From the IMG/VR virus record IMGVR_UViG_3300028835_001421: 38,994 nt of DNA. One strand, 5' to 3'. The position numbers and the translations under genes are program-made. The notes beneath the pieces are model-generated. The model saw only the letters and a program-made list of their open reading frames with translations. It made no database searches and was not told the DNA's origin. This DNA is from a virus. Below are positions 1-38,994 of this stretch, piece by piece; the stretch's first letter is position 1, and the number at the start of each line of letters is the position of its first letter.

Positions 1-144
1 CTTAACTTACAATAGTAAGAGGGCACTCCCCAAAAGCGGCACAACCGGTGACCATTTTACTAAATCAACACGATGTTGCCCACTTGGAGTCCGTCCCTCT
101 GGAGGCAGAGTGATGACGAAAGAAGAAATAGGCTTAAGAGTGAA
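1..144. repeat. Terminal duplication, copy 1 (exact match to 38851..38994)
   Basis: Read directly: the first 144 nt (cttaacttacaatagtaagaggg...ggcttaagagtgaa) recur verbatim as the last 144 nt of the window, giving a unique length of 38850 bp. Confidence 0.95.
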
Positions 145-631
145 GGCTATCGAAAAGCTCGCACAAGTAATCGATTTATCCAAGTACGGCAAGGCCAGGA
201 TGTCTATATTTCCGGATGCAGCTATCTACAGCGCAACACATAAACTAATCAATTCCATAAAAGGAGGTGTATTAGTCAGAGATCCCTTTGCTTATACTTA
301 CGAACTTTCCCATAAGGCAGCCATAGAACTAAAAATACCACTAAACTTTTCCCTTTTTGATCGGTACTCTTTCGTTGGGACAGAAAATCCACTCACTTCA
401 GACACAATCACACTACCTACCACAAAGGGACGCAAAATGTATTTGGCTTACAAACCATGGGAAAAACCTGTAGAGAACTTAGATCCTGAAAAGGAGCTTC
501 AAGGCTACGAAAAGGTCGAACAATCCACCTATTTTAAGGAGTTTCAACGGATACTAGGACCAGAGATATCCAACGCTTTGCTAAAGAAATGCAAACACAA
601 TGTTGTAACGAAAGCTATGCAGAATACCTAA
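2..631 (+). CDS. Replication-initiator-like protein, C-terminal part. Same ORF as 38324..38994 once the duplicated ends are merged (385 aa in total); track ORF 110..631 is its tail.
   Basis: The frame of track ORF 110..631 stays open back to nt 2. It is in phase with the ORF that runs off the 3' end of the window (527 + 631 nt = 386 codons including the stop). Confidence 0.65.
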   Translation, partial: LTYNSKRALPKSGTTGDHFTKSTRCCPLGVRPSGGRVMTKEEIGLRVKAIEKLAQVIDLSKYGKARMSIFPDAAIYSATHKLINSIKGGVLVRDPFAYTYELSHKAAIELKIPLNFSLFDRYSFVGTENPLTSDTITLPTTKGRKMYLAYKPWEKPVENLDPEKELQGYEKVEQSTYFKEFQRILGPEISNALLKKCKHNVVTKAMQNT

Positions 632-641
632 AGGAATAACC

Positions 642-971
642 ATGGAAGATACGAAGAAAGCCACATTCTCAATCTCTTATCCTGGAATGAGCCTCATGTG
701 GGACGTTTGTTACGCCCATGACGAATTGACAACACGTCATATCGTAGGGGAACTTATCCGTTATGTTGGTCATGCAGGAATAGAAAGCTTCATAGACGAA
801 GCTTTGTGGGTTGAAACAGAAGTATATGGGTGCTACCACATATCTGAAGATGAGACTGAAACCGTAATGTATGATCCCTACACATACAAAACCAAAGGCC
901 ACAGCCAAAACTTCGCTATAGACTTTATATCTGAAATGATAGACGAACTTTTAGGAAATGATGATGCCTGA
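642..971 (+). CDS. Hypothetical acidic early protein (109 aa)
   Basis: ATG preceded by aaggaataacc. The ORF is tightly packed with its neighbours and has an acidic C-terminus (SEMIDELLGNDDA). No family recognised. Confidence 0.6.
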   Translation: MEDTKKATFSISYPGMSLMWDVCYAHDELTTRHIVGELIRYVGHAGIESFIDEALWVETEVYGCYHISEDETETVMYDPYTYKTKGHSQNFAIDFISEMIDELLGNDDA

Positions 972-1263
972 AAATCTCATAGAGTGGGTTAAGAAAAATA
1001 ACATTAAACACAAAGAATCATATTCCCAGGACGGCTCGCTTAATGGAGTAATTGTGAAGTGCAGATTCTCTAGGGAAATCCTTGTAGAAAAAGAAATGTT
1101 TGATTGCGAGTGGAGGTTCATATGTGAATGCGATGACCTTCGCGATGAAGATGACGAAGACTGGGGTGAATGTGAGTGCGAATGCACAAACCAAGGATAC
1201 ACCTCAGCTCACCTAAAATTTTGTATCCACCGAGACTCTCTTCCCATTAGCCCCAAGGAATAA
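958..1263 (+). CDS. Hypothetical Cys/Asp/Glu-rich early protein (101 aa)
   Basis: Overlaps the upstream stop by 14 nt. Contains CEWRFICECDDLRDEDDEDWGECECECTNQGY. No family recognised. Confidence 0.55.
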   Translation: MMMPENLIEWVKKNNIKHKESYSQDGSLNGVIVKCRFSREILVEKEMFDCEWRFICECDDLRDEDDEDWGECECECTNQGYTSAHLKFCIHRDSLPISPKE

Positions 1264-1265
1264 AA

Positions 1266-1772
1266 GTGCCCAAAACTACTAACCATACCAAACTAAAAAG
1301 AAGATCCCCTAGCCTAGTGTCGGATTTCTATAAACATTTATTCACCAATATGACCGTCCCAGTCACCACATCCTTCATCGCTAGACTCTCAGAAGACCTG
1401 CTCAAATGGGCCGTCAACGACGACAACGCCCTTAAACTAACACAGTTCACTCGCAAGGTAGGAGTACACTCCGGTACCTTCTATCGATGGGCCAACAAGC
1501 ACCCTACCCTGCGCAACGCCCTAACCGCCGCTAAAGAAGCTATAGGCGACCGTAGAGAAATAGGCGCACTAACCGGCAAATACAACTACAAAATGGTAAT
1601 GCACCAACAACACCATTACGATAACTCTTGGTGGGACTCCGAAGTCAAAAGAGCCGAACTTAGAGCCAGAACCACCGATAAACTTAACCCCGATATTAAA
1701 TACGTTATAGCCGTAGAAGACTTTAGTAAGAAAGTCAAAACTCCAACCAAGAACCTACCCGTGGAGAAATGA
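1266..1772 (+). CDS. HTH DNA-binding protein; candidate terminase small subunit
   Basis: GTG start after aaggaataaaa. The motif LTQFTRKVGVHSGTFYRWANKHPTLRNALTAAKEAIGDRREIGAL resembles the HTH plus following helix seen in many small terminases. The assignment rests on pattern only. Confidence 0.45.
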   Translation: MPKTTNHTKLKRRSPSLVSDFYKHLFTNMTVPVTTSFIARLSEDLLKWAVNDDNALKLTQFTRKVGVHSGTFYRWANKHPTLRNALTAAKEAIGDRREIGALTGKYNYKMVMHQQHHYDNSWWDSEVKRAELRARTTDKLNPDIKYVIAVEDFSKKVKTPTKNLPVEK

Positions 1773-1773
1773 G

Positions 1774-1983
1774 ATGAAAGAGAAAACAGATGAATTCATA
1801 TCGGAGATAGCAGAAAGAACTTTTTTGCTTCCTGCATCGCAGATATTGTTCGGAAAATGCCCATTTTGTAGTTGCTTTGGCTGCTTTGAGTGCAGACGCG
1901 AACCTTCGTATTACAACTGTTTTAAATGTAAGAAGGAGGGGGTAAATTTGAAGGAATTTATAGCTCATCTCAAGGAGAAATGA
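1774..1983 (+). CDS. Small Cys-rich zinc-ribbon-like protein (69 aa)
   Basis: SD ggagaa upstream. Contains CPFCSCFGCFEC...NCFKC cysteine pairs. Confidence 0.55.
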   Translation: MKEKTDEFISEIAERTFLLPASQILFGKCPFCSCFGCFECRREPSYYNCFKCKKEGVNLKEFIAHLKEK

Positions 1984-2309
1984 TGGACTACACCTTTGAG
2001 CGCGATAAGAAACTTGGCAACAGCCCATGGATAAACATAAAGAATTCTAAGGGTGAGACAGAGAAGATTTGCATAGACTGCCTTTCGTATCAAGCAGAAA
2101 TGCACTTTGAATATCCAGACCGAGCGCAAGATGAATTTGAGGACCTGGATGATCTAACTGATGAGTACAATTTATATGTACAGCTCATTCAGTCCGGAGC
2201 GTATCCCGTAGATGGCAACTTTGCTTATCGCTACCACAAGATGTTTCCTGATGATGAAGTCGTAAAAGGCATCAGGAGAGCGACTAAGAACCTATCTAAG
2301 GAGAAATAA
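1980..2309 (+). CDS. Hypothetical protein (109 aa)
   Basis: ATGA overlap with the upstream stop; SD aaggagaa. Confidence 0.6.
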   Translation: MMDYTFERDKKLGNSPWINIKNSKGETEKICIDCLSYQAEMHFEYPDRAQDEFEDLDDLTDEYNLYVQLIQSGAYPVDGNFAYRYHKMFPDDEVVKGIRRATKNLSKEK

Positions 2310-2581
2310 TGGATATGGAGTCACTGATAGTATTACTCGTTTTAGGGGCAATTAAGATTATCCTCTATTCTCACTGGAAGATCAGCAAGCGTATTGGGCA
2401 GTTAGAGAATGACAATGCAGCTCTCAAGAAGATAGTCAGGGCGCTGCATAAAGAAGAATTTGCTGAGTTTAGAAATTCTCTTCGTAGGATTAACTCAACA
2501 ATAGCCCCTAAGGACGGTAGTTCGCTTGGGGACGCAGAGAAAGAGATAGAAGAGGTAATTATACACTTAGGCTGTGATTAA
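2309..2581 (+). CDS. Small N-terminally membrane-anchored protein (90 aa)
   Basis: SD aaggagaa. Hydrophobic N-terminus LIVLLVLGAIKIILY followed by a charged helical region. Confidence 0.55.
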   Translation: MDMESLIVLLVLGAIKIILYSHWKISKRIGQLENDNAALKKIVRALHKEEFAEFRNSLRRINSTIAPKDGSSLGDAEKEIEEVIIHLGCD

Positions 2582-2920
2582 ATGGACGTATTTAAATACG
2601 GTTTACCAATACTTTACTTTTCAGCTCTCCTGATTCCCATTGCCTTCACGTTAATCAGAACGTATGGGCTCAGAAAATCTTCGGAGCTTAACGAAGAAAT
2701 TATTAAGGACATACGCTCAAGGGTTGCACGAATCGATGTTAACAGAGATATTAATATTGACGTTAAGATCGGCGAGCTAAAAGATCAGGACAGGCTGATT
2801 AGAAAACAAGTAGCCAAATTAAGAAAGTCTGTCCTGCTTTTAGAGAAGACGGGTAAGTTGTTTGATGAAGAGATATACACTGATGTTAAGAAGTCTGTTG
2901 AACTAGATAGAGAGGAATGA
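2582..2920 (+). CDS. Small N-terminally membrane-anchored coiled-coil protein (112 aa)
   Basis: The start abuts the upstream stop (TAAATG). Hydrophobic segment LPILYFSALLIPIAFTLI followed by a charged helical region. Confidence 0.55.
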   Translation: MDVFKYGLPILYFSALLIPIAFTLIRTYGLRKSSELNEEIIKDIRSRVARIDVNRDINIDVKIGELKDQDRLIRKQVAKLRKSVLLLEKTGKLFDEEIYTDVKKSVELDREE

Positions 2921-2921
2921 G

Positions 2922-3254
2922 ATGAGCGAAAAAGAACTGCGAATTAGCATACGCAAAGTTGAATTCAGCAAGGATGAAAAGCTAACCCCCAATCACCTTC
3001 TTGTTATTGGTGACTCAGCATCGTTGTCACCTATTGATGTGCTATTAGAGATAGATGGTTTTTTAAATCGTGCAGAAGTTTGCGCAGAAGCGCAAGAGGA
3101 TGGGGACAGTAAATATGAACTTGTTATTGAACGTTCTGGCAAAGGTGAAAGCGTCCTAAGAAGTAAATATAGCCTTTTTAGGTATGTAGTTTGTAATGAA
3201 AAGCTGCTCCTTTCGGTAGTATCTTTTGTTTTAGGGTGCTCCAGAGAGGAATGA
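2922..3254 (+). CDS. Hypothetical protein (110 aa)
   Basis: SD gagaggaa upstream; the start sits next to the upstream stop. Confidence 0.55.
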   Translation: MSEKELRISIRKVEFSKDEKLTPNHLLVIGDSASLSPIDVLLEIDGFLNRAEVCAEAQEDGDSKYELVIERSGKGESVLRSKYSLFRYVVCNEKLLLSVVSFVLGCSREE

Positions 3255-3356
3255 GATGCTTGAAGCATTAAGGATGTGGGCTGAATATGAAGAATAAAAA
3301 GTAAGTAGAGAGTTTTAATCCTGAGTTAGCTGTATAAAAGAAAAGGGAGGAATAAT

Positions 3357-3545
3357 ATGAATATTTCTATGGGAAAAGCAGTTGTTCTCGGTGCGTCTTA
3401 CGTTAAGTTGCAGTGGGTTGCGTTTTGGTTTGATGTGGTAGTTGTAAGCGTGATAGTTCTTACTGTGGTTTTTTTTGTTGGGAGCGCAGGACTTAGTTCG
3501 TTTCTTGATGATCATAGAGCGCGGAAAAAGCGTGAAAAGGAGTAA
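3357..3545 (+). CDS. Small membrane protein (62 aa)
   Basis: Strong SD aaaagggaggaataat before the ATG. Hydrophobic core WVAFWFDVVVVSVIVLTVVFFVG with a basic tail. Confidence 0.55.
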   Translation: MNISMGKAVVLGASYVKLQWVAFWFDVVVVSVIVLTVVFFVGSAGLSSFLDDHRARKKREKE

Positions 3546-3657
3546 TGTGGAAAATAAAGAGGAGCGTGGCATTCTCTCCAAACACTCCTCAACAAAATGA
3601 TGATTATTTTATTTAACCATCTGCCTAAATGTTACTTGGTTTTTAAAAGGAGAACAA

Positions 3658-5013
3658 GTGAGCCATCCTGTAGAAGTGAAGATCCACCTAAACAAATTCA
3701 AGCCACGTGATTATCAGCGTCCTATTTTTGAGGCGTTCTTTGAGAAGCGGTTTCGTCGATTAGTTATAGTTATGTGTCGTCGAGCTGGTAAAGACTTATG
3801 CACGTGGAATATTGTAATAAGAGAAGCGGTTACTCGGCCTGGAGTCTACTATGTAGTCTATCCTACGTACGCTCAGGGCAAGAAAATTCTATGGTCTTCA
3901 GTAACTATACAGGGAATTCGTTTTCTCGACTTTATTCCGCCTGAGCTTGTTGAGGGTATGAACTCTCAGGAGATGAAAGTAAATTTAACAAATGGTTCTA
4001 TCATCCAGATTATCGGTTCGGATAATCCTGATAGAATAGTTGGTACCAACCCACAGGGCGTCGTGTTCTCGGAATATGCGCTGCAGAACCCTCGCATATA
4101 TGCTCTCATGTCGCCCATTCTCGCAGCAAATAAGGGGTGGGCCATATTCCAGTCTACCCCGCGAGGAAAGAATCATTTCTGGGAGATATATCAGTTAGCT
4201 GTGAACTCCTCTCATTGGTGGACATGCAAGTTAGGGCTTAATGAAACAAAGCATATAGATCCATTGTTGATTGAGCGTGACCTTAAGGACGGCCAAATAA
4301 GTCCTGACTTGGTTCAGCAAGAATATTACTGTTCTTTTGAGGCTGGAGTTGAAGGATCAATTTATTGTAAGTATCTGGACAGAATGAACTTAAATAATCA
4401 AATTGGGGTTGTTCCATGGGAGGCTGGGTTTAAGGTACATACTGCGTGGGATTTAGGCATGAGTGATTCCACTGCGATAATATTTTTTCAGACAATAGGT
4501 CAGACCGTAAGAATAATAGATTATATAGAGAAGAGCAGTGAAGGCCTTGATTTTTATTGTAAGTATGTGTTATCAAAGCCATATACATACGGAAAGCACA
4601 TTGCTCCACATGATATAGCTGTTAGAGAGTGGGGTTCGGGTATGTCAAGAATAGAGAAGGCAAAGAACCTAGGTTTAAACTTTATACTTGCTCCTGATGT
4701 TTCCATACGTGATGGAATAGAGTCGGTTAGGTCGGCCCTGAGTAAAATATGGGTAGATGATCAAAGGTGTGCGCGGCTAATTAAGTGTCTTGAGAATTAT
4801 CGTTATGAATGGAACGCCACTAAGTACGATTATAAACAAGTTCCTTTACATGATCAGTACAGTCACGGTTCAGATTGTTTACGTTACATGTGCATCAGTC
4901 TTCCTAAGACTCGTGATGGATTGTCCGCTGAGGACCTGGAAAAGATACGACATGAAGCGATGTACGGCGATGAGTCGGGACTACCGCATATGTTTAGGAC
5001 TAACAAACATTAA
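3658..5013 (+). CDS. terL: Terminase large subunit
   Basis: GTG start 5 nt after aaggag. Walker A-like MCRRAGKDL and Walker B-like GVVFSEYA. The nuclease half carries acidic motifs TAWDLGMSDSTAIIFFQ, HIAPHDIA and SHGSDCLRYM. Confidence 0.93.
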   Translation: MSHPVEVKIHLNKFKPRDYQRPIFEAFFEKRFRRLVIVMCRRAGKDLCTWNIVIREAVTRPGVYYVVYPTYAQGKKILWSSVTIQGIRFLDFIPPELVEGMNSQEMKVNLTNGSIIQIIGSDNPDRIVGTNPQGVVFSEYALQNPRIYALMSPILAANKGWAIFQSTPRGKNHFWEIYQLAVNSSHWWTCKLGLNETKHIDPLLIERDLKDGQISPDLVQQEYYCSFEAGVEGSIYCKYLDRMNLNNQIGVVPWEAGFKVHTAWDLGMSDSTAIIFFQTIGQTVRIIDYIEKSSEGLDFYCKYVLSKPYTYGKHIAPHDIAVREWGSGMSRIEKAKNLGLNFILAPDVSIRDGIESVRSALSKIWVDDQRCARLIKCLENYRYEWNATKYDYKQVPLHDQYSHGSDCLRYMCISLPKTRDGLSAEDLEKIRHEAMYGDESGLPHMFRTNKH

Positions 5014-5015
5014 GG

Positions 5016-5390
5016 ATGAAGATGAAAAACGAGGAATGGGTTCTTGACCTTCGGGGTGATAAAGACAAAGAAGAAGAGAGTGAGCAGGCGCCTAAAAATA
5101 CTGAGTGGGTTGCTGAACTGATAGATGAGAATGGCGAAGTTATGAAGCCTGTGTGTGAAAAATGCTCTTCAAGTGAAGCCCTTATTCATATGTGTGGTGA
5201 GGAAGGGATGAAGTCGTACTGCCAAACGTGTTTATATGGACCAAGTAAGGACGATAGATCTACATGGTCATCAAATTTAAAGTTTATTGAGCCTAAGAAA
5301 TCCCCCAGTATGGCGATAAATCCTCGTATTGATGAAGATGACTGGAACACTCATCCACTGGGGATGTGCGACGAAAATAAGGATAAATAA
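5016..5390 (+). CDS. Acidic Cys-rich (zinc-ribbon-like) protein (124 aa; alternative start 5022)
   Basis: Contains CEKCSS...HMCG...YCQTC. The SD aagga fits the second ATG at 5022 better. Confidence 0.55.
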   Translation: MKMKNEEWVLDLRGDKDKEEESEQAPKNTEWVAELIDENGEVMKPVCEKCSSSEALIHMCGEEGMKSYCQTCLYGPSKDDRSTWSSNLKFIEPKKSPSMAINPRIDEDDWNTHPLGMCDENKDK

Positions 5391-5629
5391 TGATTAAAGA
5401 AGCAACTGAGGCGGCGGGTCAGTTGAAAAAAGTTTTTAGTGGAACTGTAGATATAGGAAATATGTCTGCTGACACTATAGGTAAGTATGTTGAGTACTTA
5501 AAGATGAAACTAATGTTTAATGCGGGACTCTCGCTTATTTCGACAGTGCTATTTTTTGCAACGGTTATCACAATTGTGGTTTTGGTTAGAAGAAGGGTCA
5601 ATAAAACGGAGCCTAAAAATGGTGGGTAG
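5390..5629 (+). CDS. Small C-terminally anchored membrane protein (79 aa)
   Basis: ATGA overlap with the upstream stop. TM segment LSLISTVLFFATVITIVVLV followed by RRRVNK. Confidence 0.55.
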   Translation: MIKEATEAAGQLKKVFSGTVDIGNMSADTIGKYVEYLKMKLMFNAGLSLISTVLFFATVITIVVLVRRRVNKTEPKNGG

Positions 5630-5888
5630 ATATTTGATGCTACTAATCACGGCCCTGGTTTTTCCTGGCTTTGGTGGAATGTATTCATTTGGATTTGGGG
5701 CCACGTTCAATATTGGAACTTTTTTTGTGCATATAAGTTACGCATTGTTTCCAAGTATGCTTTTAGCTCTCCCAATAACTATCGGCATATATTTATTGGG
5801 AGAGCTGGCCATGGACGATTGGGAGTCTGTAGGTATTGAGGATTTTGTTTGTAATTTTTGTGGTCTAAAAAGGAGTAATAATGAATAG
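5619..5888 (+). CDS. Multi-pass small membrane protein (89 aa; holin-like topology)
   Basis: The start is refined to the internal ATG (MVGRYLMLLITALVF...) with acggag 7 nt upstream. Two or three hydrophobic segments. The upstream part of track ORF 5520..5888 overlaps the previous gene. Confidence 0.45.
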   Translation: MVGRYLMLLITALVFPGFGGMYSFGFGATFNIGTFFVHISYALFPSMLLALPITIGIYLLGELAMDDWESVGIEDFVCNFCGLKRSNNE

Positions 5889-6099
5889 ACGTACGCTATT
5901 ACTGGTATCAGTAAGTATTTTCAGTGTTGTTTTTATGGGTTCTTGTACTAAGAGGGTGTTCGATGCATCGGTATCTCCCATACTATCTGTTGCGAAGACG
6001 CTACAAAATTGTATTAAAAGTATCTTTCGAACTGACACCTGCACAGTTCACTCCAACACAGAAGAAGTTAAGGCTCCTGAGGAGACGTTAGAGAAATGA
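5881..6099 (+). CDS. Signal-peptide / lipoprotein-like small protein (72 aa)
   Basis: N-terminus MNRRTLLLVSVSIFSVVFMGSC is signal-like, with a Cys after the h-region (loose lipobox). Overlaps the upstream stop. Confidence 0.5.
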   Translation: MNRRTLLLVSVSIFSVVFMGSCTKRVFDASVSPILSVAKTLQNCIKSIFRTDTCTVHSNTEEVKAPEETLEK

Positions 6100-6335
6100 A
6101 CCTGAATGGATTCGTTTTAGGAGTATTTATATTTCTTGTACTTACTCTTTACATAAGCAGTAGTAACGAAGACAAGGTAATAATTCACTCTTCTTTTGAG
6201 AAGATAACTGAGATATTACATGGTCAATTTAGGGAATTAGTTGATCAGTACCGTGGGCCTCCAAAATACAAAATTAAGACTACCTGTGATGATGCCTTTA
6301 AGGGCTCCAAGGTAGCTAAGGATGACTGGGATTAA
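6096..6335 (+). CDS. N-terminally anchored small membrane protein (79 aa)
   Basis: ATGA overlap with the upstream stop. TM segment FVLGVFIFLVLTLYI. Confidence 0.5.
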   Translation: MNLNGFVLGVFIFLVLTLYISSSNEDKVIIHSSFEKITEILHGQFRELVDQYRGPPKYKIKTTCDDAFKGSKVAKDDWD

Positions 6336-6337
6336 GA

Positions 6338-6856
6338 ATGAGTAAAATTCCACACTATAGAGATGAATACTTTATGAACATAAAGTATGACATGTGGATT
6401 GAGAAAAGCGGAAGCGAAACAAAAGTTGGTTCGATTACTTGGTATGAACTTACCGATGTACATGCAAGCCTTGAGTTTATTGGATATAACACCAGATATG
6501 GTGATAACTTTTTAAGGATGTATAAATCAGTTGTAGATAGTAAAGATGAAAAACAACTGAAGGCTATGAACTATCCTGGCGGCGTGTCTGAAACTGATTG
6601 TGGGATCAGGTATATCAACGACAATGTTCCAATGCGAGCATTTGACAATATGGTTAGAAAGGCACTAAAGGGTCGTCTTGATTTAAACGTAAGTGCTTCA
6701 TGCGGTGACTTAATACATGAAAGAACAGATATCTGTGAGTGGCCAGATAAAACAGAAGACCACCAAGTTATTTTAGAGCGAACTGATTGGTCGCTTCTTG
6801 AGTGTCTTACAAATGTAAAGAACGGAATTATTTTTTATGCGCACAGGGAAGACTAA
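6338..6856 (+). CDS. Hypothetical protein (172 aa)
   Basis: Starts 2 nt after the previous stop. No motif recognised. Confidence 0.6.
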   Translation: MSKIPHYRDEYFMNIKYDMWIEKSGSETKVGSITWYELTDVHASLEFIGYNTRYGDNFLRMYKSVVDSKDEKQLKAMNYPGGVSETDCGIRYINDNVPMRAFDNMVRKALKGRLDLNVSASCGDLIHERTDICEWPDKTEDHQVILERTDWSLLECLTNVKNGIIFYAHRED

Positions 6857-7158
6857 AGAAGAATGGGAGAATGAATGAGTATTAAGGTTTATTTTATCAA
6901 AGGGAATGGAAACGCAAGAAAAATCGGCTAGAGGAGCCAAAATTTACAATTCGCTCTTAGTTGGTGCGACTCCAAACGATTACATGTTTAGTGATGGATT
7001 TTTAGTTCCGTCTAAGTGTAAAATTGGCGCTGATAAAGTTACATTTAAATCTACGACTTACTACGATTAATAGTCATACGGCTGAGTAGTTGTGTATGAT
7101 TAAAATACAAAGGTAAAAAAAAGGTAGTAATAAAATCTAAATACGCAAGGATAGAAGT

Positions 7159-9222
7159 ATGATTTTTCCTGAGTTAGGGCCTCAATTCTATGAGGAAAAT
7201 GATAATTCTGTACTTGCGAGAATGTCTACGTTCTATAAAGACAGCATTACTATCAACCAGTCTTTTTGGGAAGAAGCTGATATTGACACTCGGTTTGAGT
7301 CAGGTGACCAGAACCTATGGAACGACATATACGGCATTATGCCCCGTAATAGGCGTAGGGACTTCAACTTCAACCGAATAAGGCGCGTAGTCAACATGAT
7401 ATCTGGTTGGCAGCGTCGCAATAGAAAATCAACTATAGTGACACCGGTAGAAAACGGTGATTCAGATACTTCCGATCAGTTTACTAAAACATTAATGTGG
7501 ATAAATAATAGAGAGGGCGTTCTCGAAACAGTTTCAGAAGCGTTTCATGGGTCGTTAGTTACTGGCCTTAACCTGTTGCAGGTCTGGGTGGATTATCGCT
7601 CAGATCCTGTCTCAGGTTCTATAAGGGTTGACAACTGTGCGCATAACACATTTCTTATTGATCCTTACTTTAGGAAAAAAGATCTGTCGGATTGTAATGC
7701 TATCTGGAAGAGGACCTATTTAACTCGTAGGGAAGTTCTGTCTCTTCTTCCTGATCATCATGACATGATCATGTCGCTTCCTACTGCCGATGACAGGGAC
7801 GGAAAATTCAACTATATGCCGGAGAACTATAGCGTTGGTACCAAGAATCTATTAGCGTACGATGAGTATTACTATAAAGATATGCGTAAGCAGAAGATGC
7901 TTATTGATACTATTTCTGGTGAGACAATGGAGTGGAAAAGCGCAGACAAGGACGCTCTTAAAGAATACTTAAAGTATTATCCCCAAGTTACTGTTACTGA
8001 GAGCGAGATACCAACGGTTAGAATGTCGATAGTCGTTCAGGGCAAGGTAATGTATGACGGGCCTAACACAATGGGTATAGACAAGTATCCATTTGTTCCT
8101 GTTTTTGGGTATTATAACCCACAAATGGCAGACTATTCGTGGAGAATCCAGGGGGTTGTACGTGGCCTGAGAGATGCACAGTATCTTTACAATAGAAGAA
8201 AAGTTATTGAGTTAGACATCCTAGAAAGTCAGATCAACTCTGGTATTAAATATAAGGTAGACGCGCTAGTTAATCCGAAAGATGCCTTTGTCACTGGTCA
8301 GGGAAGAAGTATAGCGCTAAAGGATACGGCGCAGATGACCGATGTCGAGCAGTTTGTAGCTCCTCAAATACCACCTTCAATGATTCAGTTGTCAGAGTTA
8401 CTTGGAAGAGAGATCCAAGAAATATCTGGCGTTAATGAAGAACTTTTGGGTAGTGCAACTGACGATAAGGCTGGGATTCTATCCATGCTGAGACAGGGCG
8501 CTGGTCTAACTACGTTGCAGATACTATTCGACCAATTAGATCGATCTCAAAAGTTGCTTGGTGGTCTTATGATCGACATTATTCAATCTAACTTTACCCC
8601 TGGCAAGATAGAAAAAATTATAGAGCAGGAGCCTACGCAGCAGTTCTACAACAAAGCGTTTGGTAAATACGATGCTGCTGTTGAAGAGGGTATTAATACT
8701 ACTACTCAAAGACAGATGCAGTTTACACAGTTAATGCAGCTCAGAGAAGCTGGTATCAACATACCAGATGATGTCATCCTTGAAGCAACAACCCTTCAGA
8801 ACAAGAACGATCTTGTAAAGTCAATTACTCAGCAGAACAAACAAGCACAAGAGATGGAGCAAATGCAGCTTCAAATACAGATGGAAGAAACTAAGGCCAA
8901 CATAGAGCTAGCTAAAGCAAGAACTGTAGCTGATGAAGGACTTGGAATAGAAAGACTAAGCAGGGTAGAAGAGAATGAGGCTCTGGCTATAGAAAGAAGA
9001 GCAGAAGCAGAAAAAGATCAAGCAACTGGGATGCTCAATCTTGTTAAGACTATGAAAGAAATAGAAGACATTGACCTGGGGCAGCTGGAGAAGTTAATAA
9101 CACTCTCTAAGCTGCTTTCTGAGAAGACCAATGATTTTGAGAATGCAGCACAAAAAGGTCAATTAGGGTCGATCACAAAAGCAATTAGGCCAACACAGGC
9201 AAGCCAAACAACAGAAATATAA
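7159..9222 (+). CDS. Portal protein
   Basis: A 687-aa ORF downstream of terL with SD caaggatagaagt. The size, position and long Gln/Glu-rich C-terminal helix (QQNKQAQEMEQMQLQIQMEETKANIELAKA...) are typical of podovirus portals with a barrel extension. Confidence 0.85.
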   Translation: MIFPELGPQFYEENDNSVLARMSTFYKDSITINQSFWEEADIDTRFESGDQNLWNDIYGIMPRNRRRDFNFNRIRRVVNMISGWQRRNRKSTIVTPVENGDSDTSDQFTKTLMWINNREGVLETVSEAFHGSLVTGLNLLQVWVDYRSDPVSGSIRVDNCAHNTFLIDPYFRKKDLSDCNAIWKRTYLTRREVLSLLPDHHDMIMSLPTADDRDGKFNYMPENYSVGTKNLLAYDEYYYKDMRKQKMLIDTISGETMEWKSADKDALKEYLKYYPQVTVTESEIPTVRMSIVVQGKVMYDGPNTMGIDKYPFVPVFGYYNPQMADYSWRIQGVVRGLRDAQYLYNRRKVIELDILESQINSGIKYKVDALVNPKDAFVTGQGRSIALKDTAQMTDVEQFVAPQIPPSMIQLSELLGREIQEISGVNEELLGSATDDKAGILSMLRQGAGLTTLQILFDQLDRSQKLLGGLMIDIIQSNFTPGKIEKIIEQEPTQQFYNKAFGKYDAAVEEGINTTTQRQMQFTQLMQLREAGINIPDDVILEATTLQNKNDLVKSITQQNKQAQEMEQMQLQIQMEETKANIELAKARTVADEGLGIERLSRVEENEALAIERRAEAEKDQATGMLNLVKTMKEIEDIDLGQLEKLITLSKLLSEKTNDFENAAQKGQLGSITKAIRPTQASQTTEI

Positions 9223-9224
9223 TA

Positions 9225-9443
9225 ATGGAAGAGATAGAAAAAGCCATGGAATTATGGAATGAAGTTGTGTCATTAATTAACACAGAGAAAGACACGGCCC
9301 GCGAACTTTTTTTGAGCAAACCGGAAAAGTCATCACGTATTAAAAAGATTAAGAAGGCTATTGGTAAAATTCAATTAGAACTTGATATCCTTGACTCAGT
9401 TGTTGATGTGGGATTCGAGTATGTAGATAACAGCAAGCGCTAA
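9225..9443 (+). CDS. Hypothetical helical protein (72 aa)
   Basis: Starts 2 nt after the portal stop (translational coupling). No clear SD. Confidence 0.5.
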   Translation: MEEIEKAMELWNEVVSLINTEKDTARELFLSKPEKSSRIKKIKKAIGKIQLELDILDSVVDVGFEYVDNSKR

Positions 9444-9514
9444 CACCTGAGATAGGTTAGAGGTACGGTTACCTTGATTCTTTAATAGGATCAGTTACCA
9501 AGAAAGGGCATATT

Positions 9515-9742
9515 ATGCCAAAGAAAAGATACTACGATAAGAAGATGTCAAAGAGAGAAGGCGGAATGATTAGCAAAACTAATGATCAAGCCTGCATGCC
9601 TACTGGAGTAGTCATGAAGTTCTATCCTAAAGATATGAGCTATCTTCCAGAGAACCTCAATGACGGCTTAAGTGGTGTTGACGGCCAAGTTTCGTCAGAC
9701 ATGAACTCAACCAAAAGAGATCTTTCAAAGACAAAGTATTAA
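9515..9742 (+). CDS. Hypothetical protein (75 aa)
   Basis: SD aagaaaggg upstream of the ATG. Confidence 0.5.
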   Translation: MPKKRYYDKKMSKREGGMISKTNDQACMPTGVVMKFYPKDMSYLPENLNDGLSGVDGQVSSDMNSTKRDLSKTKY

Positions 9743-9815
9743 TTTTAGCTTCATTACTACTCTCGTTGTGGGGGCGTGCCAAAGGCGTTCCCACGGCTTA
9801 GGTCGGAGAATAAAT

Positions 9816-10022
9816 ATGCCTGGTAGCGTTAGAAAAGACGGAGTTGCCAAAAGAATAGCTCTCAATATTTTAGGACCCCCATCTTCCGGACTAACTGATT
9901 CATTTGGTAATAAAAAAAGATTTGTTAGGAAGAGGGATGTTCAGGACGCCGAAGAAAAGTACCAAGAAAGGATAGAGGGTGAAAAAATCAACTATAACGA
10001 TCAAGCTGGTTTTCGCTTCTAA
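9816..10022 (+). CDS. Hypothetical basic protein (68 aa; start refined from track 9768)
   Basis: The internal ATG at 9816 has ggaga 6 nt upstream. The track start is a non-ATG codon without an SD. Confidence 0.45.
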   Translation: MPGSVRKDGVAKRIALNILGPPSSGLTDSFGNKKRFVRKRDVQDAEEKYQERIEGEKINYNDQAGFRF

Positions 10023-10037
10023 GAAAAAGAATAAATA

Positions 10038-10253
10038 ATGGGAAAAAGAGGCAGAATAGTAGACGAAGATAAAGACATTAAAAAGGAGATCCAAGCCGAT
10101 CAGGAGCATAAAGAAGCGTATGTTCCTGGAAAGAAGGAGAGGATCCTAATGGTTTTTATACGCGCCCTTATGGGTATTCTTAGATTTATTGAGCGAAGGA
10201 TAAATAAAACTAAGGCTAGGAAGCTTGCTAAGAGGATGAACAGTAAAAGATAG
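10038..10253 (+). CDS. Hypothetical highly basic protein (71 aa)
   Basis: Lys/Arg-rich ORF in the head-gene block. Weak SD. Confidence 0.45.
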   Translation: MGKRGRIVDEDKDIKKEIQADQEHKEAYVPGKKERILMVFIRALMGILRFIERRINKTKARKLAKRMNSKR

Positions 10254-10261
10254 GGGAATGT

Positions 10262-10759
10262 GTGGAAAAGAGTGTAGTGAAGAAGAAAAGGAAAACCGTT
10301 GGTGCTCTATCTCATGAGTTATTAAAGAAAGAACCACCTAAGCATACTACTTTTGATCAAATGAGAGAACAATTAGGAGAGTATGAAGAAAATGTGCATA
10401 AGGCTATTAAGGCTGGGTTGGAACTATATGACGGTGATTTTTATATTATTTCTTTAAATAAAAAAGAGCGTCTCATGCAAAATGTTTATAGGACCTATTT
10501 TTTTCCTCGTAATTCATGCCCAACACCTGACTTTGATCAGAATGCTTATAAGTACACACGAGAAGACGACAAATTGGAGCTTATGTGGTCTATCCCTGAT
10601 GCAGATGCAGTTAATTATATGAAGAACAATGCAAACTTAGTTACACCAGATAAATACACACTTCTACAGTTTGTGCTCGATTTCGTTGATGGATCACTTT
10701 TAAGATTGGCCAAAAAGCTTAACGGCGAACGTAGGGACTCTAATATTATAGAAAATTAA
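10262..10759 (+). CDS. Hypothetical protein (165 aa)
   Basis: GTG start 4 nt after agggga. Lies between the portal and scaffold genes. Confidence 0.55.
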   Translation: MEKSVVKKKRKTVGALSHELLKKEPPKHTTFDQMREQLGEYEENVHKAIKAGLELYDGDFYIISLNKKERLMQNVYRTYFFPRNSCPTPDFDQNAYKYTREDDKLELMWSIPDADAVNYMKNNANLVTPDKYTLLQFVLDFVDGSLLRLAKKLNGERRDSNIIEN

Positions 10760-10770
10760 AAAGGAGAGAT

Positions 10771-11472
10771 ATGGAAGACAATGTAGCAAATGAGCAAGTT
10801 CAGCAAGATGTAGTAGCACCAGAAGTTAACGAGCAAGCAGAAGCGCAAGCAGCCAATACTTCAGACACTAACATTGCAAACTTGAGAGCCGCTAAAGAGA
10901 AGGCTGAGCAAGAACGAGCTGACATGGCATCACAACTTGAAGATCTGCAGAGACGTAGCGTTACTCCTGGCCCTGACAAGACAGAGCAGATTCCAGAGTA
11001 TGGTGATGATGACTTTGTTGAGGGAAAAGTTTTAAAGCGTGAGATAGACGCTTTAAAAAAGCAGATTGCTGCTAATAAGACTCAAACTATTGCTGATACT
11101 GATGCATCAAGGCTAAAGAATAAGTACTCTGATTTTGATAATGTAGTAAGCAATGAAAACCTCAAGAAGCTTCGTGAGTTAGATCCTGATACAGCAGAGA
11201 CTATTGCTCTATCAAATGCCTCAATTTATAATCGTGGTTCAGCTGCATATAAAAGAATTAAAGAGCTTGGGATAGTTGTTGCTGACAATCATGTTCAGAA
11301 CAGGGACAATGCTCAGGAAAACGTCTCTAAACCAAGACCTAGCAACAGTGTATCTCCTCAACAGGGAGACAGTCCGTTAGCAATGGCTAATGCATTTTCT
11401 TCTGGCCCACTAACGGAAGAAAAGAAAGCGCTTCTGCGTAAAGAAATGAATGAAGCCGCTAAAAGATATTAA
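10771..11472 (+). CDS. Scaffolding protein candidate
   Basis: Strong SD aaaaggagagat. Acidic, Ala/Gln/Glu-rich helical 233-aa protein immediately upstream of the capsid gene, which is the usual scaffold position. Confidence 0.55.
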   Translation: MEDNVANEQVQQDVVAPEVNEQAEAQAANTSDTNIANLRAAKEKAEQERADMASQLEDLQRRSVTPGPDKTEQIPEYGDDDFVEGKVLKREIDALKKQIAANKTQTIADTDASRLKNKYSDFDNVVSNENLKKLRELDPDTAETIALSNASIYNRGSAAYKRIKELGIVVADNHVQNRDNAQENVSKPRPSNSVSPQQGDSPLAMANAFSSGPLTEEKKALLRKEMNEAAKRY

Positions 11473-11506
11473 TATCTGACTACTATTAACCCCTAACGGG
11501 GTAAAT

Positions 11507-11544
11507 GTCTGGGTGTAGGCTTTCTCTATTGCCTACACCCAGAC
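11507..11544 (+). terminator. 14-bp perfect stem-loop after the scaffold gene (terminator or RNA-processing site; no clean U-tract)
   Basis: gtctgggtgtaggc (11507..11520), a 10-nt loop, then gcctacacccagac (11531..11544). Confidence 0.55.
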
Positions 11545-11565
11545 ACTTCAATTATTCTAAAACAT

Positions 11566-11595
11566 TTGCACTTACTTTTTCTGTCTGCGTATACT
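11566..11595 (+). promoter_or_regulatory. Sigma70-like promoter candidate upstream of the major capsid gene
   Basis: ttgcac (11566..11571), an 18-nt spacer, then tatact (11590..11595). Confidence 0.4.
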
Positions 11596-11628
11596 TAAAA
11601 TGCGTAAGAGGTTTCGCACCCTCAACCG

Positions 11629-11671
11629 GACGTAAGGGACTCGTCAACCTAGACGTACGAGACTCGTCAAC
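11629..11671 (+). repeat. Two 20-nt direct repeats in the capsid-gene leader
   Basis: gacgtaagggactcgtcaac (11629..11648) and gacgtacgagactcgtcaac (11652..11671): 18/20 identical, 23-nt period. Confidence 0.7.
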
Positions 11672-11738
11672 TCACTTGTAGTTGTTTTGCACCAATCATG
11701 GTGCATGAGTATGTTAGTTTTAATCATTAGGATAACCT

Positions 11739-12692
11739 ATGGCTATTACAACAACGAGTGTTCTTCCCGCTCCGGTTCAACAAACTTTTGACTTGAAGCT
11801 TTTGAGCGTTGCGGTTCCCAATATGATTCACAAGCTTGCGGCAGTTAAAAAAACTATGCCTGCAAATGGTGGAACAACACTTAGAATGCGTAGATACAAT
11901 CCTCTGGCTACAGCAATGGTTCCTCTCGGAAACACTGGTGTAACCCCCCCAGCCCAAGTACCCACAGCAGTGGATATTGATGCTAAGGTCTCTTTTTATG
12001 GAACATATCTTCAAGTAAACGAACAAGTAACTTTGCAGAACCAGGATCCAACCCTGAACGAATTTGCAAAAAGACTTGGTGTTTCTTTGAGGCAGACTGA
12101 AGATCAGTTAACCAGAGATATGCTGGCTGCAACTGCTTCGCATATTAACTGCACCGGTGGTGTAAATGGAGATAATCCAACTAATTTAACAAGATCTGAC
12201 ATCAATGAAGTTGTCGGAGCTCTTTTAGATGCAGATGCGTATACAATTTTGGACAGCATAGAGGCTGAAGACAAATTCGGAACAGCACCTGTTCGTGAAG
12301 CATATTTTGCAATGTGTAGCACGAAGTTGCAGGGAGACCTTGAAGATGTTTCGGGTTTCTTACAGAAGAACCAATACCCTTCACCTATGAACGCATCTCG
12401 TTCTGAGTGGGGATCCATTGGAAGCATTAGATTCTTGCTTTCTTCAATTGGATCTGTTGCACCTGCAGCGTCTAACTTAGGTAATGATGTATACAATATT
12501 TTCTGTACTGGTATGGAAGCTTATGCATGCGTTGAACAGGATAGATATTCTGCTCAGTTTATTTACCTACCCCCTTATATTGCTGGTGGTCCGCTCGCGC
12601 TTACTGCTTCAGTTGGATATAAGTTTGCTGAAGTTCCTCGCATCCTGAATGATGAGTGGATTGTCAACTTACGCACAACCCTATCTTCATAA
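11739..12692 (+). CDS. Major capsid protein
   Basis: A 317-aa ORF after the scaffold-like gene. The N-terminal pattern (ANGGTTLRMRRYNPL) resembles what I recall from capsid proteins of some podoviruses. Position and size also fit. Confidence 0.8.
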   Translation: MAITTTSVLPAPVQQTFDLKLLSVAVPNMIHKLAAVKKTMPANGGTTLRMRRYNPLATAMVPLGNTGVTPPAQVPTAVDIDAKVSFYGTYLQVNEQVTLQNQDPTLNEFAKRLGVSLRQTEDQLTRDMLAATASHINCTGGVNGDNPTNLTRSDINEVVGALLDADAYTILDSIEAEDKFGTAPVREAYFAMCSTKLQGDLEDVSGFLQKNQYPSPMNASRSEWGSIGSIRFLLSSIGSVAPAASNLGNDVYNIFCTGMEAYACVEQDRYSAQFIYLPPYIAGGPLALTASVGYKFAEVPRILNDEWIVNLRTTLSS

Positions 12693-12706
12693 GAAAGGAG
12701 TAAATA

Positions 12707-13723
12707 ATGTCAGACAATACAATAATTCAACAAGGTGATTTCACGTCAGATGGAACAGATAAGATTATTGCTCTTAGATCGGATGTTGATTGGGTCAAGG
12801 TTCATAATCTAACAAACATTGCAGCGTCGACTCAGTGGGCAGGTGTAACGTGGCACTGGCAACGTGAGATGGCTAACGATGATTCAATAACAGAATTTCA
12901 TGCTACTGCTTCTCAGATAACATCAATGTCAACGTCACTAATTGGTTACAACGGAGCGACTTATAGGGGTATTTCTCTTATTGATTCGTCTAATAGAGAA
13001 CCTGGTGGCGCTGTTGCAGTTACAGGCGGTACTAATACAACACAACCTGTTTATAGCACAGCGGATACAGGAACGATGATCGCGGGGTCTGTTGTACGTA
13101 TCTCTAATACAGCTCATGACACAATTGATGGTCTAGATTTTACAGTGGATACAGTTACTGCTGATACTAGTTTTAGACTTGCCAATACGCTTGCAACAGC
13201 TCCTGGAGTTATTTCTGGTGCTGGTTTCTACAGGCTCATAGCTCCAAATACTACAGTTTACAACATGTGGTATCCGAAAAAGCGTGTTATTGCCAATATC
13301 TCGCAGGCAGCTGCGGGCGTTGTAACAACGCTTGTTGATCATGGATATACAACAGGACAAAAAGTCAGAATGAGCGTTCCTTCAACAAATGGAATGATTC
13401 AACTTGATGGGCAGCTTGTTACTGTAACTAATTTAACAGCATCAACATTCTCTATTGATGTTGCCACAACTGGTTACACAGCATTTGTTTTCCCTCTTCC
13501 TGCGGAAGCTCCATATACACCAGCACAGGTTCTCCCTGTTGGTGAAGCAGTTAATGAGGCTTATGTGAACTTGCTTGATGATGCCGTTCGCAATACCGCT
13601 TTTATCGGTATGGTTCTTGGTACAAGCGCGGCCGCAGCAGTTGCATTAGGTAGCCCCGGTGGAACAAACGGAGACGTTATTAAATGGATTGCAGGTAAAT
13701 CATTTGCAACTGATATAGCGTAG
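12707..13723 (+). CDS. Virion structural protein co-expressed with the capsid protein (possible decoration or head-fibre protein)
   Basis: SD gaaaggagtaaata. A Thr/Ala/Gly/Val-rich beta-type 338-aa ORF directly after the capsid gene, closed by a very strong stem-loop. Confidence 0.5.
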   Translation: MSDNTIIQQGDFTSDGTDKIIALRSDVDWVKVHNLTNIAASTQWAGVTWHWQREMANDDSITEFHATASQITSMSTSLIGYNGATYRGISLIDSSNREPGGAVAVTGGTNTTQPVYSTADTGTMIAGSVVRISNTAHDTIDGLDFTVDTVTADTSFRLANTLATAPGVISGAGFYRLIAPNTTVYNMWYPKKRVIANISQAAAGVVTTLVDHGYTTGQKVRMSVPSTNGMIQLDGQLVTVTNLTASTFSIDVATTGYTAFVFPLPAEAPYTPAQVLPVGEAVNEAYVNLLDDAVRNTAFIGMVLGTSAAAAVALGSPGGTNGDVIKWIAGKSFATDIA

Positions 13724-13736
13724 CAGAGTAATGATT

Positions 13737-13788
13737 GAGGAATCTGTGCTAATTAACAACCTGACTTGTTAATTAGCACAGATTCCTC
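13737..13788 (+). terminator. 23-bp perfect stem-loop (terminator or RNA stabiliser/processing site; no U-tract)
   Basis: gaggaatctgtgctaattaacaa (13737..13759), loop cctgac, then ttgttaattagcacagattcctc (13766..13788). Confidence 0.6.
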
Positions 13789-13804
13789 CTAAAGAAGGAA
13801 TAAG

Positions 13805-14206
13805 ATGGAAGAGAAAAAAACTACGTCAGCCTTGCAAGTAAAGGCTCAAAAAAAGAACCTTAATTATCAAAGAGATAAAGATCGCGAGATAATTAAGGGA
13901 ATATTTAATTACCATGAGTGCCCTGGCTCAGTAATGAAGTTCGTTTATAAGAAGTATCCGGGCGATACATTAAAGAGATTTGCTCTTAATGATGGTGAGG
14001 TTTGCCGAATACCTTTAGGGGTAGCAAAACACCTAAATAAAAATGGATGGTATCCCATACATAAGCACGCTGTAAACGAGAATGGTAAAACGATTGCAAC
14101 AATTGGTAAGAAGAAGCAAAGATTCGGCTTTCAGAGTCTTGAATTCATTGATCCAGAAGACTTTGCAACTACCGATTCGTCACTAATAACTGTAGAAAAA
14201 GTATAG
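13805..14206 (+). CDS. Hypothetical protein (133 aa)
   Basis: SD aaagaaggaataag. Basic N-terminus. No family recognised. Confidence 0.6.
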   Translation: MEEKKTTSALQVKAQKKNLNYQRDKDREIIKGIFNYHECPGSVMKFVYKKYPGDTLKRFALNDGEVCRIPLGVAKHLNKNGWYPIHKHAVNENGKTIATIGKKKQRFGFQSLEFIDPEDFATTDSSLITVEKV

Positions 14207-14253
14207 CGTTATAGGCCTGCGTATTTATTCAAAACTTTAATTAGGAGTAAGTG

Positions 14254-15261
14254 ATGGCAACGCCAGATTCAACACTTTCTGCGCTCACATCGATTAGGAC
14301 TAAGATACGTAGGCTAACGCGCAGTCCATCTAGTTCACAACTAACAGATAGCCAGATAGATGACTACGTAAACACATTTGTTCTTTATGATTTCCCAGAA
14401 TTTACGGTTGATAACAAGTTAACGTTCTTTCTTATGCCAAATGTAGACGTATATGAAAACAATACCGTAAACAGTACTGATCCACTTTTTAATTTTAAGA
14501 ACGTTTATCTAAGTGTTCAGAAACCTGTGTACGTTGGTGGATCCGAAATAGAATTTACTCAGTCACGTGAACAATTTTTTCGTCAATATCCACAGTATGA
14601 GGTTATCAACGCTTTTACCTCAGGAGACGGTGTCACAACAGCTTTTTCTGGAACTCTTTCTGCTATACCTGCTCTGGCAAGAACAGTTACGTTTACTTCA
14701 ATAGATTCGAGTGGTAATGGAATTGTCCTTAAGGACATCCCTAGAACCGATGGAGCTACTGGAATAATAACTACTACGGGTGATTTGGTTGTTCCAGATA
14801 CAGAGGTGAGTGTAGGAATAATAAATTACATTACCGGAGTGTTCTCGTTTGTTTTTCCTGTAGCTCCTGGAAGTACAGAGGATGTTTTCTCTCAGCTGTA
14901 TTCATACCAGGCTGCAAGGCCAACATTAGTAATGTTCGAGGATCACAAGTTTACCTTTCGGCCAGTCCCAGACAAAAGTTATCGGGTAGATATAGATGCT
15001 TTCAGGCGACCAACAGAGCTTTTGAGCAATACAGATACTCCAGATATTTCTCAATGGTGGCAATATATTACTTATGGCGCAGCAAAAAAAGTATTTGAAG
15101 ATAGGATGGACGTTGAAAGTGTTCAGGCAATAATGCCAGAGTTTTTAAGGCAAAGATCGTTAGTTTTGCAAAAGTTAGTGGTTCAGCAAAGCAGTGAACG
15201 AGCAGCAACTATTTATAGCGAGAGAGGGGCAAGAGATCGTGCTGACGGAGATACTTTCTAG
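14254..15261 (+). CDS. Head-tail module protein (adaptor candidate; 335 aa)
   Basis: The ATG at 14254 lies 6 nt after aggag (the track start, GTG 14251, is only 3 nt away). The call rests on position between the capsid and tail genes. Confidence 0.4.
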   Translation: MATPDSTLSALTSIRTKIRRLTRSPSSSQLTDSQIDDYVNTFVLYDFPEFTVDNKLTFFLMPNVDVYENNTVNSTDPLFNFKNVYLSVQKPVYVGGSEIEFTQSREQFFRQYPQYEVINAFTSGDGVTTAFSGTLSAIPALARTVTFTSIDSSGNGIVLKDIPRTDGATGIITTTGDLVVPDTEVSVGIINYITGVFSFVFPVAPGSTEDVFSQLYSYQAARPTLVMFEDHKFTFRPVPDKSYRVDIDAFRRPTELLSNTDTPDISQWWQYITYGAAKKVFEDRMDVESVQAIMPEFLRQRSLVLQKLVVQQSSERAATIYSERGARDRADGDTF

Positions 15262-15358
15262 GGTTGATGCTGAGGTTATCGCAGGAGTTATATCTGCAAT
15301 AATCCTAGTGTTCCTTATTAAAAAAGTCTGGAAGGACAGGAAGAAAAAATGGTTTTAA
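15239..15358 (+). CDS. Possible 39-aa membrane peptide filling the 15262..15397 gap
   Basis: The GTG-started ORF reads MLTEILSRVDAEVIAGVISAIILVFLIKKVWKDRKKKWF, a TM helix plus a basic tail. It is below the track cutoff and the start is uncertain. Confidence 0.25.
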   Translation: MLTEILSRVDAEVIAGVISAIILVFLIKKVWKDRKKKWF

Positions 15359-15397
15359 AAATACTTATTTACAAACTCATATTAGGGAGGGGGTGTT

Positions 15398-15964
15398 ATG
15401 GCATATAAATCAAATATTCCTCTTGCGACAGACATACTATCACAATCTCAGGATGACCTTCTTAATAACTTTACAGGCATTAAAACTCTTGTAGATGTAA
15501 ACCATGTTACGTTCGATGCATCTGGACAAGGAAAGCATGCCTTTGTTGAGTTTCCGGTTCAGTCACCTGTTCCTACAACAGCAGCCGGTGAAGTTGGGAT
15601 GTACTGTCAAACATCTCTTCTTACTGGAAATCCTGAGTTAGTATTTTCTCATGAGAGTGCTGGTTCAACATATGAATTTACAGCAGCTGAGAAAGCCGAA
15701 ACAGGTTACGCCATTCTTCCTTCTGGCATAATCTTTATGTGGGGATCAGGAACAGTTAATGCAAATACAACTGCTGTAGCTACCTTTGCTAATGGCGCAG
15801 GAATACCCACTCTAACGACTATATACAATGTAAGCGTTACTAGAGAAGGTAGTACTGGAGAGACTGGTGTTCTTTATTATCAAAGTTTTACAACAACAAA
15901 CGTAACAGTATTTAATACAGCAGATGCTAGCAAGAAATTCTTCTATACAGTTATAGGGGTTTAA
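15398..15964 (+). CDS. Tail-associated structural protein (188 aa)
   Basis: SD ttagggaggggg. N-terminal pattern LATDILSQSQDDLLNNFTGIKTLVDVNHVTFD...GKH. Sits immediately before the largest tail gene, as a gp11-like protein would in T7-type gene order. Confidence 0.45.
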   Translation: MAYKSNIPLATDILSQSQDDLLNNFTGIKTLVDVNHVTFDASGQGKHAFVEFPVQSPVPTTAAGEVGMYCQTSLLTGNPELVFSHESAGSTYEFTAAEKAETGYAILPSGIIFMWGSGTVNANTTAVATFANGAGIPTLTTIYNVSVTREGSTGETGVLYYQSFTTTNVTVFNTADASKKFFYTVIGV

Positions 15965-15965
15965 T

Positions 15966-18251
15966 ATGGCATATGATCGTTTTTTAATTGCTCCTATGAA
16001 GACTGGTTTGATTACCGATGTTAAGGCATGGCAGATACCTGAGGATGCATATACAAGGCTTAATAATGCATATATACACAAGGGCGTAGTTAGAAAGCGA
16101 TTTGGATCTCAATTGATGGCACCAACAAGTTCCGCATCTCAGTTAGACCAACTTAATTCTCGTTTAAGAATCAGTACAGACACTACAGATGGCTCAGGGG
16201 GCGCTTCAGGAACTGTTCCTGGAGCAGTTTTTGCTGTTGGACAGATGTTTTCCATAGGAGATGATATATACAACGTTGTTGAGACTGGCAATCCGGGAAC
16301 AATGATTACTACTGGAGCAGCAACTACCATGACATATGACACAACTACTGGTGCATATGTTTTTGCTGGTGCGTCTGCAGCAAAAGCAATTTACTTTTAT
16401 CCCGCTATGCCTGTCATGGCGCTTTCCCATTTTGAGGAAAATAAGGTCGCCAACAATCCAACATATGCATTCGACCAGCAATTTATCTATAGATTTAATG
16501 GTGCTTCATGGCAAAGAGATGGAACGGTTGTACTACAGGGAAGTGATTCCGATTTTATTTGGAGTGCCAACTGGACCGGTAGAACGCTAGATGAAACAGC
16601 GCTGTTTATATCTAATTTTAATGCAACAATTGGAACACCGGCAGCTGGTGATGATCCAATGTATTCCTATAGGAATAGTACGTGGTCAGAATTTAGGCCT
16701 GTATATAAAGTAGCCGCTAACCTTTCGGATGGGTATGTTCAGTCAGCAAAGATAATACTACCATTTAAAGACAGATTAATTTTGTTAAACACGATAGAGA
16801 GAGATGTTACGGCAGGAACTAACGCTGAGCATGTTAATAGGTGTCGCTTTTCTCACAATGGTACTCCATTTCCTGCAGATGTACCTGATAATGTTGCAAG
16901 TGCTGTATCCAGTGCTTGGTTAGAGGGAAGTCAAACCTGGACAATAGGCGGAACAACAAAAAGGTCGGATGGTGCAGGATTCCTAGATGCTCCTACTGAA
17001 GAAGAGATAGAAACTGCAGAATTCATTAAGGATCGTTTAATCGTTTATTTTGAGAGAAGTACATGGGAACTAGCGTATACGGGTAATCAAGTGCAGCCAT
17101 TTGTCTGGCAAAAGATTAATACAGAGCTTGGCTCTAAATCTTTAAAGGCTCCTGTTCCTTTTGATAAAGCGGTATTCTGTGTTGGAAGAACAGCTATACA
17201 TGGTTGTTCGGGAGCTAATGTTTCAAAGATTAACGAAGACATATCTGACCAGATATTTGAAATAAGAAATGCAAATGAGGGTCTTAAAAGGATCTCTGGA
17301 ATAAGAGATTACTTTACCGAGGTAGTTTATTGGGCATTTCCTTCTATTAACGCGCACACAGATTCACAAACGTTCCCAGATAAAGTTCTTATATATAACT
17401 ATATAAGCGACTCATGGGCAACTGCCGACGATACTATTACTGCTTTTGGGTATTACGAAGAGCAGGCTGCTACTTCATGGGAATCAACTGAACTGACGTG
17501 GAGCCAAGCTAACTTTATGTGGGATAGTGGTTCAAAGCAGACAAAGTTTAGGCAGATAATAGCTGGTAACCAGCAAGGATTTGTTTTCATTTGTGATGCA
17601 GACATATCTACTAACGAAGCAGCAATGCAAATCACGCAACTCGAAAACTCTGGAGCTGAAGTTCACTGTACAATCGTTAATCATACATTGAACGATAATA
17701 GCTATATAAAGATAATAGATGCGCAGGGGATAACTCTGACCGGTTCTGGTATATATTCCGTTGAGGTTATTGATTCAGATACTGTAAGGATTTTAGGTAC
17801 TACGCTTACTGGAACTTATGAAGGTGGTGGCAGAGCAGCTCGTGTTTCTCAGATAGATATCCTTTCCAAGCAGTGGAACTTTTATATCGATAAGGGAAAG
17901 AACTTTTATCTAGCCAAGATTTCATTTGCTGTTTTGAAGACGGCGGCTGGTGAAGTAACTGTCGACTACTATCCTTCAGCCACTCAGCTATCAATGATAG
18001 AGAGTGGTCAAGCAACAGGTTCAATACTTGGAGATAACAATCTACAGACGTATCCTTTCGAACTTTATCCATTAGAGAGTTCACAGAATAGACTATGGCA
18101 TCCAGTATATTTTCAGACTGAGGGTGAATGCGTTCAGATCAGAATATATCTAGACGATGCTCAGATGAAAGATGTTGCTATATCGTCATCTGATTTTCAG
18201 ATGGAAGGACTTATAGCGTTTACGCGTCCAACATCAGAAAGGATGCAGTAA
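15966..18251 (+). CDS. Large tail protein (nozzle / tubular-B-like candidate; 761 aa)
   Basis: Starts 2 nt after the previous stop. The size and position match the large tail tube/nozzle protein of podoviruses. No motif-level proof. Confidence 0.45.
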   Translation: MAYDRFLIAPMKTGLITDVKAWQIPEDAYTRLNNAYIHKGVVRKRFGSQLMAPTSSASQLDQLNSRLRISTDTTDGSGGASGTVPGAVFAVGQMFSIGDDIYNVVETGNPGTMITTGAATTMTYDTTTGAYVFAGASAAKAIYFYPAMPVMALSHFEENKVANNPTYAFDQQFIYRFNGASWQRDGTVVLQGSDSDFIWSANWTGRTLDETALFISNFNATIGTPAAGDDPMYSYRNSTWSEFRPVYKVAANLSDGYVQSAKIILPFKDRLILLNTIERDVTAGTNAEHVNRCRFSHNGTPFPADVPDNVASAVSSAWLEGSQTWTIGGTTKRSDGAGFLDAPTEEEIETAEFIKDRLIVYFERSTWELAYTGNQVQPFVWQKINTELGSKSLKAPVPFDKAVFCVGRTAIHGCSGANVSKINEDISDQIFEIRNANEGLKRISGIRDYFTEVVYWAFPSINAHTDSQTFPDKVLIYNYISDSWATADDTITAFGYYEEQAATSWESTELTWSQANFMWDSGSKQTKFRQIIAGNQQGFVFICDADISTNEAAMQITQLENSGAEVHCTIVNHTLNDNSYIKIIDAQGITLTGSGIYSVEVIDSDTVRILGTTLTGTYEGGGRAARVSQIDILSKQWNFYIDKGKNFYLAKISFAVLKTAAGEVTVDYYPSATQLSMIESGQATGSILGDNNLQTYPFELYPLESSQNRLWHPVYFQTEGECVQIRIYLDDAQMKDVAISSSDFQMEGLIAFTRPTSERMQ

Positions 18252-18778
18252 TGGCACAGGGAGATAACACTGGCGCATTTGTACCAACAACGTTTGTTTG
18301 GGACGCTGCCGAGTTGAAGGACATGGATGTAAAGAGTGAACGGTTTAAAGAGCTTTTAGTTAGGCTTTACCAAAACTTAAACCTAATGCAGCTCAACTTG
18401 AACATAAAAGACTCTGCTTATTACGATGAAAACGAGTTTGTTAATGGACAGTCGTTTCCGCCACATCCTGATGCGAGTTCATCGAGCACAGAGGCCATAA
18501 ATAGACGACAGGCTTTTAGGAAGGTTATTAACTTTGGCGCATTGCCTAACACAGCAACAAAGAGCGTCGCTCACGAGATCTCTATAACATCTGGATATTC
18601 GTTCACAAGGATCTATGGGTGCGCCTCAGATACAACTAATCTTGTTTACAGGCCTATACCTAATGCCAACCCTGATATACAGATAAATGTTACAGCGACT
18701 AATGTAGTTATAACAACGTCGGCTAACTATACGTCATTTGATATTACATATGTTGTATTAGAGTATTTAAAACAATAA
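18251..18778 (+). CDS. Hypothetical structural-module protein (175 aa)
   Basis: TAATG overlap with the upstream gene. Confidence 0.5.
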   Translation: MAQGDNTGAFVPTTFVWDAAELKDMDVKSERFKELLVRLYQNLNLMQLNLNIKDSAYYDENEFVNGQSFPPHPDASSSSTEAINRRQAFRKVINFGALPNTATKSVAHEISITSGYSFTRIYGCASDTTNLVYRPIPNANPDIQINVTATNVVITTSANYTSFDITYVVLEYLKQ

Positions 18779-18791
18779 TCAAGGAGATAGT

Positions 18792-19400
18792 ATGGGACTG
18801 TTTAGTTCAATAGGTAGAATGTTTACAGGCCGAAAACCAAAGATGGAGCAGGTAAAAAGATTTACACCTCAGCAGGAGGGTGCTTTAAACCAGCTCTTAA
18901 GCCAAGGAATGAAGGATGTAGATCCGGCAGCATTAGAGCAAAGGTATCGGCATCAGTTTGAAAGAGATACGGTCCCTGATCTAGCAGAGAGATTTACATC
19001 AATGGGTGGTGGTCAAAGATCATCAGCATTTGAGGAATCGCTTAGAAGAGGTGGACTAGAGTTGGGTGAACAACTTGCTGGTATGAGGATGCAATCAGGA
19101 ATGCAGAAACTAGGAATGGGCCTGCAGCCTCAATTTGACAATGTTATGACGCCAGGATCTCCAGGACTTCTTGGTGGATTAATGGGCGGTATGTCAGGAA
19201 TGCTTGGTATGGGCTTAGGAAGTAGGTTTGGTGGAATGATGGGTATGGGAAGTGGTATGGGGGCTCAGCAATATGCTCCTCAGCAACAGCAATATGCTCC
19301 TCCTAGAGGTGCGTTTTTACCTGGTCAGCCAAGAGGTGGAAGAGGTGGAAGAGGAATCAATCCTGTGATGCTAAAGATAATGCAAGGACTTCAGTTTTAA
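18792..19400 (+). CDS. Low-complexity Gly/Met-rich protein with an RGG tail (internal virion protein candidate)
   Basis: SD aaggagatagt. Contains GGLMGGMSGMLGMGLGSRFGGMMGMGSGMG and QPRGGRGGRG. Confidence 0.45.
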   Translation: MGLFSSIGRMFTGRKPKMEQVKRFTPQQEGALNQLLSQGMKDVDPAALEQRYRHQFERDTVPDLAERFTSMGGGQRSSAFEESLRRGGLELGEQLAGMRMQSGMQKLGMGLQPQFDNVMTPGSPGLLGGLMGGMSGMLGMGLGSRFGGMMGMGSGMGAQQYAPQQQQYAPPRGAFLPGQPRGGRGGRGINPVMLKIMQGLQF

Positions 19401-19409
19401 GGAGATGAA

Positions 19410-20798
19410 ATGGCCGTTTTATTTGCGCCCCCTGACCCGTCGGGATCGGCTGGCATAGGTGCTTCAATGGGTAAAAGCATTCAAAAAACTCTTGAGATGC
19501 TTACGCAGAGTAAGATTCAACAGCAACAACAACAGCAAGCAATGATGTTTCAGCAACAATTGATGCAACAGCAACAGCAAAAAAAAGCCTTTGATATTTC
19601 ACAGGGGCTTGCGTCAATGGGCATTCCTGAGGAATTGTCTGATAAAATATCTCGTATGCCTGAAGGGCAACAGGGCATGTTTCTTAAGCAGTTTTTTGGT
19701 TCTCAAGCATTTGCGCAACCAGGAGAAGGCGTTAGTGGTCAGTTAGAAGCAGGGGCAAGAAGGGTTGAAGAGACGGGAAAATTAGAAGATTTGCTTGGCG
19801 CTCCTATGCAGGCAGACCCAGGGGGAGCTCCTGGAAAACCCTTAGCGGCTCCTCAAGCTCCGGGGGTTCCCTCTGAACCTGAACCAGACATTGCAGCGCT
19901 TACAAAACAAGTTCAAGAAAAAGTTTCTTCCTTATCTCCAGAAGATAAGAAAATCCTTAAAGCAGAAATAGCTGAAGAGACAAAAATTGCAAAGCTTTCT
20001 CCTGCCAAACAGCGGGAAGAAAGGGCTATTCCAGCGGGCGCCAGTAGTGAGGCTAAACCTGGATATAGACTTCAAGCAAAGCCCACAGCTAAAAAGTCAT
20101 TTGCTGAGCTTCTAGCTACGCCGCGGCCTACAGCTGCCGACAAAGCAAAGGCACGTGCTGAAATAGCAAAAGACAAAAAGATGGATCTCGAGGAAAGAAA
20201 GTTTACCGAGGCAAAGCAGAAAAATATAAATGCCGATACTAAGGCTTTTTACGATTCAACATTAAAATCTGCTAAAGCTGCAAAAGAAAATGATATGCGT
20301 CTTAGTAGAATGACTTCGCTTCTTGACAAAGGTGATCTTAATCAGCCACTGATCTATTCGTTATTAGAAAGAATAAATAAAGGTATCTTTGGGTTTGGAA
20401 TGAACTTTAAAGGAGATATGCTTTCTGATGATAGCCAAGTGTTTGAAAAACTAACTTCAGATTTCACAAAGGGAGTTAAGGATGTTTTCGGTAACAAAGT
20501 TACCGCTACAGAAGTTGCATTGTTTATGAAAACTGTGCCCAATTTAACTCAATCACATCAGGGAAAAAGAGAAGTAATTAGAAACTGGAAATTGTTAAAC
20601 AAGGCGGCTACTGTTAAGAAAAAAGCTATGGCAGATATTATCGCTATGAACGGTGGAGAGCGACCAAAGAATCTTACATTGCTGGTAGATAAAAAGGTTG
20701 GCCCTCAGTTAGATAAATTAGCTAAAAGTTTTGCAAGGGGAGCTAAAAGGAAAGATCCACGAGGTGTTTTAGGAACTCTTTGGCATTTGCTGGATTAA
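19410..20798 (+). CDS. Gln-rich / charged internal virion (ejection) protein candidate (462 aa)
   Basis: SD taaggagatgaa. Contains a poly-Q tract (QQQQQQAMMFQQQLMQQQQQKK) and a Pro/Ala-rich linker. It is the last gene before the strand switch, where ejection proteins lie in T7/P22-type orders. Confidence 0.45.
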   Translation: MAVLFAPPDPSGSAGIGASMGKSIQKTLEMLTQSKIQQQQQQQAMMFQQQLMQQQQQKKAFDISQGLASMGIPEELSDKISRMPEGQQGMFLKQFFGSQAFAQPGEGVSGQLEAGARRVEETGKLEDLLGAPMQADPGGAPGKPLAAPQAPGVPSEPEPDIAALTKQVQEKVSSLSPEDKKILKAEIAEETKIAKLSPAKQREERAIPAGASSEAKPGYRLQAKPTAKKSFAELLATPRPTAADKAKARAEIAKDKKMDLEERKFTEAKQKNINADTKAFYDSTLKSAKAAKENDMRLSRMTSLLDKGDLNQPLIYSLLERINKGIFGFGMNFKGDMLSDDSQVFEKLTSDFTKGVKDVFGNKVTATEVALFMKTVPNLTQSHQGKREVIRNWKLLNKAATVKKKAMADIIAMNGGERPKNLTLLVDKKVGPQLDKLAKSFARGAKRKDPRGVLGTLWHLLD

Positions 20799-20813
20799 TC
20801 TATAGGCAAACGC

Positions 20814-21041
20814 TTATTTCTTATCCTTTTTTTTTAGTAGCCCGAGTTTTCTCAAGTATGCTTTTGCTTTTTTTTTTATAACTTTATAGAATAATTTCTC
20901 GAAATTAAGATTAGGATGTTTCTTTTTCATTTCAGTTATATCAGAAAGATGTGCTCCTCCGTACGGATAGTAAACATATCCCTTTATAGGGAATAAATTT
21001 ACTGATAAAGATAGTAAAAGAATTAAGAACAAAGCCTTCAT
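20814..21041 (-). CDS. Island gene a: small secreted basic protein (75 aa)
   Basis: Signal-like N-terminus MKALFLILLLSLSVNLFPIKG. SD aaaagga upstream. It has its own promoter candidate at 21083..21112. Confidence 0.6.
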   Translation of the reverse strand: MKALFLILLLSLSVNLFPIKGYVYYPYGGAHLSDITEMKKKHPNLNFEKLFYKVIKKKAKAYLRKLGLLKKKDKK

Positions 21042-21082
21042 AACGCGTCCTTTTTACAGAGATAATTATAACAACTCCTAAT

Positions 21083-21112
21083 ATTATAGGAAAAAAAATA
21101 GGACCGATGCAA
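21083..21112 (-). promoter_or_regulatory. Sigma70-like promoter for island gene a
   Basis: On the minus strand: ttgcat (21112..21107), an 18-nt spacer, then tataat (21088..21083). Confidence 0.45.
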
Positions 21113-21167
21113 GCAATTATTCGGGACACAAAAGCACCGGTCCATTGATGAGTATTAGGTATGAAAT

Positions 21168-21434
21168 TTATTCTGAAGCTACGAGTTCTTCCATAGCTCT
21201 CATTGTTTCTCTATCTTTTTTTGGCTTAAAAGAAATAGCTCTTTTGACATCGCTTTTTTTAAGTCTTTCTCGTAGGAATTTGAAGAAACAAGGATTTGCT
21301 TCTTTCATCAAGTCTGCACTTTTTGCTATGGCTTCCTCACCTGATGGTATTCTGCAGACGTATGGATCATCTTTAATTCCGTAAGTGTTACTCGCAATAA
21401 ACATTAGTGCGATAGTAAAAATAATCTTTTTCAT
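21168..21434 (-). CDS. Island gene b: secreted protein (88 aa), paralog of gene d
   Basis: The start is refined to the ATG 6 nt after aaagg. Signal-like N-terminus MKKIIFTIALMFIASNTYG. Shares the KKSDVKRAISFKPKK...AMEELV block with gene d. Confidence 0.6.
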   Translation of the reverse strand: MKKIIFTIALMFIASNTYGIKDDPYVCRIPSGEEAIAKSADLMKEANPCFFKFLRERLKKSDVKRAISFKPKKDRETMRAMEELVASE

Positions 21435-21450
21435 AATCATCCTTTATTTA

Positions 21451-21936
21451 TTAATCTCTATCTATATATATCATTCTGGAAAGATCCGAAAATTTCCTTG
21501 TTCTAATAATCGGCCTGAATTCTCCTGTCTCAATGCCTTCAATTGAAAATGGTGCAGGGCGCGCGGCTATATCTTCAGATGGAGTATCAATAGTTATAAA
21601 CGCATACTTACCCATTCTTTTGTTTGCTACTAGCACAGACTTCTCAGGAACCTTACTGTACGTTTCTAAGTGAACTAGATTTTTAATTATTTGAAATGCT
21701 TTTTCTGCAGATACTTTATCAAAAATCACTTCATATGCCATGAAGTCTCTTCTGTCTGTTGACATCCATAATGATTCAGCAAAAAGAGCTCTTCTTTCAT
21801 CATGAGACATGCATTCCCATCTATTACTTTTAAGAAAATGAATGTGTTCGGCTGACATATCGACTTCCATAGCTCGCAAATTTGCAAGTCCTACACAACT
21901 GATAAAAGCAGCAAATAAAATAAGTCGTCTAAACAT
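21451..21936 (-). CDS. Island gene c: secreted protein (161 aa)
   Basis: SD ggagaag 5-6 nt upstream. Signal-like N-terminus MFRRLILFAAFISCVGLANLRA. No family recognised. Confidence 0.65.
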   Translation of the reverse strand: MFRRLILFAAFISCVGLANLRAMEVDMSAEHIHFLKSNRWECMSHDERRALFAESLWMSTDRRDFMAYEVIFDKVSAEKAFQIIKNLVHLETYSKVPEKSVLVANKRMGKYAFITIDTPSEDIAARPAPFSIEGIETGEFRPIIRTRKFSDLSRMIYIDRD

Positions 21937-22223
21937 AGTTCTTCTCCGTTAGCTTTGAATTCTTTAATTCCCAACACAATTTCTTCTAGGGCTTTCGCAT
22001 TCATACGTACCCTTTTTGGTTTCATTGCTATCGCCTTTTTTACATCACTCTTTTTAAATATCTCACATAAGTACAATAAGATATGAGAGTCTTTCTTGAC
22101 GGCCATTAAAAATCCTTTTTGCAATGCACTATCACCAGAATCTATTTCCATAGAATAGGTAGTATTAATCCCAGACATGACTAATATGAGGAAAGCCATC
22201 ATCGCTATCGCTATCATCTTCAT
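21891..22223 (-). CDS. Island gene d: secreted protein (~110 aa), paralog of gene b; start uncertain (22223/22217/22202)
   Basis: Signal-like N-terminus MKMIAIAMMAFLILVMSGINTTYS. Contains KKSDVKKAIAMKPKR...ALEEIV, matching gene b. The 5' end lies in the 15-nt tandem repeat of gene e, in another frame. Confidence 0.5.
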   Translation of the reverse strand: MKMIAIAMMAFLILVMSGINTTYSMEIDSGDSALQKGFLMAVKKDSHILLYLCEIFKKSDVKKAIAMKPKRVRMNAKALEEIVLGIKEFKANGEELCLDDLFYLLLLSVV

Positions 22224-22644
22224 CCGAGTCGCAATCATCCGAGTCATAATCATCCGAGTCATAGGACCCCATTCCTTCAAATAGCCCAGTGGGTTTAGGC
22301 TTAGGTTTAAGTGAAACTTCTTCCTGTGTTTTTTTTCGTACTGGAGGCATCTCTAGAATCAATCCATCTGAATCCTCTCCTTTACGCCATTTATTATTAA
22401 ACTTAATAAGTTGGCGTACTCCAATGAATCCAATAGCCCCAAGCGAAGCTACTGATATAATTGGATGTGCTATTGCAAGTGTTATTAATGATTTCAATGC
22501 AAGCGCACCTATAACGCCTCCAACTGCAACTAATACATTTCTAGCAACTTTTGATTCACGCTTATTTTGTTTAGTAGCCTGCATATTACCTAAGCAAAAA
22601 ATAGATAATAGTAGGCCTAGCATTAATGTTTTTTTATCTTTCAT
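22165..22644 (-). CDS. Island gene e: membrane protein with a Gly/Ala-rich hydrophobic hairpin and an acidic repeat tail (159 aa)
   Basis: SD aggag 7 nt upstream. N-terminus MKDKKTLMLGLLLSIFCLGNMQA, hydrophobic hairpin VLVAVGGVIGALALKSLITLAIAHPIISVASLGAIGFIGV, and tail DSDDYDSDDCDSDEDDSDSDD. Confidence 0.65.
   Translation of the reverse strand: MKDKKTLMLGLLLSIFCLGNMQATKQNKRESKVARNVLVAVGGVIGALALKSLITLAIAHPIISVASLGAIGFIGVRQLIKFNNKWRKGEDSDGLILEMPPVRKKTQEEVSLKPKPKPTGLFEGMGSYDSDDYDSDDCDSDEDDSDSDDGFPHISHVWD
22221..22265. repeat. 15-nt tandem repeat, 3 copies (catccgagtcNNaat on the plus strand)
   Basis: Copies at 22221..22235, 22236..22250 and 22251..22265. They encode the DSDDY/DSDDC/DSDED tail of gene e on the minus strand. 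Confidence 0.9.
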
Positions 22645-22978
22645 ATAGAACTCCTATACTCCTTGGTATCCTTACAGTCCTCGGAGGATTTGGGTTAATA
22701 TGTGGTCTTTGTGGTCTAATCCTGCGGAAGACTATCGGTCTGAATGCCTCATCCGCTCTCCTAAACAATTTTTCTTTTAGTTCAAAGGCTTCTTGTCTTC
22801 TGTCCATCCACCTTACAAAAAACATTGTTCCTACAGCGGCCACTGCTAAAGCGGCAATCTTATATATTCTGTTATATGATGATACTTCTTCAGGTGGCTT
22901 CTCTATTGTGCTTGCAATTGGGCTACAGCCTATTGCCAATAAAAATGTCAAAATAAGTGATCTTTTTACGTTTCCCAT
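22634..22978 (-). CDS. Island gene f: lipoprotein with an additional TM segment (114 aa)
   Basis: SD gggga upstream. Lipobox LLAIGC after MGNVKRSLILTF. Second hydrophobic segment IAALAVAAVGTMFFV and an Arg/Pro-rich tail. Confidence 0.65.
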   Translation of the reverse strand: MGNVKRSLILTFLLAIGCSPIASTIEKPPEEVSSYNRIYKIAALAVAAVGTMFFVRWMDRRQEAFELKEKLFRRADEAFRPIVFRRIRPQRPHINPNPPRTVRIPRSIGVLYER

Positions 22979-23475
22979 AATTTCCCCACTTCCTCTTCTT
23001 CTTCTTTGCTTTCATCTTCCTCTTCACTTTCATCTTCCTCTTCGTCCAGGTATCTCTTTTCACGACGCCTTCTTGATCTACGTAGCTTTCTCATTTTGCG
23101 CATCATTTGTGAATATTTTCTATCTCTACGTTCCATCATTCTGGTCAGGTGACCAACTTCCTCTTTAAGCTCTTCCTGGTACTTTATCTGTGCTATATCA
23201 ATCCCAGATACTTTCTTTGTAACGTAGTTAGCACCGGCTGCAATAAGATATGGTGCAGCAATGGTTACAATGGGTCCTAGACCAAATGGTATCAATGTTG
23301 ATGCTGCTGCTGTACCTACTGCTCCAAGTACAGGAAGCACGGATGAACCAGCTGTTGCTAGTGATCCAATAGTTCCTGATAACCAAGATTTAGTAGTATT
23401 GGTGTAGCTAGCATTAGCCACGCCACTAACAGCTAAAAATGTAAGTAATAATATTGATTTTCGTGTGTTATCCAT
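22966..23475 (-). CDS. Island gene g: membrane protein with a ~50-aa Gly/Ala-rich hydrophobic hairpin, a basic coil and an acidic repeat tail (169 aa)
   Basis: The start is refined to MDNTRK (ATG after aaagaaaggga). Signal-like SILLLTFLAVSGVANA, hairpin GSLATAGSSVLPVLGAVGTAAASTLIPFGLGPIVTIAAPYLIAAG, and tail RRSRRRREKRYLDEEEDESEEEDESKEEEEE. Confidence 0.65.
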   Translation of the reverse strand: MDNTRKSILLLTFLAVSGVANASYTNTTKSWLSGTIGSLATAGSSVLPVLGAVGTAAASTLIPFGLGPIVTIAAPYLIAAGANYVTKKVSGIDIAQIKYQEELKEEVGHLTRMMERRDRKYSQMMRKMRKLRRSRRRREKRYLDEEEDESEEEDESKEEEEEVGKLWET

Positions 23476-23534
23476 AGTGTCCCTTTCTTTTGTGCCCCCC
23501 GGCACCATGATTAAAATATAACCTAACTATAACT

Positions 23535-23563
23535 AGTCTAACATTCCTTATTCCCAATGTCAA
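23535..23563 (-). promoter_or_regulatory. Sigma70-like promoter P1 driving island genes g to b
   Basis: On the minus strand: ttgaca (23563..23558), a 17-nt spacer ttgggaataaggaatgt, then tagact (23540..23535). Confidence 0.5.
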
Positions 23564-23600
23564 CACTTTATTTCAATTAGTTTATATTTTATATAGAAGG

Positions 23601-23753
23601 TTACTCTTTTTCATCCTTTTCGGTCTTTTTAGCCTCTTCTTCAGCCCTTTTTTCCTCGTTTTCAATGAAACTTTTTAATTCATATAGATATAGTTCTTCT
23701 ATGAATTTCTTGGTTCTAAGCTCCAATACCATAAAAGGTATGTTTTTATCCAT
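23601..23753 (-). CDS. Possible 50-aa charged helical protein (below the track cutoff)
   Basis: The ORF reads MDKNIPFMVLELRTKKFIEELYLYELKSFIENEEKRAEEEAKKTEKDEKE. Its ATG lies in the loop of the 17-bp inverted repeat 23714..23775. It competes with an overlapping 38-aa ORF (23699..23815). Confidence 0.3.
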   Translation of the reverse strand: MDKNIPFMVLELRTKKFIEELYLYELKSFIENEEKRAEEEAKKTEKDEKE

Positions 23754-23811
23754 TTTAGGGTATTGGAGCTTAGAAGAGATGAAAATAACATGATTAATAA
23801 TAAAGCTATTC

Positions 23812-24279
23812 TCATGTGTCTAACCTTCTTTCGTATTCCATGGCCTCATAAAGTCTCTTAACTACATATTTAGTAACTGTTTGATTATGCTTTTTGGCTG
23901 CTATCCTGACTTGGTTCATTAATTCTGTAGGAATATCAACGTTCAATCTAGTTCTTCCTGGCCTAGCACTTTTTCGATCTTCTAGAAGTTTTTTATTACT
24001 ACGATCTAAAGATATAAATAAGTGTGTAGGATTAGTGCATAATTTGTTTTCACATATATGTCTAACATAATGATGTGCCGGTATTTTCCCTTTATGGGCC
24101 ATCCATGCAGCAATATGCAAACCAATACTTCTTACATTAACGTATACTCTGGTTTGATGTTTTTTACTTATTTTTCCTGACCACCCATAGCAGTCGCTAT
24201 CAGGATTAACTTTGGAGATTATCCTATGCTTATTAAGTGTTTTAAGTATTTTCTCTCTTAGTTCTAAAGTTACATTCAT
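23812..24279 (-). CDS. HNH endonuclease fused to a C-terminal ribbon-helix-helix domain
   Basis: HNH_3-like motif GLHIAAWMAHKGKIPAHHYVRHICENKLCTNPTHLF. The C-terminus, GRTRLNVDIPTELMNQVRIAAKKHNQTVTKYVVKRLYEAM, fits a beta-alpha-alpha RHH. SD agggggg. Confidence 0.8.
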   Translation of the reverse strand: MNVTLELREKILKTLNKHRIISKVNPDSDCYGWSGKISKKHQTRVYVNVRSIGLHIAAWMAHKGKIPAHHYVRHICENKLCTNPTHLFISLDRSNKKLLEDRKSARPGRTRLNVDIPTELMNQVRIAAKKHNQTVTKYVVKRLYEAMEYERRLDT

Positions 24280-24379
24280 TTTACCCCCCTAAGCTTCCGT
24301 GAGCGCAGTTAATTATTTGGTATGAATATTAAAAAAAATTACGCTCACGCTACAATGCGATTCGATTTCTATTTACCTT

Positions 24380-24408
24380 ATTGTACTATTCCTTATTACC
24401 CGTGTCAA
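24380..24408 (-). promoter_or_regulatory. Sigma70-like promoter P2 (near-duplicate of P1) upstream of the HNH-RHH gene
   Basis: On the minus strand: ttgaca (24408..24403), a 17-nt spacer cgggtaataaggaatag, then tacaat (24385..24380). Confidence 0.5.
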
Positions 24409-24494
24409 CAAACGTTATAAAAGTGTATTGTTTTGATGCAAAGCTCTGTTACGGTCTTTTAGATATAAATTTTAATTATAACTAGGAGGTAGTT

Positions 24495-26543
24495 ATGGCT
24501 GTAAATAAAAAAAACTTAAAGTTAGCGACTTTTAGTCCTGGTCAAGAAAAGGGTATTTATAAGGACCCACATGTTTCAAAAACAAGAGGTCCTTCCACGA
24601 AAGATAAAGATGAAATTGGATCTATGTGGATAGATTCAGGAAATGATAATGCATATGTTCTTACAAGTATTGTAGCTAATTCAGCTAACTGGGAGCTTTT
24701 CACAGATGAGGTTCCCACAACAGGAACCGATGGTCAGTTGTGGATAGGAGCCACTGGTGCAGCAGCAGCATGGAACAACCTTACATCTACTGGATTGTCT
24801 GTAACAATCACCAATACAGCAAATGGCATTAACCTTGAGGCAGCCGGTGTCGCGGCATTAACGTCCCTTGATTCTGATGTTGGAACAGCTACCCCAAATG
24901 CAGGTGTTATCGACATTACTGGTGGAACTAATATTGGTACAACTGGTGCACTAGGAATCCTAACGGTAAATCTTGATGCAAGTCCTTCTGTTGCTGGTTC
25001 TCTTACGGCTGGTGTTGATTTCACCATGACAAGTGGAACATGCACAATAACAAGTAGCGATTCAGCGGGTGATGATATATATCTTCATGCCGATGGCGGT
25101 GTTGGTGAGACTATAAATATTCACGCAGACCAAGGAACAGCGGTAGACTCTGTCACTATTCAGTCTGATGTTGGTGGCGTATTAATATCTTCTGGGCTTG
25201 CTACGGCAGATGCAATAAACATTGATGCTACTAATGCAGCTGGTGGTATTGACATTGATGCTGGAACAGCTGGCATTAGTATAGTTACGGTAAATGGGCC
25301 AATCGCACTTATTTCAGGAACTGGTGCAATAACAGTTGGTACTGATGCAGCTGCTCATGCAGTAACTGTTGGCTCAACAAACACCACAGCTTCTACAACA
25401 ATCCAATCAGGTTCCGGAGATGTAACAGTTACTTCTACTGACGCTGTCACTGTTGATGCAGCTGGCGTATTGGAGCTTAACTCTTCAGCTGGTGTTATTG
25501 GAATTGGTAATGATGCTGTTGCCCAAGCAATTAATATTGGTACAGGTGCTGCTGCTAGAACTATTACTATCGGTAATGGAACTGCTGCATCAGCTGTAGA
25601 CATTAATTGTGGTACTGGCGATGTAACCGTTGGAACAAACGCAACAGCGCATACGGTAACTGTTGGTTCTACAAATACAACTTCTAATGTCATTGTTCAA
25701 TCTGGTACAGGTGGAATACAGGAAACTAGTGGTGGTGCTTATGCGGTTGATGCAGTTGGCGCAGTTACTATTGAATCCTCTGGAAGCACAATCGGAATTG
25801 GTGTTGATGTTGTAGCTCAGGATATTAACATTGGTACGGGTGCCGCAGCTAGAACAGTAACAGTTGGTAATGGAACTGGTGCAACGTCTATTGTGGTTGA
25901 TTGTGGTACAGGTGCTTGTGATTTTGGCGCTAACGCTACTGCTCATACAACAACGGTTGGATCAGTAACCGCAGCGGCAGATACAAATCTATATGCTGGA
26001 ACTGGTGCTCTAACAATTGATGGCCTAGGTATCATTGATATTGATGCAGCTGGTGCTTTAAGCATTAACTCTGATGGTGGAGCTATTAACATAGGTAATG
26101 ATGCGGATGCCCAAGCTGTTAATGTTGGTACTGGTGGTGCTGCTCGTCCAGTTACTCTAGGTTCAACAAATACAACATCTGCAACAACTCTTCAGTCAGG
26201 AACTGGTGGTGTTTCAATTGAAGCTGCAGGTATAGTCGACATGGTTCCAGCCACAGCTACATTTGCTGGCGCTGCCGTAACCATTGATGCTAACGTTGGC
26301 GTAGGTACATTCACTGGTCTTACGACAGCATCGGCCGCAGCTCAGATATTTACAATTACTAACTCGGTAGTAGGTGCAGGTTCGGCGATATTTGTATCAG
26401 CCAGTAATCTTGGTGCTAACGATGCTCAAATGACTGTAACTCGCGTAACGCCTGGTGCAGGTTCATTTACTGTTACATTGACCAATAATGGCGCAGCAGC
26501 TCTTAACGGCAATGTTTTGATTACTTTTTGGATAATTGCTTAA
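24495..26543 (+). CDS. Tail fibre / beta-helix receptor-binding protein 1 (682 aa)
   Basis: SD ctaggaggtagtt. The N-terminal modules GTDGQLWIGATGAAAAWNNLTS and GGTNIGTTGALGILTVNLD are shared with the other fibre genes. The body is Gly/Thr/Ala/Val repeats. Confidence 0.75.
   Translation: MAVNKKNLKLATFSPGQEKGIYKDPHVSKTRGPSTKDKDEIGSMWIDSGNDNAYVLTSIVANSANWELFTDEVPTTGTDGQLWIGATGAAAAWNNLTSTGLSVTITNTANGINLEAAGVAALTSLDSDVGTATPNAGVIDITGGTNIGTTGALGILTVNLDASPSVAGSLTAGVDFTMTSGTCTITSSDSAGDDIYLHADGGVGETINIHADQGTAVDSVTIQSDVGGVLISSGLATADAINIDATNAAGGIDIDAGTAGISIVTVNGPIALISGTGAITVGTDAAAHAVTVGSTNTTASTTIQSGSGDVTVTSTDAVTVDAAGVLELNSSAGVIGIGNDAVAQAINIGTGAAARTITIGNGTAASAVDINCGTGDVTVGTNATAHTVTVGSTNTTSNVIVQSGTGGIQETSGGAYAVDAVGAVTIESSGSTIGIGVDVVAQDINIGTGAAARTVTVGNGTGATSIVVDCGTGACDFGANATAHTTTVGSVTAAADTNLYAGTGALTIDGLGIIDIDAAGALSINSDGGAINIGNDADAQAVNVGTGGAARPVTLGSTNTTSATTLQSGTGGVSIEAAGIVDMVPATATFAGAAVTIDANVGVGTFTGLTTASAAAQIFTITNSVVGAGSAIFVSASNLGANDAQMTVTRVTPGAGSFTVTLTNNGAAALNGNVLITFWIIA
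25338..26219 (+). repeat. Three tandem 294-nt (98-aa) repeats inside fibre gene 1
   Basis: Units begin at 25338, 25632 and 25926 (GTDAAAHAVTVGSTNTT / GTNATAHTVTVGSTNTT / GANATAHTTTVGSVTAA ... NIGTGAAARTxTxGNGT). Confidence 0.85.
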
Positions 26544-26657
26544 ATTAGTAATTAGCTTTGGATGGCTAGCTCACAGTTAGATCGTATATTTTATATGTGA
26601 AATGTTGTTTTGCTTAATAGGGCTAGCCGTCCAGAAATATCTATTTAAGGAGGATTG

Positions 26658-26978
26658 ATGTCCATCAAGAATTCCATAAATTATGTAAATCTTACATCGA
26701 TTGATTCCAGCACAATTGACGCGACTTTCCGTCCAATAAATCCATTAGGATTGGATGAAGGTTGCTTTTTAATTCGAATAACTAATGCATCCGATGCTGC
26801 AGCTAATGTTAGTTTTGATGGGGTTAGCGATGATCATTCACTGCAGCCTAATGCGATTATTGAAGTGTTTTGTCCTGGTTCATGCGATGAATACACAGGA
26901 GTTAGAAAGGGTAGCATCATTATGGTTCGCGGAGGAGCAGGAACGGGAATGATATATTTAAGTGGATATTATATTTAA
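26658..26978 (+). CDS. Small beta-rich protein, paralog 1 of 3 (106 aa)
   Basis: The ATG lies 4 nt after aggagg (the track TTG start is only 1 nt away). Shares the N.S/T-D...SFDG...G.G.xYLSGYY pattern with 27008..27343 and 27673..28017. Confidence 0.65.
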   Translation: MSIKNSINYVNLTSIDSSTIDATFRPINPLGLDEGCFLIRITNASDAAANVSFDGVSDDHSLQPNAIIEVFCPGSCDEYTGVRKGSIIMVRGGAGTGMIYLSGYYI

Positions 26979-27007
26979 GACTAATTCTATATTAGAAGGG
27001 TTAAAAT

Positions 27008-27343
27008 ATGGCTACAAAAAATGCAATTTTGTCTTTAACGCTTGATTTTGTAGATTCTGCAACTTTAAATGCTGTAACATTTACACAATTTGCCACTGGA
27101 GTTGTTCCAGAGTCAGCTTTTTCGTTAAGGTTTACCAATGATAGTAATCTTGGTTACGAAATTAGTTTTGATGGAACAAATCCACATGAATTTATTGTGT
27201 CTGGAGATGCAGTAAGCTTGAACCCAACGCTAACTTGTAAAGAAGCTTTTTTCAAAAAAGGAATTACAATATCAGCTCGAGGAGTTGCAGGAGTTGGGTT
27301 TCTTACCGCGAGTGGATTTTATTTAGATAAAGGAGAAAGATGA
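27008..27343 (+). CDS. Small beta-rich protein, paralog 2 of 3 (111 aa)
   Basis: Contains LRFTNDSNLGYEISFDGTNPHEF...ARGVAGVGFLTASGFYL, the same pattern as its neighbours. Confidence 0.65.
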   Translation: MATKNAILSLTLDFVDSATLNAVTFTQFATGVVPESAFSLRFTNDSNLGYEISFDGTNPHEFIVSGDAVSLNPTLTCKEAFFKKGITISARGVAGVGFLTASGFYLDKGER

Positions 27344-27594
27344 GCGAAGAAAAAAAAACAGATACGGCTAAGACAGTAGATATGGAGACTAAGACTATAA
27401 ACGATATGGTGATAGAGGTTACTGGAGAGAAGGGTAGGATTTATAGATTTTCAATGCCCTTCTACTCACCTTTACCAGAGTGCCATAATGCGGCCATTAA
27501 TACTGCAAACGAAATAGCTAGAATATTTAAAGAAGCAATTGATAAGCAAAAAGAGAAAGAAGAAGCTAAGAAGAAGGAAGATGAAACTAAGTAG
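27340..27594 (+). CDS. Hypothetical charged protein (84 aa)
   Basis: ATGA overlap with the upstream stop. SD aaaggagaaag. Lys/Glu-rich tail. Confidence 0.55.
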   Translation: MSEEKKTDTAKTVDMETKTINDMVIEVTGEKGRIYRFSMPFYSPLPECHNAAINTANEIARIFKEAIDKQKEKEEAKKKEDETK

Positions 27595-27611
27595 TTAATT
27601 AGCGACTGTTG

Positions 27612-27645
27612 TGCAGGGGTTTTGATAGCATTTTTTTCCCCTGCA
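27612..27645 (+). terminator. 8-bp GC-rich stem-loop with a T-rich loop
   Basis: tgcagggg (27612..27619), an 18-nt loop, then cccctgca (27638..27645). Confidence 0.4.
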
Positions 27646-27672
27646 TGACAAAATTAAAAATAAGGAGGTAGG

Positions 27673-28017
27673 ATGGCGCAATCTCAATCAATTAAACTTG
27701 CAGTTGAGCCGGTTAGATCATTAGCTTTTGGGTCTATAGCTGCTGGATACACTGGGGTGGGAACTTCTTTTGCTAATCCAGTAAGGATCCTTCATGTACA
27801 AAATTTAACAGATGTAACATTGATGTTTTCATATGACGGCGTTCTGGATCACTTTCCATTGGCTACAAGTTCGTATCTCTTGCTGGATATTACGTCTAAT
27901 AGGTCTAATGAGCAAGGCTATTATATTCCTGAAGGCGATCGACTTTACGTAAAGCAAGATGGTGTTCCTTCTAGTGGTTCTGTGTATGCAACAATATACT
28001 ACGGCGCAACAGAATAA
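27673..28017 (+). CDS. Small beta-rich protein, paralog 3 of 3 (114 aa)
   Basis: SD ataaggaggtagg. Contains LHVQNLTDVTLMFSYDGVLDHF...SSGSVYATIYYG, the same pattern as the other two paralogs. Confidence 0.65.
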   Translation: MAQSQSIKLAVEPVRSLAFGSIAAGYTGVGTSFANPVRILHVQNLTDVTLMFSYDGVLDHFPLATSSYLLLDITSNRSNEQGYYIPEGDRLYVKQDGVPSSGSVYATIYYGATE

Positions 28018-28029
28018 AAGGAGATAGAT

Positions 28030-31000
28030 ATGAGTCAAGCCGGACAATTTTTTCAAACAGGAGCTCTCGTTTCTCTAACCGGAGATTCTGGTGGTGTGAT
28101 AGGGCCAGTAGCAGGAAACATCAATATTCTTGGTGGAGCTGGTATTACAGTTGCAGGAACTCCTAATACCTTAACTATTTCTCACGCGGGTGTGTTCGCC
28201 GATTCTTTTCCTACAGATGCAGGTACTGCCGTTCCTGTAGCCGGTGATACTAACATACTTGGTGGGACTAATATAAATACAACAGGCGCTGGTAATACTG
28301 TAACTGTTATATTAGATGATAGTGTTTCTCTTGTTGGTTCTCTTACGGCTGGTACGTTTGTAACAGCGACTACAGGAAATATAACTACAACGGCGGGAAA
28401 TATAAATTCTGGTGGTTTAATAACTGCCTTTACTACAATTGAAGCTGGCACTGGTATCACAAGTGTCGTTGGAGATATAACCGCAAACGCTGGAAACGTT
28501 GTTTCTTTAATAGGATATGGTGATTTTGGTACAACTGTTACTGGTGGAACAGGCGTAATAGCTACTACTGGTAATGTTACTGCCACGGCAGGTGATCTTG
28601 TTGCAGGTGCTGATCTTACGGTTGGAGTAGATGTAACGCTTACTTCTATAACAGATGGCGGTCTTATTGTAGATTCAAGCGGTGTAGTCTCAGCTTCTGC
28701 TTCATTGACAATATCTACAGGTTTTGATCAATGGAGTGGTGGTGGGCCATTTTTTGATGATACTGTACTTGGATCATTTGAAGTGCTGACTGGTGGATCA
28801 GGATATATAAACGGGGTCCAGGTTTCATGGGCTGGTAGTCAGACTGTAACTGGTCTTCTCGCTGGGAACACTTACTTAATATATATAGACGACACTGGCA
28901 CAATCGGAAAGACTACAACTTTCAGTGGTCAGGATGCCTATCAGAATAACATTCCACTTTTTGAGGTATTAAGAGATTCTACGGGTACCAATATACAATA
29001 TACCGTTAAAGAGAATCATCCATTTGATTTTCCAGTTGCCGTATCTGTTTACAACCATGATGCAATAGGTACTATAATTGAAAACCAATTACAGGGTGCA
29101 AATATAACTCTTAATGGAACGCAAAAAATAGAGATTGTTGGGGCCGATGAATTAGATGATCATGGTTTGCATACAGTTATTCCAGATGGTGGTGGTGTAG
29201 CTGAAGTGTGGAATCAAATGTATACAACTGGTGCTGGAAAGTGGGCGACCTATCAAGCTTCAGATACATTTAATGGGTTTTGGAATAGCGCCGGAACACC
29301 TACAGCTGGCTCTGGTACTAGGTTTAGCATTTATACTCTTTATGTCTCTAAGGATAATATTACAGTTGATACTCCTATATATTGGGCTGTCTTAGATGAT
29401 CAAGAATACAATAACCTTGGAACAGCTGAAACGGCTATAGCCGATGGAACTGTATCACTAGCTACAGCTGAATTGGCCAAACTTGAACTAGCCCAGCTTG
29501 GTCATATAATTTATAGGCAATCTACAAGCACAATAGTTGAAGTAATTATAGAAAAGGCAACTCTTAGGGCGTTTTTCTCTACAGGAGGTGGAACTAACTT
29601 AGCTTCTTTAGTTCTTACGGATGTAGCTAACTTTGATGGGATTTTATCTGCTAGCGATACAACTGTTCAAGTAGCTCTTGAGACTATAGATGATTGGGGA
29701 TTGCCTCAGGTTAATATCTATTATGTTGGCAAGCATGGTAACGATGCAAACGATGGTTTAAGTATAAACAGAGCATTTCTTACTTTCGGAGCAGCTATAG
29801 CGGCAGCTTCATCGGGTGATGTTGTATCATGTGCCGATGATGGAATCTATACTGAAAATATAACGGGTGTGTCGGGCATAAATATCTACGCCCCAAATGC
29901 GATTCTTGCAGGTAGCCATTCTATAACAACAGATAATATTTGGACATTTGGTGAAATGACGGTAGCGACTGGTGTTACCGGTATAACTATGAACACAGCA
30001 AGTCAAAAAGCTAGCATCAATCTTAAAAGAATAGTTCTTTCTGGAACAGCAACAGGTTTTATTTGTTTGGCTGGTTCTTTAACGTTGTTTGTTGAGAGAA
30101 TCTCGCTTGATAATGGATTTGTGATAGGAAGTACAACTACAGACGACATACAGATTTCGTTTTTATGTCTGTATGTAATAGGAACAGGAACAGTATTTGG
30201 TTGTACAACAGGTGGAGCACTTCAGGCAAGTGGTGATTCTATAAGAAATATGGGCGCTGGAGACGGAACGGCTTTTCTTACATCTGGTGGAGGAACTCCA
30301 GAAATTCATTTAACAGTTTCTAATCTAGACTTAGATAAGCTATCCGATATTACAGCTGCTTCGATAGTTAGTCTGAATGTTTCTAACCTTGCTGGAACAT
30401 TGACTGAAATAGGAGCTGGCAACGTAGTAATCGGTGGCGCTACAAAAATTGAAGGTGTACCAATAGGAGCAGTCACACCTAGTACAGGGGCATTTACTAC
30501 TCTTTCAGCAACTACACCAGTTGGTGTAGCATCTGGTGGAACAGGGGCTGCCACTCTTACTGACCATGGTGTTCTTGTTGGTTCTGGAGTTGGAGCTATT
30601 ACTCCGCTGGCTGTTGGAACTAATGGACAGCTTCTTGTTGGCTCTACAGGAGCAGACCCTGTATTTGCTACTGTGGCGTCTGCGGATAATTCTATAGAAG
30701 TTACTGGTGGTGCTGGAACTATAGATCTTTCTTCTACTGGAACGATAGCTGTAAACAACCAGACCGGAACTACTTACGAACTTCTAGCTAGTGATAGAGG
30801 TAAGATAGTCACGTGTACAAACGCTGCTGCTATTGCAGTTACGATTCCTGTTAATGCTGATGTTGCGATGGATATCGGAACTAACGTTCTCATATCACAA
30901 AATGGTGCAGGAGTGGTAACTCTAACGCCAGAGGGTGGTGTGACCTTGAGGTCTAGGGGAGCGTTATTAGATACTGCTGGGCAGTACGCTATAGCCTCTG

Positions 31001-31050
31001 TTACTAAGATAGCGACAGATGAGTGGCTCTGTGGTGGCGACCTTGCTTAG
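28030..31050 (+). CDS. Tailspike / fibre 2 with a probable right-handed beta-helix (depolymerase-like) domain (1006 aa)
   Basis: SD aaaggagatagat. The N-terminus shares modules with fibres 1 and 3. The segment from about nt 29700 (IYYVGKHGNDANDGLSINRAFLTFGAAIAAASSGDVVSCADDGIYTENI) resembles the entry motif of pectin-lyase-fold tailspikes. The C-terminal part carries a GTNGQLLVGSTGADPVFATV module. Confidence 0.75.
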   Translation: MSQAGQFFQTGALVSLTGDSGGVIGPVAGNINILGGAGITVAGTPNTLTISHAGVFADSFPTDAGTAVPVAGDTNILGGTNINTTGAGNTVTVILDDSVSLVGSLTAGTFVTATTGNITTTAGNINSGGLITAFTTIEAGTGITSVVGDITANAGNVVSLIGYGDFGTTVTGGTGVIATTGNVTATAGDLVAGADLTVGVDVTLTSITDGGLIVDSSGVVSASASLTISTGFDQWSGGGPFFDDTVLGSFEVLTGGSGYINGVQVSWAGSQTVTGLLAGNTYLIYIDDTGTIGKTTTFSGQDAYQNNIPLFEVLRDSTGTNIQYTVKENHPFDFPVAVSVYNHDAIGTIIENQLQGANITLNGTQKIEIVGADELDDHGLHTVIPDGGGVAEVWNQMYTTGAGKWATYQASDTFNGFWNSAGTPTAGSGTRFSIYTLYVSKDNITVDTPIYWAVLDDQEYNNLGTAETAIADGTVSLATAELAKLELAQLGHIIYRQSTSTIVEVIIEKATLRAFFSTGGGTNLASLVLTDVANFDGILSASDTTVQVALETIDDWGLPQVNIYYVGKHGNDANDGLSINRAFLTFGAAIAAASSGDVVSCADDGIYTENITGVSGINIYAPNAILAGSHSITTDNIWTFGEMTVATGVTGITMNTASQKASINLKRIVLSGTATGFICLAGSLTLFVERISLDNGFVIGSTTTDDIQISFLCLYVIGTGTVFGCTTGGALQASGDSIRNMGAGDGTAFLTSGGGTPEIHLTVSNLDLDKLSDITAASIVSLNVSNLAGTLTEIGAGNVVIGGATKIEGVPIGAVTPSTGAFTTLSATTPVGVASGGTGAATLTDHGVLVGSGVGAITPLAVGTNGQLLVGSTGADPVFATVASADNSIEVTGGAGTIDLSSTGTIAVNNQTGTTYELLASDRGKIVTCTNAAAIAVTIPVNADVAMDIGTNVLISQNGAGVVTLTPEGGVTLRSRGALLDTAGQYAIASVTKIATDEWLCGGDLA

Positions 31051-31123
31051 TGTGACATTGGCGCCAAGAAGTAATACTTTCATGATAGATAAAGTTGATA
31101 GTTTTAAATTAACTGGAGATATC

Positions 31124-31816
31124 ATGAAAGTATGTAAAGTTGCTCAGCGCAATAGGATTGACTGCTATGAATGGCGTGATGCAGTTTTTGAAAGAGATAA
31201 TTTTACCTGTCAAGATTGCGGTAGCTCAGGAGATGCCATATTAATCCATGCACATCACATTAAATGTTGGGATGAATATCCTGAGCTTAGGATTGAAATT
31301 AGTAACGGTATAACTTTATGTAGCTCATGCCACGCCAGATTGCACGGAAAGCAGAAGTGTAATTTTATGAAAGATGGCGTATCGTTACTTAAGGGTAGGA
31401 CGTTAAGCAAGGAGCATTGCAAAAAACTTAGCGAAGCTCACAAAGGAAAGAAGCTTAGCCTAGAACATCGAGAGAAGCTTAAAGGCAGAACCCCCTGGAA
31501 TAAAGGAACAAAAGGAATAGTTGTTTCTGGTATGAAAGGAAAAACGCAGAGTGCCGAGGCAAGAAAGAAAATGCGTGATGCTAAAAAAGGTAAGAAATTA
31601 AGTGAGGCGCACAAAGAAGCACTAAAAGGTCGTACTCCATGGATGAAGGGAAAAAGGCATACTGAAGAGAGCTTAAAAAAAATGAGTGATTCACTTAAGG
31701 GAAAGGTTTCGTGGATGAAAGGCAAAACCCACACAGAAGAATCTAAGAAAAAAATGAGTGAATCTTCTAAAGGAAAAGTTCCATGGAATAAAGGACTTAG
31801 AAAGGATGTAGCATGA
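31124..31816 (+). CDS. HNH homing endonuclease with NUMOD3-like repeats
   Basis: The start is refined to the ATG 4-5 nt after ggaga (the track start lies inside the tailspike gene). HNH motif: CQDCGS...HAHHIKCW...NGITLCSSCHARLH. At least five KG-x-SxEHxxKL-type repeats follow. Confidence 0.85.
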   Translation: MKVCKVAQRNRIDCYEWRDAVFERDNFTCQDCGSSGDAILIHAHHIKCWDEYPELRIEISNGITLCSSCHARLHGKQKCNFMKDGVSLLKGRTLSKEHCKKLSEAHKGKKLSLEHREKLKGRTPWNKGTKGIVVSGMKGKTQSAEARKKMRDAKKGKKLSEAHKEALKGRTPWMKGKRHTEESLKKMSDSLKGKVSWMKGKTHTEESKKKMSESSKGKVPWNKGLRKDVA

Positions 31817-32745
31817 TAGTATCCCAGCCAGGTATTCTCTCTTCTAAGAGGAGAGAATTTATTAGTCCCTATACATGGACATCTAGAACTCCAGGAGCAA
31901 TAAGTTCGGCTATGCGAGGTGTAGGATATGATGGTAGTACTTACTGGACTGCTGTTAATGCTGCTACTGCAGGTACATCTGACCTTATTACGTCTACCGA
32001 TGCTATTACATGGACTATTCAGGAGACAGCTTTAAATAACATGAGAGACATCGATAATGATGGTACAACGTGGACGACTGTGGGTGATTCTGGCTATATG
32101 CTTACGGCTACAGATCCTACGGCCACTTGGACGTCTAGAACGTCTGGGTTTGGTGCTACTGGTATTCAGGGTGTTTTTTGGGATGGGACTACCTACTGGT
32201 TAGCTATGGGTTCATCTGGAACTCTTACAACGGCGACAGATCCAACGGGAACTTGGACAAGTAGGACATCATCTTTTGGTGCTGATTTCTGTAGGTCGTG
32301 TGCATTTGATGGAACAACGTACGTTATGGTTGGTGGGGCTGGTAAGTTGGCTACAGCGACGGATCCAACAGGTACGTGGACTCAGCGCACATCTTCATTT
32401 GGTGCTACGGATATTAGATATGTAGCTTATTCTCCTACGTTAGATTTATTTTGTGCCGTTGGTGCATCTGGAAAGATAGGAACTGCGGCAGGCTCTGATA
32501 CGACGTCTTGGACTCAAAGAACTAGCCCTTTTGGTGGTGGAAGTATCGATACAACTGTCCAATGGGATGCTACAGAAAATTTGTTTGTAGTTGTTACTAA
32601 TTCTTCGGAGATAGGACTATCTCAAGATGGAATAACTTGGCATTTAGATACTGGTGGTTTCGCTAATATGTGGGATCTGAAATACGGAGATGGATTTTTA
32701 GTTGTGGTTGGTGATGGTCCGACTATTAAAACAAGTTTTAGTTAA
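31813..32745 (+). CDS. Stand-alone beta-propeller protein with Asp-box-like repeats (310 aa)
   Basis: ATGA overlap with the HNH stop. About 42-aa repeats of the form TATDPTGTWTSRTSSFGA...DGTTY...G..G, six to seven copies. Confidence 0.65.
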   Translation: MIVSQPGILSSKRREFISPYTWTSRTPGAISSAMRGVGYDGSTYWTAVNAATAGTSDLITSTDAITWTIQETALNNMRDIDNDGTTWTTVGDSGYMLTATDPTATWTSRTSGFGATGIQGVFWDGTTYWLAMGSSGTLTTATDPTGTWTSRTSSFGADFCRSCAFDGTTYVMVGGAGKLATATDPTGTWTQRTSSFGATDIRYVAYSPTLDLFCAVGASGKIGTAAGSDTTSWTQRTSPFGGGSIDTTVQWDATENLFVVVTNSSEIGLSQDGITWHLDTGGFANMWDLKYGDGFLVVVGDGPTIKTSFS

Positions 32746-32756
32746 AGGGAGATAGT

Positions 32757-34490
32757 ATGGCAAGACCTAAAAGAGTTACTGGAGCAGAGCCTCTTTCGTA
32801 CATGGGAGTTGAGGCTACTACGCCTCCTCAGTTAATAGTTCAACCTAGAACCCCTACCTCTCAACAGAATAATTTTAATATCGGTGATCTGTGGGTAAAT
32901 AGTCTTACTAATGAGGTGTGGTTCCTTACTAATTTAGTTGGAGGGGTTGCTACTTGGACTGAGGTTACGGGTGGTGTTCTTACTGTAAATGCAGATACGG
33001 GAAGTGCGACAGCAGTAAACGATGAGATGAACGTTATTGGTGGTAATGTTGTGGTAACGTCTGCTACTGGCGATACTGTAACTGTAGGCCTAACGCAGGG
33101 TGGTGACGGTCAGTTAGTTGTAGGGGCTACTGGTTTAGATCCTGCGTGGGCTACTCTTACTTCTAGCGGTGGCACGATGGATATCACGGCTGGCGCTAAT
33201 ACATTAAACATAGACATTAAGGGTGGGTTTTTAGGCGCACAAGATTTTACAACAGATGCTGGCACAGCGACTATAGCTGGTAACGCTATAGTTATAGCTG
33301 GTGGTACTAATATCAATACCGCTGGTGCTGGTGATACAGTTACAATAAATTTGGATGCAGATCCTGCGTTTTCAAGTCTAGGACTGGGAGTAGTTTCTTC
33401 TAGTGCGGGTGGAGTTTTGTCTAGTTCTAATGGAACTGACGGGCAGTTATTCGTAGCTGGAACTGGTGTTGCACCTATTTGGGCAACTCTTACTTCAACA
33501 AGTGGTACGATAACTTATACTGCAGGATCTAATACGTTAAATTTAGAATCTACCAACGATCTTGGTAGTCCATATCTCTTAGAAATGAGAGCAATTTCTG
33601 GTCCAACAACCTTTACTGGAGTATCGTATGATTCATTTGGATCTTCTGTTTGGGTAGAGGTTGAACCGGGTGCAACGCAAAGAATTTATAGCTCACCTGA
33701 CGCAGTAACATGGACTCAGGAATATTTGCAGGCTGGTTTTAGTGCGTGGGATTTCTTTACTAAATCACATTGCGGTGGAGATGGATTTTGTGTTGTAATC
33801 CCCACAAGATCTATCGGTGAAGGTGGTGGAACAGGAAGAGTATGGGTAGCAACAGATCCTACGGCAACGTGGACACAATATACTACGCTTCCTTCTGATG
33901 CTGGCGGAACTTTTACTGGAGTTAATCAAGGAGGAAGTCACTGGGTATTGACGGCTGATTCTATAGTTTACACTGCGACTGATCCAACTGGAGCATGGAC
34001 TGTTAATAGTACTGGACTTTCTCAGCCATTAAACGGTGCTGCGTATGGTAACTCTACCCATGTAGTGGTTGGAGATAGTGGGTTTGTGGCAACAGCAGCA
34101 GATCCTACTGGTGCGTGGACATCGCAGACTTCTAGTTTTGGAACGCAGAGTATTAAGGCGATTACATATTCATCTTCGTTAACATTGTTTTGTGCTGTGG
34201 GTGAGCAGGGAAAAGTAGCAACTTCACCAGATGGAATAACATGGACACAGCGTAAGAATGTATTGGCTAATACTATGGTAGCTGATGATGTTACTTGGGA
34301 TAGTTCTAACGGTATGTTTGTAGCCGTTTCAGGTGATGGAACTGGTATGACGGCTATATCTCCTAATGGAATATTATGGTTTCAGGATTATAAAAATAAA
34401 ATAGGTAATGCTATAAATGTAGCTTCTGATGCATCTGGAAATATAATTATATATCCAACCTCTAATCTTAATATTGTAGCAACGCTGTAA
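32757..34490 (+). CDS. Tail fibre 3: shared N-terminal fibre modules plus a C-terminal beta-propeller paralogous to 31813..32745 (577 aa)
   Basis: SD aaagggagatagt. Two GxDGQLxVxxTGxxPxWATLTS modules. Propeller repeats SSPDAVTWTQ, VATDPTATWTQ, TATDPTGAWT, AADPTGAWTSQTSSFG and TSPDGITWTQ. Confidence 0.7.
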   Translation: MARPKRVTGAEPLSYMGVEATTPPQLIVQPRTPTSQQNNFNIGDLWVNSLTNEVWFLTNLVGGVATWTEVTGGVLTVNADTGSATAVNDEMNVIGGNVVVTSATGDTVTVGLTQGGDGQLVVGATGLDPAWATLTSSGGTMDITAGANTLNIDIKGGFLGAQDFTTDAGTATIAGNAIVIAGGTNINTAGAGDTVTINLDADPAFSSLGLGVVSSSAGGVLSSSNGTDGQLFVAGTGVAPIWATLTSTSGTITYTAGSNTLNLESTNDLGSPYLLEMRAISGPTTFTGVSYDSFGSSVWVEVEPGATQRIYSSPDAVTWTQEYLQAGFSAWDFFTKSHCGGDGFCVVIPTRSIGEGGGTGRVWVATDPTATWTQYTTLPSDAGGTFTGVNQGGSHWVLTADSIVYTATDPTGAWTVNSTGLSQPLNGAAYGNSTHVVVGDSGFVATAADPTGAWTSQTSSFGTQSIKAITYSSSLTLFCAVGEQGKVATSPDGITWTQRKNVLANTMVADDVTWDSSNGMFVAVSGDGTGMTAISPNGILWFQDYKNKIGNAINVASDASGNIIIYPTSNLNIVATL

Positions 34491-34519
34491 GAATTTCTTC
34501 ATCTTCTCTCCTTTAGGTA

Positions 34520-34550
34520 GCGCCCTAGCTTTTTCTCGGGGTTAGGGCGC
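34520..34550. terminator. GC-rich stem-loop between convergent genes
   Basis: gcgcccta (34520..34527), a 15-nt loop, then tagggcgc (34543..34550). It sits in the 77-nt gap between the plus-strand gene end (34490) and the minus-strand gene end (34568). No clean U-tract. Confidence 0.45.
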
Positions 34551-34567
34551 CGACTATCAGGAGAAAA

Positions 34568-34768
34568 TTATTTATAGATGCCTTCTTCTCTGACATTGAT
34601 TATCATTTTAATTTGTTCTCTTAGTTTATCGAACTTAGATCTAGGGATGTCTGCTAGAGTGCAAACTCTTAGCCCCATAAGGATACCTTTGTGCATATCT
34701 AGATTGCCAATGTTCTTAAATAGCAGTAACTGTATCTCTCTGACTTGATGTTTCGTAATTAATTCCAT
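34568..34768 (-). CDS. Free-standing copy of the C-terminal domain of the ERF-like protein (66 aa)
   Basis: TAATG coupling to the upstream gene. LADIPRSKFDKLREQIKMIINVREEG matches VADIPRSKFDKVREQAQNIINAREG at the end of 34768..35532. Confidence 0.6.
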   Translation of the reverse strand: MELITKHQVREIQLLLFKNIGNLDMHKGILMGLRVCTLADIPRSKFDKLREQIKMIINVREEGIYK

Positions 34769-35532
34769 TATTTATTTCTGCCTTCTCTAGCATTAATTAT
34801 ATTTTGAGCTTGTTCTCTTACTTTATCGAACTTAGATCTAGGGATATCAGCGACTGTTGTTACCCTTAGGGCGTCAAGTACTTGTTTAGCTATATCTGGG
34901 TAGTTAGCTAGAACGTACTGCAATTCTGAAGCCTGGTGTTGCGTAATGGGTTCAAACGACTCCTCTTTTGCCTTGTAACGAGTGTTTATACCTAATCCGG
35001 CGTTACGCTCCTTCCTTATCACTTGCATGTCGTGCTCACCATCGTCGTCGTCGTAGTCGTCTATTATGGTTATGTTTAGTAGTCCCATAATGTCATGACG
35101 CTTCATAGCTTTAATAGCGGATGAGTAAGATTGTATATCGTTCTTTGAGGGAATTATTCTTGAGCGTGTCTCGATGAACTGTGATGATTTGTGTCTGAGT
35201 CTAGTAATGAGAATAGTCTTCTCATCGCTAAGTTTGGTTTGCTGGGTTACTGATAATCCATTAATGGAAAGTGCTGGGCGTATAGTTCTCACGATTATGT
35301 CTAGGTCTGAGTACTGGTTGAACAGGAAGTTGTTTTTTCTGTTGTTGTTTATTTTAGGGAACTCTCCTTGTGCCTTGGCCAGCGCTGTGCATATCTGATC
35401 AGTCTTCTCTGACTCGTATGGGTCACCCTTGCTGGATTTCTCTCTATCTTTTAGCTTCTTATCTATGTATTTCTCGAGTGCATCAAAATGAGACAGTTGG
35501 TCTCTAAACGTCTCTCTCTCCGTCATGTCCAT
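34768..35532 (-). CDS. ERF-family single-strand annealing protein paralog with an extra C-terminal domain (254 aa)
   Basis: SD aaagga. ERF-like pattern ALAKAQGEFPKI...YSDLDIIVRTIRPALSINGLSVTQ...TRLRHKSSQFIE...SYSSAIKAMKRHDIMGLLNI..DDYDDDDG. Confidence 0.6.
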   Translation of the reverse strand: MDMTERETFRDQLSHFDALEKYIDKKLKDREKSSKGDPYESEKTDQICTALAKAQGEFPKINNNRKNNFLFNQYSDLDIIVRTIRPALSINGLSVTQQTKLSDEKTILITRLRHKSSQFIETRSRIIPSKNDIQSYSSAIKAMKRHDIMGLLNITIIDDYDDDDGEHDMQVIRKERNAGLGINTRYKAKEESFEPITQHQASELQYVLANYPDIAKQVLDALRVTTVADIPRSKFDKVREQAQNIINAREGRNK

Positions 35533-35633
35533 TAAGTTCCTTTAGCTTTTCACTAACTGATTCATATATATATCTAATTAACTCTTCCTTATCAATGTCT
35601 GGAAAGTCCATCTTAATCTCATTTGTACACAAT

Positions 35634-36128
35634 TTAATTCTCCTCTTCCACGACGCCCATTTTAATTGCATATCTCTTAAGAGAATCTTTAAAAGATGTT
35701 ACTATTTCTCCGATGAGACTGTTTTTTTCTAATAGATATTCGTTAGCAAAATCCACGGATTCTAGAGCTTGATCGTGTACTTCTTGATCATCATCTTCTT
35801 CGTCTTCTCGTATCAATAAAGTAAAGATTATGCCCATTTTCAGGGTGAATGCCTTACTTCCTGCGGCTTTTCTAGCTTTTTCAAAGAAGCTTGCGTCTAA
35901 TTTTTCTTGAATGATATCGACGAACCTTTTCATGTCAATATTTAATTCATTTAATGTTGTAATATAAAATCGACTTTCTTCAGGACTGTAGCCGTAGGCG
36001 ATCCCATCTTCTTGGGCATCTTTAATTGCTGCTGATTCCTTTGAATCTCCTTTTTCATCACCAATTAGGATGTAAAAAATTACTTTAGTAACTTTTTCTT
36101 TGGCTGTTCTCTTCCATTCTCTTTCCAT
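35634..36128 (-). CDS. Hypothetical acidic protein (164 aa; start refined)
   Basis: The ATG at 36128 follows the ERF stop by 1 nt, with gagga upstream. The longer track start overlaps the ERF gene. Confidence 0.55.
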   Translation of the reverse strand: MEREWKRTAKEKVTKVIFYILIGDEKGDSKESAAIKDAQEDGIAYGYSPEESRFYITTLNELNIDMKRFVDIIQEKLDASFFEKARKAAGSKAFTLKMGIIFTLLIREDEEDDDQEVHDQALESVDFANEYLLEKNSLIGEIVTSFKDSLKRYAIKMGVVEEEN

Positions 36129-36129
36129 T

Positions 36130-36630
36130 CTAATTCCTCGTGTAGGGACTGTTACCATCTGTATCTTCGTCTGCGTCTATTCCAAGGATAGACTTCAGTG
36201 CGTGTCTTTTTGTGTAAGTGAGTGCGCCTCCCATGGCTTGTAGGTTCTCGTTAGTTATAACTACTTTGCCTGCCATTGTGTATCTTTCTGGAACGGCTGT
36301 AACGGAGCGAATATACTGGCCGCTGGAATGCAATATCAGTGTGATGACATATGTTTTGTCGGCTAAGGAGTGAACGGGCTGCATACACGTCAGACCGTAC
36401 TTAGCCAACGATGTAGATATTGCATTGAGGAGGGCAGGCAAGCTTTGATACTTATATCTACCGCCAGCGGCCTTATCTGTTTTCATTTCTATGGAAGATT
36501 TTTTAAAGTCTATAATAGCTTTAGAGATTAGGTCTATCTTAGAAGACATGATGTTGTAGAAGAAGTCTTTTTTAGCTACTTGTCTTGCGTATGTCTGTAG
36601 AGTGTTGAGTTCTTTTATTTGTTCTTCCAT
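36130..36630 (-). CDS. erf: ERF-family single-strand annealing protein (166 aa)
   Basis: The ATG at 36630 lies 7 nt after aagga (the track start is a TTG). Pattern: RYKYQSLPALLNAISTSLAKYGLTCMQ...LILHSSGQYI...QAMGGALTYTKRHALKSILGIDADEDTDG. Confidence 0.75.
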   Translation of the reverse strand: MEEQIKELNTLQTYARQVAKKDFFYNIMSSKIDLISKAIIDFKKSSIEMKTDKAAGGRYKYQSLPALLNAISTSLAKYGLTCMQPVHSLADKTYVITLILHSSGQYIRSVTAVPERYTMAGKVVITNENLQAMGGALTYTKRHALKSILGIDADEDTDGNSPYTRN

Positions 36631-36634
36631 TAAT

Positions 36635-36853
36635 TTATCCTTCAAAGGTAGATTTAATTTCCATTACTTTTTCTAGTTTTCGTTCCATGATTTCTAGCCT
36701 TTGTTCTAGTACTTTCCAGATAGTTTCATACGATTGATCTATGTATTTGCGAGTACCTGTTTTAGAGCTCAACATTTCTCTGCGTAAGCGCCACACCATT
36801 ACGCAGAGCGTCATGCTTAAAATAAGGTCTACATAACAGAGATAATTTTCCAT
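36635..36853 (-). CDS. Small membrane-anchored coiled-coil protein (72 aa)
   Basis: TAATG coupling. Hydrophobic N-terminus LCYVDLILSMTLCVMVW followed by a charged helix. Confidence 0.5.
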   Translation of the reverse strand: MENYLCYVDLILSMTLCVMVWRLRREMLSSKTGTRKYIDQSYETIWKVLEQRLEIMERKLEKVMEIKSTFEG

Positions 36854-37170
36854 TATTTATCCTTAACTGTATTTAATATTTGTACTGCTATGCCTGATGC
36901 AAGCTGATCCTTAAAAGAGTCCATATTTAATTCATGTGCCTTTGGGTGCATTATTAAGTATCTCTTTGGCTCTTCATCTTCCAGATGAATCATTATTTTT
37001 AATAGTATTGGCTCCATGTACTTTTTAGGCCCCTTTTTTGACTCTATCTCTAGTATTTTATTAACAATTTCTTTACCTAGTTCTAATACATCATCGTTGA
37101 AATCTTCTTCGATAATTATTTGTTTTATAAGTAAATTATCTAATCCATATAGAACATTTACGATAGGCAC
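36853..37170 (-). CDS. Hypothetical acidic protein (105 aa)
   Basis: TAATG coupling on both sides. Confidence 0.55.
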   Translation of the reverse strand: MPIVNVLYGLDNLLIKQIIIEEDFNDDVLELGKEIVNKILEIESKKGPKKYMEPILLKIMIHLEDEEPKRYLIMHPKAHELNMDSFKDQLASGIAVQILNTVKDK

Positions 37171-37373
37171 TATTTATCCTTGTCTGCTGCATCATATTTG
37201 AGTTTGTATATCTGGTGTTTAAGGTTTTTAACTTCTTTCTTGGTGTCTGCCTGTTCTGCAAATAGTGATACACCCATAGCTATTACTTCTGTCATTGTTA
37301 TGTCGTGCATGAGTGCAAGAATTTTAATTGATTTATGCAATTCGTCTGAAGCAATTATTGATAGTCTTTTCAT
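37170..37373 (-). CDS. Ribbon-helix-helix (Arc/CopG-like) DNA-binding protein (67 aa)
   Basis: MKRLSIIASDELHKSIKILALMHDITMTEVIAMGVSLFAEQ fits the beta-strand / helix / helix RHH layout. Confidence 0.6.
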   Translation of the reverse strand: MKRLSIIASDELHKSIKILALMHDITMTEVIAMGVSLFAEQADTKKEVKNLKHQIYKLKYDAADKDK

Positions 37374-37487
37374 TTACTCTCCTTTTGAGTAACTAAGTAG
37401 GCATTTAGATATAATATCGACCCCTATTAAACAGATTGCTATGGCATATAAATATTCTATCGTAGCTATTACATTTAAAATTATCAT
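37374..37487 (-). CDS. 37-aa hydrophobic peptide (not in the ORF track)
   Basis: Reads MIILNVIATIEYLYAIAICLIGVDIISKCLLSYSKGE. Its ATG overlaps the upstream stop (ATGA) and its TAA abuts the next ATG, so it exactly fills the 37374..37483 gap. Confidence 0.45.
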   Translation of the reverse strand: MIILNVIATIEYLYAIAICLIGVDIISKCLLSYSKGE

Positions 37488-37771
37488 GCTACTTCCATAT
37501 CGAACTGCTCGGTAAAGCTGAGCTTCCAGTATGACGTAGGTTCTGACCTGTATTGTTCAAGGTTTATTTTCTTAAGCTCAGGTATTAGCGTGTATTTAAT
37601 GGAGCCTTTTCTTTCTATGTTTTTATACGTGTATCCATTAAAAGAGGTTGTTTCTTCTCCGCATATACTTTTTAGCCGTTCAGCTTCTTCCTTTTCCTTT
37701 ATTTTAAGAAACTTGATTTTCTTTTGTATCTCGAGAAGTTTCTCAGCTGTAGTTGTAAATTGTTTTTCCAT
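37484..37771 (-). CDS. First gene of the early minus-strand operon; hypothetical (95 aa)
   Basis: SD aaagggaaagc. Preceded by the conserved G-tract leader and promoter P3. Confidence 0.6.
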   Translation of the reverse strand: MEKQFTTTAEKLLEIQKKIKFLKIKEKEEAERLKSICGEETTSFNGYTYKNIERKGSIKYTLIPELKKINLEQYRSEPTSYWKLSFTEQFDMEVA

Positions 37772-37833
37772 GCTTTCCCTTTCTTTGCCCCCCCCGGAGC
37801 GTTATTAGTAATATCTACTTTCAACGTATATAT

Positions 37834-37863
37834 AGAATAGCACATATGTACTTATGTTGTCAA
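37834..37863 (-). promoter_or_regulatory. Sigma70-like early promoter P3 with a palindrome in the spacer
   Basis: On the minus strand: ttgaca (37863..37858), an 18-nt spacer, then tattct (37839..37834). The 8-bp palindrome acatatgt (37842..37849) lies in the spacer. Confidence 0.5.
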
Positions 37864-37898
37864 GCATATGTAAAAAGTGGCTAAAAGTGAGGTTTTAG

Positions 37899-38012
37899 AT
37901 GAAAAAGCAGCCACATACAACTAAATACAACACTACATTTTCTGGTTACGCATTGCTTCTAATAGTATGTGGCTGTAACTACTGGTCTAGCGTGGACCGT
38001 AGCTTTTTTTAA
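37899..38012 (+). CDS. Possible 37-aa ORF (MKKQPHTTKYNTTFSGYALLLIVCGCNYWSSVDRSFF); could instead be a structured RNA
   Basis: gtgagg lies 6 nt upstream of the ATG. The ORF contains an 11-bp perfect inverted repeat (37908..37918 / 37965..37975). The long polar n-region is atypical for a signal peptide. Confidence 0.2.
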   Translation: MKKQPHTTKYNTTFSGYALLLIVCGCNYWSSVDRSFF

Positions 38013-38013
38013 A

Positions 38014-38217
38014 TCAGATTTGGTGCCTTCTGGGGCCAGCTTTAAGTTTGAACTTTATTCTGGATATCACAGGTTCATCGTAGTTTTCAACAACTGTAAT
38101 GTTGTTGTCTTTGTCTGCGATGATAGATAAATCGAATTCTACGCATATCTCTTCATCATAGTTACTTACTTATAACGTGTCGCTTAATATGTTTGCTATA
38201 AAGGCTTTGAGTTTCAT
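38014..38217 (-). pseudogene. 67-codon ORF interrupted by an in-frame TAA after codon 15
   Basis: A good SD (aggag, 7 nt upstream), then MKLKAFIANILSDTL-TAA-VSNYDEEICVEFDLSIIADKDNNITVVENYDEPVISRIKFKLKAGPRRHQI-TGA, all in one frame. Confidence 0.35.
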
Positions 38218-38252
38218 TCTTCTTCTCCTGGTTATGGATTATAAAAATAAAA

Positions 38253-38285
38253 ACCCGATGAGATTTGACTCTCACCGGGTTTTTT
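38253..38285. terminator. Bidirectional rho-independent terminator
   Basis: acccgatgaga (38253..38263), loop tttgac, then tctcaccgggt (38270..38280), with one mismatch. Flanked by an A-run upstream and ttttt downstream. Confidence 0.65.
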
Positions 38286-38323
38286 CGTAACATTTCTATT
38301 AGTGCTTAATCAAAAGGAATGTT

Positions 38324-38994
38324 ATGAACCAAAGATACACCATCCCCCGCCGAAGTCAAGAAGAACCAGCAAATACCCTTTGTGTATCACCTAAAAAAGC
38401 TTTTGTAGACGCTTGGGGGACGGATACCGACGGTACTTGGGTTAGCCCGTCCCCTGTCTCTTTATTCAGATATGACCCCCGTAAATTCATAAGAAACATG
38501 TTCCGTAAGATAGACAGGCTTGTTCTTAACGAGCTCGTATCTTATTCACATCTATACCGGCATGTGTTTGTCTCTCAGTCCACGATAGCGGCTAACATAG
38601 GCTATACACGTTCAGAGGTAAACAAGAGCATAGGACGCCTTAAATCGTTTGGTCTCGTTCGTGCTATATATCGGCATTGGCAGCCATCAATATACAAATT
38701 AACTTCACTTTTCAAGCTCAAGCGTGTAATAAACAAGATAGGTTCGTTTATAACTAGCCTCCTGACGTACAATAGGAAAAATCACACACAATTGAATTTA
38801 TTAGTTAGTAGTAAGTTAAATAGTATTACCATGTCATGTATTAGTAGTAACTTAACTTACAATAGTAAGAGGGCACTCCCCAAAAGCGGCACAACCGGTG
38901 ACCATTTTACTAAATCAACACGATGTTGCCCACTTGGAGTCCGTCCCTCTGGAGGCAGAGTGATGACGAAAGAAGAAATAGGCTTAAGAGTGAA
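38324..38994 (+). CDS. Replication-initiator-like winged-helix protein, N-terminal part (ORF runs off the window end and continues at nt 2..631)
   Basis: ATG 3 nt after aaaggaat, with no stop up to the window end. Translated by hand as MNQRYTIPRR...RLVLNELVSYSHLYRHVFVSQSTIAANIGYTRSEVNKSIGRLKSFGLVRAIY..., which fits a wHTH. Absent from the ORF track because it lacks a stop within the window. Confidence 0.7.
   Translation, partial: MNQRYTIPRRSQEEPANTLCVSPKKAFVDAWGTDTDGTWVSPSPVSLFRYDPRKFIRNMFRKIDRLVLNELVSYSHLYRHVFVSQSTIAANIGYTRSEVNKSIGRLKSFGLVRAIYRHWQPSIYKLTSLFKLKRVINKIGSFITSLLTYNRKNHTQLNLLVSSKLNSITMSCISSNLTYNSKRALPKSGTTGDHFTKSTRCCPLGVRPSGGRVMTKEEIGLRV
38851..38994. repeat. Terminal duplication, copy 2 (exact match to 1..144)
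   Basis: Read directly; identical to 1..144. Confidence 0.95.

Follow-up and report, generated by a model that had tools for sequence, protein, structure and literature searches.

What is a block of minus-strand genes for seemingly exported proteins doing among the plus-strand late genes of a phage? The locus lies in IMGVR_UViG_3300028835_001421, a complete, circularly assembled, podovirus-like genome of 38.85 kb without a cultured relative, which we analysed as a stretch of 38,994 nucleotides (hereafter, the window). The slot is bounded by a Gln-rich 462-aa protein on one side and a 682-aa spike-like protein on the other; among relatives, the 462-aa neighbour is 26-58% identical, compared to 66-82% for the flanking structural proteins. 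The initial annotation delimited a unit of seven genes (g, f, e, d, c, b and a; 20814-23508) and ranked it as the best candidate for an undescribed system. This unit is too short: its upstream limit is at 24408, which adds an HNH-RHH gene and a second promoter, so that the accessory cassette spans positions 20814-24408 on the minus strand, opposite to the late genes. The ranking was also overstated, in that a regulated accessory (moron) island beside receptor-binding genes is of a kind already known; it is the proteins of the cassette and its regulatory design that are new.

The seven minus-strand ORFs lie where they had been placed and are real genes. All were called on the source contig by an independent gene caller, and comparison with the related contig L082 yielded dN/dS values of 0.355 for g, 0.221 for c and 0.154 for a in the minus-strand frames, with the remaining frames showing either values near 1 or stops in one of the two genomes. 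This includes the plus-strand ORFs at 22289..23168, which had been considered as the possibly expressed alternative and contain six stops in L082 over g. The gene junctions are as described earlier, namely, overlaps of 13 nt (g/f), 11 nt (f/e) and 46 nt (d/c), along with an e/d overlap of 59 nt if d starts at 22223 and a c/b gap of 16 nt if b starts at 21434.

The cassette is served by two promoters of the host sigma-70 type, P_head (24380..24408, minus strand; TTGACA-N17-TACAAT) and P_g (23535..23563, minus strand; TTGACA-N17-TAGACT with a TG-extended -10). The latter, previously denoted P1 (23563..23535), is real and kept in all relatives examined, and is located 88-97 nt 5' of g in 9/9 phages carrying this gene. 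The window contains no other exact TTGACA-N17-TAnnnT site, and each of the two lies between genes on the strand expected for the cassette. The spacers contain heptad pairs, GGTAATA AGGAATA in P_head and GGGAATA AGGAATG in P_g (putative operator, 23543-23555, minus strand), a motif confined within the window to these two promoters. P_head heads the cassette in 8-9 related contigs (L015-L020, L022, L023). The heptads are phage-specific and covary between the promoters: L023 carries AGTAATA AGTAATG, and L022 carries GA(A/C)GATG AACGATG, at both sites. Overall, the P_head heptads match the P_g heptads of the same phage in seven of the eight phages with both promoters, the match being poor in L015; the comparison leaves out L019, which lacks P_g.

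The first gene of the cassette (23812..24279, minus strand) encodes an HNH_3 endonuclease domain (Pfam; 40.3 bits, cut-off 24.8) and a C-terminal ribbon-helix-helix (RHH), Arc/CopG-like domain, with matches to RHH_5, CopG and Arc-like profiles that are sub-threshold (16.2 bits versus a cut-off of 26). This gene is found at the same position in 9/9 phages, with 38-53% identity, and is the regulator-like gene of the first operon in every phage compared; residues C76/N78/C81/H86 and the strand G-R-x-R-L-x-V-D-x-P are invariant across the nine. RHH repressors, such as omega of plasmid pSM19035, Arc/Mnt, CopG and MetJ, bind tandem heptads or short promoter repeats. The cassette resembles these systems in the two tandem 7-bp repeats within the promoter that covary by phage and in the RHH-type domain encoded by the first gene of the unit, but differs in that this domain forms the C-terminal third of an HNH_3 protein and is matched only below the profile thresholds. 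Judging from these sequence features, the HNH-RHH protein is a probable autoregulator, a candidate for binding the heptads. Reading of the sequence suggests another RHH-like protein, without a profile match, at 37170-37373. In the interval from the HNH-RHH gene to P_g, the ORF list includes an acidic ORF of 50 aa (23601..23753, minus strand) of uncertain status, for which the gene caller gives 43 aa in the source contig but 50 aa in L083 and which has no homologue in the relatives examined.

As proposed in the initial annotation, g to b form one operon driven by P_g, which ends at an intrinsic terminator (21091..21143, minus strand) consisting of a 10-bp stem, GGACCGGTGC/GCATCGGTCC, followed by T8, with a folding energy of -17.9 kcal/mol for 21143..21091. 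By contrast, the separate promoter proposed for gene a does not stand, because its 'TTGCAT' -35 element is the 3' arm of this conserved terminator. A hairpin with a T-run, albeit with an unrelated stem, precedes the a homologue in L082, L020, L018 and L017, where members of the a family are the last or next-to-last gene. At the other end of the operon, a leader hairpin (23492..23505, minus strand; GTGCC-GGGG-GGCAC) is positioned ~16 nt 5' of the g start codon, immediately ahead of the SD sequence GAAAGGGAC. Hairpins of -9 to -12.4 kcal/mol occupy the equivalent place in 9/9 g leaders, with stems that differ by phage (GUGCC/GGCAC, GUCCC/GGGAC and GCGCCC/GGGUGC); RNAalifold support for this hairpin is weak, the alignment being out of register. 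Both the leader hairpin and the terminator are kept as structures with differing stem sequences.

The encoded proteins are rich in export signals, which were called with a home-made hydropathy rule for the n-region and h-region. The proposal that all seven N-termini are signal-like holds for a, b, c, e, f and g, whereas for d it depends on the choice of the start codon. Accordingly, 6-7 of the 7 island proteins carry such N-termini, compared to three among the 52 other proteins of the window (Fisher p about 1e-5 to 4e-7), and across nine phages the counts are 37/47 for slot proteins and 5/113 for plus-strand ORFs. The signals are Sec-like, with AxA-type sites, unlike type III signals. The membrane topologies of the payload proteins, as given below, are predicted ones.

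The g gene (22966..23475, minus strand) starts at 23475 (MDNTRKS), downstream of the conserved SD, rather than at 23508 as first annotated, and encodes a 169-aa protein in which a Sec-type signal (…VANA↓S) precedes a Gly/Ala-rich hairpin that turns at PFGLGP; a long, basic helix and an acidic tail complete the protein. In the AF2 model, of low confidence overall (secondary structure, pLDDT 61), the membrane segment leads straight into the basic helix, which spans residues 92-144 at a pLDDT of about 88; beyond it, the acidic tail is disordered and terminates in aromatic residues. The e protein (22165..22644, minus strand; 159 aa) has a signal-like N-terminus, a bilobed Gly/Ala hairpin with an invariant Pro in its AHP turn, and a charged tail ending in DSDD repeats. 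The common architecture noted earlier for e and g is supported by the comparison of the two families (hhalign probability 97%, E 1e-10), and sequence evidence identifies g and e as distant paralogues. In the e family, aligned from the window and seven other phages, neither the sequence nor the charge pattern of the tails is conserved.

The f gene (22634..22978, minus strand) encodes a 114-aa protein that begins with a lipoprotein signal (LLAIGC), contains one more hydrophobic segment and ends in a basic tail rich in Pro and Arg; this lipobox and the acidic repeats of both e and g are present as reported. L082 carries an f analogue of the same layout (LAIASC lipobox, TM segment and basic tail), with no detectable sequence similarity to f. 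The paralogy of b and d is confirmed as well (37% identity, E about 1e-9). The b gene (21168..21440, minus strand) encodes an exported basic protein of 88-90 aa; d (21891..22262, minus strand) may start at 22262, 22223 or 22151, and only the two upstream starts, 22223 and 22262, provide a signal peptide, which the 86-aa version of the gene caller lacks. An upstream start is favoured upon reading of the sequence, because the similarity between b and d extends into the c-region of the signal (NTYG / NTTYS). The c protein (21451..21936, minus strand; 161 aa) is exported or possibly lipidated (AAFISC) and is an orphan, with an unusable AF2 model (pLDDT 40), whereas a (20814..21041, minus strand; 75 aa), the last gene, 3' of the terminator, combines a signal peptide with a Lys-rich amphipathic tail.

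None of the seven proteins had been assigned to a family, and none could be assigned here: searches of Pfam, PHROGs, PADLOC, NCBIfam and PDB sequences produced no above-threshold match for any of a-g. Members of the g, e and c families occur on no more than a handful of phage contigs among 5.8 and 1.84 billion proteins searched. The g family has only 5 to 7 members and no cellular relative in those collections, the e profile retrieved only four proteins, all encoded by phage contigs no longer than about 40 kb, and c has just two homologues among 5.8 billion proteins.

Comparison with eight related metagenomic phages shows that the slot, the promoters and the leader are held in common, whereas the payloads are shuffled yet signal-bearing. 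The g gene is found in 8 of 10 close relatives; L019 lacks both g and e, and L022 lacks e. L083 is identical to the window across the island, whereas L082, from the same sample as L083, has g, c and a but neither b nor d; its e and its f-like gene are different ones, and it carries one additional gene. Counterparts of c, b, d and f are missing in most relatives. Relatives whose version of the 761-aa structural protein is 30-50% identical have a slot of just 0.4-1.5 kb, which often holds nothing but a small RHH gene. The payload is therefore accessory, dispensable, clade-specific and hypervariable.

Our best explanation, held tentatively and at slightly less than an even chance, is that the locus is a repressor-controlled accessory cassette that alters the cell envelope, probably for superinfection exclusion. 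Among the three functions initially proposed, exclusion or envelope remodelling fits best because the cassette has its own operator-bearing promoters of the host type, is antisense to the late genes and carries a hypervariable payload, and because it occupies the slot of P22 sieA/immI while being clade-specific and dispensable. The two promoters share a phage-specific heptad pair between -35 and -10; under the exclusion model, P_head drives the HNH-RHH protein as a probable autoregulator, and P_g drives g-f-e-d-c-b via the structured leader up to the terminator, beyond which lies gene a. Host RNA polymerase would thus express the cassette separately from the late genes, possibly early or constitutively. 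All payload proteins would be routed to the envelope: g and e as helical hairpins with a proline turn and a tail that is basic near the membrane and acidic at its end, f as a lipoprotein with a second membrane segment, and a to d as small basic exported proteins. The altered envelope of the infected (or carrier) cell may then exclude further phages, with the membrane proteins blocking DNA delivery at the inner membrane, as does SieA of P22, and the lipoprotein or exported proteins masking or modifying surface structures in the manner of T5 Llp or Cor; an arms race would account for the shuffling and rapid divergence of the payload. Given that no integrase or repressor is recognisable in the complete genome, exclusion of the prophage type is at most tentative.

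The closest parallel is offered by Salmonella phage P22, in which the gene order, 7-20-16-sieA(-)-mnt(-)-arc-ant-9, with ejection genes 7-20-16 and tailspike gene 9, agrees with the slot described in the initial annotation. SieA, an inner membrane protein of 162-164 aa for which three TM segments are predicted, blocks the injection of DNA, and SieA types are <30% identical to each other (PMC10883804). The sieA/immI region (sieA, orf59a, mnt, arc, ant) resembles the cassette in its late-region slot in a short-tailed phage, genes antisense to the late genes and transcribed from host-type promoters of their own, RHH regulators with operators overlapping promoters, a membrane protein of roughly 160 aa with three hydrophobic segments, and dispensability and variability (PMC10883804). 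However, the cassette lacks an antirepressor, its RHH domain is fused to a nuclease domain of the HNH type, and its payload comprises 6-7 exported proteins as opposed to one in P22; moreover, no sequence similarity links g and e to SieA. Neither do they resemble Sie, Imm, Llp or Cor profiles, and the Cor PHROG was matched by 1 of 44 pan-island proteins (E 0.035). Exclusion lipoproteins or periplasmic proteins encoded next to receptor-binding genes include T5 Llp and Cor of phi80/T1/N15. Another example is the lipoprotein Ltp of Streptococcus phage TP-J34 (PMC3952083). The cassette shares with these systems independently expressed small signal- or lipobox-containing proteins, including f, beside tail or receptor-binding genes; however, there is no homology, and f has a second membrane segment ~22 residues past the lipidated Cys.

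Among the alternatives, an unconventional lysis or lysis-timing cassette, with g and e as three-segment holin/antiholin-like proteins, f as a spanin-like lipoprotein and c as a secreted lytic factor, appears unlikely. Similar to class I holins (lambda S; Phage_holin_3_1, phrog_126), e combines three hydrophobic segments with a charged C-terminus, and it weakly matches lambda S (Pfam Phage_holin_3_1; E 0.03, 15.2 bits, below the cut-off of 23.8), the phrog_126 holin/antiholin (E 0.0097) and the 2-TM SLATT_1 domain (E 0.016); furthermore, endolysin, holin and spanin are not recognisable elsewhere in the complete genome. However, just one of the eight proteins in the e family touched a holin profile and no scanned protein of the g family did so, the e and g proteins are 160-235 aa in length with long tails, and no endolysin gene is adjacent. 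The absence of g and e from L019, of e from L022 and of the island from distant relatives, the lack of counterparts of c, b, d and f in most relatives and the reshuffling of the payload even among very close ones argue in the same direction, as do the operator-bearing, host-type promoters antisense to the late genes. The late strand also contains other small membrane or lipoprotein genes, at 2309-2920 and 5390-6335.

Somewhat less probable still is a role of g and e as membrane anchors for phage DNA metabolism, in which they would tether DNA or replication proteins via the basic helix while the acidic tail mimics DNA or binds a partner, along the lines of the early membrane protein p16.7 of Bacillus phage phi29. 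Although the modelled helix and disordered tail as well as the sigma-70-type promoters are compatible with such a role, it would leave the exported a-d and the lipoprotein unexplained, and L019 lacks g/e, distant relatives lack the whole island, and the e-family tails are unconserved.

The possibility that the payload consists of effectors for a eukaryotic cell, delivered by a phage of an intracellular amoeba-associated bacterium and comparable to chlamydial Inc proteins or the eukaryotic association module of Wolbachia phage WO, is lower again. Like Inc proteins, g, e and the related 'u' family contain a bilobed hydrophobic hairpin, 40-50 residues in length, ahead of long charged, hydrophilic tails; these tails are acidic and Ser/Tyr-rich, and their DSDD, DDDY and RS repeats may recall eukaryotic kinase or sorting motifs. 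In addition, 5 of the 23 GTDB MAG contigs encoding a relative of the 761-aa protein are labelled Babeliales, Parachlamydia, Simkania, Legionella or Legionellales. Those contigs, however, are mostly short or phage-sized (many 30-40 kb), and the same set is also binned to archaea, Bacteroidota and Actinomycetota, indicating unreliable binning; the Parachlamydia- and Simkania-labelled relatives lack the signal-rich island. Inc proteins also possess a non-hydrophobic N-terminal type III secretion signal, whereas g and e carry a hydrophobic Sec-type signal with AxA-type sites and show no homology to them, and the g family has no cellular relative.

Least probable of all is that the genes are passengers of a mobile HNH homing-endonuclease element without an organised function: the HNH_3 gene heading the cassette, the mosaic payload and a GC content below that of the rest of the genome would be in line with this, but the fixed position and 38-53% identity of the HNH-RHH gene in nine phages indicate vertical inheritance rather than sporadic homing, and the payload genes are under purifying selection and share conserved promoters, leader and terminator. 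The low GC content emphasised in the initial annotation is itself modest, in that the dip exists (36.8% versus 40.1% for the window) but corresponds to the 9th percentile of same-size windows, with gene a, at 27.6%, being the only truly low island gene.

The seven minus-strand ORFs described in the initial annotation (order g-f-e-d-c-b, then a) are all present in the island, the minus-strand block at 20814-24408, and an independent gene caller predicted each of them on the source contig, ERZ27251131:k141_2939237. Nei-Gojobori comparison of the window with a related phage contig, L082 (nucleotide identity of 75%, 86% and 76% in g, c and a, respectively), yielded dN/dS values of 0.355, 0.221 and 0.154 for the same three genes in the minus frames, whereas in the other frames dN/dS was near 1 or one of the two genomes contained stops. 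This restriction of low dN/dS to the minus frames indicates that the minus-strand ORFs are genuine genes. The plus-strand ORFs at 22289..23168, which had been considered as the possible expressed alternative, can be discarded, given that their frame is broken by six stops over g in L082. The start of g, originally placed at 23508, should be moved to 23475, because a conserved SD sequence, GAAAGGGAC, precedes that ATG in all relatives, where the proteins open with M-x-N-x-K-K.

Most of the other features attributed to these proteins withstood scrutiny. With a signal peptide defined as a non-negative n-region followed by a 10-residue uncharged core with a mean hydropathy of ≥1.7, the products of a, b, c, e, f and g were positive, compared to 3 of the 52 other proteins of the window; thus, the signal-like N-termini claimed for all seven hold for six, and for d only if translation starts at 22223 or 22262. 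The lipobox of f is real, with MGNVKRSLILTFLLAIGC matching the lipoprotein signal pattern, as are both acidic tandem repeats in the tails of e and g, the paralogy of b and d (37% identity, E about 1e-9) and the common architecture of e and g (hhalign probability of 97%). The reported drop in GC content exists, although it is only modest (36.8% versus 40.1%). The observation is thus sound and statistically well above chance, and its interpretation is partly right.

The source contig (recorded length 38,991 bp) matches the window, in which positions 38851-38994 are identical to positions 1-144; this 144-nt terminal repeat implies a circularly assembled complete genome of ~38.85 kb (about 38,850 bp). 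Profile matches assign, all on the plus strand, the large terminase (3658-5013), the portal (7159-9222), a capsid-like protein (11739-12692), tail and virion proteins, one of them a 761-aa structural protein (15966-18251), and large spike- or fibre-like proteins (24495-26543, 28030-31050 and 32757-34490), followed on the minus strand by a block encoding two ERF-family proteins and small regulators (34.5-37.8 kb). The phage is remote from cultured ones: the portal of the nearest is ~22% identical, tblastn searches with the portal and the 761-aa protein retrieved, at best, podoviruses of Proteobacteria at 21-25% identity, and the island DNA had no DNA match among 50,697 phage records. Profile searches across the complete genome detected no integrase, repressor, endolysin, holin or spanin families, and no tRNA was found.

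Searches with the portal and with the 682-aa spike-like protein retrieved related contigs from IMG/VR, the full-length ones encoding portals 77-83% identical to that of the window. In eight of these contigs (L015-L020, L022 and L023), a minus-strand cassette invariably occupies the same slot, between the homologues of the Gln-rich 462-aa protein and of the 682-aa protein. We defined slot families by all-against-all comparison of nine genomes, namely, the window and the eight relatives, with L082 counted separately. The first regulator-like gene, which encodes an HNH-RHH protein, is present in 9/9 genomes; g (signal, hairpin and charged tail) in 8/9 and L082; e (a g-like plan with an AHP turn) in 7/9 and L082; and a, the last or next-to-last gene, in 4/9 and L082. 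Several other families are sporadic: b/d is confined to the window's own strain and c recurs only in L082. A third hairpin-protein family, u, occurs in 7/9 genomes, not including the window; it precedes the HNH-RHH gene as the first cassette gene in seven relatives (L015-L020 and L023), and its product combines a signal peptide, an extremely basic region of 60-100 residues and, at the C-terminus, a Gly-rich hairpin built around an N-P turn.

Two contigs from a single JGI sample (3300009488) illustrate this mosaicism. In L083, the island is 100% identical to that of the window; L082 carries g, a different e, c, a, an extra signal-bearing gene and a different lipobox-plus-TM protein, and lacks b and d. 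Export signals nevertheless characterize the slot throughout the nine genomes, with signal-like N-termini in 37 of the 47 non-HNH slot proteins as opposed to 5 of the 113 plus-strand ORFs of the same contigs. The cassette is dispensable, as g and e are missing from L019 and e from L022, and as in distant relatives (30-50% identity in the 761-aa protein) the slot measures 0.4-1.5 kb and often holds nothing but a small RHH or HTH gene, in some cases accompanied by a gene for a single small membrane protein.

No recognizable family had been noted for any of the seven proteins, and searches of PADLOC, NCBIfam and PDB sequences indeed yielded nothing usable. The PADLOC defence models had no match for a-f, and the match of g to LeoA (E = 0.0054) covers the charged tail only. 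Among the 44 pan-island proteins, that is, slot proteins pooled across these phages, none has a Pfam or PHROG family in common with another member. In the family alignment, g proteins begin with a signal peptide, cleavable at small residues, and an S-W motif, continue with a Gly/Ala-rich stretch that contains an invariant P-F-G-L-G-P turn and A-A-P-Y, followed by T-K-K-V-S-G, and end with a basic helix and an acidic, often Tyr-rich tail. The AF2 model of g (seven sequences; pLDDT 61) is informative for secondary structure only, with predicted helices at residues 3-20, 47-59, 67-89 and 92-144 (the last with a pLDDT of about 88) and a disordered tail; that of c (pLDDT 40) is unusable. The e family follows a g-like plan around an invariant Pro (A-H/N-P), with highly variable tails. 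These families, like the clade that carries them, are rare: a profile search of 5.8 billion proteins retrieved six g-family and four e-family members, an exhaustive scan of 1.84 billion representatives found five g-family clusters, and 241 million metagenome contigs contained just six g-family loci, on contigs of at most 39 kb. No g- or e-family match lies on a contig of more than about 42 kb, which is the size of a whole phage genome, and c has two homologues altogether. The payload is built from families without described relatives.

Exactly two TTGACA-N17-TAnnnT sites exist in the window, both on the minus strand and both intergenic: P_head (24408..24380), upstream of the HNH-RHH gene, and P_g (23563..23535), upstream of g, which had been correctly recognized as the promoter of the g operon. 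All eight g-bearing relatives have the same two promoters in the same places. The spacers of P_head and P_g, cgGGTAATAAGGAATag and ttGGGAATAAGGAATgt, are nearly alike and can be read as two tandem heptads, a motif that within the window is confined to these spacers. The heptads vary from phage to phage and, in most phages, agree between the two promoters, as in L023 (AGTAATA AGTAATG at both), L022 (GA(A/C)GATG AACGATG at both), L016 (GAGAACT G(A/G)GAATG at both) and L018 (GC(A/C)TATG … CTATG); L015, in which the two spacers match poorly, is the exception. Such a pattern is the hallmark of an operator recognized by a DNA-binding protein that differs from phage to phage.

We infer that the obvious candidate for this heptad-binding regulator would be the RHH-like C-terminal domain of the HNH protein (23812-24279, minus strand), the gene for which sits in the first operon of every phage compared. 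The HNH domain scores above the Pfam gathering threshold (HNH_3, 40.3 bits against a cut-off of 24.8), with C76, N78, C81 and H86 invariant in nine homologues. For the C-terminus, the matches to RHH_5 (E = 0.009; 16.2 bits, cut-off 26), CopG_antitoxin (E = 0.018) and the Arc-like phrog_582 (E = 0.017) are sub-threshold, and a strand-helix-helix pattern, G-R-x-R-L-x-V-D-x-P … NQT-(V/I)-T-K-Y, is kept in most of the nine.

Downstream of P_g, the leader (23476-23534, minus strand) is conserved: TATAGTTAG…TATATTTTAA is common to all nine leaders compared (window, L015-L018, L020, L022, L023 and L082), and after it come a small hairpin, GC-rich and with a loop rich in G, and the SD sequence. Single-sequence folding recovered this hairpin in each of the nine, with differing stems (GUGCC/GGCAC, GUCCC/GGGAC and GCGCCC/GGGUGC) of -9 to about -12 kcal/mol; RNAalifold supported four pairs with weak covariation, the stems being out of register in the MAFFT alignment. 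The element could serve transcript stability, as a processing site or as a translational operator. Between b and a lies a terminator, a hairpin followed by T8 (21143..21091; -17.9 kcal/mol), and hairpins with T-runs, unrelated to it in stem sequence, take the corresponding place ahead of the a homologues of L082, L020, L018 and L017. The TTGCAT previously taken for the -35 element of a is an arm of this terminator, so that TTGCAT-N18-TATAAT is not a clean promoter. In the arrangement that we propose, P_head would drive the HNH-RHH gene and perhaps a 50-aa ORF, P_g would drive g, f, e, d, c and b up to the terminator, and a would rely on either read-through or its own weak promoter.

Very probably, the island is a regulated accessory cassette whose products are directed to the envelope. 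Several established facts point to an accessory module with an action on the host envelope: the cassette is dispensable, mosaic and enriched in export signals; it has host-type, operator-bearing promoters of its own, opposite in strand to the late genes; and it is located directly between the genes for the putative ejection proteins and the one for the first spike. Of the three functions initially put forward, we favour superinfection exclusion or envelope remodelling, tentatively and at slightly less than an even chance. The closest analogue of the island is the interval between genes 16 and 9 of P22, a parallel already noted for sieA and immI; besides the minus-strand genes sieA and mnt, this interval contains arc and ant. 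[quoted passage not shown] The e and g proteins resemble P22 SieA in size, in the three hydrophobic segments and in the position of their genes beside those for (here putative) ejection proteins on the opposite strand, but their first hydrophobic segment looks like a cleavable signal. They do not belong to the SieA family by sequence: BLASTP aligned e with P22 SieA over 37 residues (E = 0.012 in a single comparison), and hhalign gave the g family a probability of 0.2%. Circumstantially consistent with a target in an exclusion arms race is the much faster divergence of the adjacent 462-aa protein, which is 26-58% identical among relatives versus 66-82% for the flanking structural proteins.

That the cassette is instead a lysis module, with e and g as holins and f as a spanin, would account for the lack of any recognizable lysis genes in the genome, but several observations weaken this possibility. 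Class I holin genes are essential late genes, conserved among related phages and usually adjacent to that of the endolysin. Here, g and e are sporadic among the relatives, and both are absent from the distant ones; the payload is mosaic, the promoters are host-type and operator-bearing, and no endolysin profile match exists in the genome. The holin signal, moreover, is not family-wide: e scores 15.2 bits against Phage_holin_3_1 (cut-off 23.8) and E = 0.0097 against phrog_126, and only 1 of the 44 pan-island proteins matches these profiles. All of the weak matches of e (lambda S, phrog_126 and SLATT_1) stay below threshold and involve 2-TM hairpins; we read them as common topology rather than membership. 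As for f, o-spanins need an i-spanin partner with a periplasmic coiled coil, and unimolecular spanins of the T1 gp11 type have a C-terminal TM segment and a periplasm-spanning domain between it and the lipid anchor. The f protein shares the lipobox signal with spanins, but its second hydrophobic segment begins about 22 residues past the Cys, ahead of a basic tail of 55 residues, an arrangement that fits neither type, and no i-spanin-like gene adjoins f.

Two small membrane-protein clusters elsewhere in the genome (2309-2920 and 5390-6335) were also considered, neither clearly a lysis cassette. The N-terminal-TM and coiled-coil proteins at 2309-2581 and 2582-2920 are candidate lysis proteins, the former conserved in six relatives. 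The second cluster, between the large terminase and the portal (5390-6856, plus strand), encodes a 79-aa protein with a C-terminal TM segment, a 2-3-TM protein (5619-5888), a lipoprotein (5881-6099; FMGSC), another 79-aa protein with an N-terminal TM segment and a 172-aa soluble orphan. The corresponding interval of the relatives is only about 0.6 kb, with some of these genes in common; this cluster is thus another variable accessory island, and it makes a lysis role of the minus-strand island neither more nor less likely.

An Inc-like or otherwise eukaryote-directed function finds its parallel in membrane architecture. According to hydropathy and family alignments, g, e and u have two hydrophobic lobes around a Pro turn, comparable to the bilobed hydrophobic domain of about 40-60 residues of chlamydial Inc proteins, and some contigs with relatives of this clade carry MAG labels such as Babeliales, Parachlamydia, Simkania or Legionella. 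The phage would then infect an obligate or facultative intracellular bacterium of protists, and the cassette would be a hypervariable effector module, the tailed-phage equivalent of the eukaryotic association module of Wolbachia phage WO, with g, e and u Inc-like in the membrane and their acidic Ser/Tyr-rich tails engaging eukaryotic factors. We regard this as highly improbable. Inc proteins have an N-terminal type III secretion signal and are encoded by Chlamydiota, whereas the N-termini here are Sec-like (basic n-region, hydrophobic core and small-residue cleavage site), and the 'Parachlamydia' and 'Simkania' contigs have signal-poor slots. Furthermore, the GTDB contigs of the clade (L020, L063, L073, L075 and others), mostly short or roughly phage-sized, were binned as archaea, Bacteroidota and Actinomycetota as well as the above taxa, and such inconsistency renders MAG labels unreliable for these contigs. 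One relative, located at the end of a 545-kb contig (L069), may represent a prophage or a mis-join. Tethering of phage DNA to the membrane by g and e, and a payload consisting of homing-endonuclease passengers, are less likely explanations.

The kind of island, a regulated accessory or exclusion-type module beside receptor-binding genes, is already known; the protein families and the operator design are new. If the cassette does function in exclusion or envelope remodelling, it adds families g, e, u, a, b/d and c to the short list of envelope-acting phage proteins, along with a compact regulatory design consisting of an HNH-RHH protein, phage-matched tandem heptads at two promoters, a leader hairpin and an internal terminator. 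It would also be a second, unrelated case of the P22 layout, in which exclusion and RHH-controlled genes lie between the ejection genes and the tail spike, suggesting a hot spot in this slot that is general to short-tailed phages.

Several features outside the island deserve mention. The leftward early block contains two paralogous ERF-family single-strand annealing proteins (34768-35532 and 36130-36645, minus strand) and is headed by a third sigma-70-like promoter (37834-37863, minus strand; TTGACA-N18-TATTCT), the partly palindromic spacer of which (ACATAAGTACATATGTGC) probably carries the operator of a regulator other than that of the island. A homing-endonuclease gene with HNH and NUMOD3 domains (31019-31816, plus strand) lies within the group of tail-spike genes, where it overlaps the end of the gene for a 1006-aa protein. 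The 577-aa protein (32757-34490, plus strand) had no profile match; as read from its sequence, it has repeated S/T-x-D-x-x-x-x-W-T motifs reminiscent of the BNR/Asp-box repeats of sialidase-like beta-propellers. The 682-aa spike-like protein (24495-26543) and the 1006-aa protein appear to have a module in common, with 51% identity between residues 100-173 of the former and an N-terminal segment of the latter (~28138-28356). Finally, the 107-aa (26655-26978) and 111-aa (27008-27343) proteins encoded after the 682-aa gene are paralogues, with 32% identity.
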